This document shows, one piece after another, positions 1-64,000 of a stretch of DNA of 64,000 bases. Both the position numbers and the translations under genes were made by a program. The notes beneath the pieces are model-generated. The model made no database searches. It was not told where the DNA came from and saw only the letters and a list, made by a program, of their open reading frames with translations. The DNA comes from an uncultured archaeon (GTDB lineage Archaea; Asgardarchaeota; Lokiarchaeia; Sigyniarchaeales; SOKP01): contig CAYUTF010000002.1 of assembly GCA_964447495.1 (NCBI GenBank), forward strand, positions 37,288 through 101,287, given 5' to 3'. How positions within the stretch are numbered: the stretch's first letter is position 1; the number at the start of each line of letters is the position of its first letter.

Positions 1-678
1 CAGAACCAATGATTTAAATGGTTCTAATTGAATGAGACTGTTTCTTTCATGATTAAGGCTTATTAATTTAATGGTATTGACAAAGCTTTTTTTGGTGTTT
101 TCACCAGTTATTATATTCTTCGGTGAACCATGTATTTTATAAATAGGTGCTTTTCCACTTTTTATTAACTTCTCAGGATCCGAGTATTTATTAAAATCTT
201 TTTCTGTGATTACAGGAATTATTTTTTTCTTTGGTAATTCTGATTTTAATAACGCTTGTTCGATTAGATTATCAAAATTAGTAGTTATAACATAATTACC
301 TTTCTTAAGCATTTCTGATAGAAAGAAATGAACGATATTTGGTTTATCACATTCAAGATAATAATCAACTATGTTTAAATCCTCATCAAGTATTTCACGT
401 ATTATCTCTAAAAGAACCTCAAATTTTAAATTCTCTATTTTTAATATATTATCAACTTCTGATTTTAAATTCTCTATTTTTAATATGTTATCAACTTCTG
501 AAGGAGAACATACATATTTAATTAATTCCTTCATCATATCACGAGCAATAGGTAATCTTGAAGGGGACTTAACTGAAATTCCTGCTCCTACGAGAAAAGT
601 GAGCCCTTGAGATTCATTTAATAATTGAGTAATATCTAAATCAGAAGGTTTTTTAATTGAACTCAAATAAATTCGCAC
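1..678 (-). CDS. SIR2-like (SIR2_2) domain protein, 3' end runs off the window
   Basis: Missing from the ORF track because no stop lies in the window. Hand translation from GTG at 678 gives MRIYLSSIKKP..TFLVGAGISVKSPSRLP..VITTNFDNLIE..IYKIHGSP, open to base 1. GAGxS, TTNFD and KxHGS are SIR2_2 motifs. Confidence 0.8.
   Translation of the reverse strand, partial: MRIYLSSIKKPSDLDITQLLNESQGLTFLVGAGISVKSPSRLPIARDMMKELIKYVCSPSEVDNILKIENLKSEVDNILKIENLKFEVLLEIIREILDEDLNIVDYYLECDKPNIVHFFLSEMLKKGNYVITTNFDNLIEQALLKSELPKKKIIPVITEKDFNKYSDPEKLIKSGKAPIYKIHGSPKNIITGENTKKSFVNTIKLISLNHERNSLIQLEPFKSLVL
423..500. repeat. 39-bp direct tandem duplication (2 copies, 1 mismatch) inside the SIR2-like CDS
   Basis: attttaaattctctatttttaatat(a/g)ttatcaacttctg starts at 423 and again at 462. 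It encodes SEVDNILKIENLK twice on the minus strand. Confidence 0.9.
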
Positions 679-792
679 CCTTAAAAATTATGTATTTAGA
701 TAAGAAGAGGATTTATTACTAATCTTAAATAATTTTGGTTTATAATTACAAAAAAGTTTGTTATAATAAATATCAGATCATAGGTTCTATTC

Positions 793-1611
793 CTAAAAAC
801 TGAAAAATAATTCAATTTCTTTTGTAATTTTAATGATATCTTCTACACTATACGGATCATGATCCATATTCTTAATGACAACTAATTCAAGATTAGGCAG
901 GTGATTTAGGATTTTTGCTCTTAATTCTGATAAATTTATTAACTTATCCTTATCACCCAAAATTATTTTTAAGTTTTTATAAGAGATATTACTTAAATTC
1001 TTTTCAATTTGAAATTCGTCCATGGTTAATTCCAATTTCACTTTTGAAATGAAATCTTCGACATTTTCAATACCATGAACGTTCCCTGGGAGAAATCGAT
1101 TTATATAATATAAGTTTCTCGCAAAATCGTTATTTAATACGATCTTTTCTATATTAAGGGTGGGGGATAATAGCAGAAGTTTGTTTATATAATCGGTCTG
1201 TGAGCATAATATTAGCGCGATGTAAGCCCCGAAATCATAAGCAAGAACGTTTAGTTCCGTATTATCGAAAATTAAATTTTGTTGCATGATTTTTACAAAC
1301 TCAATAACTTTTATAGCGTCTGAAACCTGATTATTAAGTGAAATTACTCCTTCACTATCTCTATACCCCCTAAAATTAAAAACTAAAAATGCATATCCAG
1401 AATCAAGAAGAAATTTATATGTCTTAACTATTTCGCTCAAAGTAAAGATTTGAGGAAATCCGGGGAAAAATATTATCAAAGGATAAGGCTTTTGATATAT
1501 CTCTGGAGGAAAGTAAAGGAGTCCACGAAAAATCTGCTCTTCGTTATGAATTTCAACAACTGACACTTCATAAGGACCATCAAATTGTTTTTCTTTAAAT
1601 TCCATGATCAT
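793..1611 (-). CDS. alpha/beta-fold hydrolase
   Basis: FPGFP oxyanion-type motif, FNFRGYRDSEG, nucleophile elbow A-Y-D-F-G, acid GDKD, and His in NMDHD. Confidence 0.75.
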   Translation of the reverse strand: MIMEFKEKQFDGPYEVSVVEIHNEEQIFRGLLYFPPEIYQKPYPLIIFFPGFPQIFTLSEIVKTYKFLLDSGYAFLVFNFRGYRDSEGVISLNNQVSDAIKVIEFVKIMQQNLIFDNTELNVLAYDFGAYIALILCSQTDYINKLLLLSPTLNIEKIVLNNDFARNLYYINRFLPGNVHGIENVEDFISKVKLELTMDEFQIEKNLSNISYKNLKIILGDKDKLINLSELRAKILNHLPNLELVVIKNMDHDPYSVEDIIKITKEIELFFSF

Positions 1612-1702
1612 TTTAATCTTATTTGATAAACAGATAACTTATTCTTTATTTATTAATTAGTTAAAAGTAAAGAAAAATTCATCATTTTTAAAGGGATAAA
1701 GT

Positions 1703-2566
1703 ATGAAATTCGAAGATTATCATACACATAATTCATTATGTCGACATGCGACTGGTACTCTTCAAGATTATCTAAATAAAGCATTAGAATATGATTTGGG
1801 CTTAATTGGCTTCAGTGATCATTTTCCGTATGATTATTTATGTGATTTTGTACCCGAATTTGAAACTATCCCTTACCAAGAATATTCTATGCGGTTATCA
1901 GAAGTTGACGGGTATATCTCTGAGCTAAAAAAGTTAAAAAAGAAACTAAAAGATAGAATTCAGATTAAAATCGGATTTGAACTCGATTATTTCGAAAATC
2001 AGGAAAAAAATACTATTAATGCTCTTAATAGTTATTTAAACGATTTAGATTATATATATGGTTCCGTTCATATATTACCTACTAAAACAGGCTTATTTGC
2101 TTTTGATGATAGTAGGTTTCTGCAGAAATATAATGAATTTGAAAATATAGATGAGATTTATTTGAAATATTATGATACTTTGCAAAAAATGATAAACTCA
2201 ACTACTTTTGTCTGTGATATTATAAGTCATTTTGATCTCCCGAAAAAATTTAATAAGCCATTTATCAATCAAGATTTAATCATGAATAAAGTTTCAGAAA
2301 CGCTTGAATTAGCTAAAAAGAAAAATTTGGTTATCGAAATTAATTCAAGCGGGTTAAGAAAAGAAGTTCACGAGCAATATCCTAGTAAGGAAATCCTTAA
2401 AATAATGTATGAATTAGATATTCCGGTAATATTAGGGTCTGATGCTCATCATCCAGATGAATTAGCATATGAGTTTAAGAGCATAATCACCTTATTAAGA
2501 GAAATTGGATATAATTATCTAGCTCATTTTGATAAAAGAAAGAGAAGCTTTATTGAAATATCATAA
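1703..2566 (+). CDS. hisJ: PHP-family histidinol-phosphatase (HisJ/HisK family)
   Basis: DYHTHNSLCRHA, GFSDHFP, IGFELDY, GSVH, SHFDLPKKF, EINSSGLRK and GSDAHHP motifs. Confidence 0.85.
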   Translation: MKFEDYHTHNSLCRHATGTLQDYLNKALEYDLGLIGFSDHFPYDYLCDFVPEFETIPYQEYSMRLSEVDGYISELKKLKKKLKDRIQIKIGFELDYFENQEKNTINALNSYLNDLDYIYGSVHILPTKTGLFAFDDSRFLQKYNEFENIDEIYLKYYDTLQKMINSTTFVCDIISHFDLPKKFNKPFINQDLIMNKVSETLELAKKKNLVIEINSSGLRKEVHEQYPSKEILKIMYELDIPVILGSDAHHPDELAYEFKSIITLLREIGYNYLAHFDKRKRSFIEIS

Positions 2567-2612
2567 TTTATTAAGAAAGAAATCTAAAATTTAATAACTA
2601 TCAGTAATATGT

Positions 2613-3443
2613 TTATTCAATTTTTCTGGAACGAAGCCATCCTTCCATTACGATACTTTTAAAGAATTTAACGTGTTTTGAGTCTTTTGTATGGATCACT
2701 AAATGATTATCTTCTGAATTTCCGATAACCGCAAATAACAACTCTTCCCCATCTCTATCCATTACGTATCTGTCTTTAGCTTCATACATTCTTATTGATA
2801 TATTATCAAGACTTTCAAATTCTTCTAACAATTCAGCGTCTTCTTCCAATCCTGGATCTATATAACAAGAAATTTTCATATTAACAGAAGACCGCACTTC
2901 ATATAATAACAAGTGTTGAAGATCTTTTATATTGGGTACAGCAATAGTGACATTGTGAAGAGCATTCATTAAAATTTCCTTCATTTTGGTCAATATTTTA
3001 CTTTTTGATATATCAATATTTGTCCAGTCAATAATTTTAGAACCTGAAGCTGCTGCTAATTGATTTCTTATTTTTTCATTTTCATTTTCCAATAATTCTA
3101 AGTCTTCATCCGCTTTTTTTAATTCTCCTTGTAAAATTTCAAGTTTCCCTTGAATATCAGCAATTTCCTTATCCTTCTCTTCAAGTTTAGACTTTTCAAC
3201 TCTCGTATCTAATAAAACTTTAATTTCTTTTCCTTTTAACTCCACCGATTTCTCTAGAGTGCTAATTTTCTCATCTTTAATTTTTAATGAGCTATCTAAT
3301 GTTTCGATTTGCTGACTTTTCAAGTTCATAGAATCTTTAATTGTCTTAATCTGATCTTCTTTAAGATTCATCGCTCGTTGTAAATTAACGATTAAATCAT
3401 CTTTAGTTTTTAGCTGTTCATCTTTAATTTCTTTATCATCCAT
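2613..3443 (-). CDS. Coiled-coil protein with a C-terminal TrmB/PLD-like alpha/beta domain
   Basis: N-terminal 14-aa periodic coiled coil. The C-terminal ~140 aa (VTIAVP..KISCYID..IRMY..RYVMDRDGEELL) resembles a PLD-like fold, by inference. Confidence 0.5.
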   Translation of the reverse strand: MDDKEIKDEQLKTKDDLIVNLQRAMNLKEDQIKTIKDSMNLKSQQIETLDSSLKIKDEKISTLEKSVELKGKEIKVLLDTRVEKSKLEEKDKEIADIQGKLEILQGELKKADEDLELLENENEKIRNQLAAASGSKIIDWTNIDISKSKILTKMKEILMNALHNVTIAVPNIKDLQHLLLYEVRSSVNMKISCYIDPGLEEDAELLEEFESLDNISIRMYEAKDRYVMDRDGEELLFAVIGNSEDNHLVIHTKDSKHVKFFKSIVMEGWLRSRKIE

Positions 3444-3688
3444 GTTTTCATTAACTTTCTTTTCATTGATTCTTTTAATAAATATAAAAAAATTCCTTTT
3501 TAATTGTTAGTTAAATAATATTGTTACTCTAATAAATATTAAAATATTTGAGTAAATTTATAATTTAAATTATAAAACTCATTTAATTATTTTTTATATA
3601 TTTGCTAAAGATTTAATTCTTTTTGCACATTAATAGAACGATTATTATTTAGAATAGTTTTAAATTTGAGTACTGTTATTATAATCTC

Positions 3689-4423
3689 ATGAGCTCAGAA
3701 CCAAATTTTAAAGATTTAGAAAACGATATTACAGAAATTCTCGAAAAAGAGATGAAAGAAAATGCGGGGATTCTTGGAATAACAATTTCTTCTCATGGAG
3801 GTACACACTTAGCTAGTAAATTTAAAAAAGATATCGCTATGAAAAGAACTGAGATTTCAGCAGCAAGTAGTAGTTTAGTATTTTTATCTTCAAAAATGTT
3901 ACAAGATGCATTAAATCAGAAAATTTCCTATAATTTGATTACTGGCAGTAAACGCATTATCCTATCAATCCTGACCGAAAATATAGCAATGATCTCATAT
4001 TTAAATCGAGAAATCGCTGAACTTGAAGGATTGGATACATATATCAACACTTTGAAAAAATTTTCCATGAAACTTTCCGCAATAATTGCAACATCAGATC
4101 TAATTAAAGAAGAGATTTTTGTTGCTATAAAGAGAGCAATTCCAAACGCTCTAGTAATAGCGATAATGACTAAAGATGGACTCCCCATTAAAATTCAATC
4201 AACGATGCCAGAACCGATACTTTCCGCCATGACATCCGCAATATATAATCTATCAAGTGTTTTATTAGAAGGTGGTTTGGAATTCTCAATAATTGGGGGT
4301 GAAAATGGATCTATCATTATCCATGAACTCGACAAAAATCGTATTATAGCAATTGCTGTACCTGAGGCGAATGAAAAAAAACTAGGAAGCTATATTGCTA
4401 AAATAAAAACTATAATCGAATAA
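3689..4423 (+). CDS. Tandem roadblock/LC7 domain protein
   Basis: Two ~120-aa units, GILGITISSHGGTHLAS..AASSSL and NALVIAIMTKDGLPI..SAMTSAI, typical of roadblock domains. Confidence 0.75.
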   Translation: MSSEPNFKDLENDITEILEKEMKENAGILGITISSHGGTHLASKFKKDIAMKRTEISAASSSLVFLSSKMLQDALNQKISYNLITGSKRIILSILTENIAMISYLNREIAELEGLDTYINTLKKFSMKLSAIIATSDLIKEEIFVAIKRAIPNALVIAIMTKDGLPIKIQSTMPEPILSAMTSAIYNLSSVLLEGGLEFSIIGGENGSIIIHELDKNRIIAIAVPEANEKKLGSYIAKIKTIIE

Positions 4424-4429
4424 GATACT

Positions 4430-5683
4430 TTAATTTCTAATTAGCTTTTCAATCTTGTCCACAACCTTTAGAGCACCAAAATAAGATTCTGCAAACGTGG
4501 TTCCATTATATAGTATTGTGCATAAAGGTTCATTCTTATAAATATCAAAATCAGGTGCTGATTTATCATGAACATAAGCCAATTTACTTATTTCATCTAA
4601 TTTGGAGCTTTTTATATCTTGAGAGGCAAATAAAATTAATTTTGTAGAAAAAGTATGGGTTTCAATAGTATCTAATCTCCTTAAGATAGTATTCCATTCA
4701 TCTTCAGAAAAAGATTGAATATGAAGATCCATTAAATTAATATTAAGTGCATTTTCTGACACCCTTAGAGAACCGGGGATTCTAGGATTAATTTCCATCA
4801 AATACGGATAATGATTTTTTAATACAAAATCAAATCCATTTATCCCTTTTAATTTTAATGTTTTAGTTAGAAAAAGAGAGATTTCTGTAATTATTTCATT
4901 ATCTATTTTAAGTAAATTTGCAGGTACAATATTTCCACAATAAGCAAACTGTTTAGGGGCATTTAGAAATTTTTCCCCAATTATTTGACGATTTATAGAG
5001 ATAACTTTAGTATTTACGCCATCAGAAATGATTGTGCAGCTTATAGGTAATCCTTGGATATATTCTTGAACTAACCATTCATTTGGTTGGAAGCCCTCAA
5101 CTCCAAGTAGCTTCATGAGAAAGAGATATTGGTCATATGTATCTATTTTATAAATATTTATACCTCCTGAACTCTTTTTCTTTTTCAAAATTAGCGGATA
5201 TTGTACATTTTGACTCTGAAAATCAAACTCATCAGCACTTATGCTAATAGGGTATTTATAGTTATATTTTTCTAATAAATTATATAATCCGTGTATATCT
5301 CGTGCTTTTTTTAATATTTCGATGTTGTTGTTCAAACTTTTTATGCCATATTTTTTATTCTTCAATTCTTGAAGAAATTGAGCTCTGTCATCAATGGCAT
5401 CATCTAATCCACTTCCAATAACGAGATTCTCTATTTTGGGATGCCTCTCTAACATTTTTAATGCGAATTTTAATAAATACTGACTATAAGAATTTTTTAA
5501 TACTTCATAATTTGCGCCAAGTTCCTTACTAATGATTAATGAATCTTTTACACAGGGAAATAAATCTACATCTCCAAAAAAATCCACAGCATATACCTTA
5601 TAACCCGCTAAATTTAAGGAAGTAGCTAATGGTCTAGTGTTAAAACCAACAACTAGTACAGAATTTTTATAATCACTCATCAA
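4430..5683 (-). CDS. ATP-grasp domain carboligase (COG2232-like)
   Basis: VLVVGFNTRPLA..AVDFFGDVDL, LKKKKSSGG, VQEYIQG, GFDFV and EINPRIPGS. Confidence 0.8.
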   Translation of the reverse strand: MMSDYKNSVLVVGFNTRPLATSLNLAGYKVYAVDFFGDVDLFPCVKDSLIISKELGANYEVLKNSYSQYLLKFALKMLERHPKIENLVIGSGLDDAIDDRAQFLQELKNKKYGIKSLNNNIEILKKARDIHGLYNLLEKYNYKYPISISADEFDFQSQNVQYPLILKKKKSSGGINIYKIDTYDQYLFLMKLLGVEGFQPNEWLVQEYIQGLPISCTIISDGVNTKVISINRQIIGEKFLNAPKQFAYCGNIVPANLLKIDNEIITEISLFLTKTLKLKGINGFDFVLKNHYPYLMEINPRIPGSLRVSENALNINLMDLHIQSFSEDEWNTILRRLDTIETHTFSTKLILFASQDIKSSKLDEISKLAYVHDKSAPDFDIYKNEPLCTILYNGTTFAESYFGALKVVDKIEKLIRN

Positions 5684-5722
5684 TCTAACAAATATTTCAA
5701 AAATTAAAACTTATTTTATATG

Positions 5723-7962
5723 TTAAAGAATCTTTTTTAACTCTAAAATTAGATTTTTGGGATTGACTCTGTCAAATTGATAAATTTCTGCTTTTCCGAA
5801 ATCTTTAAAATTCTCCTTTATCTTATTAGCAGCAAAAGTATTTACACCTAATCCTTGAGTGGCATAACTCTTTTTTGGTTCTAACACTACAAGATGAACC
5901 CCTTTTTTAGATAAAGCCTTTGTTAATTCTTTTAATTCATTGATAATCACATTATAATCACTTTGTACTTGGGCAATTAAATCAGGATATTTTACGGAAA
6001 TGTTTGCACCACAATCAGAACAAATAAAAATTACGGGGATTATATTTCTATTCTTTAATTTTTCTGCATTAATTAATTTAAGAGATTTCTTTAATGCTGC
6101 AGCCATTGGTGTATATGATTTTCCTTCAATATTTTTTACTTTATTGGCAGCATTCTTGAAATAAACCGTTGGTTTTTGAAGAACAACTGCATCTTTTCCT
6201 CGAAAAATTATCAGACTTATTTTGTCCTTCTTTCGATAACCTTCTTTTTGTAAAGATAAAATTACATCTGTCATTTGCTTTATTACATAGTACATCGAAG
6301 CAGAGCTGTCTAATACAAAAAATAAAACCAATGGTGCACGATATTCGTATATTTTGTCCATTAAATCATACTTATTGAATTTAATGGGAAAATCAATATC
6401 AGTTTGATTATATATTGTATTTTTCAAATAATTTCTGATAGTTGCATCTAATGCGATACTTTTGGGGTTATTAATTGGAGTTCGATATGATACGTACCTT
6501 CCTTTTTGTGAGGAAGAAATTTTGATTCTTCTTCCGATTCCTCTTCCACCATAGTTAGAAACTTTCCTTTCTTTTCGAATATTATCCAAAATCGAAGTCA
6601 TTTTTTTTTCCATTTTATAGATTAATGGGAGAGCATCGAAATCATAATCTAAAAAATCAAACAACTCCTCATTAAAGGGAATATCCTTTACTTTCCATCC
6701 TCCAGCCGGTGAAGGACTTCTTTTTTTATTATCATGATATTTTGGTGCCGGTAATTTCTGTTCTTTAGTTTCTGGTACATCAACCTTTTTTGGATCTATT
6801 GATTGCCGTTTAAATTCTTTCTGAGGGGCATCGTCATATTTCAGAGGACCTTCTGTGTCTTTATTCGGTTTATAGGTATTAGTATCTTCATATGCTTTCT
6901 GTATTTTTCCATATACCTCAACAATTTTAGCTTTTATCTCTTCCGGAGTCATCTCATAGTGAAGGGATTGAATACGATGTTCAAAAACTAAATCCATAGC
7001 TACATTCAAATCATCCTCAGCAACCATCTTTCTCCCGTTAAAAGCCGCATGAGCACGGGCACATCTGATAAAGGTAATATCTGCTCTTTGAGAAAAAATA
7101 CCTAATTCATTAACAAGCCTTGATACAAACTCATACACAGTAGAAGGAATTTGAACTTCTTTCATAATTTCACGAGCATTTTTTATTTTTTTCCTTAGCA
7201 TTTCCTGTTCTTCTTCATATAATTTATGAAATTCTTTTGGATTATCATCAAATTCTATAACTCGTCTTGAAATTTCTGCTCGTAATTTCGGATCACGAGG
7301 TGCTTTGATTTTAACTTCCAAACCTAGTCTGTCAGCTATCTGTGGGCGGAGTTCCCCCTTTCCGAATCCTAATTCGCTGTGAATATAGGATCTTCGGGGT
7401 TCATACTCCCGACCAAGATAAATCGCGAGGGATGAGATACAGAGATTCCTTCTCGTTCTATTATGTTAACACCTGATGCCGCTGAATCCAATAAAACATC
7501 TACGATGTGATCTTGTAATAGATTTATCTCATCTACGTAAAGAATTCCTCTGTGAGCTTTGGCAAGCAATCCAGGATGAAGACTGCGTATACCTTCTGTA
7601 AGTACTTTATCAATAGACAAAGATCCGCAGACCATATCTTCCGTAACTCCTAAAGGTAAGTCAATTATGCGCATGCTACGCCTTGCCCTTTCCATTGTTC
7701 CATCCTTAAGTTTAACACGACATTCATCACATAATTCATCAATTTCTGCGTTTGGATCACACGAAAACGTACAATCTTTCACCACTTCTATTTCAGGCAT
7801 CATTTCTGCCAAGCTTCTAACAGCCGTAGATTTTCCTGTTCCTTGTTGCCCAGTGAGTAATACTCCAGCAATTTGAGGGTCTATAACATTAAGAATTAGA
7901 CCCATTTTCATTATGTCTTGACCGAGTATTGCTGTAAATGGGAAACTATTCCTTTTTACCAT
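5723..7962 (-). CDS. Mg/Co-chelatase ChlD/ChlI-like AAA+ ATPase with C-terminal vWA domain; two exons (7962-7392, 7359-5723), 735 aa when spliced
   Basis: Walker A GQQGTGKS, Walker B LYVDEINLL, and vWA MIDAS DSSAS..T..SD. The two track ORFs join in frame (571+1637=2208 nt) and give MNPEEGELRPQIADRLGL when 7360-7391 is removed. Confidence 0.85.
7360..7391 (-). other. Putative 32-nt BHB-type mRNA intron (phase 1)
   Basis: AUCCUAUAUUCACAGCGAAUUAGGAUUCGGAA. Central helix CCGA/UCGG, bulges AG^A and AA^A, intron stems UCCU/AGGA and AUUC/GAAU. Contains an in-frame UAG. Confidence 0.8.
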
Positions 7963-8036
7963 AACTTGATGTTAAAAGTTTCATTTTTATTAAAAATTTC
8001 CCATTATAACAAAGTATTAGAGATATTATTACAAAG

Positions 8037-8432
8037 TTAGCAATTTGAATAATATTGCTTGAAGAATTTTATGATAGATAATGCTTCATAACCTTTTTTT
8101 GTTAATTCATACTTCCAAGAAATGTTTTTTTTATCAATTTTTATATAATATTCAGGGTAATCATTTCTATTAAAAAAACTGACTATCGTTCTCGGATTTT
8201 TAATATGTAGAGCATTGGCTAAGGCCTTGCTAGTTATTGATTCACCTGATTTGGACATTTTATAAATAGTTTTTAAATATTTAACAAAATTATCACTTAA
8301 TCTTTTAGGTAGTTTTAAGGGATCTTGAATTAAATTACTCTTATTTACAAATTTAAAATTTTTTTTCACCATATTTTTTTTTAAAGCTTCCCTTTGCTGA
8401 TTAAAAAGTTTTCCATTTAATAAGAGTTTCAT
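8037..8432 (-). CDS. Basic hypothetical protein with possible winged-helix C-terminus; may be a gene remnant
   Basis: ITSKALANALHIKNPRTIVSFF..WKYELTKKGYEAL is wHTH-like. The frame continues upstream to a TAA at 8478-8480. Confidence 0.45.
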   Translation of the reverse strand: MKLLLNGKLFNQQREALKKNMVKKNFKFVNKSNLIQDPLKLPKRLSDNFVKYLKTIYKMSKSGESITSKALANALHIKNPRTIVSFFNRNDYPEYYIKIDKKNISWKYELTKKGYEALSIIKFFKQYYSNC

Positions 8433-8509
8433 AGATTCCAGACCTTTACCCTCCGAATTTAATTTCCATTTTTTCGATTATTGTCTTAATTCTATAGTAT
8501 ACTTTCTTC

Positions 8510-8782
8510 TTATATAAGTAATTTCTTTAAATTATTATAAAATGCATCTGCTTCATGGAAGGCATCTTTAAAAGCCTTATTTCGCTTGTATGCTAATGCT
8601 TTCTCTATTTTAGAAGGTAATGATTCCACTTCTGCTCGATCACCAGTTAAAAATAGCCATCGTCCAAAAGTGTCAAACGATTGAGCGAACGTTCGTATTA
8701 CATCGAAAGGGATAGGAACGTCTTTCGCACGAGAAGTCTGAATGAAACTAGCAATCATGCTTCTTAAGCTCCACATCACCAT
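8510..8782 (-). CDS. Hypothetical protein
   Basis: 90-aa ORF with no recognised motif. Confidence 0.35.
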   Translation of the reverse strand: MVMWSLRSMIASFIQTSRAKDVPIPFDVIRTFAQSFDTFGRWLFLTGDRAEVESLPSKIEKALAYKRNKAFKDAFHEADAFYNNLKKLLI

Positions 8783-8864
8783 TGCGCCCCCTAAATTTTT
8801 ATTAAAAGTAGGATGGAATAGGAAAAATAAGTAGTTCTATAAACTGGTTTTGATTGTAAGAATG

Positions 8865-9044
8865 CTATGTGGGAAAAGTATCTTCGTGGAATTCATCTTC
8901 ATTTTCACCCATTTTCTCATCTTCATCATTTTTTTTATTCCAGTCCTTGTCTTCTTCTTCTGTATTGTCTTCCTCGCGATTTATACTCCTCTCATTCCAT
9001 TCATCAGTTTTAATTTTTCTTTTACCTTTATTTTTTTTCTTCAT
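8865..9044 (-). CDS. Small charged protein, 59 aa (basic N-terminus, acidic remainder)
   Basis: Hand translation: MKKKNKGKRKIKTDEWNERSINREEDNTEEEDKDWNKKNDEDEKMGENEDEFHEDTFPT. This explains the Ser/Phe-rich plus-strand shadow ORFs. Confidence 0.45.
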   Translation of the reverse strand: MKKKNKGKRKIKTDEWNERSINREEDNTEEEDKDWNKKNDEDEKMGENEDEFHEDTFPT

Positions 9045-9326
9045 GATAATATTATCTATTAAGCATTTTTTCCAGTATGTATTTCAAATTTCAATTCATA
9101 ATTTTAAATATTAGCGTTTTAAATTATAAAATCTCTAAAAATATTAATTACTCTTATTTAAAGAATGTTGTTCATATGATTTTATTTATTTTTATCTTAA
9201 CACTTAATAAAGGCAATAGATCATTCAATTCAAAATGCAAACCAATCTAAGAATTCAAACCTATAAACAAATAATTAATAGTAAGAAATGAAACGTTAAA
9301 AAAAAAGCATTTCGATAAGCTATTTT

Positions 9327-10277
9327 TTAGAATTTTTTAGAAATTTCCATTAATTTTGTGTCTAATTTGGTTACTTCTTCATCCCATTCGGATAAAATAG
9401 CCTCCACTTGGGGAATAATCTCTGTTCTTTCTTTATATTCAAGATAATCCATGAATTCTTTGATATTGGCAATTTTTATATAGGTTTCTGCTACAAACTT
9501 TCTAATTTCATGAACTTGATTATTTAATACCTCTGGGACTCTGTGAGATTCGCCTTTTCGAACTAATGTTGTCAAATATTCTTCAGTACCAAGTAATAAA
9601 GCTTTAAATTTAGTCAATTTATCTTGTATATATTTCTCGTATGTTTCAAAGAGATTGTCCTTAGGGAAGTAATTTGTCACATCAATTATGAATTTATGAG
9701 TTTGATTTACCAGTTGCTCCATACTTTCGTATCCTTCGATGCGGTAATCTACAGTATGATAAGATGCTTCAATTCCTCGAGATGTATCATCTAAGCTGAA
9801 TATTTTAAAGCCTGGATCATTTTTAAGAGGTTTTTCTGGATCTCCTTTCTTATCAGGCATTTCTACTTGACGAATTAACCTTTCAGGGTTAAAAACGAGA
9901 GTGAAATACAAAGGATTGGCCGTTTGATGAAAAGCAAGATGTCTAATATCAATATGACTTAACATCACTTTAAATCCGGGATGTGTATGCCACGCTCCAA
10001 CTGTGTATAAGCCCCTTGAAAATGCTTCATCATCAATTAAAGTATATGTAATGTTATCTTCTTCTGACCATTCATATTTATCTATAACAGCATCTTTATC
10101 CAATTTTTCATGCATAATAGGATAAGATTCTTTTATAATGATATCCTCTTCTTTTTTCTCACCAATAAAAACACCATTTACTTCTAACCACACATCTTTT
10201 GAGATTTTTTGATTGGCAAATCGTACAGCTGCGGCCACAATCGTTAGATAAACTTTTTTTGGTATAATTACCGTCAT
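9327..10277 (-). CDS. JAB1/MPN+ (JAMM) metalloprotease-domain protein
   Basis: LEVNGVFIG (catalytic Glu) and GAWHTHPGFKVMLSHID (H-x-H..S..D). Confidence 0.85.
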   Translation of the reverse strand: MTVIIPKKVYLTIVAAAVRFANQKISKDVWLEVNGVFIGEKKEEDIIIKESYPIMHEKLDKDAVIDKYEWSEEDNITYTLIDDEAFSRGLYTVGAWHTHPGFKVMLSHIDIRHLAFHQTANPLYFTLVFNPERLIRQVEMPDKKGDPEKPLKNDPGFKIFSLDDTSRGIEASYHTVDYRIEGYESMEQLVNQTHKFIIDVTNYFPKDNLFETYEKYIQDKLTKFKALLLGTEEYLTTLVRKGESHRVPEVLNNQVHEIRKFVAETYIKIANIKEFMDYLEYKERTEIIPQVEAILSEWDEEVTKLDTKLMEISKKF

Positions 10278-10453
10278 ATTTACATTGTCTAAATACTAAT
10301 ATTATTGATCAAGTTATACTAATCCATATATTTATGTTTTTTTTTGGGAGAAATATAAAATTATTTAAATTCAAAATTTACCATTATATTATTACTTAAA
10401 GTCATATTGAAACTGATTCCAATTAAATAATATTGATTAAATTGTGATTAAAA

Positions 10454-11074
10454 GTGAGCGATAAAGGGTTTGAACCATTAAGCAGTCAGTTAGGGATAGC
10501 AGGAACGTCTTATAGAATTCAATTGGGTCTTATAAATGGACGTTGGGCTTCGCGTTTATTAAAAGGGAATGATGTTATTGATTCTTATGTTTATAAGGAC
10601 GAGGATGTGCAAGGCGAATATCCGAATCAAAATATCATAGTAGGATGGGTCTTAAGAACCGTAGCAATTCCTAATATCAACCCCCATCAAGTAATGAAAA
10701 CAACTCAAGCATTAGTGAAGCAAGCTATAGAAAAGAAAGAACAAAAGAAAGTTATGGCCCCAATATCAGAAACCAAGGATGTTGAATTGGAAAAGGTACC
10801 CGATAGTCAATTGAAGAGATCACAACCCATGGGATGGGTGAAAGATGAAGGTGTAAAATCAGTACAAGAGCTTGAGGACGAAAAACGTGAAGCTTTTAGA
10901 GAAAGGATGAAATACAAACATGTAGAAGAAGAAGCCAAAAGAGTTTCTGCTGTAAAAACTACTCGAGAATTACCTTCAATCCCTAAAATGGGAGGAGTAA
11001 CTTCAAAAACTTGTCCAAGTTGTGGCAAAGATTTAGATTGGAAATTTTGCCCCTATTGTGGGGAAAAATTATAA
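10454..11074 (+). CDS. Zinc-ribbon domain protein
   Basis: C-terminal CPSCG..WKFCPYCG double CxxC; charged linker. Confidence 0.7.
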   Translation: MSDKGFEPLSSQLGIAGTSYRIQLGLINGRWASRLLKGNDVIDSYVYKDEDVQGEYPNQNIIVGWVLRTVAIPNINPHQVMKTTQALVKQAIEKKEQKKVMAPISETKDVELEKVPDSQLKRSQPMGWVKDEGVKSVQELEDEKREAFRERMKYKHVEEEAKRVSAVKTTRELPSIPKMGGVTSKTCPSCGKDLDWKFCPYCGEKL

Positions 11075-11479
11075 ATCTTATCACTATAACTTGATATCTA
11101 CGTTTCTATATAACAGAAAATTAGTTAAATATTAAATTTTATACTCTTTTCTTACAAAAGAAATTTATCCTTGTTTGCCAAATAGATATTGTAGTTTCTG
11201 GTTAAGAGCTTTAACAAGTTAGATTCCATAATTGTAATAAGCATTATATCTGTAAGGTTCCAATTAATAGACATCAAAGTAGATTCTAAAAAATTATTAT
11301 AACTGAATTATTAGTAACAATAATTCAGTTCAATATTATCTTTAATTAATATAAACTTAAAACCAAGATGATATAATTATCATAGAAGGATTTTTGATTA
11401 GTGTATCAAATTAAAATGCATATTATAAATGAGTTAAATTAATATATCTTAAAAATTAACTATATCTAAACTTATCAAA

Positions 11480-12985
11480 TTGAGTGATTTAATAATGGGA
11501 AAGTTTGTTGATGAAAGCACTGTGATAGTTAAGCCATTAGCATATTATAAGATGCTGGTACATGTACTTCGATTTGGTTCAAAAGCAAGGGATTTTAGGC
11601 AGTTTAGCGAAGTAATTGGAATGTTGGTGGGACATTTAGAAGGAGATGGAAAAATCAAAAATGTTATCGTGGAAGATGTAGTACCAATTTCACATGGGGG
11701 TTCTATAGAAGTCAAATTTACTGAAGAACAGTTAGGAGCATTCGGTGAGATTGATCTTCAGATATATAATGAGCATGGTATGAAAAATTGGTTCACAGTA
11801 GGTTGGTATCATTCGCATCCGGGCTTAAATATCTTTTTCTCATCAACTGATGTTTTTAATCAACTATTTTGGCAAGATAAAAATCCTAGTGGAGTAGGAC
11901 TGGTATTCGATCATACATATTTAGAGCGTGAAGGAGACATGGGTTTTCGAGCGTTTAGGTTGGATGATCCTTCGAAAAGTCTTAATTCTGAGTATCATGA
12001 AGTTAAAGCTATTGTAGAACCTCCAAAGGATAAGTCATTCTATTCTAATGTAATCACTTTAATTAATAATATTCAATCAAATCAGCCACCTTTATATGAG
12101 CTAAATGAAACTACAGATCTATTTAGTGAAGTATTTATCCCAGATCAAGAACAATTAGAGATTCGAAAACCTGAATTACATCTTCAGGAATTACTATCTT
12201 CATTAAAATCCGGTATAACTTCCTTTTTAGATTTATCAATGATCCCTCTAATTACGTCTCTTAATGAATGGAGTCAAAGGATTACCAACAAAACATATTA
12301 TAATAACACACAGATGAGAAAAGATTTGGTAAAGTTAAAACAAAATTTAAGTGATAGTCTAAATGATATGCAGAAAACTTTTAATTACACTTTGCAAAAT
12401 AATTTAAGCAAATTAGATGACTACATCTCAGATACATTTGATGAATTTGAAGAGGAACAAGAAAATATTCGGAAAATTTATAGTAATTTTAAAAATCAAA
12501 TCAATTTAGAAAAAGACACTTTATTTAATGAAAAATTAAAGTTTTCTGTTGAACAGATTTCTTTCATGTTTGATAATTGTCAGAAATTAATCTCACAAAT
12601 TGATGAGACTAATTCAAATTGTATCCAAATTTTAGAAAAAAATACTCAAATGATAGAAAGTTTATCGAAAATAATAATGCCCTCAGAAAAAAGAATTACT
12701 GGTAAATTGGATGAAAATAAGCAAAAAACTATAGAAAATTTCAAGAAAAAAATAATAAATCTCGACAATAATATAAGTAATTTAGATAAAGAAGCAAAGA
12801 AAATTATGTCGAACCTCAAGGCAGCTATTTTAGTACTTGAAGGCTCAAAAGACCCTATTTTCAATAAGATTGAAAAATTAGAAAGTGAAAAGAAGAATTT
12901 ACATACAACAATTAAGGACTTAAAAACCGATAAACAAGAACTACTGTCTCAAATTAAAGATTTAAAGAAAGGAGGAGGGAAATAA
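11480..12985 (+). CDS. JAB1/MPN+ domain protein with long C-terminal coiled coil
   Basis: SEVIGMLVG and GWYHSHPGLNIFFSSTD; heptad-rich C-terminal half. Confidence 0.85.
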   Translation: MSDLIMGKFVDESTVIVKPLAYYKMLVHVLRFGSKARDFRQFSEVIGMLVGHLEGDGKIKNVIVEDVVPISHGGSIEVKFTEEQLGAFGEIDLQIYNEHGMKNWFTVGWYHSHPGLNIFFSSTDVFNQLFWQDKNPSGVGLVFDHTYLEREGDMGFRAFRLDDPSKSLNSEYHEVKAIVEPPKDKSFYSNVITLINNIQSNQPPLYELNETTDLFSEVFIPDQEQLEIRKPELHLQELLSSLKSGITSFLDLSMIPLITSLNEWSQRITNKTYYNNTQMRKDLVKLKQNLSDSLNDMQKTFNYTLQNNLSKLDDYISDTFDEFEEEQENIRKIYSNFKNQINLEKDTLFNEKLKFSVEQISFMFDNCQKLISQIDETNSNCIQILEKNTQMIESLSKIIMPSEKRITGKLDENKQKTIENFKKKIINLDNNISNLDKEAKKIMSNLKAAILVLEGSKDPIFNKIEKLESEKKNLHTTIKDLKTDKQELLSQIKDLKKGGGK

Positions 12986-14389
12986 ATGCCTAAAGATTCT
13001 GCTAATAACTTAGATACTGGCTATGAAAATAAAGAAGTAGAAGTCTCAAAAGAGGGAAGAATTACAATTAAATATGATTGTTTTAGAAAGATGATATCTC
13101 ATATTCTTAGATTTGCTAATGAATCTGAAGAAATAAGCCAGCAAGCACTTGGTATTTGTGTTGGCGAATATTTAAGTGAAGATAAGAGTTTCATTATCAA
13201 CGATGCTATTCCAATTACGCATGGTGATATTGTAGAACTGGGATTTTCCCAAGAAATTCATGATACTATAGAAACAATTAAATCGCAATATTCAGAAACA
13301 AACAATAAAATAATAGGGTGGTATCACTCCCATTTAGGATATGGGTTATACTTTTCTAATTCGGATAAAGCAAATAATCAATACTTCCAAAATGACGATA
13401 ATCCTTATGGATTTGGGATTGTGATTGAACAAACATTAATATCAGAGGATCAAAATTTTGGAACTGAAATTTTTAGGTTAAAAGATTTTATTAAAGGCTC
13501 AGAAAGCGATTATGTTAAAGTTCAATTTGAAATTGAATCACCAAATACTTTAAAATACTTTAAATGGGTAAAGGAACTAATTGAATCTGCTCAAAAAAAA
13601 AATACTGCAATCATTCATGAAGTTGATGAGCTCGTGAAACCTTCTCCTGAAGTACTTCAAGAGATCCCCACATCTCCACAAGATGAGCCTGAATCCACAG
13701 AAAAAGAAGGGTTTTCAATACTATATGGAGTAAAAGATGGTATAGAAAAATTTAAGGATGCTTTTCTTAGTGTTTATGAACAAGAACTGAATATATGGAT
13801 GAATGATGTTTCTGAAGATGTATTAAAAGGCTCTGAATATATACGGAGTTCTATAAATAATATTAAAGAAACATTAGCATCAGGTTTAGTGGATGTTCAA
13901 CGCATCTTTAATAGAAGTTTTACCGATATTTCAAATCTTTTTATGAAAAATATAAAAACAAGTGTTGACACACGTTTAACCAATCAAATTGAGCTTAAAA
14001 ATGAAATCGAATCAAACTTTGAAGAGCAATTAAGTTATCTTTTTGAGAATTTAGAAAAAGAAATACGTGATATCACGAATTTAATTGAAGAAAAAATAAC
14101 AACTATTAAAAATGAATTAGATAAGATCACCCAAAATAATAACGTTATTGAACAGTCATTAAATCAGAATAACGAACTTTTGAATAAAGTTTATCAAGAG
14201 TCCGATAAATTATCAAATACAATTATTCAACATATCGAAAATTCGACTAAAGCATTTGAATTAAAATTATTTAATGAAATCGAAGATTTCTCATCGAAAA
14301 TGAATCCAAATAAAGAAACTTATCGTGAAATCGAAGATTTAATTGAAAGACTTCAAAAAGTAATATCAAGTTTAAGACAAGTAAAATAA
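12986..14389 (+). CDS. JAB1/MPN domain protein with coiled coil, catalytic Glu replaced by Gln
   Basis: QQALGICVG at the E-V-x-G position and GWYHSHLGYGLYFSNSD. Starts directly after the previous stop (TAAATG). Confidence 0.8.
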   Translation: MPKDSANNLDTGYENKEVEVSKEGRITIKYDCFRKMISHILRFANESEEISQQALGICVGEYLSEDKSFIINDAIPITHGDIVELGFSQEIHDTIETIKSQYSETNNKIIGWYHSHLGYGLYFSNSDKANNQYFQNDDNPYGFGIVIEQTLISEDQNFGTEIFRLKDFIKGSESDYVKVQFEIESPNTLKYFKWVKELIESAQKKNTAIIHEVDELVKPSPEVLQEIPTSPQDEPESTEKEGFSILYGVKDGIEKFKDAFLSVYEQELNIWMNDVSEDVLKGSEYIRSSINNIKETLASGLVDVQRIFNRSFTDISNLFMKNIKTSVDTRLTNQIELKNEIESNFEEQLSYLFENLEKEIRDITNLIEEKITTIKNELDKITQNNNVIEQSLNQNNELLNKVYQESDKLSNTIIQHIENSTKAFELKLFNEIEDFSSKMNPNKETYREIEDLIERLQKVISSLRQVK

Positions 14390-14428
14390 ACAAAGCTTTT
14401 TTTATATAAAAAGTACTTTTCCTGTAAA

Positions 14429-14743
14429 TTAAGAAAAATCCAGATGAGAAACCATAGAGATATGTAATTTATATTTGGGAATATTAGTTCTTAAGCGTTT
14501 TAATTGATTTCTTTTTGCTACATTACTTAAAATTCGTCCAATTCGATCAACCCTTATATTAATACCGAAGTTTTCTTTTAATACAGAATTAATCTTATAA
14601 GAAGAAAGAATTACCACATTAGATATATTTTTTTCACAAAGCATTTCAATAGCTTGTTTAACAAAATGAACAATATTCTCTCTATCTTGATTTGTTTCCA
14701 TACTCATATTAATAATATTTTTTAAAGTTTTTAAAACTTTCAA
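14429..14743 (-). CDS. Small hypothetical protein, possibly winged-helix
   Basis: 104-aa basic ORF; the true start may be a downstream Met (MSMETNQ). Confidence 0.5.
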   Translation of the reverse strand: MKVLKTLKNIINMSMETNQDRENIVHFVKQAIEMLCEKNISNVVILSSYKINSVLKENFGINIRVDRIGRILSNVAKRNQLKRLRTNIPKYKLHISMVSHLDFS

Positions 14744-14874
14744 ATGAGTAGTTAAATACGAATAATAGTGAGTAAAATTATTTTATATCACTTATTTACT
14801 AATTTATTTAAGAAAAAATTCATTTATAATAAGTCAAAGAATTGAATAAAATTAGTGTTGCTTGGATCTAACAA

Positions 14875-17196
14875 ATGAAAAAAATCAATTTATTATCAAA
14901 AATAAAAGGTTATTTAAAGCCAATCATCAAGAAAATTATTTTTAAGGAGATTTATATTGAGGGCAAAGAACCCCCTAAGTCATTTGCATTTGAGAAACGT
15001 TTTATAGGTATTTATTCGATATTTTTATTCTATTCATTCATCTTATTATTTGCAATTAATTTTCCAGATAATGTCATAATTTATATCGTGACTTTTGGGA
15101 ACCCCTTTGTGTTTGGAAATGCTATTGTGGCATTATTTTTATGCCTCTCAGTACTCTTCAGTAATGATAAAATAAGACACTTTATTTTCGAAGAACATAC
15201 TATGATCAAGCAGATAATTTTATATATTGGATTAACAACTGCGTTTTATTTCATATTTTTATCTCTAATAAATATAAATTTGATGAGTTATCTTCTTGGG
15301 TTATCTACGTTCTGGCTTATATTATTAAGTATTCGATTTTTTATGTATTCTCGCAAATTTGCTACTAAAATAGAAGCGCGTTTTATAGAAAAATATTCAC
15401 TAATGAGAAGGATAGGCGCATTTTTAACACCATATTTTATCTTAGCTCTTTTAGTTTTAATAGCTTTGATGTATCGAGGATTATTAGTCTTTATATCATT
15501 GGATATGTTTGGATCTTATGACCCTACTAGTGCTGTAAACGTATATAACATAGAAATGCGATTAATAATGCCTTTAATTTATTTTAGTTTAATACTTACT
15601 TTACTCTTTATTATTTTTGAATTTGTTTTTACTCGAAAAAAGGCTGAAACTAAAAGGGCAGGCTTATATGATAACTACACATTTTCTCTAATTGTATTAT
15701 TTATCTTTTTCTTTCAGGTTCTACAAGTCACAATTTTTCTTTTATTGAGTCCAGAAACGATATCTACTATAAAGGCCACTGTTAGTTCAACTGGTTCACC
15801 TGTTACTTATATCTTTATATTTGAATTCTTTATTTCAATGTTCTTTCTATATCGTATTGTTAAAAAATTAGGAAAATCAATTGGATGGCAATTATTAATC
15901 TTTAAGAGAGATGGGTTAATTATATTAATTTTAGGGTGTGTTTTTGCTCAAACTTTGAGCCGTTTTTCCTTACAAACCCAAATTCCAAATCAATCCATTA
16001 CGTTATTAGGAAATTTCTTTATGGCTGATAAGTATGTTGTGTCGATAATAATGATTATCTTTCTTGGGTTAACATTGCTGATATATTATCTAAAACCACA
16101 TGAAACTTCAATGTTTATTAGGCTGCAAAAAGAAACTATAAATAGAGAAGAGGAAAGCTTGGATATTATCTATAAATTAATAAAAAGTGAATATATAAGA
16201 AGAGCAGATGCGTATCCTATCGAAATTCTTGAACGAGAATTGATTAAAGCAACAAAATTACCAAAGAATGAAGTATACTCTTTAATTCAAAAACTTACAG
16301 ATGCAAATATGGACGTTTACTTAACTGAAAAAACAGATGATTACGGAATAAAACAAAAAATTATTGATTTTGTGTCTGTCACAGAAAAATTTGACAGTAA
16401 AGGAGTTGCGCAAAAAAAGGCTAAGAAGTTTCTTTCGCAGAGATTATACAAAACTATGGCAAAAAAAAGTCAAACTCATCTTGCATTAAATAATAATTTA
16501 AAATCAGAGAAAGCATCTGATAAATTTCTAAATTCATTAGCAACAGATTTTACTAAAAAACAAAAAGATGATCAAAAAATAAAGCTGAAACAAAATGAAA
16601 CTGAGATCTCATTTATTAGAAAAGATATTCCTGAATCATTGAAGGAGTCAATATTAAGTATTCTTAAAAAAGAATATACTTATCGTATTGAAAATGAAGA
16701 GAAATACCCTAATTTCCTTTTTACAATCTCAGAAATTGCACCTGAAATTCAATTGGAAACGAGGATTAACCCGGGAGAGCTTTATCCTATTTTAGAAAAT
16801 TTAAATCAAACAGATATTGAATTGAAACTTTTAGATAATCCAGAAGAACCAGAAGATAAGATAATTAGCTTTTTTCCTATAGCAGATGATGATTTAACTT
16901 ATGTCATCTCAAGTTTTAGACCTGAAGAATATAATAAAATTAAAATAGAAGTTATAAAGAACTTTATTAAGTATTTAGGACGAAAACGAGTAAAAGCTAC
17001 CCTATCAAAGATAAAAAAGGAGATATCGAATGATACAGAACAGCAAAAACAATGGAATTTTATATATAGAATTTTATTAGATTATTTCTCTAATTTTGCT
17101 GAGCAAATGGAAAAAGAGAAAAAAGGAGGAGATATTTTAAAGGTTTTTAAGGTATTCCCCTTAAAAGATATTGATATTTTTAGTATTGAACTCTAA
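14875..17196 (+). CDS. Polytopic membrane protein with large soluble C-terminal region
   Basis: About 11-12 hydrophobic segments in the first ~410 aa, followed by a charged helical domain. Confidence 0.7.
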   Translation: MKKINLLSKIKGYLKPIIKKIIFKEIYIEGKEPPKSFAFEKRFIGIYSIFLFYSFILLFAINFPDNVIIYIVTFGNPFVFGNAIVALFLCLSVLFSNDKIRHFIFEEHTMIKQIILYIGLTTAFYFIFLSLININLMSYLLGLSTFWLILLSIRFFMYSRKFATKIEARFIEKYSLMRRIGAFLTPYFILALLVLIALMYRGLLVFISLDMFGSYDPTSAVNVYNIEMRLIMPLIYFSLILTLLFIIFEFVFTRKKAETKRAGLYDNYTFSLIVLFIFFFQVLQVTIFLLLSPETISTIKATVSSTGSPVTYIFIFEFFISMFFLYRIVKKLGKSIGWQLLIFKRDGLIILILGCVFAQTLSRFSLQTQIPNQSITLLGNFFMADKYVVSIIMIIFLGLTLLIYYLKPHETSMFIRLQKETINREEESLDIIYKLIKSEYIRRADAYPIEILERELIKATKLPKNEVYSLIQKLTDANMDVYLTEKTDDYGIKQKIIDFVSVTEKFDSKGVAQKKAKKFLSQRLYKTMAKKSQTHLALNNNLKSEKASDKFLNSLATDFTKKQKDDQKIKLKQNETEISFIRKDIPESLKESILSILKKEYTYRIENEEKYPNFLFTISEIAPEIQLETRINPGELYPILENLNQTDIELKLLDNPEEPEDKIISFFPIADDDLTYVISSFRPEEYNKIKIEVIKNFIKYLGRKRVKATLSKIKKEISNDTEQQKQWNFIYRILLDYFSNFAEQMEKEKKGGDILKVFKVFPLKDIDIFSIEL

Positions 17197-17305
17197 TATT
17201 TCCATTAATATCTTAATAAAGTAATTAAAAGCAAAATTCAAGAAAGAAAAATAATTTATCTCTATCAATTTTTTCAGTATGATATGAAATTATCTCGTGG
17301 GATAA

Positions 17306-18577
17306 GTGATTAAAAAGCAATCTTTAAGAGTCTTTACAGGTATTTCTTCATTTCAATTCTTAGCAATGTTTAGAAGAGGCTTATTCTATACGTATCTGTC
17401 TATTTATTTAAGAGATTTCCTACACTTATCCGTTTGGCAGACGACCTTGTATGCCACTCTTCCCATGATTATGAGTGTCATATTTCAAAATTTTGCATGG
17501 GGTCCCTTAAGTGATAAGCTGCAAAAGCGTAGATCTTTTATTTTATTAGGAGAAGTTTTAGCAGGAATAGGTACAACTTTAGTGTGGTTTATACATTCAA
17601 TATTTATTGATTTTTTTGTTGCTGGTTTTGTAATTATTATAGGCTTATCATGTATTGAGATTTTCTGGAGCATGTCAAATATAGGATGGAGCGCCTTAAT
17701 AAGCGATCTTTACCCATTAAAAAAGAGAAGTAAAATCATGGGAGAGTTAACTAGTATTGGTGGTATAGGTCGTATTATTGGTATTTCCATTGGCGGATAT
17801 CTCTATGATAGCGGTTTTGGATTTCGAAATGGGCCCTTGTTCTTTATTGCATCCCTTATAATGTTCTTATCTACTATCCCAATGTTTTTCACACCAGAAG
17901 GAGGGATTAAGATTAGTAGAGATCCAATTTTAGAAGAGAATAATGTGAGTAACAATCATACTAATTACAAGACTATCTTTATCATTTTTATTGTCGCCTT
18001 AATTTTTGTAAATTTTGGCCGAAATTCTATTGCTACAATTTATAGCCAATATTTAATCTTAGATGGCGGGTTTAATGTCGATAGTATATTATTGAGTTAT
18101 ATCGCTAATACTCGATCAGTTGCGGTATTAATAATAGGAGTTAGTGCTGGAGGATTAAGCAAGAGATTTGGAGATTCGAAAACATTCATTTTGGGGATTT
18201 TATTTGCTATTCTCGCACTTCTCATTACTGGATTAACTCCTGAATTACTTTTTATTTTTATTGGGAGTTTTCTAATAGGTACTGCAGAAGTTATCATATC
18301 TGCATCATCATATACTATTGCATCCAACCTTATTCCACCAAAAATTCGCGGTAAATTATTTGGTGTATATAATGCTACTTTCTTCCTTTCTTGGGGCTTA
18401 GCTTGCACCTTAATATCGGGGCCTCTTATAGATTTTTTAATCAATCAAGGGATTAATGAAGTACTTGCCTATCAATCTGCCTTTATTGTAGGGGCATTAA
18501 TAACCTCAATTGGACTTATAATATATATAATTTTAGAAATTTGGCTAAATATTAGAAAGAAAAAGAAAGACCTATAA
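17306..18577 (+). CDS. MFS transporter
   Basis: 12-TM pattern, GPLSDKLQKRR and GGLSKRFGDSK loop motifs, ISDLYP..RSKIMG. Confidence 0.9.
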   Translation: MIKKQSLRVFTGISSFQFLAMFRRGLFYTYLSIYLRDFLHLSVWQTTLYATLPMIMSVIFQNFAWGPLSDKLQKRRSFILLGEVLAGIGTTLVWFIHSIFIDFFVAGFVIIIGLSCIEIFWSMSNIGWSALISDLYPLKKRSKIMGELTSIGGIGRIIGISIGGYLYDSGFGFRNGPLFFIASLIMFLSTIPMFFTPEGGIKISRDPILEENNVSNNHTNYKTIFIIFIVALIFVNFGRNSIATIYSQYLILDGGFNVDSILLSYIANTRSVAVLIIGVSAGGLSKRFGDSKTFILGILFAILALLITGLTPELLFIFIGSFLIGTAEVIISASSYTIASNLIPPKIRGKLFGVYNATFFLSWGLACTLISGPLIDFLINQGINEVLAYQSAFIVGALITSIGLIIYIILEIWLNIRKKKKDL

Positions 18578-18629
18578 CTTAACGAGTAAAATTAGATTAA
18601 ATTAAAAATAGAAATTAAAAAAAATATTA

Positions 18630-18800
18630 TTATTTACAACAATTTTCACACACATACTCATCTAATCGGATATATCCGCAAGTGGGACCCATATAACATT
18701 CAAATGCATTTGATTCCTCATTATAAGTCATAGTGTATCCACAGTGCATGGGTATTGTTTCGCTTACTTTTCCACATTTCGTACATTTTAACTCTGTCAT
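18630..18800 (-). CDS. Small Cys-rich metal-binding protein, 56 aa
   Basis: Hand translation: MTELKCTKCGKVSETIPMHCGYTMTYNEESNAFECYMGPTCGYIRLDEYVCENCCK. GAGGTGA RBS upstream; homologous to the CopA C-terminal tail. Confidence 0.75.
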   Translation of the reverse strand: MTELKCTKCGKVSETIPMHCGYTMTYNEESNAFECYMGPTCGYIRLDEYVCENCCK

Positions 18801-18821
18801 TATTTATCACCTCTCACAATT

Positions 18822-21821
18822 CTATTTAATGAGTTTCATGGGCTTTCCATGATGTTTTGGCACAGGTACATTACCACATGAAGCACCCATCCAGCAAACT
18901 AACTGATCTCCTTCCTTATGCATGGGTTTTCCGCAATGCATAGGCACATCTTGCTCAAGTCCACATTCTTCACATTTTAATTTTGACATACTTTTATCAT
19001 TCTCTTTTTTTTTATTTAGTTCAATATATTTTTCAGGATTGTTTTTAAATTCTGCTCTACATGATTCACTGCAAAAATAGTATTTCTTCCCATTTAATTC
19101 ATACTCAATCCAATCTTCTGGCTTCCCTTTCATGCCACATACAGGATCAGTAACTAATTCAGATTCCTCACTCATCATCTGCATTAATTTAGGATTCATG
19201 TTATCATAGTTTTTAAATTTCTCAGGCTCTCTTTTGAAATGTGCTTCACAATTAGGACTACAAAAATGATATAATTTATCCTCATATACGTATTCAATCG
19301 CACGGCGGGGCTCAATTTTCATACCACATACAGGATCAACAACCTTTTCTTGGGATAATAATATTCGTTCCTCTTCAACTTGTAATGGAGTCTTTGGTTC
19401 GTATCTTTTCAGAAGCAGCGCATTTGCTACTACTGAAACTGAACTGGAAGCCATAAAAACCGCTGCTAAATAGGGAGGCAAAAAGAATCCAGTGACATAA
19501 TATAAAACTCCTGCTGCAATTGGTATACCTATTAGATTATATATAAATGCCCAGAATAAATTGGTTAACATTTTCTTGTAGGTTTTTTTAGATAAATTAA
19601 TCGCAGCTACAACATTTCTTAAGTCTCCGCGCATTAAAACGATATCTGCTGTTTCTATAGCTATATCTGTACCTGAACCAATCGCAATCCCGACATCAGC
19701 TTGAGCCAATGCAGGAGCATCATTGATTCCATCCCCGACCATTGCAACTACTGCTTTTTTATATTCCTGCAATTTTTTAATAGTCTCGGCTTTTTCGTTA
19801 GGAAGAACTTCTGCTAAGATATTATTTTCTTCTATTCCTAGTTGCTTTCCAATGCTTAAACCAGTTTTTTTATTATCCCCAGTTATCATATAAATCTTAA
19901 GTCCCTTTTCCTTTAATTTTTCGAGTGTATAGAATGCCTGGTCTTTGATTTTATCTGAAATACCAATAACTCCCCGTAATTTATTGTCAACACTGATTAA
20001 AATTGAAGTCACTCCGTCTTCTTGGAATTCATTTAATTTTGAATGGTATTTATCTATGGAAACGTTATTCTCAAGCATTAATTTTTCATTACCGACAATG
20101 ACCTCTTCATCATTTATTTTTGCGATGATTCCTTTTCCCGGTTTCGCATCAAATTCATTAGGAGTTTCTAAGACTAATCCTCTTTGATTAGCTTCCTCTA
20201 TTATTGCACGAGCTAATGGATGTTCAGAACCCATTTCAGCACTACCCGCAGCGAATAAGACCTTTCGTTCGTCAAATCCGTCTCCATTTAATTCTTTCTC
20301 AGTGAAAATTTTTGAAACTCTTGGTTTCCCGACAGTTAAAGTTCCAGTTTTATCGAAAACAATGGTGTTAACCGAATTAATTGCTTCCAATGAGTCTCCT
20401 CCTTTGAGTAAGATCCCATTTTCCGCTCCTTTCCCTGTTCCCACCATTATAGCAGTTGGAATTGCTAAGCCTAGGGCACATGGACATGAAATTACAACAA
20501 CAGAAGTAAATACAAGTAAGGATAATTCTAAACGTTGGGAAAATTCCATATCGTTAAATGCTATAAAAAACCAATATAAAAACGCCCCAATAGCAATTAA
20601 AACTACAGTTGGTACAAAATAATTGCTAACTTTATCGGCGAGTCTTTGTTTTGCCGCCTTTTTACTTTGTGCTTCCTTTACAAAGTCAATAATTTGGAAC
20701 AGAAGAGTGTCTTTCCCTATTCGTTCAGATACTACATTTATTAGCCCAGTTTGATTCACTGTTGCCCCAATTACTTCACTATCAACTTCCTTTTTTACAT
20801 ATTGACTTTCACCGGTAATCATCGACTCATCAATTTTAGATTTTCCTTTTACTACTCTCCCATCGACAGGGATTTTCTCACCGGGTCTCACAATTAAAAT
20901 ATCTCCAACTTCAATCTCTTCTATAGGAATCTCTAATTCTTTTCCATCTTTTAACAACGTTGCTGTCTTAGGTTGTAAGCCAATAAGTTTTTTTATTGCC
21001 TCAGATGTTTGCCCTTTTGTCTTTTGTTCAAAATATTTCCCAATTAATAGGAATGATAAAATCATTGACATTGCTTCATAAAATGTTTTTCCATCAATGA
21101 AGAAAGTTGTTAATATTGAATAGACTAAGGCAGTAGTAGTTCCTAACGCAACTAAAACATCCATATTTGTTGATTTATTTTTTAATGATTTGTATGCTCC
21201 TATAAGAAAAAAAGAACCTGCAATACTATAATTGCCTAAAGCTAAGAAAAAAAGTACAATATTCCTAATAAAAGATTCTGCTACCCACCAGCTTATTGGA
21301 GTAATAACCAGAGTAAAACTTAAAGATATCAATAAGATTCGAAGCCTATATCTCATTTCTTTTTTATGTTTTTCAATTTCCTTATCAATAGCCCCTGCTG
21401 CTTTTTCGATATTATAACCCAATTTCTTAATATTCGTATATATTTTATTTTCATCAATTTTTAATTCATTGAATTCAATGAATAATTTAGATGCCACAAA
21501 ATTTCCTCGAACATTATATATCCCCTCAATTAATTTAACATTACTAATTAGTGAATTAAAAGCATTCTCATCAAGGGGATCATTAATTTTAATATCCACT
21601 TTTGCTAAAGTTGATTTATAACCTAAATCACGAATAGCTTTATCAAATTCTCCATAATTTGTTAATTTATCATTATATTCTACTGTCGCTTCCTCATTCG
21701 CGAAATTTACCACGGAACTAGAAACTCCTGGCATATCTTTAAGTTTTGTTTCAATTTTTAAAGCACATGATGCACAAGTCATTCCGCCAAGCTTGATTTT
21801 AATTTTTTCTGGAGATTCCAG
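18822..21821 (-). CDS. copA: Cu(I)-translocating P1B-type ATPase with HMA, two YHS domains and a Cys/His-rich tail; probable CTG start at 21821
   Basis: GMTCASC, TGES, CPCALG, DKTGT, GDGIND, YN and MxxSS Cu(I) signatures, and two DPVCGM..FCS..C YHS units. The ORF-track start (21782) cuts the first HMA strand; a GGTGA RBS precedes the in-frame CTG. Confidence 0.9.
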
Positions 21822-21981
21822 ATTTAATCACCTTATAAAATAATCCTACTCTAAAAATAGATAATACAATAAAAATAGCTATTGCTTATAATTTGAAATA
21901 CATCCGAATTATTTACAAATAATAAGTACTACTAAGGGAGAGATTTCATTTAAAGTATTACTATATTTAAAATAGAGACTC

Positions 21982-22368
21982 TTAGCTCTTATTTTGTTTA
22001 GAAAAATATTTCTGAATTGCATCATGTAAAGCATCAGCTGCTAAATTGCTGCAGTGGAGCTTTATAGGAGGTAATCCGCCCAATGAGTCAGCAACATCAT
22101 CTCTTGTTATTTTATTAGCTTCTTCTAAAGTTTTTCCTTTAGCTAATTCAGTAATCATTGACGATGTAGCTATGGCTGCGGCACAGCCAAATGTTTGAAA
22201 GGAAATATCATTAATAATTTTCTTTCCTTCCTTCTCTTTGACCTTAATATATATATACATAAGATCTCCGCAAACAGGGTTCCCAAACTCGCCCACAACA
22301 TCTGCATCCTTCATTTCTCCAATATTCCGAGGATTTTTGAAATGATCCAATACTTTATCTGAGTACAA
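21982..22368 (-). CDS. iscU: Fe-S cluster scaffold IscU/NifU
   Basis: YSDKVLDHFKNPRN, GNPVCGD, TFGCAAAIA and KLHCSNLA. Confidence 0.92.
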   Translation of the reverse strand: MYSDKVLDHFKNPRNIGEMKDADVVGEFGNPVCGDLMYIYIKVKEKEGKKIINDISFQTFGCAAAIATSSMITELAKGKTLEEANKITRDDVADSLGGLPPIKLHCSNLAADALHDAIQKYFSKQNKS

Positions 22369-22442
22369 TGTTGCTAACCTTCTTTAATTTAATGAATGTC
22401 AAATGTGTAATGTAAAATTCTAATATTATATTGATATTGTAT

Positions 22443-24725
22443 TTAATTTAAAATTAATAATTTTCTTTTCTGAGGTAATGATACCTTCTCTACACCTAAT
22501 TCTTTCACATAGTCTACAACGTCTATTAGATTTTTAGCAGACTGATGAAAAAAGCATACTTCTTTCGGTTCAAGGTTTTCAATCATTTTTGTGAGTTGTT
22601 TTTTATCAGAGTGTAGGATAATTTTTAACTGAGGAACAAAAGTATTTATTAATAGTGCTCTGAAGGGGACTTTCCATGTTTCTGAAAATGTAATTTCATC
22701 GCTTCCAGAAATTAAAGCTTGTCCAGGTTCTTCATGAATAGAGCCTGCGAGATAGACTAAATTATGTGGATTCCTTCCAATGATATTAATAATGTTTCGA
22801 ATAATCCCATAGGAGAGATCAGGAGGATGACTTATAATAATATTATTCTTTTTTCTTAAAAATTCTAAATCCGTTACGTCAAACCACCGAAATTTTATAC
22901 TATTAAAAGGATTCGCTTTATCTCGTATGAGGTTAGAAATTGGTCCGTAAATATATTCATAGCGATGATTTATAACTTGAATATTTTTCTTTACCATCAT
23001 ATCGACATAAATATTGGGTCTATTTTTAAAATTCTTTCTTATTTGTAGTTTTCTAAAATATCTCCAAAAGATTAACATGAAAGTAATTGCTAAACTTGAA
23101 GGGTCAGCTCCGATTAACACACTATCCTCATATTCTGCTTTTTGTTCCAAGAATAATATTAAACTGTGAAATGTTTCAGATATATCTCCGTAATCTTCCA
23201 TTGCACAGGTTCCATCTATTAGAAGATAATCAATAGGTTTCGAAATTTGTCCTAAAAATCTTCTTGTTCCAGCAAACGGGGTTATATCATAATAAGTGTA
23301 ATCCCCTGTATATAGAAAACGGAAATCCTTGACTTTTGCTAATATCATTAGTGCGCCAGGCATGTGACCCGCATGGTAGAAAGAAAGATAACATCCCTTC
23401 TCCTTGAATTTTACCTTCGAACCGTTTTCTACATAAATAACATTTCTAACTATATTTTGATATTCCTCTTCCTCTATATTTGTATGTGATTCTTGCTTCA
23501 AAAAGTTAGAATCGCGAAGTAAATATAAATCCAAAGTTATTCTTGAGCATAAAATTGGAATATCAGGAAAAGTTTTTATGAGTTGTTTTAATCCAGAGAT
23601 ATGATCGTAATGGCTATGTGATAAAAATATTGCATCTATCTCAGAATTTACTTGTTCAAAGTTAATATCTTTTTCTAGTTCCAATTGACTCCTTTTTTTC
23701 TCAGCATCAGCCAGAAGTTTTGAAAAATTAACTAAATATTCTTGTATATAGTTGAAATCACCTTCTTTATCCTCTTCTTCTTTTGGTTCAGAGAGACCGC
23801 AATCTAATAAAATATTGAGCTTTCCTAATCCTAAGATATGACAGTTATGATTTGGTTTCAATACAATAGGATATATTGTAACTCTTATCTTTTCAGAATC
23901 ACTTTCCCCATTATTTAAAGAAATATTTTCAAAGTATGATTCATTATATCTCTTCTCGATTTTATCAATAGCAAGTGAGATTTCACTACCTCCAACAGGG
24001 ACGCCTGTTATGTAAAAATACCAGCCATATTTATTTACTATCTCCTTTAAATTTTCATACATCACGTCTGCAATTAAAGATTTTACCACAATAACTCTTT
24101 TTTCTTGATAATATATTATTTTTTTTATTGATTTCTTCTCCTTTTCAGGAATAGTTTGGTTCTTATAAAAGAGATCATCGAGGACTTCTTTAATGGGCAT
24201 TTGAGGGATTTTTTCTGATTCTAAAACTCGTTTGTAAGCAAAATATTCTTTAGTATTGTATAAAGCCCGCATATTTCGTTTTTCTTTTAAACTAATTGTA
24301 TTATCGTTGAACTGGTATTTTTCGGTGAGTATAGTTTCTTCTTCTTTATGGATTTGAGCTTTTTTTTGCTTCTTCTTTTCAGCTTTTAAAACATAAAAAT
24401 ACCATCCATACATTTGAATTAATTTATCCCGATTATAGATGAAATCTTTTCCAGATTTAGTAATGGGTATAATAGTTCTATGTTTTTCTGAAAATATTAT
24501 TCTAGAAATTGATTTTTTTGTTTTTTCAGAAATAAGATTATTTTTTACAAAGAGATGTTCTATTACTTCCTTTATAGGTTTTTGAAGGATATTTTTTTGT
24601 TCCATTAATTTTAGTTTATTGGAATATGATTTAGTTTTAAAAGAGACATCAGATATGTCTTTTTCTTCTAAATTAATTGTATAATCCGAAAATTTTAATT
24701 CCTCACTAACCATTAAATAGATCAA
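22443..24725 (-). CDS. Metallo-beta-lactamase/beta-CASP ribonuclease-like protein with duplicated N-terminal domain
   Basis: LLDCG, SHSHYDH, AGHMPGA, YTGDY and LLIDGT motifs, as in the CPSF73-like family. Confidence 0.8.
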   Translation of the reverse strand: MIYLMVSEELKFSDYTINLEEKDISDVSFKTKSYSNKLKLMEQKNILQKPIKEVIEHLFVKNNLISEKTKKSISRIIFSEKHRTIIPITKSGKDFIYNRDKLIQMYGWYFYVLKAEKKKQKKAQIHKEEETILTEKYQFNDNTISLKEKRNMRALYNTKEYFAYKRVLESEKIPQMPIKEVLDDLFYKNQTIPEKEKKSIKKIIYYQEKRVIVVKSLIADVMYENLKEIVNKYGWYFYITGVPVGGSEISLAIDKIEKRYNESYFENISLNNGESDSEKIRVTIYPIVLKPNHNCHILGLGKLNILLDCGLSEPKEEEDKEGDFNYIQEYLVNFSKLLADAEKKRSQLELEKDINFEQVNSEIDAIFLSHSHYDHISGLKQLIKTFPDIPILCSRITLDLYLLRDSNFLKQESHTNIEEEEYQNIVRNVIYVENGSKVKFKEKGCYLSFYHAGHMPGALMILAKVKDFRFLYTGDYTYYDITPFAGTRRFLGQISKPIDYLLIDGTCAMEDYGDISETFHSLILFLEQKAEYEDSVLIGADPSSLAITFMLIFWRYFRKLQIRKNFKNRPNIYVDMMVKKNIQVINHRYEYIYGPISNLIRDKANPFNSIKFRWFDVTDLEFLRKKNNIIISHPPDLSYGIIRNIINIIGRNPHNLVYLAGSIHEEPGQALISGSDEITFSETWKVPFRALLINTFVPQLKIILHSDKKQLTKMIENLEPKEVCFFHQSAKNLIDVVDYVKELGVEKVSLPQKRKLLILN

Positions 24726-24776
24726 ATTATCTTAACAAAAAATTGTTACGAATTTTTCATATTTTTTATTTATCAC

Positions 24777-25355
24777 TTAAACCTTTCGTCTTTTAAATAA
24801 AAGCCAACGAGTTCTTTCTCTTGGAGGAAAATTACCTCCATCAACAGAACTTACTTGTTCAATAGAAATAAAAGCTTTGGGATTATTCTTTCTAATGATA
24901 CTTAAAACTTTGGGAAGATTTTTACGTTTAATAATTAACATAACTAATTTAACCATTCCCTTTGTCCCTTCAGCAGTCATAGTAGTTAATCCATATCCTT
25001 TTTCTCTTAAAATATTGATTAATTTTTCTGGATTTTCTTTAACTATTAAATGAAGATTTAATAATCCTAATGAAATTTTATTTTCGATCATTAAACCCAC
25101 ATAATTTCCCGTTGCAAAACCTCCCGCATATGCAAAATAATAGATTATATTTGTTAAATCGCTGAATATTTGTCCAATTGCTAGTAACCATATTAAAATC
25201 TCAAAAAATCCCACAATGGGAGCTAATTTTTTCCTACCTTGTGAAATAAACACTATTCTTAAAGTTCCTAATGTTACATCAGCAACCCGAGCGAAAAAAA
25301 TAAGTATTGGTAAAATAATCAAAGAAAATATTGGATTTTCAAATAAAAATAACAT
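24777..25355 (-). CDS. DUF2179/DUF5698 (UPF0316) membrane protein
   Basis: ARVADVTLGTLR, GFFEILIWL and YAGGFATGNYVG. Confidence 0.85.
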   Translation of the reverse strand: MLFLFENPIFSLIILPILIFFARVADVTLGTLRIVFISQGRKKLAPIVGFFEILIWLLAIGQIFSDLTNIIYYFAYAGGFATGNYVGLMIENKISLGLLNLHLIVKENPEKLINILREKGYGLTTMTAEGTKGMVKLVMLIIKRKNLPKVLSIIRKNNPKAFISIEQVSSVDGGNFPPRERTRWLLFKRRKV

Positions 25356-25434
25356 AAGTAATCAAATAATAACATCCTAATAGATATTAAATAAAAATTA
25401 TCAGGAAAAAAATACTTTATGAACAAAAAAAAGA

Positions 25435-25860
25435 TTATTTTTGCTTTGAAAAAACAGTATTTTTTAAGATTGTTTTTAATTCATTAAGAGGATAACCTTT
25501 ACTTTCTAAATCAGTTACAACATTAGCAGTACTAAGAGCGTTTAGCATCTCTTTTTGGTTTTCTTTTGAAAGTTCTACACCTATTTCAGTTGGTAATGAT
25601 TTCTCAGTATATGCTATTTCATTTAGTTCCATAAATCTAGGCATTATGAATTTCTCTAATTTTTCACTAAACTTTGATGATATAGTTGATGATACTGACA
25701 TTAAATCAATTGCTTCTACAAACACGTTAATTAGATTTTTGTTTACTTTAATAATTCCATATTCTTGCCCTTTTTTCTTAAATTCACTTTTTATATAAAT
25801 GATATCATTTACTATCGAATTATATTTATAAGTATATTGATTCATTTTTTCATCACCCAA
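25435..25860 (-). CDS. Hypothetical protein
   Basis: 141-aa ORF, co-oriented with its neighbours. Confidence 0.55.
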   Translation of the reverse strand: MGDEKMNQYTYKYNSIVNDIIYIKSEFKKKGQEYGIIKVNKNLINVFVEAIDLMSVSSTISSKFSEKLEKFIMPRFMELNEIAYTEKSLPTEIGVELSKENQKEMLNALSTANVVTDLESKGYPLNELKTILKNTVFSKQK

Positions 25861-25928
25861 GAAAATAGTTCTCTGGTTTTTAATAATAACATCTTTTTTT
25901 TAAAATTTTTTATTATAAAATTATTCTT

Positions 25929-26555
25929 CTATTTTTTTTGTGTTTTTTCTATCTCTTTTTTTAAATTATTCATTTCTAAATTAATTTTATTTATATCCTC
26001 GTTCAATTTAAGCCAATCTTGTTCTATTAAACTATACTCTTTTTTAAGCTTTTTTGCATCAGAATCAGAACTTTCTTGTTCCATTTTATTTCGTAACTCA
26101 TCTAATTCTTCTTTTTTTTTCGTTAAGTACGTTTCTAACGTTTTTGCTTCTTCTTCTTTTGTTAATATTTGCTTCAAAATTAATTCTCTTTTATCCATAT
26201 CAATTAGTTCTTCGATTCTAGTAAGATATCGTTTAATAAGAGTAAGGTTAATCTCTTTTGATTCTTCATTTTTAAAAAACAATGCGATATTACTCTCTTC
26301 ACCTAGTTTCAATAATATAATGGATACTTCTTCTGTTTCAAATATAAGTTTGATATAATCATTAGTTTTAAACTTACATAAACCATTAATTTTTCTTGCC
26401 TGATTTAATATTTTCGCTAAAACTTCACCTAATTTAGGGATATTAATATCTTGCTCAAATGTGGTTTGAAAAATAGTGCCATTATTATAAAACATTACTA
26501 TATGAATTACTTCGGGTAATGCTGCTTTTATACGATTGATATTTTTAAAAACCAT
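25929..26555 (-). CDS. Roadblock-like domain plus C-terminal coiled coil
   Basis: LPEVIHIVMFYNNGTIF..KLIFETEEVSIILLKLGEESNIALF, then a Glu/Lys heptad tail. Confidence 0.6.
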   Translation of the reverse strand: MVFKNINRIKAALPEVIHIVMFYNNGTIFQTTFEQDINIPKLGEVLAKILNQARKINGLCKFKTNDYIKLIFETEEVSIILLKLGEESNIALFFKNEESKEINLTLIKRYLTRIEELIDMDKRELILKQILTKEEEAKTLETYLTKKKEELDELRNKMEQESSDSDAKKLKKEYSLIEQDWLKLNEDINKINLEMNNLKKEIEKTQKK

Positions 26556-26561
26556 TTTATC

Positions 26562-28014
26562 TCACTCTATGAAAATATTTCTAAATCTATTTATAACTTT
26601 TTCAATTATGTTTTTTAACTTTTTAGGACCAATCTTAATTATAATAAAAAGTGTAATGATTAGGATAACAATAGATAAAGTAATCATTATTCCAATAAGA
26701 AACTTGAAGATTAGAGTATAATATATCGATGCTAGTGTTATCTGATAGAGTGTTGTTATAAAACCTATTTTGAAAAACTGTTTAAAACTGATAGGACGCT
26801 TATTTTGTTCAGCTATTTGGACTACTAATATGTTATCCCCAAGCGGTGTAAGATTATCTCCCCAATTAGCTCCAATAGCTAGACAAAAGAAAAATTGATG
26901 TCGCATAGCTGATGGGTAGTTATTTGAAATGGTATTTATGACAGGGATTAACAATTTAGTTATAGGAATATTATCAATAGCACTGCTTAAAAATGAAGAT
27001 ATCCAGAGAATAATAATGAGTTGAGAAAATATATCTCCTCCAGAGAGATTTGACATTATTTCTCCCAGGAATTGAACAACTCCCAGGATATCAAGAGCTC
27101 CAGCAATAATAAATATCCCCAAAAGATAGAGGATTAACTCAAAATCTATTTTAGAAATAATTTGTTTTGCTTCAAGTCTACTAATGATTATTAAAAATAA
27201 TGCCATAATTAACGCAATTATATCAGTAGGTAATATTGATGTAGGAATAATAATAAACAAGATAAATACAAGGATTAACGTAAATAGTGATTTTAATAAC
27301 AACATTTTATTAGGTACAAAATTCCATACATTAAATTCTCTTAAAATTTTAATACCTTCTTGGGGGATGTCTAGGGATTTCCTAAATATAAAAATAAAGA
27401 AGACAAGTGTTAAACAAAAATTATTAAAGAAATCGTTCCAACATTCAAAAAGAAATCAATAAATTGAATATCAGCATAAGTACTAATTAATATATTAGGT
27501 ATAGATGAAATCGTGAAAAAAGTTCCACCAATATTGACTAAAATTGCTTGAGTTAGTATATAAGCAGAAGGATTTACATTTAAAATACGAGAAACTGTTA
27601 TTGTCAGAGGGATAAGTATAATAACAGTCAGAATGTTGTTTAATATCGCAGAAATAAATATCGTAATTAAACAAAAAATTGACATTAGATAAAGTGGCTT
27701 TCCTTTTGATAGTTTAATTAAGTTTAAAGCGATATATTGAAAAAGCCCTGCTTCATTAGAAATTGCCACAATAAGCATCATGCTTATAATTAAAATAAGG
27801 GAGTGAAGATTTACAAAACCTTCACTTTCAGTTCCAAATAATAGTTCAATGATTACATTAAAGTTCATTCCTTCTAAGAACGTTCATACAAAATAAACAA
27901 TAACTGCTCCTGATAAAGCTGCTATTGCTCTATTTAATTTTTCTGTGATTATAAGAATTATTACTCCAATGAAACATCCTAAAGCTATAATTATACTAAG
28001 AATTTTATAATCAC
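26562..28014 (-). pseudogene. SLC13/ArsB/NhaD-family permease, disrupted
   Basis: Homology runs from ~28014 (DYKILSIIIAL..EKLNRAIAAL). There is no in-frame start, an in-frame TGA at 27884-27886, and a 1-nt frameshift in a T-run near 27410. SAILNN and SSAIDNIP motifs are present. Confidence 0.7.
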
Positions 28015-28109
28015 TATATCATCATCAATTTATATTAGAAATATATAGCGATTTGTTAAATAAAAAAAAATTTTTTATTTTAATTTTAAATAAGAGAAAT
28101 TTTTTGATT

Positions 28110-28775
28110 TTAATATAACTTGGACAATTTTACTAAATCTATTGGCCCCTTAATATTGATCAAACTAGTTAAATTTTGATCTAGAGGTTGTATCTTTTCC
28201 TCTACAGGCACATAATTAATTTTCCAGTTTTTATCAATTAAGTTTAGTAGTCCGTAATTCTCATTCATTAAGATTTCTTTTGCTTTTTGGAATCCTTTCT
28301 CCACGGGATAAATTGCAAAATATGGTTCTAAAAAACCATTTTTCCATTGGGGGATAACACAATCATAACCGATAGCTTGTTTTATCATAAGTTCAACAAC
28401 TTCTGGCTTAATTAACGGCATATCACAAGACAATACAAATGCTTTCTGAAAATTTTGTCTTAAGAGTTCTTTAAATCCAGAATATATGCCCAACATTGGT
28501 TGAAAAATTTTAGGATGATTAAAAATAGCTCGATCATCAACAATAAAAGTAATTTCTCTTGGAAATTCGATTTCTTTCCTATAACTAAATATTTGTTCAT
28601 CTGAATGGGCGACTAAAAAGATATCTTCATCAAATTTAGTTAGTGTCTCTATTTGGTGCAAAATTAGTGGTTTTCCTAATAATTGTATTACTGCTTTTTC
28701 AGTTCCAAAGCGAGTACTTTTTCCTCCTATTAGTATTAAAATAGCTAATTTTTTAGAATTCTCTTCGCTAGCCAT
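28110..28775 (-). CDS. mobA: Molybdenum cofactor guanylyltransferase
   Basis: ILIGGKSTRFGTEKA, VLSCDMP, LEPYFAIY and NIKGPID. Confidence 0.88.
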   Translation of the reverse strand: MASEENSKKLAILILIGGKSTRFGTEKAVIQLLGKPLILHQIETLTKFDEDIFLVAHSDEQIFSYRKEIEFPREITFIVDDRAIFNHPKIFQPMLGIYSGFKELLRQNFQKAFVLSCDMPLIKPEVVELMIKQAIGYDCVIPQWKNGFLEPYFAIYPVEKGFQKAKEILMNENYGLLNLIDKNWKINYVPVEEKIQPLDQNLTSLINIKGPIDLVKLSKLY

Positions 28776-28912
28776 ATAATCAATTATGATGAATTAAAAT
28801 ATATTTTTTATTAATAATGAGAAGTCGCTTTAAAAAAAATTTTCACTTATTTTGAATATCAATTATAGAATCGAAGAACGAGCATAGTAGAATTTGCAGA
28901 TTAGAGTAATAC

Positions 28913-29092
28913 TTAATCCTCATCTATGTCATCATCTATATCATCAAAATCGTCATCGTCCATATCCCAGTCCTCATCGTTTTCATCGGAATCTTCGTCA
29001 TCGAAGTCTCCATCGTTATCATCATCATCATCATCATCCCAATCTTCATCGTCCTCGTCTTTCTCCAACCCAATATTATATTCTAGGTCCAT
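28913..29092 (-). CDS. Hyperacidic 59-aa protein
   Basis: Hand translation: MDLEYNIGLEKDEDDEDWDDDDDDDNDGDFDDEDSDENDEDWDMDDDDFDDIDDDIDED, with GGAG upstream. This explains the poly-Ser and poly-His plus-strand shadow ORFs. Confidence 0.7.
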   Translation of the reverse strand: MDLEYNIGLEKDEDDEDWDDDDDDDNDGDFDDEDSDENDEDWDMDDDDFDDIDDDIDED

Positions 29093-29458
29093 ATCTTTCT
29101 CTCCTTTTTTTTTATTTATTTCATATTATTAAACTATATATAAACAATTACATTAAAAATCAATATGGATATTTAAATATTACTCTTTAAACCCGCTATT
29201 TTTAAACTTTACTCCAATTAATTTAATTGGAAAAAATTTATAAACTATTATAGGCATATTATTGTTTAAAAATCTAATAAAATTTCATAGATTTTATATT
29301 AAAATTTATTGCTAAAAAGGTCTATCTAGAAAGAATATTCGATGATAAAACTACTACCAATTAATTTAATTGGATTTAGATTTTCCCTACTCTATAGACT
29401 TTTTTGTAAAATGTTTATTTTTAATTCACATAATACATAATAAAATGTAAAAAGGAAA

Positions 29459-31396
29459 ATGCCAGAAAAATCGAACAATATTACTAATTCTAAAAAACAA
29501 AATATTCGTAATAATGTGAATAAACCCATTTGTTTAGGTCCTATAGCTGATTTAGAAGAATATGTAAAAAAAGATTGGTGGAAAAAAATCTTTAATGCCT
29601 ATTATTTAAAAACAGATGGGGATGTTGTGGATGATGATTTAATTACATCCCATGAAATAAATCTTTTTTCAGAAATTGTACAGCTTAGACCTGAGAGCCA
29701 TATTTTAGATCTTTGTTGCGGCCAGGGGAGGCATAGTATTGAATTATCAAAAAGAGGATTCGAAAGAGTCGAGGGACTGGATCGATCTCACTACTTAATT
29801 CAAAAAGCTCGAGCAACAATTAAGAAAAATGGTCTTCTATGTAAATTTCGGGAGGGTGATGCCAGGAAACTTCCTTATCCTTCAGATAACTTTGATAATG
29901 TTTTAATATTAGGAAATAGTTTTGGTTATTTTGAAACAATTAATGATGATTTACGCGTTCTTAAAGAGACATTTCGCACGCTAAAGCCTTGGGGGAAAAT
30001 ATTGATAGATATAACCGATGGGGGTTTTTTACGAAATAATTTTTTACCACGATCATGGGAATGGATTGATAAAGACTTCTTTGTTTGTAGAGAGCGATCC
30101 TTATCATTAGATAAACAACGATTAATCTCTCGAGAAGTAATTACCCATGTTAATAAGGGGGTTCTTGTAGATCAATTTTACGCCGAAAGATTATATTCAG
30201 TTGAAGAGATCACTGAAATTCTTGAGAAAGCAGGATTTAGTGATATTGTATTTCATGGGAATTTATCGCCCAATTCTCAAAAAGATCAAGATCTAGGGAT
30301 GATGGAAAGAAGAATTATTGTTACTGCAGTTGTTAAGAAAGAATGGACCCAAAAAACAAAACGATTAAAAGCAATAAATAAAAATATTATAGTATTACTT
30401 GGTGATCCGCATAAACCTGACTTATTAAAACCTTCAACCATTTTTGATGATGATGATTTTTATACAATCGCACAATTAAAGGCAGCACTCCAAGAATTGG
30501 AGGGATATAATTTCATATATATAGATAATCATGATACCTTGATTCAAGAACTAACAAAACTGAAAGGAAAAATTGATTATATTTTTAACTTATGTGATGA
30601 AGGATATTATAATGATCCTCGTAAAGAATTACATATTCCCGCAATTTTAGATATTCTCAAGTATCAATATACTGGTTCTGGACCTCAATGTTTAGCATTT
30701 TGTTATGATAAGTCGTTAGTTCGAGGCGTTGCTAAGGAGTTAGAAGTTCCCGTACCTGAAGCAATCTTTGTTAAACCTGAGGATAAAATAATTGATCTTC
30801 CTTTATATTTTCCTGCAATAGTGAAACCAAATTTTGGTGATTCAAGTTTTGCAATTACTCAGAATAATGTTGTATTTAATGGAGAGCAATTATTAAATGC
30901 GGTACGCGATATTCGTGAAAGATTCGGTTATAATAATTCAATACTAATAGAACAATACTTATCGGGAAAAGATTTAACATTAGGAATCATTGGGAATCCC
31001 CCATATAATTATATTGTTTTGCCAATATTAGAAGAAGATTATTCCGTATTACCCCCAGAATTGCCTAAAATCTGTGGTTATGAAGCAAAATGGCTTCCCG
31101 AATCACCCTATTGGAATTTAAAATCTATTCAGGCAGAACTAGACCCTGAAACAGTTCAAATTATCGAATCATGCTCATTAAAACTATTTGAAAGACTTGA
31201 ATGCAAAGATTACGCACGTTTTGATTGGAGACTTGATTCTGAGGGAAATCCTAAGCTGCTTGAGGTCAATCCTAACCCTGGTTGGTGTTGGGACGGACAT
31301 CTCGCTAAAATGGCTAAGCATGCAGGGCTTTCTTATAAAGAAATGCTCCAAAATATTCTTGAATCTGCGGAAAAAAGATATGGAATAGAGAAATAG
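29459..31396 (+). CDS. Class I SAM methyltransferase fused to a D-Ala-D-Ala-ligase-like ATP-grasp domain
   Basis: LDLCCGQGRH..GLDRS..GDARKLP in the N-terminal half. FNLCDEG, YTGSG, VKPNFGDSS, EQYLSG, YARFDWR and LEVNPNPG in the C-terminal half. Confidence 0.85.
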   Translation: MPEKSNNITNSKKQNIRNNVNKPICLGPIADLEEYVKKDWWKKIFNAYYLKTDGDVVDDDLITSHEINLFSEIVQLRPESHILDLCCGQGRHSIELSKRGFERVEGLDRSHYLIQKARATIKKNGLLCKFREGDARKLPYPSDNFDNVLILGNSFGYFETINDDLRVLKETFRTLKPWGKILIDITDGGFLRNNFLPRSWEWIDKDFFVCRERSLSLDKQRLISREVITHVNKGVLVDQFYAERLYSVEEITEILEKAGFSDIVFHGNLSPNSQKDQDLGMMERRIIVTAVVKKEWTQKTKRLKAINKNIIVLLGDPHKPDLLKPSTIFDDDDFYTIAQLKAALQELEGYNFIYIDNHDTLIQELTKLKGKIDYIFNLCDEGYYNDPRKELHIPAILDILKYQYTGSGPQCLAFCYDKSLVRGVAKELEVPVPEAIFVKPEDKIIDLPLYFPAIVKPNFGDSSFAITQNNVVFNGEQLLNAVRDIRERFGYNNSILIEQYLSGKDLTLGIIGNPPYNYIVLPILEEDYSVLPPELPKICGYEAKWLPESPYWNLKSIQAELDPETVQIIESCSLKLFERLECKDYARFDWRLDSEGNPKLLEVNPNPGWCWDGHLAKMAKHAGLSYKEMLQNILESAEKRYGIEK

Positions 31397-31427
31397 TTTA
31401 ATTTAATCATGTTTTTTTTAAGGTTAT

Positions 31428-32726
31428 ATGAATCTAATTCTAATAATTTTTGTCTTTATTATATTTGGAATAATTTTGGTGAGTTACTCATCCAAAAATT
31501 TAGATTTTGTCGCTATTTCATTATTTGGTTGTTTTACGGCAGCATTTGTTACCGGTGTTGTTAATAATTTAACTTTTTGGGATTTTATTGATTATATTGA
31601 ATTTGATGCCATTATCATTATTTTAAGTATGAGTATTATCACTAAAATCGCGCAAGATTCAAACATATTAGAATATTTAGCAGTTAAGCTTTTCAAAATC
31701 TCAAAAGGAAACCGAAGAACCTTTCTTTATTTAATATGCATTATAACAACTATTTTAGCAGCTATTATTAATGATGTTATTGTTGTTTTGATTTTAGCTC
31801 CTGTTGTAATACGATTATGTCGATTTTTAAAAATTAGATCGGGTACCTATTTATTGGGAATGACTATTTGCATAAATATTGGTTCGATCATCACCCCTTT
31901 TTCTAGTGGTGAAAATATTATTATATCGACAGCATTTTCCTTAGATACTGCATATTTTATTACAAATTATTGGATTTTTTCCTTTTTCCTCTTATTTATA
32001 ACTATTTACCTTATAGACAGGTTTATCTTAAAAAAGGAACCAGAAATAGAAGAACAACAGAAGAATTTTGTCCTAGAACTAGTTGATACAGATGTTATGA
32101 TTTCAAATCGTAAAATGTTTTATGTTAACAGTATTGGAATCATAATTACAATTGCTCTTTTTGCAGTTTTACCTTTATTATATTTAACAGCTGCATTTTC
32201 TGCTTTTACCTTAGTATTGATTAATACGAAATTTACTAAAAAAAAGACTATCGATATATTAAAAGATGTAGAGTGGGAAATTATATTTTTCTTTATCGCT
32301 TTATACGTGGTTATTGGGTGTTTATTGGAAGCGGGGTTCAAAGATCTTTTTATAAATATTCCCTTCGAAGTTTTAAGCCCTTTTATGGTTAGTTTTATTA
32401 TCTTATTACTTGTAAGCTTAATCTCTGGTTTTGTAGCAAACACTCCAACAGCATTAATTTTTATTCCAATCATATCATTGTTGATTGATACATTTCATTT
32501 TCCCTCTATTCCCTTATTTTTCGCTTTTATAATTAGTATTAATATTGGAGGTAATTTGATACCTCAAGGAGCCGCATGTGATATGATGACGCTGAAAATT
32601 GCTCAGAACAATGGTGTAGAAAATTTAAATTTTAAAAGATTATTAAAAGTAGGAGCAACATTCGCGGTCATTCATATTGGTTTATCTATTGGATATTTAT
32701 TTTTATTATCGTTATTCACACTCTAA
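31428..32726 (+). CDS. SLC13/ArsB/NhaD-family permease
   Basis: AAIINDV, INIGSIITPFSSGENII, SGFVANTP and GGNLIPQGAACD. Confidence 0.85.
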   Translation: MNLILIIFVFIIFGIILVSYSSKNLDFVAISLFGCFTAAFVTGVVNNLTFWDFIDYIEFDAIIIILSMSIITKIAQDSNILEYLAVKLFKISKGNRRTFLYLICIITTILAAIINDVIVVLILAPVVIRLCRFLKIRSGTYLLGMTICINIGSIITPFSSGENIIISTAFSLDTAYFITNYWIFSFFLLFITIYLIDRFILKKEPEIEEQQKNFVLELVDTDVMISNRKMFYVNSIGIIITIALFAVLPLLYLTAAFSAFTLVLINTKFTKKKTIDILKDVEWEIIFFFIALYVVIGCLLEAGFKDLFINIPFEVLSPFMVSFIILLLVSLISGFVANTPTALIFIPIISLLIDTFHFPSIPLFFAFIISINIGGNLIPQGAACDMMTLKIAQNNGVENLNFKRLLKVGATFAVIHIGLSIGYLFLLSLFTL

Positions 32727-32740
32727 AAAACAAGTATTAC

Positions 32741-33934
32741 CTATTCTTTTTTTGTAAGAGGGGATAGCTTTCTTAATCGTTCCACGATAGGAGGAAGCTT
32801 TTTAAGAAAATAATCTACCTCCTTATCAGTAGTAAATCTTCCTAAAGTTATTCTTAAAGATCCATGTGCATCTTGAGGTTCTATACCAATAGCTAATAAT
32901 ACATGAGAGGGCTCTAGTGATTTAGATGAGCATGCTGAACCAGTAGATACACCAATGCCCTCAAAATCTAAATCTAAAACCATTGATTCACCTTCAATAT
33001 ATTTAAAACTTAAATTTACATTGTTAGGAAGGCGTTGAGTAGGGTGCCCATTTAAGAAGCAGTCTTCTATATTTTCAGATACATTATTTATAATTTTATC
33101 TCTAAGATGAGTTAGTCTTTTAATTTCATATGGCATCTCTTCACCAACTAATTCTACGGCTTTTGCAAATGCAGAAATTCCCGGAACATTTACGGTACTC
33201 GGTCTCATATCTCTTTCATGACCTCCTCCATACATTAATGGTTTAATAAATTTCCCCCATCCCTCCCGAAATCCCTTATTTCGGATATAAAGCATTCCAA
33301 CTCCTTTAGGACCATACAGTTTATGGGCAGAAGCAGATAATAAATCGATATTTAACTCATTTACATCAATTGGAACTTTACCAAATGCTTGAACCGCATC
33401 TGTATGGAAAACAATATCATGCTCCTTTGCAATTGCTCCGATCTCTTTAATAGGTTCAATTGTCCCAATTTCATTATTTGCAAACATAATACTGATGAGA
33501 ATAGTACTTTCAGTAATATTACTTTCTAATGTGTTAGGATCAATTAGACCATATTTATCAACGGGTAAGAAAGTAATGTCAAATCCATTCTTTTCTAAAT
33601 ACTTACAAGGGTTTTCTATTGCATGATGCTCAATTGCACTTGTGATAATATGATTTCCACGCATTTTATTTTTTAATGCTACTCCCATAACTGCTAAATT
33701 ATCTGATTCTGTTCCTGAGGAAGTAAAAAATATATCATCGCGATCAGCATTTATTAATGAGGCGACGGTATTACGTGAATTAACTAAAGATCTTGCCGCT
33801 TTTTGTCCAATTGTATGGAGACTTGAGGAATTACCGTAATTTTCATTCATACTTCTATTATAAACTTCGATAGCACGAGGATCCATTGGTGTTGTCGCAG
33901 CGTAATCTAGGTAAATATATTTTGATTCCTTCAC
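32741..33934 (-). CDS. iscS: Cysteine desulfurase IscS/NifS
   Basis: YLDYAATTP, FTSSGTES, HTDAVQ, SAHKLYGPKG and STGSACSS. Confidence 0.93.
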   Translation of the reverse strand: MKESKYIYLDYAATTPMDPRAIEVYNRSMNENYGNSSSLHTIGQKAARSLVNSRNTVASLINADRDDIFFTSSGTESDNLAVMGVALKNKMRGNHIITSAIEHHAIENPCKYLEKNGFDITFLPVDKYGLIDPNTLESNITESTILISIMFANNEIGTIEPIKEIGAIAKEHDIVFHTDAVQAFGKVPIDVNELNIDLLSASAHKLYGPKGVGMLYIRNKGFREGWGKFIKPLMYGGGHERDMRPSTVNVPGISAFAKAVELVGEEMPYEIKRLTHLRDKIINNVSENIEDCFLNGHPTQRLPNNVNLSFKYIEGESMVLDLDFEGIGVSTGSACSSKSLEPSHVLLAIGIEPQDAHGSLRITLGRFTTDKEVDYFLKKLPPIVERLRKLSPLTKKE

Positions 33935-34074
33935 AATTAATCATAAATAGTATTACTCAATTTAAAACAATTTCACTTATGTTCTTAAAATTAATAAGTC
34001 TTATAATTAGATTTTATATATAAAGAATAATTCTTAAAAAGTTAATTTTATATCTAATTAGAGAGGAAAAGTAA

Positions 34075-34629
34075 ATGTTTAAGCTTTTATGGGGTATAAC
34101 TGGGACAGGTTTCGTGTTGGATGAGTCAATTGCTTTGATGGAGGACCTTCAGCTTAATTATGAAGTAGATCTTACAGTTATTCTGACGAAAGAAGGAGCT
34201 GCGGTCGTTAAATGGTACAAGAAATGGTTAAAATTAAAAGAAGTTGTTAAAAAGGTAAGTATTGAAAAGACCCCTAATATTCCTTTTTATGCTGGACCAT
34301 TACAAATAGGAAAATTTGATGTATTTATTGTATGTCCTGTATCAGCAAATAGTGTGGCAAAAATTGTATATGGCATCGCAGATACCCTTATCACAAATTG
34401 TGTTGCACAAGCTATTAAGGGAGGGCAAAAAGTATATATTTTTCCTTCTGACCAAGACACAGAACCAATTGTTACCACTAGACCTGATGGAAATCCATTA
34501 GTTTTGAAAATTAGAGATATAGAATTAGAAAATATAAAGAAATTACATCAATTAGAAGGTATATATGTGATCTCCAAGTTCTCTGAAATTAAAGATCTTA
34601 TTTTAAGTAAAATGAAAGAAAAAGAATAA
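34075..34629 (+). CDS. Flavoprotein (AfpA/dihydromethanopterin-reductase-like, HFCD superfamily)
   Basis: WGITGTG and CPVSANSVAKIVYGIADTLITN. Confidence 0.75.
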   Translation: MFKLLWGITGTGFVLDESIALMEDLQLNYEVDLTVILTKEGAAVVKWYKKWLKLKEVVKKVSIEKTPNIPFYAGPLQIGKFDVFIVCPVSANSVAKIVYGIADTLITNCVAQAIKGGQKVYIFPSDQDTEPIVTTRPDGNPLVLKIRDIELENIKKLHQLEGIYVISKFSEIKDLILSKMKEKE

Positions 34630-34638
34630 TAATCCTTA

Positions 34639-35079
34639 TCATAACTCATATTTAACAGGTTTTATTGCACCTGTAGGACATGATAACTCACATTTCAAAC
34701 ATCCTTGACACTTTGCGATCTCTTTATACTTAAATCTTATTCCAATTTCTTCTTCATCTCCTTTATGAACTTTAGCTTTATAGAAAAGGTTTTTAGGACA
34801 AAATTTCCCATTATCCTCCAAGCACATTTCACACATATTACATAATTCATGATCTATCTTAATACTTACAACTTGATCTGGTTGTGTTATTGAAGATACT
34901 TCGATCGCATTTCGAGGGCAGACAAGGACACAGTTAAGGCAAGCCTTACATTTAGCATAATCAACTCTTCTAATACCATGATCGAAGTAGATAGCATTTG
35001 CTTTACAGGCTTTAAGACAACGCTCACATCTTAAACACATTTCTTGGTTTATCTGAACGGGGATAAATTTTTCTCTAAT
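34639..35079 (-). CDS. Polyferredoxin (four 4Fe-4S motifs); probable ATT start
   Basis: CLRCERCLKAC, CKACLNCVLVCP, CNMCEMC..CP and CQGCLKCELSCP. An AAGGAGG RBS precedes in-frame ATT codons at 35082 and 35079. Confidence 0.85.
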   Translation of the reverse strand: MREKFIPVQINQEMCLRCERCLKACKANAIYFDHGIRRVDYAKCKACLNCVLVCPRNAIEVSSITQPDQVVSIKIDHELCNMCEMCLEDNGKFCPKNLFYKAKVHKGDEEEIGIRFKYKEIAKCQGCLKCELSCPTGAIKPVKYEL

Positions 35080-35221
35080 AATAATAACCTCCTTATACAG
35101 CTAATCCATTTTAGGAAATGAACTAAGAAAAATAAAGGTAGGTTTAATAAAATATTAATTCAAAAACTTAGATAAAAATAAAAAGTAGATAAAAATAGAA
35201 AATTTTGGTAAATTCATTAAA

Positions 35222-36022
35222 TTATTGAAAATATTGAGTATAGCGTTCTTTAGGTTCTTGAGGTAATTGTTGTCTTTGATATTGTTGAGCTTTTTCTGCT
35301 AACTCTAACATTTTTGCTTTTATTTCTTTTCCTTCTTCTATAAGCTTAGATGTTTCAATCTTTAGATTATAGATTTGGTTTAGGACTTCTATAATAGAAG
35401 CGGCTCCTTCAGGAGTAGGGATTTCCAATACTGGGGTAAACAAAGCATAGGCTTTCAATTTACTAGTTAAAGCTTCATTAAGAATTGTACTCTCAGGACC
35501 AACTATGATTCCTTTATCAAGTTTTTCCAGACCATATGTCTCTAATTTTTCAATCATCTCTTCCTCTGCAGCGTAATACACCGGATAATCATCGATTATA
35601 CCTCTTTGAGGAATTCCTTGAAAGATTAAAACCTCTTTAGCCTTAACATCGTCCGATAATAACCAGTTTGTGATTGTTTTGCTAAGATCATTATAAGCTG
35701 CCGAAACTTGAAAAGGAACTTCAACTATTCCAATTATCAGATTATGCTGAGGAGAGTAATATATTCTGAAAGGATGCTTTAATACTCCTTGATAGAATAC
35801 AGATATCGGAGGAAGATACTCAGATGTAACAAAACCAATTTCTTTTATATCAGGTATCTGCTCAATTAGAGCATTGGCTACAATAGGACCGATTAAACCG
35901 ATTCCTGCGAATCCTAAAATCATTGTAGCTCCCTCTTTTATTTCAGTATGCAGATCCTCGATTACAAGAGTACTTCTTTTCCCTTTGGAACATATATATT
36001 CTTTTTTAACCATGAATATCAC
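35222..36022 (-). CDS. PAC2-family proteasome assembly chaperone
   Basis: GFAGIGLIGPI, YLPPISV..HPFRIY and PTPEGAAS. Confidence 0.85.
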   Translation of the reverse strand: MIFMVKKEYICSKGKRSTLVIEDLHTEIKEGATMILGFAGIGLIGPIVANALIEQIPDIKEIGFVTSEYLPPISVFYQGVLKHPFRIYYSPQHNLIIGIVEVPFQVSAAYNDLSKTITNWLLSDDVKAKEVLIFQGIPQRGIIDDYPVYYAAEEEMIEKLETYGLEKLDKGIIVGPESTILNEALTSKLKAYALFTPVLEIPTPEGAASIIEVLNQIYNLKIETSKLIEEGKEIKAKMLELAEKAQQYQRQQLPQEPKERYTQYFQ

Positions 36023-36238
36023 CTTTTTATTTAGAATTATAATTTATTGAATTTTAAGATACAACATTATTATACTTTTTTTTTAATTATTATATTTAGT
36101 GAACACTACACTATAAAAGTTGATCTGTTATAAATTTTCAATTATAAAATAAATTAGAATAAGAATGATAAAATAAACTATTAAAAAATCTAAGAATTAT
36201 AAATAATAGTAGAATATAACTAATTAAAAAGAAGAAAA

Positions 36239-37036
36239 ATGCTACTAGAACTAAAGAACGTAACTATTCCTACTTTTGACCAAAAATGTGTAATTGTAAA
36301 CAATATTTCATTTGGAGTCAAAGAAAATTCCATACATGCCGTTATTGGACCTAATGGTTCAGGAAAATCCACATTGGCATATACCATAATGGGATTAGAG
36401 TTATATAAAATAAAAGAGGGTAATATCATATTCGATGGAAAGGATATTACTAATCTTTCAATAACAGAACGGGCAAAGTTAGGAATAACTTTAACATGGC
36501 AAGAACCAGCGAGAATAGAAGGATTATCTGTTTTCAAATATATAACACTTGGAATTAAAGATAAGACTATTTTAAAAGAGAGAGTTGATGAATCATTAAA
36601 AATAGTTAATTTAGAGCCTGAAAAATATATGAATCGAAAGATAGATGAGACACTTAGTGGTGGAGAACGCAAAAGAATTGAATTAGCTGCGGCAATCGCG
36701 ATGAGACCAAGATTAATCATTTTAGATGAACCTGATAGTGGATTAGATATGATTGTTGTGGAGGATTTCTTAAATATTTTTAATAGAATAAAAGCTTTGG
36801 ATATGACAATTTTACTCATCACTCATCGTGAGGATATAGGGATGGTAGCAGATTATGGAACACTTTTATGGCGAGGAGATGCATTATTAACAGATGAATT
36901 CCCTAAAGTGATGCTTAAATATTGTGCTAAGGCAGGACTGAAAGAATTCTGTAAAAGAACCCTCTATAAGAATGGAGGAGTATGTTTTGATAACGATTAT
37001 ATCGATAAAATTTTCAGAGAGGAAAATATGTCATGA
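36239..37036 (+). CDS. sufC: SufC-like ABC ATPase (minimal Suf/Sms type)
   Basis: GPNGSGKST, LSGGERKRIE and LDEPDSGLD; overlaps a SufB/D-like gene. Confidence 0.85.
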   Translation: MLLELKNVTIPTFDQKCVIVNNISFGVKENSIHAVIGPNGSGKSTLAYTIMGLELYKIKEGNIIFDGKDITNLSITERAKLGITLTWQEPARIEGLSVFKYITLGIKDKTILKERVDESLKIVNLEPEKYMNRKIDETLSGGERKRIELAAAIAMRPRLIILDEPDSGLDMIVVEDFLNIFNRIKALDMTILLITHREDIGMVADYGTLLWRGDALLTDEFPKVMLKYCAKAGLKEFCKRTLYKNGGVCFDNDYIDKIFREENMS

Positions 37037-37995
37037 GTAAAACTGGCTATCCTGAAGAAATATTGCAAAGTCTTGAAGATTATAACATCGATATTCGAGA
37101 TTTTATGCCTGGTCATGGTAAGGGTGCAAAATTATTATTGAATTTTAATAAAATTTCAGGAATAGAACAAGTAGAGGGTGTTATTTTACAAGGAAAAGAA
37201 ATTCCAAATGGTATTATTGCTGATGTGATTATTAAAGAGGGAACGGTTCATGAAGAACCGATACATCTATGTTTTGGAGTAAACAAAGAAACGGGAATTC
37301 AAGAAATCTTTCCTAGGATTATTGCAGAGGATAATACTGATGTAAAAATACAAGCACATTGTAGTTTTCCTAATGCAGATGGTTTAATCCATAAAATGTT
37401 CGGTCATTTTTATATAGGAAATAATTGTAATTTCGAATATAGCGAAACTCATTACCATGGAGAGAAGAGTGGTGCTTTAGTGGCTCCTGTAGCCTATATG
37501 TATATAGGAGAGAATAGCGTTTTCGAAAATAATTTCAATTTAACTAAGGGAACTCCTGGTAAGGTTAAAATTTTAATTGATATTTATGCGATGAAAAATA
37601 GTGTAATTAAGTCAAATATAAGAGCATTTGGCAAAAGTAGGCGTGATTCGATCAGAATTAAAGATTCTGTGTTTCTTGAGGGGGAAAAAGCAAGAAGTAT
37701 AATAAAAATGAAAGCTGCAGCTCGAGATGGTGGAGAGGTTTTAATGTTCGGCGTTACTGAAGGGAATGCTCCATATTGTAATGGTCATGTAGAATGCAGC
37801 GAAATAGTACTTGGAAAAGGCTCAATCTGCAGAGCACGTCCATTTATTAGGGCAACAGACCCTACATGTAGTGTTTCACATGAAGCTTCTTTAGGAAGAT
37901 TTCCGCAAAAATGGTTAGATGAAATTCAAGCAAAAGGTTTGACAGAAGCAGAAGCAACAGATATCCTAATAGAAGCAATGCTTAATGAAGATTAA
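37033..37995 (+). CDS. sufB: SufB/SufD-family Fe-S scaffold protein
   Basis: IHLCFG, AHCSFP, GHVECSEI and VSHEASLG. Confidence 0.8.
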   Translation: MSKTGYPEEILQSLEDYNIDIRDFMPGHGKGAKLLLNFNKISGIEQVEGVILQGKEIPNGIIADVIIKEGTVHEEPIHLCFGVNKETGIQEIFPRIIAEDNTDVKIQAHCSFPNADGLIHKMFGHFYIGNNCNFEYSETHYHGEKSGALVAPVAYMYIGENSVFENNFNLTKGTPGKVKILIDIYAMKNSVIKSNIRAFGKSRRDSIRIKDSVFLEGEKARSIIKMKAAARDGGEVLMFGVTEGNAPYCNGHVECSEIVLGKGSICRARPFIRATDPTCSVSHEASLGRFPQKWLDEIQAKGLTEAEATDILIEAMLNED

Positions 37996-38050
37996 TAATA
38001 TTAAAAATGAGAATTAGAGAGGAAAATTAAAATAGAAAAAGTGAAAAAAA

Positions 38051-38569
38051 ATGGGAAAAAATAAACTAAAAGTGGGAGAGAAAGCTCCTTTATTTCAAAT
38101 AAATTCCTTTAATATGGGCAATATTGTACTAAAAGATTTAATAGGCAAACAAAAAATAGTAATAATCTTTAGTAGATACTTCGGATGCCCGATATGTCAG
38201 TTAGATTTGAACATTTTACTTGAGAGTGTTCCAAAAATACGAGAAAAAGGAGCAATATTGTTATATATAACACAATCAGGGGAAGAAGTGGCTAATCAAT
38301 TTATTAAGAAATATTCAATTGATTTCCCTGTAATATCGTCTACAAAGGAAGAATTATATGCCGAATATGGGTTAGGAATGATGACTGCGGGTGCATTAAC
38401 GAAAATTCCGGGAAAATTAAAAGAAGCAAAATCTAAGGGAATAGAGCATGGTGACTATGAAGGTTGGGAAAAACAAGGCCCAGGACAGTTTGTAATAGAT
38501 GAGAATGGAATAATTATCCATGCAGAAACAGGTTGGTTATATCTTCCTGGAATATTTGAAGTTTTATGA
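38051..38569 (+). CDS. Redoxin (AhpC/TSA, peroxiredoxin-like) protein
   Basis: LKVGEKAP, RYFGCPIC and GQFVIDENG. Confidence 0.8.
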   Translation: MGKNKLKVGEKAPLFQINSFNMGNIVLKDLIGKQKIVIIFSRYFGCPICQLDLNILLESVPKIREKGAILLYITQSGEEVANQFIKKYSIDFPVISSTKEELYAEYGLGMMTAGALTKIPGKLKEAKSKGIEHGDYEGWEKQGPGQFVIDENGIIIHAETGWLYLPGIFEVL

Positions 38570-38624
38570 TTCAGTCAAATAGATAAAATGTAGAAGTGAA
38601 CAATATATAAGTTTGGAATGATAA

Positions 38625-39269
38625 ATGAAAGAAAATACGAAATACCATGATTATCTTTTCAATGGTAAGATTGTAGTTGATGAAATCCAACCTTGGTTTG
38701 AGTTTGGAACCGGAAAACCGTGGGATGATTCTGAAATACCATGGGTTTTGGATAATAAAGTTCGGAGAGAAATTTTAATAATTCTTTCAGATGGATCTAA
38801 AACGCTAAAGGAAATACGGGATAAGATACATTTTTCGCCAAAACCATTGTTGATTAATCAAGAAAAATATAATCCTAAGATAAAATATCAGTGGGATGAG
38901 GCTACTATTCAGAATCATTTAATGAATCTGGAATGGTATAATCTCATTAAAGTTAAAGATAACAAATATGAATTAACCTTTCCGATCTTTAAAAAGAAAG
39001 ATATGTCCAATTTAGAGCAATATATATTACAGTTTGCTAATAATTGGATAAAAGTTATTTTAAATACAAAAGAGCATCTGCAGAAAGCTTATGCAAATTC
39101 TGATAATTACCCAGAAATATTAGAAATTTTGATAGATAAAGCAGTTGGAAAACTCTATGAACTTCTAAAAGAACAAAATCTGCTTCCAAATGAACCCAAT
39201 TTAAAAGCATTATGGGCGGAGCAAATAAGAGCTATTAAATTTGAAGAGTGGCTTAAAAAAGCTTTTTAA
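38625..39269 (+). CDS. Winged helix-turn-helix protein
   Basis: VRREILIILSDGSKTLKEI..IQNHLMNLEWYNLIK. Confidence 0.65.
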   Translation: MKENTKYHDYLFNGKIVVDEIQPWFEFGTGKPWDDSEIPWVLDNKVRREILIILSDGSKTLKEIRDKIHFSPKPLLINQEKYNPKIKYQWDEATIQNHLMNLEWYNLIKVKDNKYELTFPIFKKKDMSNLEQYILQFANNWIKVILNTKEHLQKAYANSDNYPEILEILIDKAVGKLYELLKEQNLLPNEPNLKALWAEQIRAIKFEEWLKKAF

Positions 39270-39445
39270 ATTTCACCAATGGGTTCTTTTTCAAATTTTT
39301 TTCTTTTTTATATTACCTGCATATCACTTAATTTCAAAAGAAAATCTCATATTTTTTTAATATATATATGTGGATATTTCTCTGCTATTATAAGCTTATC
39401 CATAGATAATTTTCATAATATGAAAACCTGTGTAGGAATCAAATC

Positions 39446-39709
39446 ATGATGATTAGTTCGGATCTAAGTGAATCGGAGCCCATTTTAAATTTAAAAGATT
39501 TATTTTATGATATTGCCGTTTTTGAAGATATTAAACAAAAGATTGAAAATATTCCTAGAAATTCAATAAATGAAAACTTCAAATTGCTTCAACAGATTCA
39601 AAACATTCTTCAAAAGTGCTCTCACCTAACCGATAAACAAAAATTTTTATATTGCGAAAGTCAAAGATATTTTATGAAATTATATTTACGGGATGTTAAC
39701 AGCCAATAA
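39446..39709 (+). CDS. Small hypothetical protein
   Basis: 87-aa helical ORF. Confidence 0.4.
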   Translation: MMISSDLSESEPILNLKDLFYDIAVFEDIKQKIENIPRNSINENFKLLQQIQNILQKCSHLTDKQKFLYCESQRYFMKLYLRDVNSQ

Positions 39710-39753
39710 ATATGATTATCCTCATTTTATTCCCTAAATTTATTCCTAATGAT

Positions 39754-41454
39754 TTAAAAATAATACTTTCTTACTTCTCTGATTACTAAATTAATCAAAT
39801 CACTATCTTTCTTGATAGGATATAAGTTCACTTTTTTAGAGAGGTCCTTAAACTTATTTTTAGGAATTTTAGAGGATCCAATGAAAAACCCAACAACATG
39901 ATGCCCTTGGTCTGTTAAAGTTAGGAACAACTTTTTGGAAGCATTCCAATTATAAATTCCAAAATCAGTAATAATAAAGACCAAAACATTATTAGTGGCA
40001 ATTTTACATTGATTAGAAATTGCTTTCAGTGGGAGTTGAGTGCCTCCACCTTGATATCTCAGTAAAGTTTCTTCTGCTAAATGATAATTTGATGTCCAAT
40101 TGCATGTATCTGCTATGTTAGAAAAATTAATTACGCTAAATTTTATTGCTTTTTGCGCAGCAAAGTGAAGTGCCGCAAAAGCTGCAATTAATGCAGTATG
40201 ATAAGTTCCTGTGGGATGCTTTTTATTATAATTCCAATTCATTGAACCTGAAGAATCAATAACAAGTAAAAGATCTGGTATTTGTACTTCACGAATTATT
40301 CCATCATGTTCTCTCTTTACCCATTTTCGTGTTGTAATATTTGGTATAATAATTGGACTGTTTAGTAGAGTTTGAGTTATATCTAATTCCTCTATAGGAT
40401 CCCCTAATCGCCATGTTTCTGGAAAAATGGGCAATTCTTCTCCCTTTTTCTCTTCATATATTTTAATTTGGATTAAATCTTTAGCTTTTCCTCTATACCA
40501 TGTAGCTAAAGGATTCAAATCTAAGAGAATTCCTGCTTGACTCGCAGGAGCTCCAAATTCTGAATAAGGTGTTTCTTTTGCAAAATCCTCTGCTTTTTGA
40601 GTTAAAGTATCCTTATTATCGGGTTTTAATTTATCAATATTTCTACTTTCGATGGGATTATCCATTATTTCTATAATATCTTCTGGAATTTCAATATACA
40701 TATTTTCTTCTGCAGGAGATTTCTTATTAACGAAATTTTTTCTTTTTTTGTGTTTGATGTCGACTAGATTAAATGTTACATTTATTAATGGCTGTAAAAT
40801 TAAAGCGAGTTTTGATACTTTTTTCTCCCATAAAGATTCATCTTCAAATTTATTAGAGATAATCTCTTCTGCCCTCTCTGCTAGAAGATTTAATTCATCA
40901 GGTATTTTACTCTTTAGAAGTGTGATTTTTAACAATTTTTCATAAACACAAAAAAGAAATATGGAGAAATCACTCATTCTTTTATGATGAGCTTCTAATA
41001 TATGATTGTAAGTGGTTTTAAGTTCCCAAGATATAAGTTTAGGGTGTTTTGCGTATAACTTTGTATCAATAATTAAATCGGAAAACAAATTTACTACGAT
41101 TGGAGCAAAAGTTTCATTAATATGTTTCATTGCTGCTTTTAATAACTTAGCATTAGTGAATCCATCATAAGGAATGATCTGATAATGAGATACTTCGTGT
41201 AATGTAATAGCATAAAAAAAATTAATATAATCGTCATCGTTTAAAAAAACCGGACAATTTGCTAAATTCATTGTAATTTGCCATCTATGAATAGGATCTA
41301 TATAAAATCCTTCTCTATTTGAATAATCAAATACGAAATTTGGTTCACTTAAAGGAGGAAAGTAAAATTCAGCAAGAGTTTTATTAAATGCTACTTTGGC
41401 AAATGTTATGACTTTTTTCTCTTTATCGTTTAAGTCTCTATTTTTAGCGCTCAT
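39754..41454 (-). CDS. vWA domain protein with N-terminal HExxH metallopeptidase-like motif
   Basis: LHEVSHY; MIDAS DSSGS..GGT..ITD. Confidence 0.8.
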   Translation of the reverse strand: MSAKNRDLNDKEKKVITFAKVAFNKTLAEFYFPPLSEPNFVFDYSNREGFYIDPIHRWQITMNLANCPVFLNDDDYINFFYAITLHEVSHYQIIPYDGFTNAKLLKAAMKHINETFAPIVVNLFSDLIIDTKLYAKHPKLISWELKTTYNHILEAHHKRMSDFSIFLFCVYEKLLKITLLKSKIPDELNLLAERAEEIISNKFEDESLWEKKVSKLALILQPLINVTFNLVDIKHKKRKNFVNKKSPAEENMYIEIPEDIIEIMDNPIESRNIDKLKPDNKDTLTQKAEDFAKETPYSEFGAPASQAGILLDLNPLATWYRGKAKDLIQIKIYEEKKGEELPIFPETWRLGDPIEELDITQTLLNSPIIIPNITTRKWVKREHDGIIREVQIPDLLLVIDSSGSMNWNYNKKHPTGTYHTALIAAFAALHFAAQKAIKFSVINFSNIADTCNWTSNYHLAEETLLRYQGGGTQLPLKAISNQCKIATNNVLVFIITDFGIYNWNASKKLFLTLTDQGHHVVGFFIGSSKIPKNKFKDLSKKVNLYPIKKDSDLINLVIREVRKYYF

Positions 41455-41800
41455 CCCTATTAACTGAGTTATATTTATGATATTTTGTAGTTAAATCATT
41501 TATTCTTATTATAAGAGGATATTTATTTTTTTTATTCCTTAGACTTATATAAGCAATAATATAATAATAATTTATAATTACAATAACTCTTAGAACTTTT
41601 AAATTTAAAAGGTTTGCAATAAGATTATCCAATCCAAATTTAATAATAAAAGATTATAGAAAATTTCTCTTTAAGATCACCTATTAAAATTGACATAATA
41701 AAAGTAGTAAATAAGCAATCACTTGAATTTGCCCATTTTGCGAGTATTTGGAAGAAAAAGCCATCCATGGAAATAAAGAATAATAAAATATTGATGTGTT

Positions 41801-42487
41801 TTGGTAATTTTAGATATGTCGTATGTTTATATGAAAGCATTGGAAAAAAAGGCGAAAAAATATGATAAAGGAATAAGATTTTTAACGTTAGGACGACTTC
41901 CGAAAATCAAAAGTTATATTTCAGATACTATAGTTCAGAAGAATGATACTATTTTAGATATCGGCATGGGCACGGGAACATTCGCAATTTTATGTGCAAA
42001 AAAAGGAGCAAATGTTATTGGTATTGACAATTCAGAAAAAATGCTGGAAGTGGCAAAAAAAAATATTGAAGTAAAAAGATTAATGCATAGGATCCAAATC
42101 ATTAAAATGCCAGTCATTGAATTAGATCACCAATTTTCTGATAATTCATTTGATAAAATTACTGCTATATTAGCATTTAGTGAACTTTATCAGGACGAGC
42201 AAAATTTTTGCTTGAAACAGATAAATAGAATATTACGCGATGATGGTGAATTTATTTTAGTTGATGAAGTTAAACCTAAAAAAATTTTGAAAAAAATTGC
42301 ATATCTTATTATTAGACTACCTTTAGTGTTTATCACATATCTAAAATCTCAATTAACCACTAAATCTTTAAAAAACATTGAAGAGAGACTAAAAAATTAT
42401 AATTTTTCTTTAATTGAAGAAAAATATTTTTTATTAGATACTTTAAAATTATTTAGGTTGAAAAAGAGGATTAACACTGAGATGTGA
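41801..42487 (+). CDS. Corrinoid-protein-associated SAM methyltransferase (CpaM-like)
   Basis: LDIGMGTG..GIDNSEKM; overlaps an HgcAB-like gene. The start may be MSYVYM (41816). Confidence 0.7.
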   Translation: MVILDMSYVYMKALEKKAKKYDKGIRFLTLGRLPKIKSYISDTIVQKNDTILDIGMGTGTFAILCAKKGANVIGIDNSEKMLEVAKKNIEVKRLMHRIQIIKMPVIELDHQFSDNSFDKITAILAFSELYQDEQNFCLKQINRILRDDGEFILVDEVKPKKILKKIAYLIIRLPLVFITYLKSQLTTKSLKNIEERLKNYNFSLIEEKYFLLDTLKLFRLKKRINTEM

Positions 42488-43584
42488 GAAAAATGAGGAT
42501 AAAAGATAGAGTAAAATTATTTTTTAGCTTTTTTTTTAGATGGACTGGTTTCCCTATAGAACCAACCCTTATAAAAGTTGGAAACCCTACAAATGAAAGT
42601 CCAGTTCTGCTTACATGTAATTTCATTTTAACAGTTAGGCGAGTTTTAAAGGCAATTAAAAAGCTTGACTGCTTTTTATTAATCGCTCCTTCCAAAGGAA
42701 TTAATGTATGGTGTGGAGCGTGTGGAGATGATTTTCATACAGATTCAGTCTTATCAATTATAAAAACCAGCGGGATTAACGATGTTGTGTCTAATAGGAC
42801 TTTAATTTTACCTCAATTAAGCGCTCCTGGAATAGATCCAACAATTATTAAAAAAAAATCGGGATGGACAGCAATATTTGGACCAGTTTATGCAAAAGAT
42901 ATTCCATCATTTATTAATAGTAAACTTAAAAAATCAGAGTCACAAAAAATAGTTAGATTTCCGATTTCTCATAGAGCTGAAATGGCTACATTATATTTCT
43001 CTATTTTAATTCTTTTATTTTCAATTATCTTTTGGATTGTTGCCATTTTTTTATCAATCTTGAATCTAATACTTTATTTAGAGACCGTCTCAATTTTAGC
43101 GATTATTATTTATGGCTCTATGCTGATTTTACCCAGTATTCCCTTTAAATCTGGAAAAATAATGGTATGGATTTATGAGGGTTTTGTTCTTCTCTTAATA
43201 GTACTATTCAATCTATTCATAATGGTTAGTATTTTTCATCTAATATGGAACATAATCTTTTCTTTTTTAATTTCAATGATTATGGCAGAAGATTTCCATG
43301 GGTTAACCCCAATTTATAAAAGTGAATTAGGTGAAAAAACTTGGAAGAAAGGTAATGAAAAAATGAGATTTTTATTTGGTGAATACAAATTACAGCCATA
43401 TGGTCAGATTGCTATTATGAGAGATAAATGCATTGGATGTAAAGTATGTTTAGAAGTCTGTCCGAGAAGTTTATATGTATATAATGAAATTGATAAAAAG
43501 GTTGATTTAAGAACTCCTGAAAAATGCATAAATTGTAATGCTTGCGTTAAAAGATGTTTAGCCCAATGTCTTGAAATAAAGTAA
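42484..43584 (+). CDS. HgcAB-like fusion: corrinoid-binding domain, TM helices and 2x[4Fe-4S] ferredoxin
   Basis: SPVLLTCNF, GINVWCGACG cap-helix-like motif, LILPQLSAPG, FGPVYAKDIP, 4-5 TM segments, CIGCKVCLEVCP and CINCNACVKRC. Confidence 0.8.
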   Translation: MRKMRIKDRVKLFFSFFFRWTGFPIEPTLIKVGNPTNESPVLLTCNFILTVRRVLKAIKKLDCFLLIAPSKGINVWCGACGDDFHTDSVLSIIKTSGINDVVSNRTLILPQLSAPGIDPTIIKKKSGWTAIFGPVYAKDIPSFINSKLKKSESQKIVRFPISHRAEMATLYFSILILLFSIIFWIVAIFLSILNLILYLETVSILAIIIYGSMLILPSIPFKSGKIMVWIYEGFVLLLIVLFNLFIMVSIFHLIWNIIFSFLISMIMAEDFHGLTPIYKSELGEKTWKKGNEKMRFLFGEYKLQPYGQIAIMRDKCIGCKVCLEVCPRSLYVYNEIDKKVDLRTPEKCINCNACVKRCLAQCLEIK

Positions 43585-43661
43585 GTATTAATGAAATACA
43601 TTGTCATATGCTCACGTTCATAATATATGTTGTATTAATCTAAAATAAAAATGTTCATTCG

Positions 43662-44234
43662 ATGGTTATAATGCCTAATTCAAACAATACAAAAATGAAT
43701 GATGGGGAATTACCACGCTCTGGATCGGTTATGTTTAATTTTCATTTTCAAAATGAAGAGGATAAGAAAAAGGTTTTAAAGCGATGGCAAAAAATAAATA
43801 AATATTTAATGATTCCATTGTATAGAGTGAAATTGCTACCGTTATTAGGATTTGGGAAAATTTTTTTGATTTTAAAGACAAAAGGAAGGAAAACGGGAAA
43901 AATAAGAAGAACTCCATTAGAATATAGACGATACAACGATACTATTACCATTTTTGCTTCAAGAGGGGAAGATACAATGTGGGTAAAAAATCTGCGTTCA
44001 CATCCAGAGGATGTGTCAGTAATGTATGGATTCCATCATTTTAAACCTCAAATAGAATTTATTGAAGATAAAAATCAAAAACTTACAATTATGAAATGGT
44101 ATGTAAAGAATTTTGGAAAAGCAGCAAAAATGCTTTTTGGATGGGATCCAAAAAATGATGATCCTGAAACAATTGATTTTACAAAATTAATAAATTTGAT
44201 ATCTATTATCTTACTTCATAAAATTAGTAAATGA
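43662..44234 (+). CDS. Deazaflavin (F420)-dependent nitroreductase-family oxidoreductase
   Basis: LILKTKGRKTGKIRRTPLEY..ASRG..WVKNLRSHP. Confidence 0.8.
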   Translation: MVIMPNSNNTKMNDGELPRSGSVMFNFHFQNEEDKKKVLKRWQKINKYLMIPLYRVKLLPLLGFGKIFLILKTKGRKTGKIRRTPLEYRRYNDTITIFASRGEDTMWVKNLRSHPEDVSVMYGFHHFKPQIEFIEDKNQKLTIMKWYVKNFGKAAKMLFGWDPKNDDPETIDFTKLINLISIILLHKISK

Positions 44235-44255
44235 ATTATTAAAGTAGTTGAAAAA

Positions 44256-46043
44256 TTATCCTTCTTTTTCAATATATTCTAAATTTTCTAAAAGAGATCT
44301 TAACTTTAAGGCATTTGCACCTCCAGATACCTGTATATTAACTATTGAATCCTCATCCGTACCAGTAACATTGGTTTCGATTAATACCTTTTCTGCTCGT
44401 ATCTGTTTTGTTTGCCGTTTACTTAATGCTTCTTTTAAGGGTTGATCCAAATTTGGAAATTCAGCAGCAATTTCTACCCAGACTTCTTTTTGATGAGAAT
44501 ATTTAAACGTAAAATCTGAGACTGTTTGTTTATAAAGTTCTTGATCGCACCAATTAATTAGATAGGCTCTATTAGGAAATTCAAGATCATCAATTAAATT
44601 ATTCCTAATTTCAGATAAACTTTTAATATCTCCATTCTTCACAGCGATATCTATTTTTCTAGCTAATTTTGAATACTTTTTTGCTTTTACTGATTTTATA
44701 AAAGAGATCAGATCAAATTTAACTATTAAATCGTTCATTGCATAATTATCGAGCATTTTTAAATCATTTACTTCTGGAGTTCCATCACGAAAACGAGTAG
44801 CTATTTCATAACAGGGCTTTCGATTAATATATCGTTTCTTAATTTCTTCTAAAACATGTTTAGTAAACTCATATTTATTACCCCAGAATGGTGCTTTCTC
44901 CAATTCTCGTGATGTATATTTCACGCGATGGGATATTATGTAAGGTGCAATTGTATTTACAATATTAATATCAACTATATTCAAGTTTAATAACCATGCT
45001 AAAGCTTTAGAATATCTAAGAAGATCTTTTGCTACTCTTACACTTAGAATGGAATCAATTTTATTGCAAACGCTTTGTTCGGTGTTGAAATGACATCCAG
45101 AACACAATCCAGAACTGGGTTTGATATTTTCAGAATTCCCCTTATCTACGCGAGCACATAAAGTATATTCTCTTATTATTGCATGAATATAATTATTCAC
45201 TTCTGTTTCGAATTTCATCTTGTTTACATGGTACCAAATTTCCATGAGACCATCAATATGTAAGATTTTAGGTACTTCAATCAATTCATCATATCCAGAA
45301 TATTTTTCGTCCTTTCCTGTAAGTATTAATGATAAATCATTACTTGTTGGCATTGAGATAGGAACTGATATTCCAAAACGATCTAGAAACGGTTGAGACA
45401 GTTTTCGAATAATTTGGAAATCAAATTAAATTTCGAATGTCCCAACATCTTGTGGATTTATAGTAGCATAAAGCGTGTATTTTTCTATAGTATTAATGGC
45501 ATCGTAATATTTTACTTTTCCTTCAGCTAATAAGGATAAAAGAATATCTTGGGCATATGGTGTCAATCTGTTGACCTCATCGATAATTTTCCAAAATCCA
45601 GTTACAAATTGCCTCCAAACGACTACTTCTTCCCCGTCTTTCATTAACTTTCCTAATTTTAAAGTCCCTGTAAGTTTTTCTTCTGTGAGTTGCGGTTAGC
45701 CGTTAAACGCTGAGAGCGATTAACTATGACCCCTTACAATGGAACTTTCAATTTGATCCAATGTCATACCAGTGAACATCCTACCTAATAGTTTAACTAA
45801 AGTAGTTTTACCCCCACCATGTCCTCCAACTAATAACATAGCAGAGTTTGGTACTAGCGCATTTAAAACACACATAGATAAAATTTCAGGCAATGTATTT
45901 GTTATAAGCTTCTTCTTATCCTCATTAAAATATTTAACTTCCAAATTTTTAGAATGAACAAATAATTGATTTGCTTGGATGAGGTTAATAGTGTTCCATA
46001 CTTTTTTTCTTAATGATTCTTCTTCTCCTAATATATTTGACAT
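44256..46043 (-). CDS. MoxR-like AAA+ ATPase; three exons (46043-45726, 45695-45432, 45401-44256), 575 aa when spliced
   Basis: Walker A GGHGGGKT and Walker B IIDEVNR. The three track ORFs share one frame. Removing two 30-nt inserts (318+264+1146=1728 nt) gives RGHPQLTEEKL and NPQDVGTFELSQPFLDRFG. Confidence 0.85.
45402..45431 (-). other. Putative 30-nt BHB-type mRNA intron (phase 0)
   Basis: AUUUAAUUUGAUUUCCAAAUUAUUCGAAAA. Exon stem GGGACA/UGUCUC, helix UUCG/CGAA, bulges AA^A and AA^C, 7-bp intron stem. Contains an in-frame UAA. Confidence 0.82.
45696..45725 (-). other. Putative 30-nt BHB-type mRNA intron (phase 0)
   Basis: AGUUAAUCGCUCUCAGCGUUUAACGGCUAA. Helix GGUC/GGCU, bulges AU^A and AA^C, stems GUUAA/UUAAC and CGCU/AGCG. 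Contains two in-frame UAA. Confidence 0.82.
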
Positions 46044-46156
46044 AAAGATTATCTTTCAAAGATTTTTATTATTATTTTAATTATGGTTCTATAGTATTTA
46101 TAAAATAGTATTACAAAATTAATAGAGAAGGGAGAATCAATTTAGTTATAAAACAA

Positions 46157-47749
46157 TTAAAACGTGTATTTTTTCCGTTTCTCGGGTAAAATAATGTTCC
46201 CTGAAAGTCCAAATTCAGTAAAGGTTTCTGCATGCTCAGTATGCACTGGAATGATATTATCGGCTTGAATTGTGGATAACGTAGAAATCAAGTCCTCTAC
46301 ATTAACATGTCCCGAGGAATGGATGGTTTCAGTCTTGATAACACCAAATTTATTCAACCATGCATTTAATTTTTTATCTTGAATAACCATTTCTTCATTA
46401 AATGGATCTGTTGTAGAATTTATGAATAATATAGAATCTTGTTTCTGATCTAAATCAATTAATTCGTTCATCATAAAATAATCAAGATACATTAGGTACT
46501 TATCCGGCTCAGCTTTAACATCTTTATAATTGATATAATTTTCTTCTTTTAAAATGATTCGTTCAAATTTTTTATAATCTTCTGATTCGAATTTACCCCA
46601 TCCTTTCCGTGGTAAATAAATCGATAAAAAGTCATCATTAAATTCAGGTAAATTGTAATCTCTATAAAATTCTTTAATATTTTCCTCCTCCATCTCATCA
46701 AGTTTTTTCTTTAATGATTCAATATACATATGAATTTTTGGAGTTATAGCAATAATACGGTTATTTTTCTTAGCCAAATTATAATATAGTAAGAGTCTAT
46801 CAAGATTTCTGGATGGATAATTGAATAAAATTAAACCATGATAGTTATTAATTAATTCTCCAGAAATCTCTTGGACATCTTTCTCCGATTGAGTATCATC
46901 TTTAAATTTTTCATTCTTAAAATCCTCAACAGAAGGCACACGTGTTCCTTCTGTGATTATTGTTATAGGATTAGACTTTTTAGCATTATTAATAAAAGTT
47001 CTTACCCAATCACTATGTAATCCATGTGTTCTAAAATCTCCGGTATAAATGATACTTCTTCCGTCGTGTTCTATAATATAGGAACATGCTCCTGGAATGG
47101 AATGGTCTACAGGATACTGCGTAATTTTAATCTCTCCATTAGATGTATTAAAGAAATAAGGCTTACTAGAATCCATCAGTTTAATTTTCCTTAAACAATC
47201 GTGTTTCTTATAATCAGTTCTCTTTGCTCTTTTATATTGAATTTCATCATTAGTTTTTTGCTTCTTTTTTGGAACTTGCTTGAATGCCTCATAAAAATGC
47301 AAAATCTCAGGAACTAATGGATCAGAAGAAATTTCATCTAAATAATTAGCAATTGCTTCTGTTATCCAATTCATATATATTGGGGTACTTTTCTTAAGGA
47401 AGCCTAAGAACTTACAATGATCTAAATGTGCGTGAGTTAGAAAACAAGCATCGATTAGATTATCATCAGAGGGCGTTATATTGTATCTTCCTGAACGTAA
47501 TTTTTCTTTAAATGGTAGAATAAAATCATTTCTGTATATTTTATTGATTGGAGGGATAAGTCCTAAATATAAATAGTCAATAACACCATTAAATTTTCGA
47601 GGATTGAGGAAATTTGAAAAATATTGATTCATATCTTTAAAGGATAATCCAAAATCAAAACAGAAGGTTTTATCTCCATTCTTTATAAAGATTTTATTTC
47701 CTCCAATCTCGTTTATACCACCATATATAGAAACTTGCATGAAAAACAA
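46157..47749 (-). CDS. MBL-fold metallohydrolase, RNase J-like
   Basis: GGINEIGGNKI, FDFG, THAHLDH, DHSIPGA, YTGDFR, IHSSGH and IIPVHTE. Confidence 0.82.
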   Translation of the reverse strand: MFFMQVSIYGGINEIGGNKIFIKNGDKTFCFDFGLSFKDMNQYFSNFLNPRKFNGVIDYLYLGLIPPINKIYRNDFILPFKEKLRSGRYNITPSDDNLIDACFLTHAHLDHCKFLGFLKKSTPIYMNWITEAIANYLDEISSDPLVPEILHFYEAFKQVPKKKQKTNDEIQYKRAKRTDYKKHDCLRKIKLMDSSKPYFFNTSNGEIKITQYPVDHSIPGACSYIIEHDGRSIIYTGDFRTHGLHSDWVRTFINNAKKSNPITIITEGTRVPSVEDFKNEKFKDDTQSEKDVQEISGELINNYHGLILFNYPSRNLDRLLLYYNLAKKNNRIIAITPKIHMYIESLKKKLDEMEEENIKEFYRDYNLPEFNDDFLSIYLPRKGWGKFESEDYKKFERIILKEENYINYKDVKAEPDKYLMYLDYFMMNELIDLDQKQDSILFINSTTDPFNEEMVIQDKKLNAWLNKFGVIKTETIHSSGHVNVEDLISTLSTIQADNIIPVHTEHAETFTEFGLSGNIILPEKRKKYTF

Positions 47750-47881
47750 CCAGATTATTAAGATGATGTAAATATCGCAATTGAATTTTTTCTTATAATA
47801 GTATAATACAAATATAGGTTTAAAAAATCGTTTATTATTGCGAGACTATGGAAAATTATTAGTATTTATACTAAAATAAAC

Positions 47882-48238
47882 TTAAAAATAACCTAAATGA
47901 CCCAAATTTTTTCCATTCTCGTCTAAAATATATACTATACCAAGTGAAAGTGAATCCGCTTCATTAGTAGATTTAGTGGGTTTTGCAACCTTTTTTAGGG
48001 TTTCAAGCTTTAATATATAAACTCTATTACACTTCTTGCATTTAATATATATTTTTTTTGTAATTTTTTCGTCGTCTTCAGATTCTTCGATTTTAAAAGG
48101 TTCTAATAATTTTATATCCTCATTATCACATCCTGGTAAGAAGCATGCATCTAATGATATCCGTTCCATTCCACGGCGAGCCAGAGATATGTATGCATAA
48201 CTAGGAATTTCTTGTCTTAAATCTTCATAATCATCCAT
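47882..48238 (-). CDS. Hypothetical protein with four Cys (possible Zn finger)
   Basis: CFLPGC..CKKC. Confidence 0.6.
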   Translation of the reverse strand: MDDYEDLRQEIPSYAYISLARRGMERISLDACFLPGCDNEDIKLLEPFKIEESEDDEKITKKIYIKCKKCNRVYILKLETLKKVAKPTKSTNEADSLSLGIVYILDENGKNLGHLGYF

Positions 48239-48381
48239 ATGCTAGAAAAAGAATTGAGTTTTTTAATTATTATTATTATTTTCTAAAATAAGTTTTTAAG
48301 ATATTAAGTAAGTGTATAAAAAACCTTATTTAAAATCGAGGATTAATTACTCTGATAAATATACCTAAATTCAAGAAAGAT

Positions 48382-48693
48382 ATGGCCCCTAAAAAGGAAA
48401 TTTCAAAAGAAATTTTAGATTATATATCTAAATTAGCCCTATTAGAATTAAGTGAGGAAGAACAAGAAGATTTTATAAATCAGTTAGAGAATATTCTAAA
48501 TTACTTTAAAAAACTAGAAGATTTAAACACAGAAAATATTGAACCTACACGTCATCCCATTGAGGGTTTAAAAAATGTTTTTCGAGACGATATTCCTTGG
48601 AAATCTCTTTCTAAGAGAGATGCTTTAAAGAATGCTAAATATACTAAAGATGGTTATTTTAAAGCTCCAAAAGTAATAAAAGATAAAAATTAA
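48382..48693 (+). CDS. gatC: Asp/Glu-tRNA amidotransferase subunit C
   Basis: ISKLALLELSEEE..ILNYFKKL..NVFRDD..GYFKAPKVI. Confidence 0.9.
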   Translation: MAPKKEISKEILDYISKLALLELSEEEQEDFINQLENILNYFKKLEDLNTENIEPTRHPIEGLKNVFRDDIPWKSLSKRDALKNAKYTKDGYFKAPKVIKDKN

Positions 48694-49688
48694 TCAGCAT
48701 ATTCCTTATTTAGGATTTCAATTGCTTTTTCCATATCTTTTAACGCTTTTTTTCTCTCTTTTGGAGTCATATTATAAAAATCATCTTCTGCGTTTATGCC
48801 AATTTTTTGAGATTCTGCTATAGGTTTAAATTTTTTATATACCAATGCTGTTATATAGCGCTCATAATGAGATAAAGCCTTATTAAGCTCAGGATTATCC
48901 TTAATTTTATCCCATAATTCTAAAGTCTCTAAAGATCTTATCCCTATATCAATACGAAACCAAGATATTGGAAAGAGTAGCTTCTTTTTAATACCATATT
49001 CGATAATTTTAATATTTTCACTATCAATATAAATCTCAGGTATTTCATCCTTACTAAAAACTATATTGTCGCTCATTATATAGAGGTTAGCCGCATTTCT
49101 GGAAGTACAGACTATACCAACCGCAAAGCCTTTTGCTAATCTTAATTTATTAATTAAATCTTCAAGATGGGTCCCTTTAATATGTAAATTATTTTTTTTA
49201 GTTCCCTGAAATTCGATTTTTATTTTTTTCGCTCCCTTATCCTCTAAAATCTTTGGGAATAACTCCTTTTCTCTAGAGTGTTTATGAGCTTCCATTAATT
49301 TATTGATAATGGAATAATCAAGTTTTAGTTCTGGAATAACCGTATGTTTTTCATCTAAAAAAGCATCGACTTCAAAATCCGCAATACCATAGAATATTTT
49401 TCGATTATTTATTATTTGATAAATGGTTTTGACAATAATGTCCACTAATGCTTCAGGATCTTCACGAATAGAGTCATATTCAGTAGTCATAAATGTGTCA
49501 ATTTGATCTTCAAGCCCTTCCTCTTCATAAAAGGCAGCCCAAGACATTTCGGTATAAATATTGCCTTCATTAAAGAAATTATGGAAGCTATCTATACTAA
49601 TTATTGACTTTGAACCTCCAATTTCTACTCCTTTTTTTGTCCCGAATGCTAGAATTGCAGAAGGAGGATTGAAGAATTCTATCGACAT
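48690..49688 (-). CDS. Hypothetical protein
   Basis: 332-aa ORF with typical composition and no recognised motif. Confidence 0.6.
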   Translation of the reverse strand: MSIEFFNPPSAILAFGTKKGVEIGGSKSIISIDSFHNFFNEGNIYTEMSWAAFYEEEGLEDQIDTFMTTEYDSIREDPEALVDIIVKTIYQIINNRKIFYGIADFEVDAFLDEKHTVIPELKLDYSIINKLMEAHKHSREKELFPKILEDKGAKKIKIEFQGTKKNNLHIKGTHLEDLINKLRLAKGFAVGIVCTSRNAANLYIMSDNIVFSKDEIPEIYIDSENIKIIEYGIKKKLLFPISWFRIDIGIRSLETLELWDKIKDNPELNKALSHYERYITALVYKKFKPIAESQKIGINAEDDFYNMTPKERKKALKDMEKAIEILNKEYAD

Positions 49689-49824
49689 AATTCTATCACA
49701 ATTTAAATAATTAATATTAGATACACATTTTAAATTTAGAGTTTTTGGAAAATCTAAATTTGAGAATAATGAATATTAAAAATTGTCGATATATTGTATC
49801 CCTTTATAATTTAGGCAATGTCAC

Positions 49825-52452
49825 TTAATCATTAAAAGGTAATCTCACAATGAATGTTGAACCCTTGTTTTTACCTTCAGATTCTGCCCAAATTTTTCCA
49901 CCATGTAGTTGAACGATTTCTTTCGCAATATGAAGCCCTAATCCAGTTGTACCTAACTGAATGTCTAAATCTTTATCTAATGGGGTTTGGATTTTGCCAA
50001 ATTTTTTGAAAAGTTTTCCAATTTCATTTTTAGTTAACCCAATACCAGTATCCTTGATTCGTATATCTGCATAATCATCGTATTCTTTTATAGTTATACA
50101 TATCGTTCCTTTTTTGGGTGTATATTTTATTGCATTAGTTAATAGATTTGTAATGACCAATTCTATTCTAGATTCATCTAAATTTAAAAAGAGATTCTCA
50201 GGTATATTTAATTCGAGATTATGATCTCCTCTTTTAAAGAAATAGGTTAATTCATTCACACATTTCAATATTAGCTTAGATAAATCAACATTATGTTTTT
50301 CTAGGGTAAACATTCTTGATTCCATTCTGGAGACATCTAAGAGATCATCGACTAATTTTTTTAATCTTTTTGTGCCATTTACCGCCATATCTAGTAATTC
50401 TTGAGCATCTTTACTAACTTCATTTCGATATTGGCTATTTAATAATTGATACGCGCCATAAACGGTTGTTATTGGTGTTTTTAATTCATGAGAGGCACGA
50501 TTTATAAATTCTTTTCTCATCTCATCCAATTCTTTCAATCCTTTTTCTGCTTTTTTCTTTTCAGAAATATCATGCCCCATTATAATAATGAATGGCTTAT
50601 TGTCTATTTTTACAAATGAAGATTCAATATTAGTCCATATTTTTGTTCCATCTTTCCTAATCAATTCAACATCCATAGGGGGGATAGAAATACCCTTAGT
50701 GATTTTCTCAAGTCTTTCTAATAGCTTTGATAAATACTCTTCAGGAACTATTAATAATTTTCTATATTTTTTTCCAATCAATTCATCTCTAGAATAACCT
50801 ATGAGTTTTTCCAAAGATGGATTGCAATCTACAATCTTTCCAGACTTTTCTATGAGTAAAATAGAGAATGGGGCGTTCTGAAATAAGAAACGGTATTTCT
50901 CCTCAGACTCTTTCAACTTTTCTTGTGTTGTCTTTCGATCACTTATATCAATAAAAGAAACAAGAAATGCCGGGTTTTCTTCAAATTCAATTTTTTTATA
51001 ATAGACATCTAACCAAATTATCTCTCCCTGTTTGGTTAATCCTCTCGCTTCGTAATAAATTGCTTTATTATTTTCATACTTATCAATGGATGTAGCTAAA
51101 CTTATAATTCTTTTTTTATCCTCAGAGTGTATCGTCTTAAAAAATTCTCCCTTTTTCCAATTGAGCATTTCTTTTGCAGTGTAACCCAGTAAATCGGCAA
51201 GATTTTGATTTACATACTTCACCTGCTCATCTTGAATAATACTAATACCCATTAACGATTGTTCTGCGATTGTACGGAACTTCTCTTCGGATTCTTTTAT
51301 TCGATTTTCAGCGATTTTCATATCAGTGATATCATGAATAACACTTCTAATTCCCACAATTTCTCCTTCATTGTAAATAGGAGTCGCATAAATTCTTGAG
51401 TAGAAGACGCTCCCATCTTTTCTTTTCAGCCTTAAAAGTTGGGGTTCAATTATTTCTCCCTTAAAAAGTCTTTTTAAAACGTCGTTTACGAAATTTCTCT
51501 CATCAGGAAGAATAAAATCATTGACATGCAATCCCTTTTTAAAATCTTCATGAGAGTATCCGAAGATCTTAGAAGCTATAGAATTTGTGTATACCAAATT
51601 GTAATCGGTGTCAATTTCAAAAATAACCTCGAGTAATGATTCTGCCAAATTTCTATATCTTTTTTTCGATTCGCTTAATATTTCTGCTGTTTTTTTTCGC
51701 TCTGTAATGTCTCTAGTTACTAATTGGATTTTTAAATTTCCATCACTATCTCTGAACATATTTCCATTAGTTTCAGTCCATACATAATGTCCATCTTTAT
51801 GTCTAATCCTCGCCTCGATGATTCTCTCTTCTCCTTCAATGGATTTTTTAAATTCTTGTAATACCTTCTCTCTATCATCGGGATGAATAAACTCTAAAGA
51901 ACTGCGACCAATTAAATCGTCCTTATCATAGTTCATCACTTTTTTATGTTTTTCCTCGTTAATATATTCTATTTGCATTTCAGTGTTGATGATGGTTATC
52001 ATATCGTTTATATTTTGAGTTAATAATCTATACTTCTCTTCAGATTCTTTGAGTTTGATTTCTAATGATTTTCTCGGAGTTATGTCCTGCGCTAAAACCT
52101 GAATTAGTAAATTATCGCCTACTTTGACTAATGAACCTATTACATTAATCCATAAAGCATCTTTGTGATTATTAGTAATTAGAATTTCTCCTGGACTGAA
52201 ATTTTCACCCTTTAATAGATTTGTAAAGACATTTTTCATTTTTGGTAGAGTTGAATCTGGAATAATCCCCAGTTTAGTAAAATGATATCCAATAAGCTGA
52301 GTCCTATCATAACCAGATAATTTTTCAGTTGCGGAGTTGACTTCTACAATTTGTCCATTTAAATCTAAAAGGGTAATTGAAATTGGAGATTTCTCAAAAA
52401 TCAACCTAAATGCTTCATTATGACCCTTTTGATATAATTGATTATTATTCAA
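49825..52452 (-). CDS. Soluble sensor histidine kinase with five PAS domains
   Basis: Five S(E)EK(Y/F)R..DIT/S-type PAS units, ASHELKTP H-box, NLLTNAIKY, DTGIG, GLGL and GSTF. Confidence 0.92.
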   Translation of the reverse strand: MNNNQLYQKGHNEAFRLIFEKSPISITLLDLNGQIVEVNSATEKLSGYDRTQLIGYHFTKLGIIPDSTLPKMKNVFTNLLKGENFSPGEILITNNHKDALWINVIGSLVKVGDNLLIQVLAQDITPRKSLEIKLKESEEKYRLLTQNINDMITIINTEMQIEYINEEKHKKVMNYDKDDLIGRSSLEFIHPDDREKVLQEFKKSIEGEERIIEARIRHKDGHYVWTETNGNMFRDSDGNLKIQLVTRDITERKKTAEILSESKKRYRNLAESLLEVIFEIDTDYNLVYTNSIASKIFGYSHEDFKKGLHVNDFILPDERNFVNDVLKRLFKGEIIEPQLLRLKRKDGSVFYSRIYATPIYNEGEIVGIRSVIHDITDMKIAENRIKESEEKFRTIAEQSLMGISIIQDEQVKYVNQNLADLLGYTAKEMLNWKKGEFFKTIHSEDKKRIISLATSIDKYENNKAIYYEARGLTKQGEIIWLDVYYKKIEFEENPAFLVSFIDISDRKTTQEKLKESEEKYRFLFQNAPFSILLIEKSGKIVDCNPSLEKLIGYSRDELIGKKYRKLLIVPEEYLSKLLERLEKITKGISIPPMDVELIRKDGTKIWTNIESSFVKIDNKPFIIIMGHDISEKKKAEKGLKELDEMRKEFINRASHELKTPITTVYGAYQLLNSQYRNEVSKDAQELLDMAVNGTKRLKKLVDDLLDVSRMESRMFTLEKHNVDLSKLILKCVNELTYFFKRGDHNLELNIPENLFLNLDESRIELVITNLLTNAIKYTPKKGTICITIKEYDDYADIRIKDTGIGLTKNEIGKLFKKFGKIQTPLDKDLDIQLGTTGLGLHIAKEIVQLHGGKIWAESEGKNKGSTFIVRLPFND

Positions 52453-52625
52453 GATTGCAGCATCAATATACTTTTTTTGAATCTCTAGATTTTATATTAC
52501 AAAAATGGGTTTTTTATTCATCTAATAGAATAAGAAAGAACTTTTTTTTTAATTTAAGTAATTTTTAAAAAGTTCGTACTACCATCTTTTAATCCAAATT
52601 TATAAGGATAAGTATGAAATTAGAT

Positions 52626-54152
52626 TTAAGGAGAAGCAAAAAGAGTAAGTCTATTTCTACGATATTCTGAATATTGGCATAGAATCTTAAGACATTTTGT
52701 TGGTAAATCCCATAGTTCGAATATAGGAATATCATATGAAAGAAATTTTTGAAACCATGGATATTTATATGGAAATGGCCCAGCATAAAATACAGGGATA
52801 GAATATTTCTTCATTAAGCGTTTTATTGGTTTTAATACTGCATTATCTATCATCATCTTTATATCCTTCATTTTATCATCTAATATCATCCCCGAGTTTT
52901 CCATGGTATCTAAAACTTCATCGAAATCAAAAACACCATATACTATAATTGCATTAACCTCCCCTGATTTCATAACGATTTTTGGTATTTTGTAGAGAAG
53001 ATTAACGAAGTTTACATCAAAAGTAACATCAATCGGATTGATTGCACTTGCGGTGGGAGGAATTATCTCAAATATACTTTTTTTTAATTCACTCGAAAAT
53101 TCTGGGACAATAAGGCCATTTAACTCTGCAGTTTTAGCCATCATACTTCCACTACCTCCTGAGTCAGTTATTATCCCAATCCTTTTGCCATTTGGAAAAA
53201 TATTATATTTTTGGGCAGCAGAAAAAGTACGAAGATAATGTAAAAATTCAATAATAGAATCGGTGTGGAAAATTCCTGTAGTATTGAAAACTGCTTTCAT
53301 CATTTTATTACTCCCTCCTATAGAGCCTGTATGGCTCATTATAGAGCGTGAGGCTGCTTTTGTTCCACCCGCATACATTGCAACAATTGGTTTCTTAGGG
53401 GTAATATCTTTTGCAATTTTTATAAATTCTTTACCCCGCTTAACTTCTTCAATATATAGCCCTATTACTTCAGTTTGATCGTCATTTTTAAAATATTCTA
53501 AAAAATCTACTAAATCGATGTTTCTCTCATTTCCAACAGATATCGATTTACTTATTTTAACACCTAATTCTTTAGCATGCCAGAATGTTTGAGCCGCAAT
53601 TGTACCGGACTGACTTATTAGAGAGATATTGCCTCTTTCCGGGATCATATATGGCCAAAAAGTATTAATATAGGCATCTTTTTTCTCAGGATAGCCATAC
53701 CACGCATTATAAAACCCTAAACAATTAGGTCCTATAAATCGGATATTGTATTTTTTGGCTAACTTGTCAAGTTTATTTGATAAATTAATACCTTCGGAAC
53801 CAATTTCTCTAAATCCACCAGATGTGATTAATAGATGTTTAATTCCTTTTTGTCCGCATTCTTCCATCACATCTATGACTGCTTTTGGAGGTAATATTAA
53901 AAATGCAAAATCAGGAGTAACTGGTATATCAAAAACAGATTCATAGGCTTTAAACCCTTGCACTTTCTCTAATCTTGGATGTACAGGAAAAATTTCTTCA
54001 ATTCCTTTTCCAGTAATAATATTTCGTAATTGCATGGATCCCATTGTACTTAAAAGATTATTATTAGCTCCAAATATTGCCATACTTCTTGGATTTAAAA
54101 AGGAATATAAAAAATGATCTTTATTAGGTGATTTTTGTTCAAACTTTGACAT
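52626..54152 (-). CDS. NDP-forming acyl-CoA synthetase alpha subunit (CoA-binding)
   Basis: LNPRSMAIFGA, RFIGPNCLG, SQSGT, SVGNERNID, SHTGS and NPIDVT. Confidence 0.87.
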   Translation of the reverse strand: MSKFEQKSPNKDHFLYSFLNPRSMAIFGANNNLLSTMGSMQLRNIITGKGIEEIFPVHPRLEKVQGFKAYESVFDIPVTPDFAFLILPPKAVIDVMEECGQKGIKHLLITSGGFREIGSEGINLSNKLDKLAKKYNIRFIGPNCLGFYNAWYGYPEKKDAYINTFWPYMIPERGNISLISQSGTIAAQTFWHAKELGVKISKSISVGNERNIDLVDFLEYFKNDDQTEVIGLYIEEVKRGKEFIKIAKDITPKKPIVAMYAGGTKAASRSIMSHTGSIGGSNKMMKAVFNTTGIFHTDSIIEFLHYLRTFSAAQKYNIFPNGKRIGIITDSGGSGSMMAKTAELNGLIVPEFSSELKKSIFEIIPPTASAINPIDVTFDVNFVNLLYKIPKIVMKSGEVNAIIVYGVFDFDEVLDTMENSGMILDDKMKDIKMMIDNAVLKPIKRLMKKYSIPVFYAGPFPYKYPWFQKFLSYDIPIFELWDLPTKCLKILCQYSEYRRNRLTLFASP

Positions 54153-54296
54153 AATTCTAAATTTAATGTCTATAATTGTTAAAATCTATTAGAATTTATA
54201 AGACGGTAAATAGTAAAATTAACTAAATAATTTGAATGTTTTTTTATTTCTAAATAAGTTATAGAGAAAAATTAGAGATTTTTTGATATTTCCCAA

Positions 54297-54827
54297 TTAA
54301 GATTTTCCAGTTGAACCAAAACCTCCTAATCCTCTGTCTGACTTCGGTAAATTTTCGGTCTCAATGAACTCATATTCATATAACTTTCCTAAGATTAATT
54401 GGCAGATTCGATCTTCTTTCTTGAGTATGACGTCTCTATTTGATAAATTAACGACAATCGCCATCCACTCATTTCTATACCCAGAATCAATTGTACCTGG
54501 ACTATTCACAATCGATATACCTTCCCAAAGGGCTAATCCACTTCTTGGAACCACCTTAAAATAATATCCTTCCGGAATAGCTGTTGAAAAGCCAAGTGAG
54601 CACCCTATTCTATCTAAGGGTTTTAAAACATAAGTATCTGATGCAACATCGATTAACTCTTTCCTTCCACCTTCAGAAACGATTCTTTTGAACCCCATAA
54701 TCCTGGCATCAGCCCCTGCATCCCCCGGTTTTGAAGGCTCTGGAATCTGTACGCTTTTATCCAATTTCTTTAAGGGGATTGATAATTTTTCTTGTACCAT
54801 TTGCTTAGAGTCTTTTTTACTATTCAT
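54297..54827 (-). CDS. dut: Trimeric dUTP diphosphatase
   Basis: AGADA, PRSGLA, GTIDSGYR, RICQL and RGLGGFGSTG. Confidence 0.93.
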   Translation of the reverse strand: MNSKKDSKQMVQEKLSIPLKKLDKSVQIPEPSKPGDAGADARIMGFKRIVSEGGRKELIDVASDTYVLKPLDRIGCSLGFSTAIPEGYYFKVVPRSGLALWEGISIVNSPGTIDSGYRNEWMAIVVNLSNRDVILKKEDRICQLILGKLYEYEFIETENLPKSDRGLGGFGSTGKS

Positions 54828-54980
54828 TTTATATCTATATCTATTATTATAAAAGATAATTAATAGTTTTTATTAAATCATAATTAATGGAATAAAGAAA
54901 AAACATTATAAAATCACTAATCATTAAGAAAATTATCAATTAATTCACTCTCTAAATTATTAGTTTTTAAATGAAAAATC

Positions 54981-55436
54981 ATGATTGTTATCGATAGATA
55001 CGATCCTCGTTTAGATCGGGATGCCTTAAAAGAAATTTTTGAAGATTTCATTGAGAATAAATCATTTTTCTTTTCTCACTGGCAGAAGTTTGAACAAGAA
55101 TTAAATAAGCGTGTTTTAGATTTACAATATAGGAACTCCATGATTGTAGCGAGGGAGGATGGAAAATTGGTTGGTTGGGGTACGTACACTTCTTTCAGAG
55201 ATTATCTGGGAAATGATAGAGCCATTATTCATCAAATTCTTACTAAAAAAGAGGATTCCTATAAAAAAGGTATCGACGAAATAATGATTCGCGAACTACA
55301 GTTATATATTAAGAAGACCCTTAAACTTGATAAAGTTTATTACTTTTGCCCCGATTCTGACGGAGCATTGCGAAGCGTGTTTATGAAGCTTGGAATTAAG
55401 AAAGCCAAACATTTCCTCTATGAAAATGATATCTAA
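54981..55436 (+). CDS. GNAT-family acetyltransferase-like protein
   Basis: MIVAREDGKLVGW..YKKGIDEIMI..FMKLG. Confidence 0.65.
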   Translation: MIVIDRYDPRLDRDALKEIFEDFIENKSFFFSHWQKFEQELNKRVLDLQYRNSMIVAREDGKLVGWGTYTSFRDYLGNDRAIIHQILTKKEDSYKKGIDEIMIRELQLYIKKTLKLDKVYYFCPDSDGALRSVFMKLGIKKAKHFLYENDI

Positions 55437-55513
55437 GTATGAAATTTATTTGTATTTGTATATAAACATAAATAATCTTAAAGAGAATTAAGAAATATCC
55501 AAATTGATGTTAT

Positions 55514-55621
55514 TCACTTTTTTAATAACCGATTATGAATAATACAGCATATAATAAATATCAATAAGATCACTATTCCAGCAAGAATATAACCACCAAA
55601 AGCCTCAATTATGTCTAACAT
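55514..55621 (-). CDS. Possible 35-aa single-pass membrane peptide
   Basis: Hand translation: MLDIIEAFGGYILAGIVILLIFIICCIIHNRLLKK. Confidence 0.4.
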   Translation of the reverse strand: MLDIIEAFGGYILAGIVILLIFIICCIIHNRLLKK

Positions 55622-55857
55622 GATTTGTTCTATCCATTATCGGATTTAGTAATAGCAATATGATCTAAACTATATTTCTATTTAAAATTTATCTGTAGAT
55701 AAGACTTGAATGCATAAACTATAAAGAAAAAGAAAAAAATAAAAATTAAATAGATTAACTTGAGCAACCTTTTCATATGCGCTAAAGGATCTCTAAGGCA
55801 TTTATCTTCTCATATGCTTGATTAGGCTATGTTATTGCGCTGAAATAATAAGATGAA

Positions 55858-56073
55858 TTAGCTTTTTTCAATTTGGAAATTTACTTGGACTCGGACTCGA
55901 TAGATTAATTTGTCTTGATCTTCCTTAACTTTAACATCGCTTTCAACGATCTGAATGTTCCTAATACCCCGTAATGTTTTCTTAGCTTCATCGTACGCGT
56001 TTCTGACCGCATCTGCCCAGTTCTTATCGCTCGTTGCTACTAGCTGAATACTTTTATACACTGGCATTTTCAA
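55858..56073 (-). CDS. Dodecin-family flavin-binding protein
   Basis: VYKSIQLVATSDKNWADAVRNA..TLRGIR..YRVRVQVNF. Confidence 0.88.
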   Translation of the reverse strand: MKMPVYKSIQLVATSDKNWADAVRNAYDEAKKTLRGIRNIQIVESDVKVKEDQDKLIYRVRVQVNFQIEKS

Positions 56074-56318
56074 TACACCTTTTAATTCAATAAATTTTCA
56101 TTGATTTCTTAAGTAAGTCATATTTTAATTATTTTATATTTAAATATTACGCTAATTTTAATGAAAGCTTTGATGATTAATAGATATAAATATAACTCTA
56201 ATTGATTTATGAGGCGTTTTTTGAGCGCTTTAATTCTTTTTATATAATTTAAGTTTTAAAAAGGAGTATATTAATTAAATGGAATAATTTAATTATCATA
56301 TTTAATCAAATTGATTTC

Positions 56319-56948
56319 ATGAAAATCTTGAATGGAAACAAAGATAAAATAAGTAAAGCACTTAAACTTAAGAAAGAGGAAAAATTTGAGGAAGCTTTAG
56401 AAATTTTGAATGATCTACATAAAAGCAAGCCTAATTCTAAAGATATAAAAAACGCTTTAATTGAGGTTTTGTTTGAGTACGGCGCGTACTTAAATGATGA
56501 TTGGGTTTCAGGCTATGAAAAAGCTGTTGAATGTTTTAACAGAATTATTGAAATTGATGGAAATCATTACAAAGCATGGTATAATTTGGGCATAGCCTTC
56601 TTCAAATTAAAAGAAACTGAAAAAGCATTAGAGGCATATAACCAAGCACTAAAGATAAAACCCGATTATGAATATATCTATTACAATATCGGATTGCTAT
56701 ATGAAGTTGATAAAGAGGATTTAGAGACTGCTTTAAAGTATTATGAAGAGGCTTTAAGATTAAATGAAAATTTTACATATGCCCTCCAAGCAATGAGAGA
56801 TGTCCGTCAGAAATTGGAGTATATTAAATTAAACAAGCAAAAAAAAGATGTTTCTGATTTTGAAACCCAAATTATTTGTAAAAAATGTGGGAATATAAAT
56901 AGAGCTAGTGCTAAATTTTGTGATGAATGTGGAGAATCGATACACTAA
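56319..56948 (+). CDS. TPR protein with C-terminal zinc ribbon
   Basis: AWYNLGIAF and IYYNIGLLY TPR units; CKKCG..FCDECG. Confidence 0.85.
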   Translation: MKILNGNKDKISKALKLKKEEKFEEALEILNDLHKSKPNSKDIKNALIEVLFEYGAYLNDDWVSGYEKAVECFNRIIEIDGNHYKAWYNLGIAFFKLKETEKALEAYNQALKIKPDYEYIYYNIGLLYEVDKEDLETALKYYEEALRLNENFTYALQAMRDVRQKLEYIKLNKQKKDVSDFETQIICKKCGNINRASAKFCDECGESIH

Positions 56949-57013
56949 AAGCATTGAATTAACTATCAATGAAAAATAAATAAAAAAAAGAATTACTTAA
57001 GAAATTAACAAGA

Positions 57014-58324
57014 TTACGCATCAAGGTTTTCAAGTAGTATAGCAACGCCCTGTCCACCACCACAACAGGCGTTTGCAACTCCATATTTCGCTTTTTTCTC
57101 CTTAAGAATGCGAGCTAATGTACCTGGTAATCGTACCATTGTAGAGCCTAATGGATGACCTATCGCTGTTGCACCTCCCTTGATGTTAACTTTCTCTTCA
57201 GGAATGTTGAAGTAATGCATGCATCCAAGTGTGACAATACAAAAAGCTTCGTTTATTTCCCAGAAATCAATTTGATCTGCTTTTAATCCAGCATGTTTTA
57301 AAGCCATTTCTGTTGCGGGTATTGGTCCCCATCCCATAATAGTAGGATCAACACCTGCCCATCCTATACTGACGACTTTAGCCATTGGTTCAAGTCCCCG
57401 CTTTTTAGCTTCCCCCGCTTCCATTAATACTGCTGCTGTAGCCCCAGCATTTAAAGGACTAGAATTACCTGCTGTTATGACTCCTTCTTTCGTTCCTTCT
57501 CTCTCAAGATATCCTTCCTTACCCCCAATATCCACACCTTTCCAATTCTTTTTGAGATAGAAAGGTTTTGAAAGTCTTCTCAATGCTGCAACTTTTTCTA
57601 GAACAGATTTTCTAGCAGCCATATCTTTAGTTATCATCATTTTCTCATCAGGATTGCCTTCAGCATGTCCTTCAATGGGGATGATTTCACCATCAAACCA
57701 TCCTTTTTCTTGATTTTCAACCGTTAGGTTATGACTTCTTACTCCAAACTTATCTAAATCTTCTTTAATAAACGCAGGAGTAATATATTCATATAATTTT
57801 TGAGCTGTCTGCAACATGTTTGTAGTGGTAAGTAAATCATATTCTGGTCGATACCATATACTATTTTTATTTATCATCAATAAGTTAGGTTTAATATGCG
57901 GATTATTTTTTAAATCCATACCTACACGAGTCATATGTTCAAAACCGGTGGCTAATGTGCATTTACTATATCCACACATGATTTCCATAGCACCTACATG
58001 AAATCCGCTACCTGCAGAACCACATTGTCTATCAACACATAATCCAGGAACAGTCACAGGAAAGCTTGCCATAAAAAGGGGTAAGCGACCCCCATAGGTC
58101 CAATTCTCTCCTACAGCCATCGCTGATCCAATAGTGTATTCATCAATATCTTTTTTTTCAATGCCTTTATCTGCTAATTTTTCATCAAAAAATTTCATTA
58201 ATAAATGAGCCATTAGTTCATCTGCACGTTGATCACCAAAAACATCTCGTTCAGGAGTATCTGGTCTTGAACGAGAAAAAGCAGTGCGTGCATAATCAAT
58301 AAGCCATACTTCTTTTGTTTCCAT
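57014..58324 (-). CDS. Acetyl-CoA C-acyltransferase (thiolase)
   Basis: DRQCGS, TAGNSS, EINEAF, GHPLG and ACCGGGQG. Confidence 0.92.
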   Translation of the reverse strand: METKEVWLIDYARTAFSRSRPDTPERDVFGDQRADELMAHLLMKFFDEKLADKGIEKKDIDEYTIGSAMAVGENWTYGGRLPLFMASFPVTVPGLCVDRQCGSAGSGFHVGAMEIMCGYSKCTLATGFEHMTRVGMDLKNNPHIKPNLLMINKNSIWYRPEYDLLTTTNMLQTAQKLYEYITPAFIKEDLDKFGVRSHNLTVENQEKGWFDGEIIPIEGHAEGNPDEKMMITKDMAARKSVLEKVAALRRLSKPFYLKKNWKGVDIGGKEGYLEREGTKEGVITAGNSSPLNAGATAAVLMEAGEAKKRGLEPMAKVVSIGWAGVDPTIMGWGPIPATEMALKHAGLKADQIDFWEINEAFCIVTLGCMHYFNIPEEKVNIKGGATAIGHPLGSTMVRLPGTLARILKEKKAKYGVANACCGGGQGVAILLENLDA

Positions 58325-58533
58325 ATTAGATTTTACCTCAATATTTTGAATGAATTTTTAATTTATTTCGAATAAGATTTTATTCTAGCTTAAGAAATCG
58401 TAAAAATATATTAAAGTTTTTGATAAAATAGAGTCTAGAGATACACAAACAAGTTAGCATTTTTGAAAATAAATAACGCGATTATGTTGTTTTTTTAGAA
58501 TTATTTTTATTTTTAGAAAATTTAAGATAAAAT

Positions 58534-58956
58534 ATGACCATTTCGCATGGAGAAAAAAATCATAACGCATTAATTTCTATAATTGCTGGTAGTACTTCAG
58601 ATAAAGAAGTATATGGAAAAGCTGAAGAAGTTTTAAAAGAGAATAAAATTGCTTATGATTTACAAATTATTTCCGCTCATCGTGATCCAGATAAACTTGA
58701 TAAATATTTAAAATCCTGTAAAAGTCTTATTTATATTGCTGTTGCTGGATTATCTGCGGCATTACCTGGGGTTATTGCTTCAAAAACAAACAAACCTGTG
58801 ATTGGTGTCCCTGTAAGCGCTAAATTGGGAGGTTTAGATGCATTATTATCAATTGTTCAAATGCCTCCAAGAGTACCAGTGGCCTGTGTTGGAATCGATC
58901 GGGGAGATAATGCTGCTTATTTAGCAATTAGAATTCTTAATCTTATAAACAAATGA
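58534..58956 (+). CDS. purE: AIR carboxylase / N5-CAIR mutase
   Basis: [26 protein letters not shown] and SIVQMP. Confidence 0.92.
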
Positions 58957-58969
58957 AAGGAGAGCAATT

Positions 58970-59680
58970 GTGAGTAATACTAAAGTAGAAATTGGGAAAA
59001 AAAATGCTGCTATAAAAGCGATTGATGATAATATTAAAGAGAATTTAGTTATAGGAATAGGCAGTGGCTCTACAATTGTATACGCAGTGAATCGAATTGG
59101 TGAATTAAATAAAAAAAGAGAATTAAATCTTAAATGCATACCCTCTTCATTTCAAGCTCGCCAATTAATCATAGATAATAATTTGAATTTAGTTTCAATG
59201 GAACAATATCCTGAAATCGATATAGATTTTGATGGTGCTGATGAGATTGATCAAAATCTTAACCTTATCAAGGGAGGTGGAGGATGCTTAGTTCAGGAGA
59301 AAATTTTAGCATCTAATTCGAAAGAGACGATAATTATAGTAGATTATAGAAAAAATTCAACCCATTTAGGAGAAAATTGGAAAAAAGGTGTACCGATAGA
59401 AGTTATTCCAATGGCATTTAATCCTTTATTAAAAAAATTTTCAAAGATGGGAGGTAAACCTATACTAAGAATGGCTCAAGCAAAAGCAGGACCGCTCGTA
59501 ACTGATAATAATAACTTCATTATTGATGTTAATTTTGGAGTGATAAAGAATCCATTAGAATTAAATAAGCAATTATTAAATATTCCAGGAGTAGTAGATA
59601 CGGGATTGTTTATAGATTTGGCTACAAAAGTCTATATTGGACAAGAAAATGGAGAAATTCTCATCTTAAAAGGTAAATAA
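58970..59680 (+). CDS. rpiA: Ribose-5-phosphate isomerase A
   Basis: GIGSGST, DGADEID, KGGGG..QEK and PGVVDTGLF. Confidence 0.95.
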   Translation: MSNTKVEIGKKNAAIKAIDDNIKENLVIGIGSGSTIVYAVNRIGELNKKRELNLKCIPSSFQARQLIIDNNLNLVSMEQYPEIDIDFDGADEIDQNLNLIKGGGGCLVQEKILASNSKETIIIVDYRKNSTHLGENWKKGVPIEVIPMAFNPLLKKFSKMGGKPILRMAQAKAGPLVTDNNNFIIDVNFGVIKNPLELNKQLLNIPGVVDTGLFIDLATKVYIGQENGEILILKGK

Positions 59681-59705
59681 AAAAAGAAAAAGAAAATACT
59701 TATTA

Positions 59706-62700
59706 TTATTCAAAATAAAGTGTTTTTCCGCAATTTGGGCAGAAATTTTTAGGACTTCCTATATTATATCCACAATATGGGCAATAAAAGCCAATTCTGT
59801 ATCCTTGAGATCCAGAAGGCTGTGTTTCATATGTTGTGTCTTGTTCCGGAGTCGTGTAATAATCTTGCGGATAGTATTCTGATGATTCTGCTGATCTCTT
59901 AGATCTTCTCGACTTTACTACTAATGTGATGATTACAATTGCTCCTATACCAATAATTAAACCCACAATTATTAATATTAGTACTAAATCTAATTGAAGT
60001 GAAGCTCGTATTGATAAAAGTATTAGGAAGTCTTCAGATCCACCTTCACTATCAATAAGAGTTATTAATAGTATCGCCAAGTACCCCTCATCTGTGGAAG
60101 TATCATAATTCGTTGCAGTAGAAATATATTTTATTCCCGAAATTGAATTATAAGCAATGGTATATGGTATAACAAATGTTCCTTGATGTGAGTTTGTTCC
60201 AGATTGATAACTGAGCTCTTTAAGAGGTAAAGACCTTGGATATATTATGTTTATATACCCATCAACAGTAGTGGAGACTATAAATAAATTTACTGAAATT
60301 CTCATATTTGCACTATTGATATCTTCATAAGAAACTGAATCAGCTGCAGCAACACTGAAATCTAAAGAAGAGCCTTGAGAAACAGGAATTAAATAAGAAC
60401 TTTCTCCTTCATAGGTTTCATCGAAAGCAAACGTTGTTTGACCATCTATGGTAATAAAAGAACTCGATTCTATAAATGTAGGAGGATTATTCCTCACTTC
60501 AAATGGAAAACGAGGAGAGTAAGGATTGGTATAATTTGTAGCTGTGTTTTTAGAAATAATATAAAATATCGCAACTCCAGAAGGATCCGACAAAGAAGGA
60601 TCAAAATCATATCTATATGCACTAAAAGGCATATTATAGGTCATAGAAAAGGTTTTATTCACCGTTTTTTTGGTATTGTAAAATGAATATGAATAAATTG
60701 AGAGATAAGCATTCACATCATATAAAGTATTATCTAAATCAGCGAGAAGCCACGTAGAGTCTCCTAGTTCTCGATATACTGGACTGGATGAAACATCTAA
60801 CGAATTAATCGATGGCATAGAAGCAGGATTGTAGTATAAAATTTTGGAATTCTTTTGATATATAGTTGAACCTAGAGTGAAGTTTAGAGAAATTGTATAA
60901 GGAGAATAATTTGTACTTGGTAGAGAAAAAGTGGTATTGTAGGCGATTCCATCTTCGATTGATGTTGTTGTAATTGTTTCAAAGTATCCAGTATTACTGA
61001 TAATAATACTTAAATTAGTATTTAATATACTCGAATCAATAGGCTTTCCTAGTTCTTTATCTTTGATATATATGCTCAAATTGATTTGGGCATTAGCAGT
61101 TCTTTCTGAATCGAGACCTATTTGAATAGAGATGTCGTCAGCGGAGAAAAAATAGTCCATTAAATTTTGAGCTAATTTTGCATGATCTAATTGATAATTA
61201 GTTGACGTATAAAATTCACTTGCCCAATATAAATCTCCGAAAGCAACTAATTTTCCTCCAAGATTAGTTTCGTTATACGTAGCAACTACTGTATTACCAT
61301 CGAGTGAAGCGATAGATTCAGATTTTACTCCTACATCAAACGTGTTTCCATAATTCCATTGAAATTTATCAACACCATTAAAAATTGGAGAAACACTAAG
61401 ATCAGTGACACTCTGAGAATTTATGCTAGCACCTATACCCAACCAATTCTCATTATATACATTTTCTTCATTTATTGTGATATCAGAGCCCAAAATCGAA
61501 AAGAGTGTATTTATATTATCGATACACAAATCTTGATATCTTGTACCTAAAAATAAGATATTTCCGCCATTTTCAAAATAGCTATTGAGATTTTTCATCT
61601 CCTCCAATGTATATGGCAAGATCGGATTCTGTAATACAATAAGATCATACTGGGCTAAACGTTCTTCGGTTAAGAGCGAATTATCGTAATCAACATTGTA
61701 ATATGGAGTCCAATATTGTGCGCTATAATCTACAGAGATATTTAACTCAGTCAAATCCTTCATGAAAGCATAAAAATCCATTTGATAAAATGAAATTTCG
61801 GGAAACCAATCATTTAACCCATGATAGGATTCCATTAGAACCTTATATTCAGGAAATTTGATATCGATGGTTATTATTATTGAATCGTATACGTTCGCTC
61901 CAATTGTGAGATTCATTTCAAAACTTCTTATACCGGGGTTCGCTCCCTGCTCAATTTCTATATCTAAGATTAAAAATTTAACATTTTCTTCACTAAAGGT
62001 AAGGGTAGTATGATCTAAATCTAATTTTAAACCGTTAATTTTGTTTGGAATGTTCACATCGTAAGAATTTGCTTTTCCAGAAATCACAGTAATATTAAAC
62101 GATTGGGCATCACCTGGAAAATTCAATAAATCAAATGGTTTAAGTGGAATTATATCTGGAAAGAATTTAGCAGTATCATTTACATCCAATGAAATACTAT
62201 CTAGATATTCTAAAGATGCTGACACATTTATTAAACCCGCCCCAAATTTAAGAGTATCATCACTATCATAGTTTGATAATGGTTTCGCTCCTTCTAATAA
62301 CGCAATCCTAGCCGTTTCAGGTGTAATTGAAGGGTATGCTTCTTTTAAAATGGCTAAGGCTCCAGCAACGATAGGACAGGCCATACTAGTTCCACTTAAA
62401 GGAATATAATCACCATCGTCAGGAAAATCAAAATAATCTCCAATATATCGTTTTTCATCTGAAATTACTGAACCTGGTGCCTCAGTAGAGATTACATTAA
62501 CACCAGGTGCAACTACATCAGGATAACCTAAATAAGTTAAAGTCGGACCCCAACTCGTAAAAGAAGCTAGGTAATTATTTTTATCTGTCGCTCCAACAGC
62601 AATTACATCATTACCCGAGGCAGGTGATCCCCCTGTAAGATAATCTGGTCCGGAGTTCCCTGCAGAAGATACTAATATGACGCCATAATCATTAGCTACT

Positions 62701-63695
62701 TTTGAGATAGTAAGGGTCATTGCATCATTGAAATCTGGCAACCCTCCACCAAAACTCATAGAAATGATATCTGCTCCTGGTCCTCCGCTTAACTCCGGCT
62801 TTACAGCCCATTGAATAGCAGCAATAATATCTCCATCACTTAAACCTGTAAAATTTCCTGCTCTAGCATTAATTAACGAAACACCTGGCGCGACACCTCT
62901 ATATTTCCCACTTGAAGAAATACCCGTGCTACCAATCAGACCAGCAGCATGGGTTCCATGACCATAATCATCATTTGAATTAAATAGGTCTCCTGTCACA
63001 AAACTTTCATTGGCAACGATATTTAAATCAGGATGTTCATATATACCCGTATCTACTACAGCTACTCTTACACCCGTGCCATCGTAAGTTAAATCATCAG
63101 CACCTATTGCAGGGATCCACCAATTTGGATAATCATTAGCATTTAAGCTACTAGAATTCGGAATTCCATCAGAATAATCTGGATTTTTATAAAATTGGGA
63201 TTTACATATTTTAGAAATTTCTGTTACTCCATTAAGAATCTCTTGTTTTGAAATTAATTCTGCAGATTTACATATTAAATATACTCCAGAGATGATATTA
63301 TAATTGCTAATAATCTCATAAAACTCGAATATATTATCAATAATATTGATTCGATCTTCCTTAGCTATTCCCTCTTTAAAAAGTATGATTACTTTTACCC
63401 TATCTGATGCTGATTCGTATCCTAAAGAATAATTTAAGAGAAATTCTGTGAGGGATTCATCAAAGATGGTCACTTCTTTGTTATTATTATAATTAGAATC
63501 AATATTAATTTCATCTTGGTCTGTTGAGATTAACTTGGTTAAATAATCATAATCTAGGTTAACATTCGTAGCAACATTCTTGTCAACGTTTAAATTGTAG
63601 CTATAGGCTATCAATGGGATGCTTAGTAAATTGATTAGGATGAATGTTAAGATTAAGGCTTTTTTGTATATTTCGAAATATTTCATAGCTATCAA
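59706..63695 (-). CDS. Membrane-anchored S8 subtilase with GATase-like domain, C-terminal TM and cytoplasmic zinc ribbon
   Basis: Signal peptide; triad DTG/HGT/GTSM; TM segment LVLILIIVGLIIGIGAIVIITLVV; tail CPYCG..CPNCG. Confidence 0.88.
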   Translation of the reverse strand: MIAMKYFEIYKKALILTFILINLLSIPLIAYSYNLNVDKNVATNVNLDYDYLTKLISTDQDEINIDSNYNNNKEVTIFDESLTEFLLNYSLGYESASDRVKVIILFKEGIAKEDRINIIDNIFEFYEIISNYNIISGVYLICKSAELISKQEILNGVTEISKICKSQFYKNPDYSDGIPNSSSLNANDYPNWWIPAIGADDLTYDGTGVRVAVVDTGIYEHPDLNIVANESFVTGDLFNSNDDYGHGTHAAGLIGSTGISSSGKYRGVAPGVSLINARAGNFTGLSDGDIIAAIQWAVKPELSGGPGADIISMSFGGGLPDFNDAMTLTISKVANDYGVILVSSAGNSGPDYLTGGSPASGNDVIAVGATDKNNYLASFTSWGPTLTYLGYPDVVAPGVNVISTEAPGSVISDEKRYIGDYFDFPDDGDYIPLSGTSMACPIVAGALAILKEAYPSITPETARIALLEGAKPLSNYDSDDTLKFGAGLINVSASLEYLDSISLDVNDTAKFFPDIIPLKPFDLLNFPGDAQSFNITVISGKANSYDVNIPNKINGLKLDLDHTTLTFSEENVKFLILDIEIEQGANPGIRSFEMNLTIGANVYDSIIITIDIKFPEYKVLMESYHGLNDWFPEISFYQMDFYAFMKDLTELNISVDYSAQYWTPYYNVDYDNSLLTEERLAQYDLIVLQNPILPYTLEEMKNLNSYFENGGNILFLGTRYQDLCIDNINTLFSILGSDITINEENVYNENWLGIGASINSQSVTDLSVSPIFNGVDKFQWNYGNTFDVGVKSESIASLDGNTVVATYNETNLGGKLVAFGDLYWASEFYTSTNYQLDHAKLAQNLMDYFFSADDISIQIGLDSERTANAQINLSIYIKDKELGKPIDSSILNTNLSIIISNTGYFETITTTSIEDGIAYNTTFSLPSTNYSPYTISLNFTLGSTIYQKNSKILYYNPASMPSINSLDVSSSPVYRELGDSTWLLADLDNTLYDVNAYLSIYSYSFYNTKKTVNKTFSMTYNMPFSAYRYDFDPSLSDPSGVAIFYIISKNTATNYTNPYSPRFPFEVRNNPPTFIESSSFITIDGQTTFAFDETYEGESSYLIPVSQGSSLDFSVAAADSVSYEDINSANMRISVNLFIVSTTVDGYINIIYPRSLPLKELSYQSGTNSHQGTFVIPYTIAYNSISGIKYISTATNYDTSTDEGYLAILLITLIDSEGGSEDFLILLSIRASLQLDLVLILIIVGLIIGIGAIVIITLVVKSRRSKRSAESSEYYPQDYYTTPEQDTTYETQPSGSQGYRIGFYCPYCGYNIGSPKNFCPNCGKTLYFE

Positions 63696-63831
63696 ATACC
63701 AATAGAGCTATTTATTTTTAATTTTAATAATTCAAAAACCATAATTTTTTTTAAAAACTGATTATTATTAAATTTACAGCTAACTTTCTTTATGTGTTTT
63801 GAAATGTTGATATATAGCTGTTATTAACATT

Positions 63832-63931
63832 GGGGCTGTGGATTAGTGGAAGATCGTTCGCTTGGCATGCGAAAGTTAAGGCACTTTTACCTAACCGTAA
63901 GAGGCCGGGGGTTCAATTCCCCCCAGCTCCA
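63832..63931 (+). tRNA. tRNA-Ala(GGC) with a 28-nt intron at position 43/44; CCA not encoded
   Basis: Acceptor GGGGCUG/CAGCUCC with G3:U70, anticodon arm UUCGC-UUGGCAU-GCGAA, T arm GGGGG-UUCAAUU-CCCCC. The mature form is 72 nt after intron removal. Confidence 0.93.
63874..63901 (+). other. tRNA intron with BHB motif at non-canonical site 43/44
   Basis: AGUUAAGGCACUUUUACCUAACCGUAAG. Helix UGCG/CGUA, bulges AA^A and AG^A, stem GUUA(A)GG/CCUAAC. Confidence 0.88.
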
Positions 63932-63965
63932 CTCTATCTTATTGTTAAATGATGAGTGAGAAGAA

Positions 63966-64000
63966 ATGGATAAAAAAAAATTGGATCATTTAGTGGAAGT
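63966..64000 (+). CDS. Possible start of a CDS running off the window
   Basis: ATG GAT AAA.. (MDKKKLDHLVE), open to the window end. Confidence 0.3.
   Translation, partial: MDKKKLDHLVE

Follow-up and report, generated by a model that had tools for sequence, protein, structure and literature searches.

The 64,000-nucleotide stretch of DNA analyzed here, called the window throughout, contains a tRNA-Ala(GGC) gene interrupted by 28 nt that begin and close much like a 30-nt insert in a protein-coding gene of the same window. From this resemblance a sequence-only reading had proposed that introns might move between tRNA and mRNA targets. The locus thus raises the question whether both inserts are introns and, if so, whether their likeness goes back to a common origin. 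The features on which the answer depends are listed in Table 1.

Table 1. Genes, introns and the processed RNA segment discussed in the text, with their positions in the window.
Feature	Positions	Strand	Basis
ChlI/ChlD-like gene (Mg-chelatase-type AAA+ and VWA), two exons	5723..7962	-	Pfam
ChlI/ChlD-like BHB intron, 32 nt	7360..7391	-	Frame and motif restoration, BHB fold, RNA skip
MoxR-like AAA+ ATPase gene, three exons	44256..46043	-	Pfam AAA_5 and AAA_3
MoxR intron 2, 30 nt	45402..45431	-	Homologue alignment, BHB fold, orthologous introns
MoxR intron 1, 30 nt (the mRNA intron of the sequence-only reading)	45696..45725	-	Homologue alignment, BHB fold
Intron 1 plus exon 2 segment, 294 nt	45432..45725	-	Circular or permuted RNA junction in metatranscriptome X20
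tRNA-Ala(GGC) gene (exons 63832-63873 and 63902-63931)	63832..63931	+	Rfam RF00005
tRNA BHB intron, 28 nt, position 43/44	63874..63901	+	Rfam insertion and BHB fold

The tRNA-Ala gene was missed by ARAGORN and found by Rfam, where it matched RF00005 with 56.1 bits (E 2.2e-09) over the full model from 1 to 71, with all 28 nt aligned as one insertion 3′ of the 3′ strand of the anticodon stem. Removal of the insert yields a complete canonical tRNA-Ala with the anticodon GGC, a G3:U70 pair and a normal T-arm; CCA is not encoded. The intron sequence on the plus strand is AGTTAAGGCACTTTTACCTAACCGTAAG (that is, AGUUAAGGCACUUUUACCUAACCGUAAG) and has the layout A-GUUA-A-GG-CACUUUUA-CC-UAAC-CGUA-AG. Its strand CGUA forms a 4-bp central helix with the exon strand UGCG, flanked by two bulges of 3 nt each (AA|A and AG|A), an inner helix of 4 + 2 bp (GUUA/UAAC and GG/CC) and, beyond one A.G mismatch, an outer helix of 6 bp. 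The BHB fold has an energy of -11.9 kcal/mol but is not the MFE structure. Sliding the cut by 1 nt (A|A...G|A) gives an equivalent sequence, and the BHB register favours position 43/44. The insert is therefore a near-canonical BHB motif at a non-canonical site.

The insert with which it had been compared lies in a gene for a MoxR-like AAA+ ATPase, which contains two introns. The spliced product of this gene has 575 aa, the length of most of the 120 homologues listed, nearly all of which cover 100% of the query. Intron 1, the reverse complement of positions 45696-45725, reads AGTTAATCGCTCTCAGCGTTTAACGGCTAA (that is, AGUUAAUCGCUCUCAGCGUUUAACGGCUAA), with the layout A-GUUAA-U-CGCU-CUC-AGCG-U-UUAAC-GGCU-AA and in-frame TAG and TAA stops. 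Its central helix is GGUC/GGCU and its outer helix is weak. Removal of intron 1 produces ...SIVRGH|PQLTEEKL..., which is invariant and ungapped with respect to 11 aligned homologues. The intron is absent in 80 of 80 related genomes and also in homologues at 82-86% protein identity.

Removal of intron 2 (AUUUAAUUUGAUUUCCAAAUUAUUCGAAAA) likewise produces a stretch that is invariant and ungapped among the 11 aligned homologues, namely GTFE|LSQPFLDRF. In both MoxR introns all four positions of the central helix pair with the upstream exon, and the 3-nt bulges are in register, giving an excision of exactly 30 nt. Orthologues of intron 2 interrupt the same codon boundary in two Promethearchaeota MAGs, L052 (isolate AMARA_5S) and L113 (Loki_b31), with 80 and 67% identity to the window copy, respectively, over all 30 nt. 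Compensatory changes are found in the central helix, where the exon changes from TTC to TTT together with a change from CGAA to CAAA in the intron, and in the hairpin, where an A-U pair is replaced by G-C. In the intron 2 alignment, which comprises three sequences only, 89.5% of the cells are paired, compared to at most 58% for slid structures.

A third mRNA intron was identified in the ChlI/ChlD-like gene. Two ORFs in different frames hold the two halves of the AAA module of this protein, with Pfam assigning Mg_chelatase/AAA_5 to the upstream and AAA_lid_2/VWA to the downstream ORF. Removal of the 32 nt, which have the layout A-UCCUA-UAUUCACAGCGAAU-UAGGA-U-UCGG-AA and the central helix CCGA/UCGG, brings the two halves into one frame and recovers the motif NPEE|GELRPQ. 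Spliced in this way, the gene encodes 735 aa, and the N-terminus of the product aligns without gaps to the ChlI structure 6l8d (E 7.6e-100). Among the 120 homologues listed, 114 have a length of 732-736 aa, five of 716-726 aa and one of 750 aa, and the best of them is 87% identical; no full-length ChlI/ChlD-like protein above 87% identity was found in the protein database. Precise removal of the inserts thus restores conserved proteins in both coding genes, and the central helix is fully paired (4/4) in each of the three mRNA introns. The two host genes are members of the MoxR/ChlI AAA+ clade. It was also observed that MoxR intron 2 (GTFE|LSQPFLDRF) and the ChlI/ChlD-like intron (NPEE|GELRPQIADRL) lie about four codons or less from the homologous position, within the same conserved motif.

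These three mRNA introns, together with gene boundaries, are what a strict scan of the whole window leaves (all four central-helix positions paired, an inner helix of 4 bp or more and no fewer than 80 codons on either side). A permissive scan combining a BHB motif with ORF bridging gave 1270 matches, almost all of them AT-rich gene boundaries, and inspection of adjacent-ORF junctions had at first revealed MoxR alone. Gaps between tblastn HSPs did not detect any introns, because BLAST aligns straight through inserts of 10 aa. Introns in the alignments of relatives were detected by searching for '*' and gaps, and a junction-spanning tblastn filter, which proved too loose, reached the genes with homologues among the fetched loci. 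As an additional observation, a CitMHS/ArsB-type transporter gene (26565-27868, minus strand) consists of two ORFs in different frames, split around 27375-27455, and contains a 41-nt BHB-like candidate at 27415-27375; the split could reflect a frameshift or an additional intron.

Processed RNA was found for both coding genes. In metatranscriptome X20, a 224-nt contig of at least 99% identity joins position 45724/5 back to 45431/2, which means that it goes back 294 with an ambiguity of 1 nt. Read on the sense strand, the contig shows a ligation between the 3′ end of exon 2, where the 5′ splice site of intron 2 is predicted, and the first nucleotide of intron 1. The 5′ end in this contig is at 45725/45724, the predicted 5′ splice site of intron 1, and the 3′ end is at 45432/45431. 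The contig represents a circular or permuted RNA composed of intron 1 and exon 2, and it shows that MoxR RNA was cleaved at both predicted 5′ splice sites and joined again. An endonuclease together with a ligase would yield such a 294-nt RNA if the weakly closed 3′ site of intron 1 were cut late. Neither the exon1-exon2 junction nor any other exon-exon junction of MoxR was seen among the metatranscriptome contigs, and additional RNA runs were not listed for 40-50 kb.

For the ChlI/ChlD-like gene, a 257-nt contig from metatranscriptome X22 (97% identity to the window) lacks precisely the 32 nt of the intron, which are retained in the DNA runs X4 and X5. The skip might stem from an intron-less allele in the strain of 97% identity; this strain was not present in the DNA runs. 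The tRNA-Ala gene was not covered by any RNA contig from the three metatranscriptomes, and its transcript would presumably be spliced as well.

The tRNA-Ala gene was also examined in related lineages. The same tRNA-Ala exons were found in 50 metagenome contigs (L001-L050), ten of which carry the gene without an intron. The 43/44 intron is present in only four contigs (L002, L007, L008, and L015), in all of them identical at 28/28 nt including the loop. The remaining contigs contain unrelated introns of 20-34 nt in the D-loop/D-arm (after approximately nt 15, 19/20, and 21) or in the T-loop, some of the genes having two introns, one in the D-loop/D-arm and one in the T-loop. Clearly, orthologous tRNA-Ala genes in this lineage hold unrelated introns at about five sites, or none, and introns are gained and lost fast. 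While L008 is identical to the window, the syntenic flanks of L002, L007, and L015 are 73-74% identical to it (compared over 59135-63943), and a syntenic relative of similar distance (L027/L028) has a T-loop intron instead. The identity of all copies had suggested a very recent gain of the tRNA intron, an idea rejected when the comparison of flanks gave an identity to the window of only 73-74% for three of the four contigs. A 28/28 match between such flanks therefore implies that the tRNA intron is not new and that its sequence is tightly conserved, by either strong selection on the intron sequence or a recent exchange of the tRNA gene. Rfam revealed no extra tRNAs in the same-lineage loci. 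The proteins of the window are closest to those of Lokiarchaeota/Promethearchaeota MAGs, and its DNA is found at 100% identity in salt-marsh metagenomes.

The features that the sequence-only reading had pointed out, namely the AGUUAA start, the UAAC closing strand, the similar size of 28 and 30 nt and the host-specific 4-nt strand, are all real in the sequence. Rfam, folding and homologue alignment also bear out its placement of the tRNA insert at the non-canonical position 43/44 and its view of both inserts as introns, which are of the BHB type. The agreement comprises 10 of 28-30 nt, 4 of which are forced by pairing. Over the whole length, the tRNA intron and MoxR intron 1 are 67% identical, with unrelated introns of different classes showing a median of 50% and a maximum of 71%; for homologous introns, values of 67-80% (intron 2 orthologues) and a median of 69% (T-loop intron orthologues) were obtained. 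The hairpin interiors, GGCACUUUUACC and UCGCUCUCAGCGUU, align with a score of -5, compared to -3.1 +/- 2.3 for shuffles (p = 0.86). The exon-pairing strands differ as well, being CGUA in the tRNA and GGCU in the MoxR intron, and CGUA cannot pair with the MoxR exon strand GGUC.

As a match between two introns, the shared start is nominally unusual. At intron composition, the chance of sharing the first 6 nt is 4.4e-4 per pair, and the tRNA intron and MoxR intron 1 are the only pair with more than 3 shared leading nt among 344 between-class pairs. An AGUUAA start is found neither in the other two mRNA introns of the window nor in about 30 distinct introns of orthologous tRNA-Ala genes. Since UAAC is the complement of GUUA, and since all four window introns have A as the first and AA or AG as the last nucleotides, about 5 informative nt are left, corresponding to p = 1.6e-3 per pair and, for the 6 pairs, to about 1% before post-hoc selection. 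The introns of this genome considered here are these four, all located within the window.

Enrichment of the common frame against shuffled controls, proposed earlier as a check, was determined within the window, where the motif is not enriched. AGTTAA-N8-24-TAAC occurs 8 times versus 5.04 +/- 2.61 expected, at least 8 matches being reached in 18 of 100 shuffles, and AGTTAA alone occurs 73 times versus 74.5 expected. In 1.66 Mb, consisting of the window and 130 related loci, the frame followed by 4 nt that pair with the upstream exon was matched 9 times, by five copies of the tRNA-Ala intron, by MoxR intron 1 and by three non-introns; no further intron with the AGUUAA..UAAC frame was present in the window or the related loci. 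Exact searches with the hairpins of both introns in viral contigs (IMG/VR) yielded no hits.

Taken together, we consider it likely that MoxR intron 1 and the intron at tRNA-Ala 43/44 are independent BHB mini-introns of a Lokiarchaeota/Promethearchaeota-type Asgard archaeon, with a likeness that stems from shared architecture and chance. Both follow the same minimal design, with a single bulge nucleotide first, then a short hairpin, then 4 nt pairing with the end of the upstream exon, and finally two more bulge nucleotides. A splicing endonuclease, presumably EndA, would cut in the two 3-nt bulges, and a putative RtcB-type ligase would join the exons. The likeness would then be composed of the common architecture and the size of roughly 28-32 nt imposed by it, of the A-rich bulges in all window introns, and of a coincidence in 4-5 AU-rich bp at the base of the hairpin, the genome having a G+C content of 30% (about 30% in the window). 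Two observations speak against independence and chance, namely the nominal rarity of an identical start over 6 nt (4.4e-4 per pair) and the presence of both introns in one lineage, in which introns are clearly gained and lost fast.

A BHB intron that moved between a tRNA and an mRNA gene, keeping the base of its hairpin and adapting the strand that pairs with the exon, would account for the shared A-GUUAA...UAAC, the similar length and the nominal p of about 4e-4 to 1e-2, and it would fit the high intron turnover in the clade, where protein genes are demonstrably targets. Such common descent is nevertheless improbable. The hairpin interiors are without similarity (p = 0.86), the guide strand would need replacing at all 4 positions but one, and no further family members were found in 1.66 Mb of relatives or in IMG/VR. 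Moreover, MoxR intron 1 is young and its putative donor sequence-static, so that a recent copy should be near-identical, which MoxR intron 1 is not. The proposed movement between tRNA and mRNA is therefore not supported, in view of the unrelated interiors, the differing pairing strands and the lack of any further gene interrupted by the frame in 1.66 Mb. A variant of this idea assumes, for this Lokiarchaeial lineage, an active process that seeds BHB mini-introns of about 30 nt into the transcripts or genes of both tRNAs and proteins. Both introns would then derive from one source, with the A-GUUAA...UUAAC foot as the retained end of a donor or template and with interior and pairing strand replaced on integration; we regard this as a doubtful proposal with little probability.

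Somewhat less remote, but still unlikely, is convergence, in which the machinery or the folding of the pre-RNA would favour an A in the bulge and, after it, a closing G-C pair with an AU-rich stack (GUUA/UAAC) at the 5′ cleavage site, so that unrelated introns would come to carry the same few nucleotides there. All four window introns indeed start with A and end with AA or AG, and the perfect conservation of the tRNA intron, loop included, at 73-74% flank identity would on this account reflect strong selection on the intron sequence. However, the helices adjacent to the bulge are quite different in MoxR intron 2 (UU-UAAUUUG), in the ChlI/ChlD-like intron (UCCUA) and in the D- and T-loop introns of relatives, which means that any sequence preference is weak or absent. 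Finally, the inserts might not be introns at all but inactivating insertions or assembly artefacts in pseudogenes, their likeness then going back to a small insertion element. Every insert contains in-frame stops or shifts the frame, and a spliced MoxR exon1-exon2 read was not found. Yet the same inserts recur in independent DNA assemblies at 5-18x depth, every one of them can be excised to the nucleotide with restoration of invariant motifs, the BHB of intron 2 shows compensatory changes, and the RNA junctions are exactly at the predicted sites. This explanation is already largely refuted and extremely improbable. Two independent BHB mini-introns remain the preferred reading of the resemblance.

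With respect to known systems, the tRNA-Ala intron shows no essential difference to the non-canonical BHB introns of archaeal tRNAs (Marck and Grosjean, 2003; Sugahara, 2008; PMC11291895). As in these, a short insert lies outside position 37/38, its removal restores the cloverleaf, and two 3-nt bulges around a 4-bp helix mark the boundaries; the 43/44 site in tRNA-Ala(GGC) is limited to few related lineages. High loads of tRNA introns have been described for other Asgard lineages (PMC11291895; Valentin-Alvarado, 2024). The Asgard EndA is an (alpha-beta)2 enzyme with an L1 loop, and among EndA types only (alpha-beta)2 and epsilon2 cut non-canonical introns (PMC5829648). The host phylum is thus known for both intron-rich tRNA genes and an endonuclease of this type, and the assumption that an intron at 43/44 implies an endonuclease of broad specificity agrees with these published data (PMC5829648). 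The window itself contains no gene for EndA or RtcB according to Pfam searches of 49 of its 50 called ORFs and of the remaining one, MoxR exon 3, within the spliced product.

For protein-coding transcripts, BHB introns have been reported from crenarchaeal cbf5 pre-mRNA (Watanabe, 2002; Yokobori, 2009, PMC2738675) and from the 5′-UTR of Haloferax HVO_1309 (PMC7714728), with cbf5 described, in the papers found, as the sole case within a coding sequence (PMC7714728; PMC2738675). Protein-dependent BHB splicing of mRNA is common to these cases and the introns described here, and the interruption of a conserved coding sequence with sporadic gain and loss among relatives is shared with cbf5. In contrast to cbf5, the hosts are two AAA+ ATPases of the MoxR/ChlI clade from the Asgard phylum, one of the genes has two introns, and the introns are of minimal size (30-32 nt). 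A limited literature search found no report of BHB introns in protein-coding genes of Asgard archaea.

The translocation proposed among the tRNA introns of Thermoproteales had been put forward as a parallel for an exchange between tRNA and mRNA. Varied non-canonical positions and rapid gain are indeed found in both groups, and in both the BHB requirement might define the possible targets. Transposition in Thermoproteales, however, was argued from introns of very similar sequence found at different sites (PMC4090602). There the similarity extends throughout the introns, whereas here 10 of 28-30 nt agree, similarity along the length is lacking (p = 0.86, with an identity within the range of unrelated pairs), and multiple copies were found neither in the window and the 1.66 Mb of related loci nor in IMG/VR. 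The parallel to a mobile family of the Thermoproteales type is consequently not supported.

A link between tRNA and mRNA introns would be important if true, but it lacks support in the data at hand. Of greater value are the three mRNA mini-introns with RNA evidence, together with the rapid intron turnover in the orthologous tRNA gene. BHB introns in coding sequences were previously known essentially from cbf5 of Crenarchaeota, and three of them with support at the RNA level are now found in two Asgard AAA+ ATPase genes. This suggests that in the archaea most closely related to eukaryotes mRNAs too are substrates of protein-dependent splicing, with a quick turnover of introns, and BHB intron gain thereby becomes testable in a lineage relevant to the origin of eukaryotes. 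In practical terms, genes of this kind are fragmented by gene callers or, as with the tRNA-Ala gene and ARAGORN, overlooked.

Several further observations were made in the window and its relatives. Between MoxR and a gene encoding 566 aa (39754-41454) lies a block on the plus strand (41455-44255) that encodes a methyltransferase, a CdhD/Fer4 protein and an F420H2-quinone-reductase-like protein. The block has no match in the alignment of L051 to the window, and in L052 the homologue of the 566-aa gene directly follows MoxR; in L131 the methyltransferase and CdhD/Fer4 genes adjoin MoxR, as they do in the window. Single in-frame stops at conserved positions of otherwise intact homologues were seen in L085 (~6684-7292), L109 (~19627-20571), and L110 (~8284-8925), for example in a second MoxR-like copy (VVWR*FMTNFWK) and in a gene resembling SufBD; pseudogenes, errors in sequencing or recoding could account for them.

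The 773-aa ORF at 14875-17193 had no Pfam match. A Roadblock/LC7-domain protein and three JAB/MPN-domain proteins are encoded at 3689-4420 and 9330-14386. Such genes are of the eukaryote-signature type and typical of Asgard genomes. Lastly, the intergenic region of about 145 nt (63687-63831) between the start of a subtilase-like gene (63686, minus strand) and the tRNA is conserved across lineages far above the flanking genes. The idea of a further RNA gene was rejected, this stretch being the divergent promoter region that the tRNA and the start of the 1326-aa subtilase gene have in common, and it probably holds bidirectional promoter elements.
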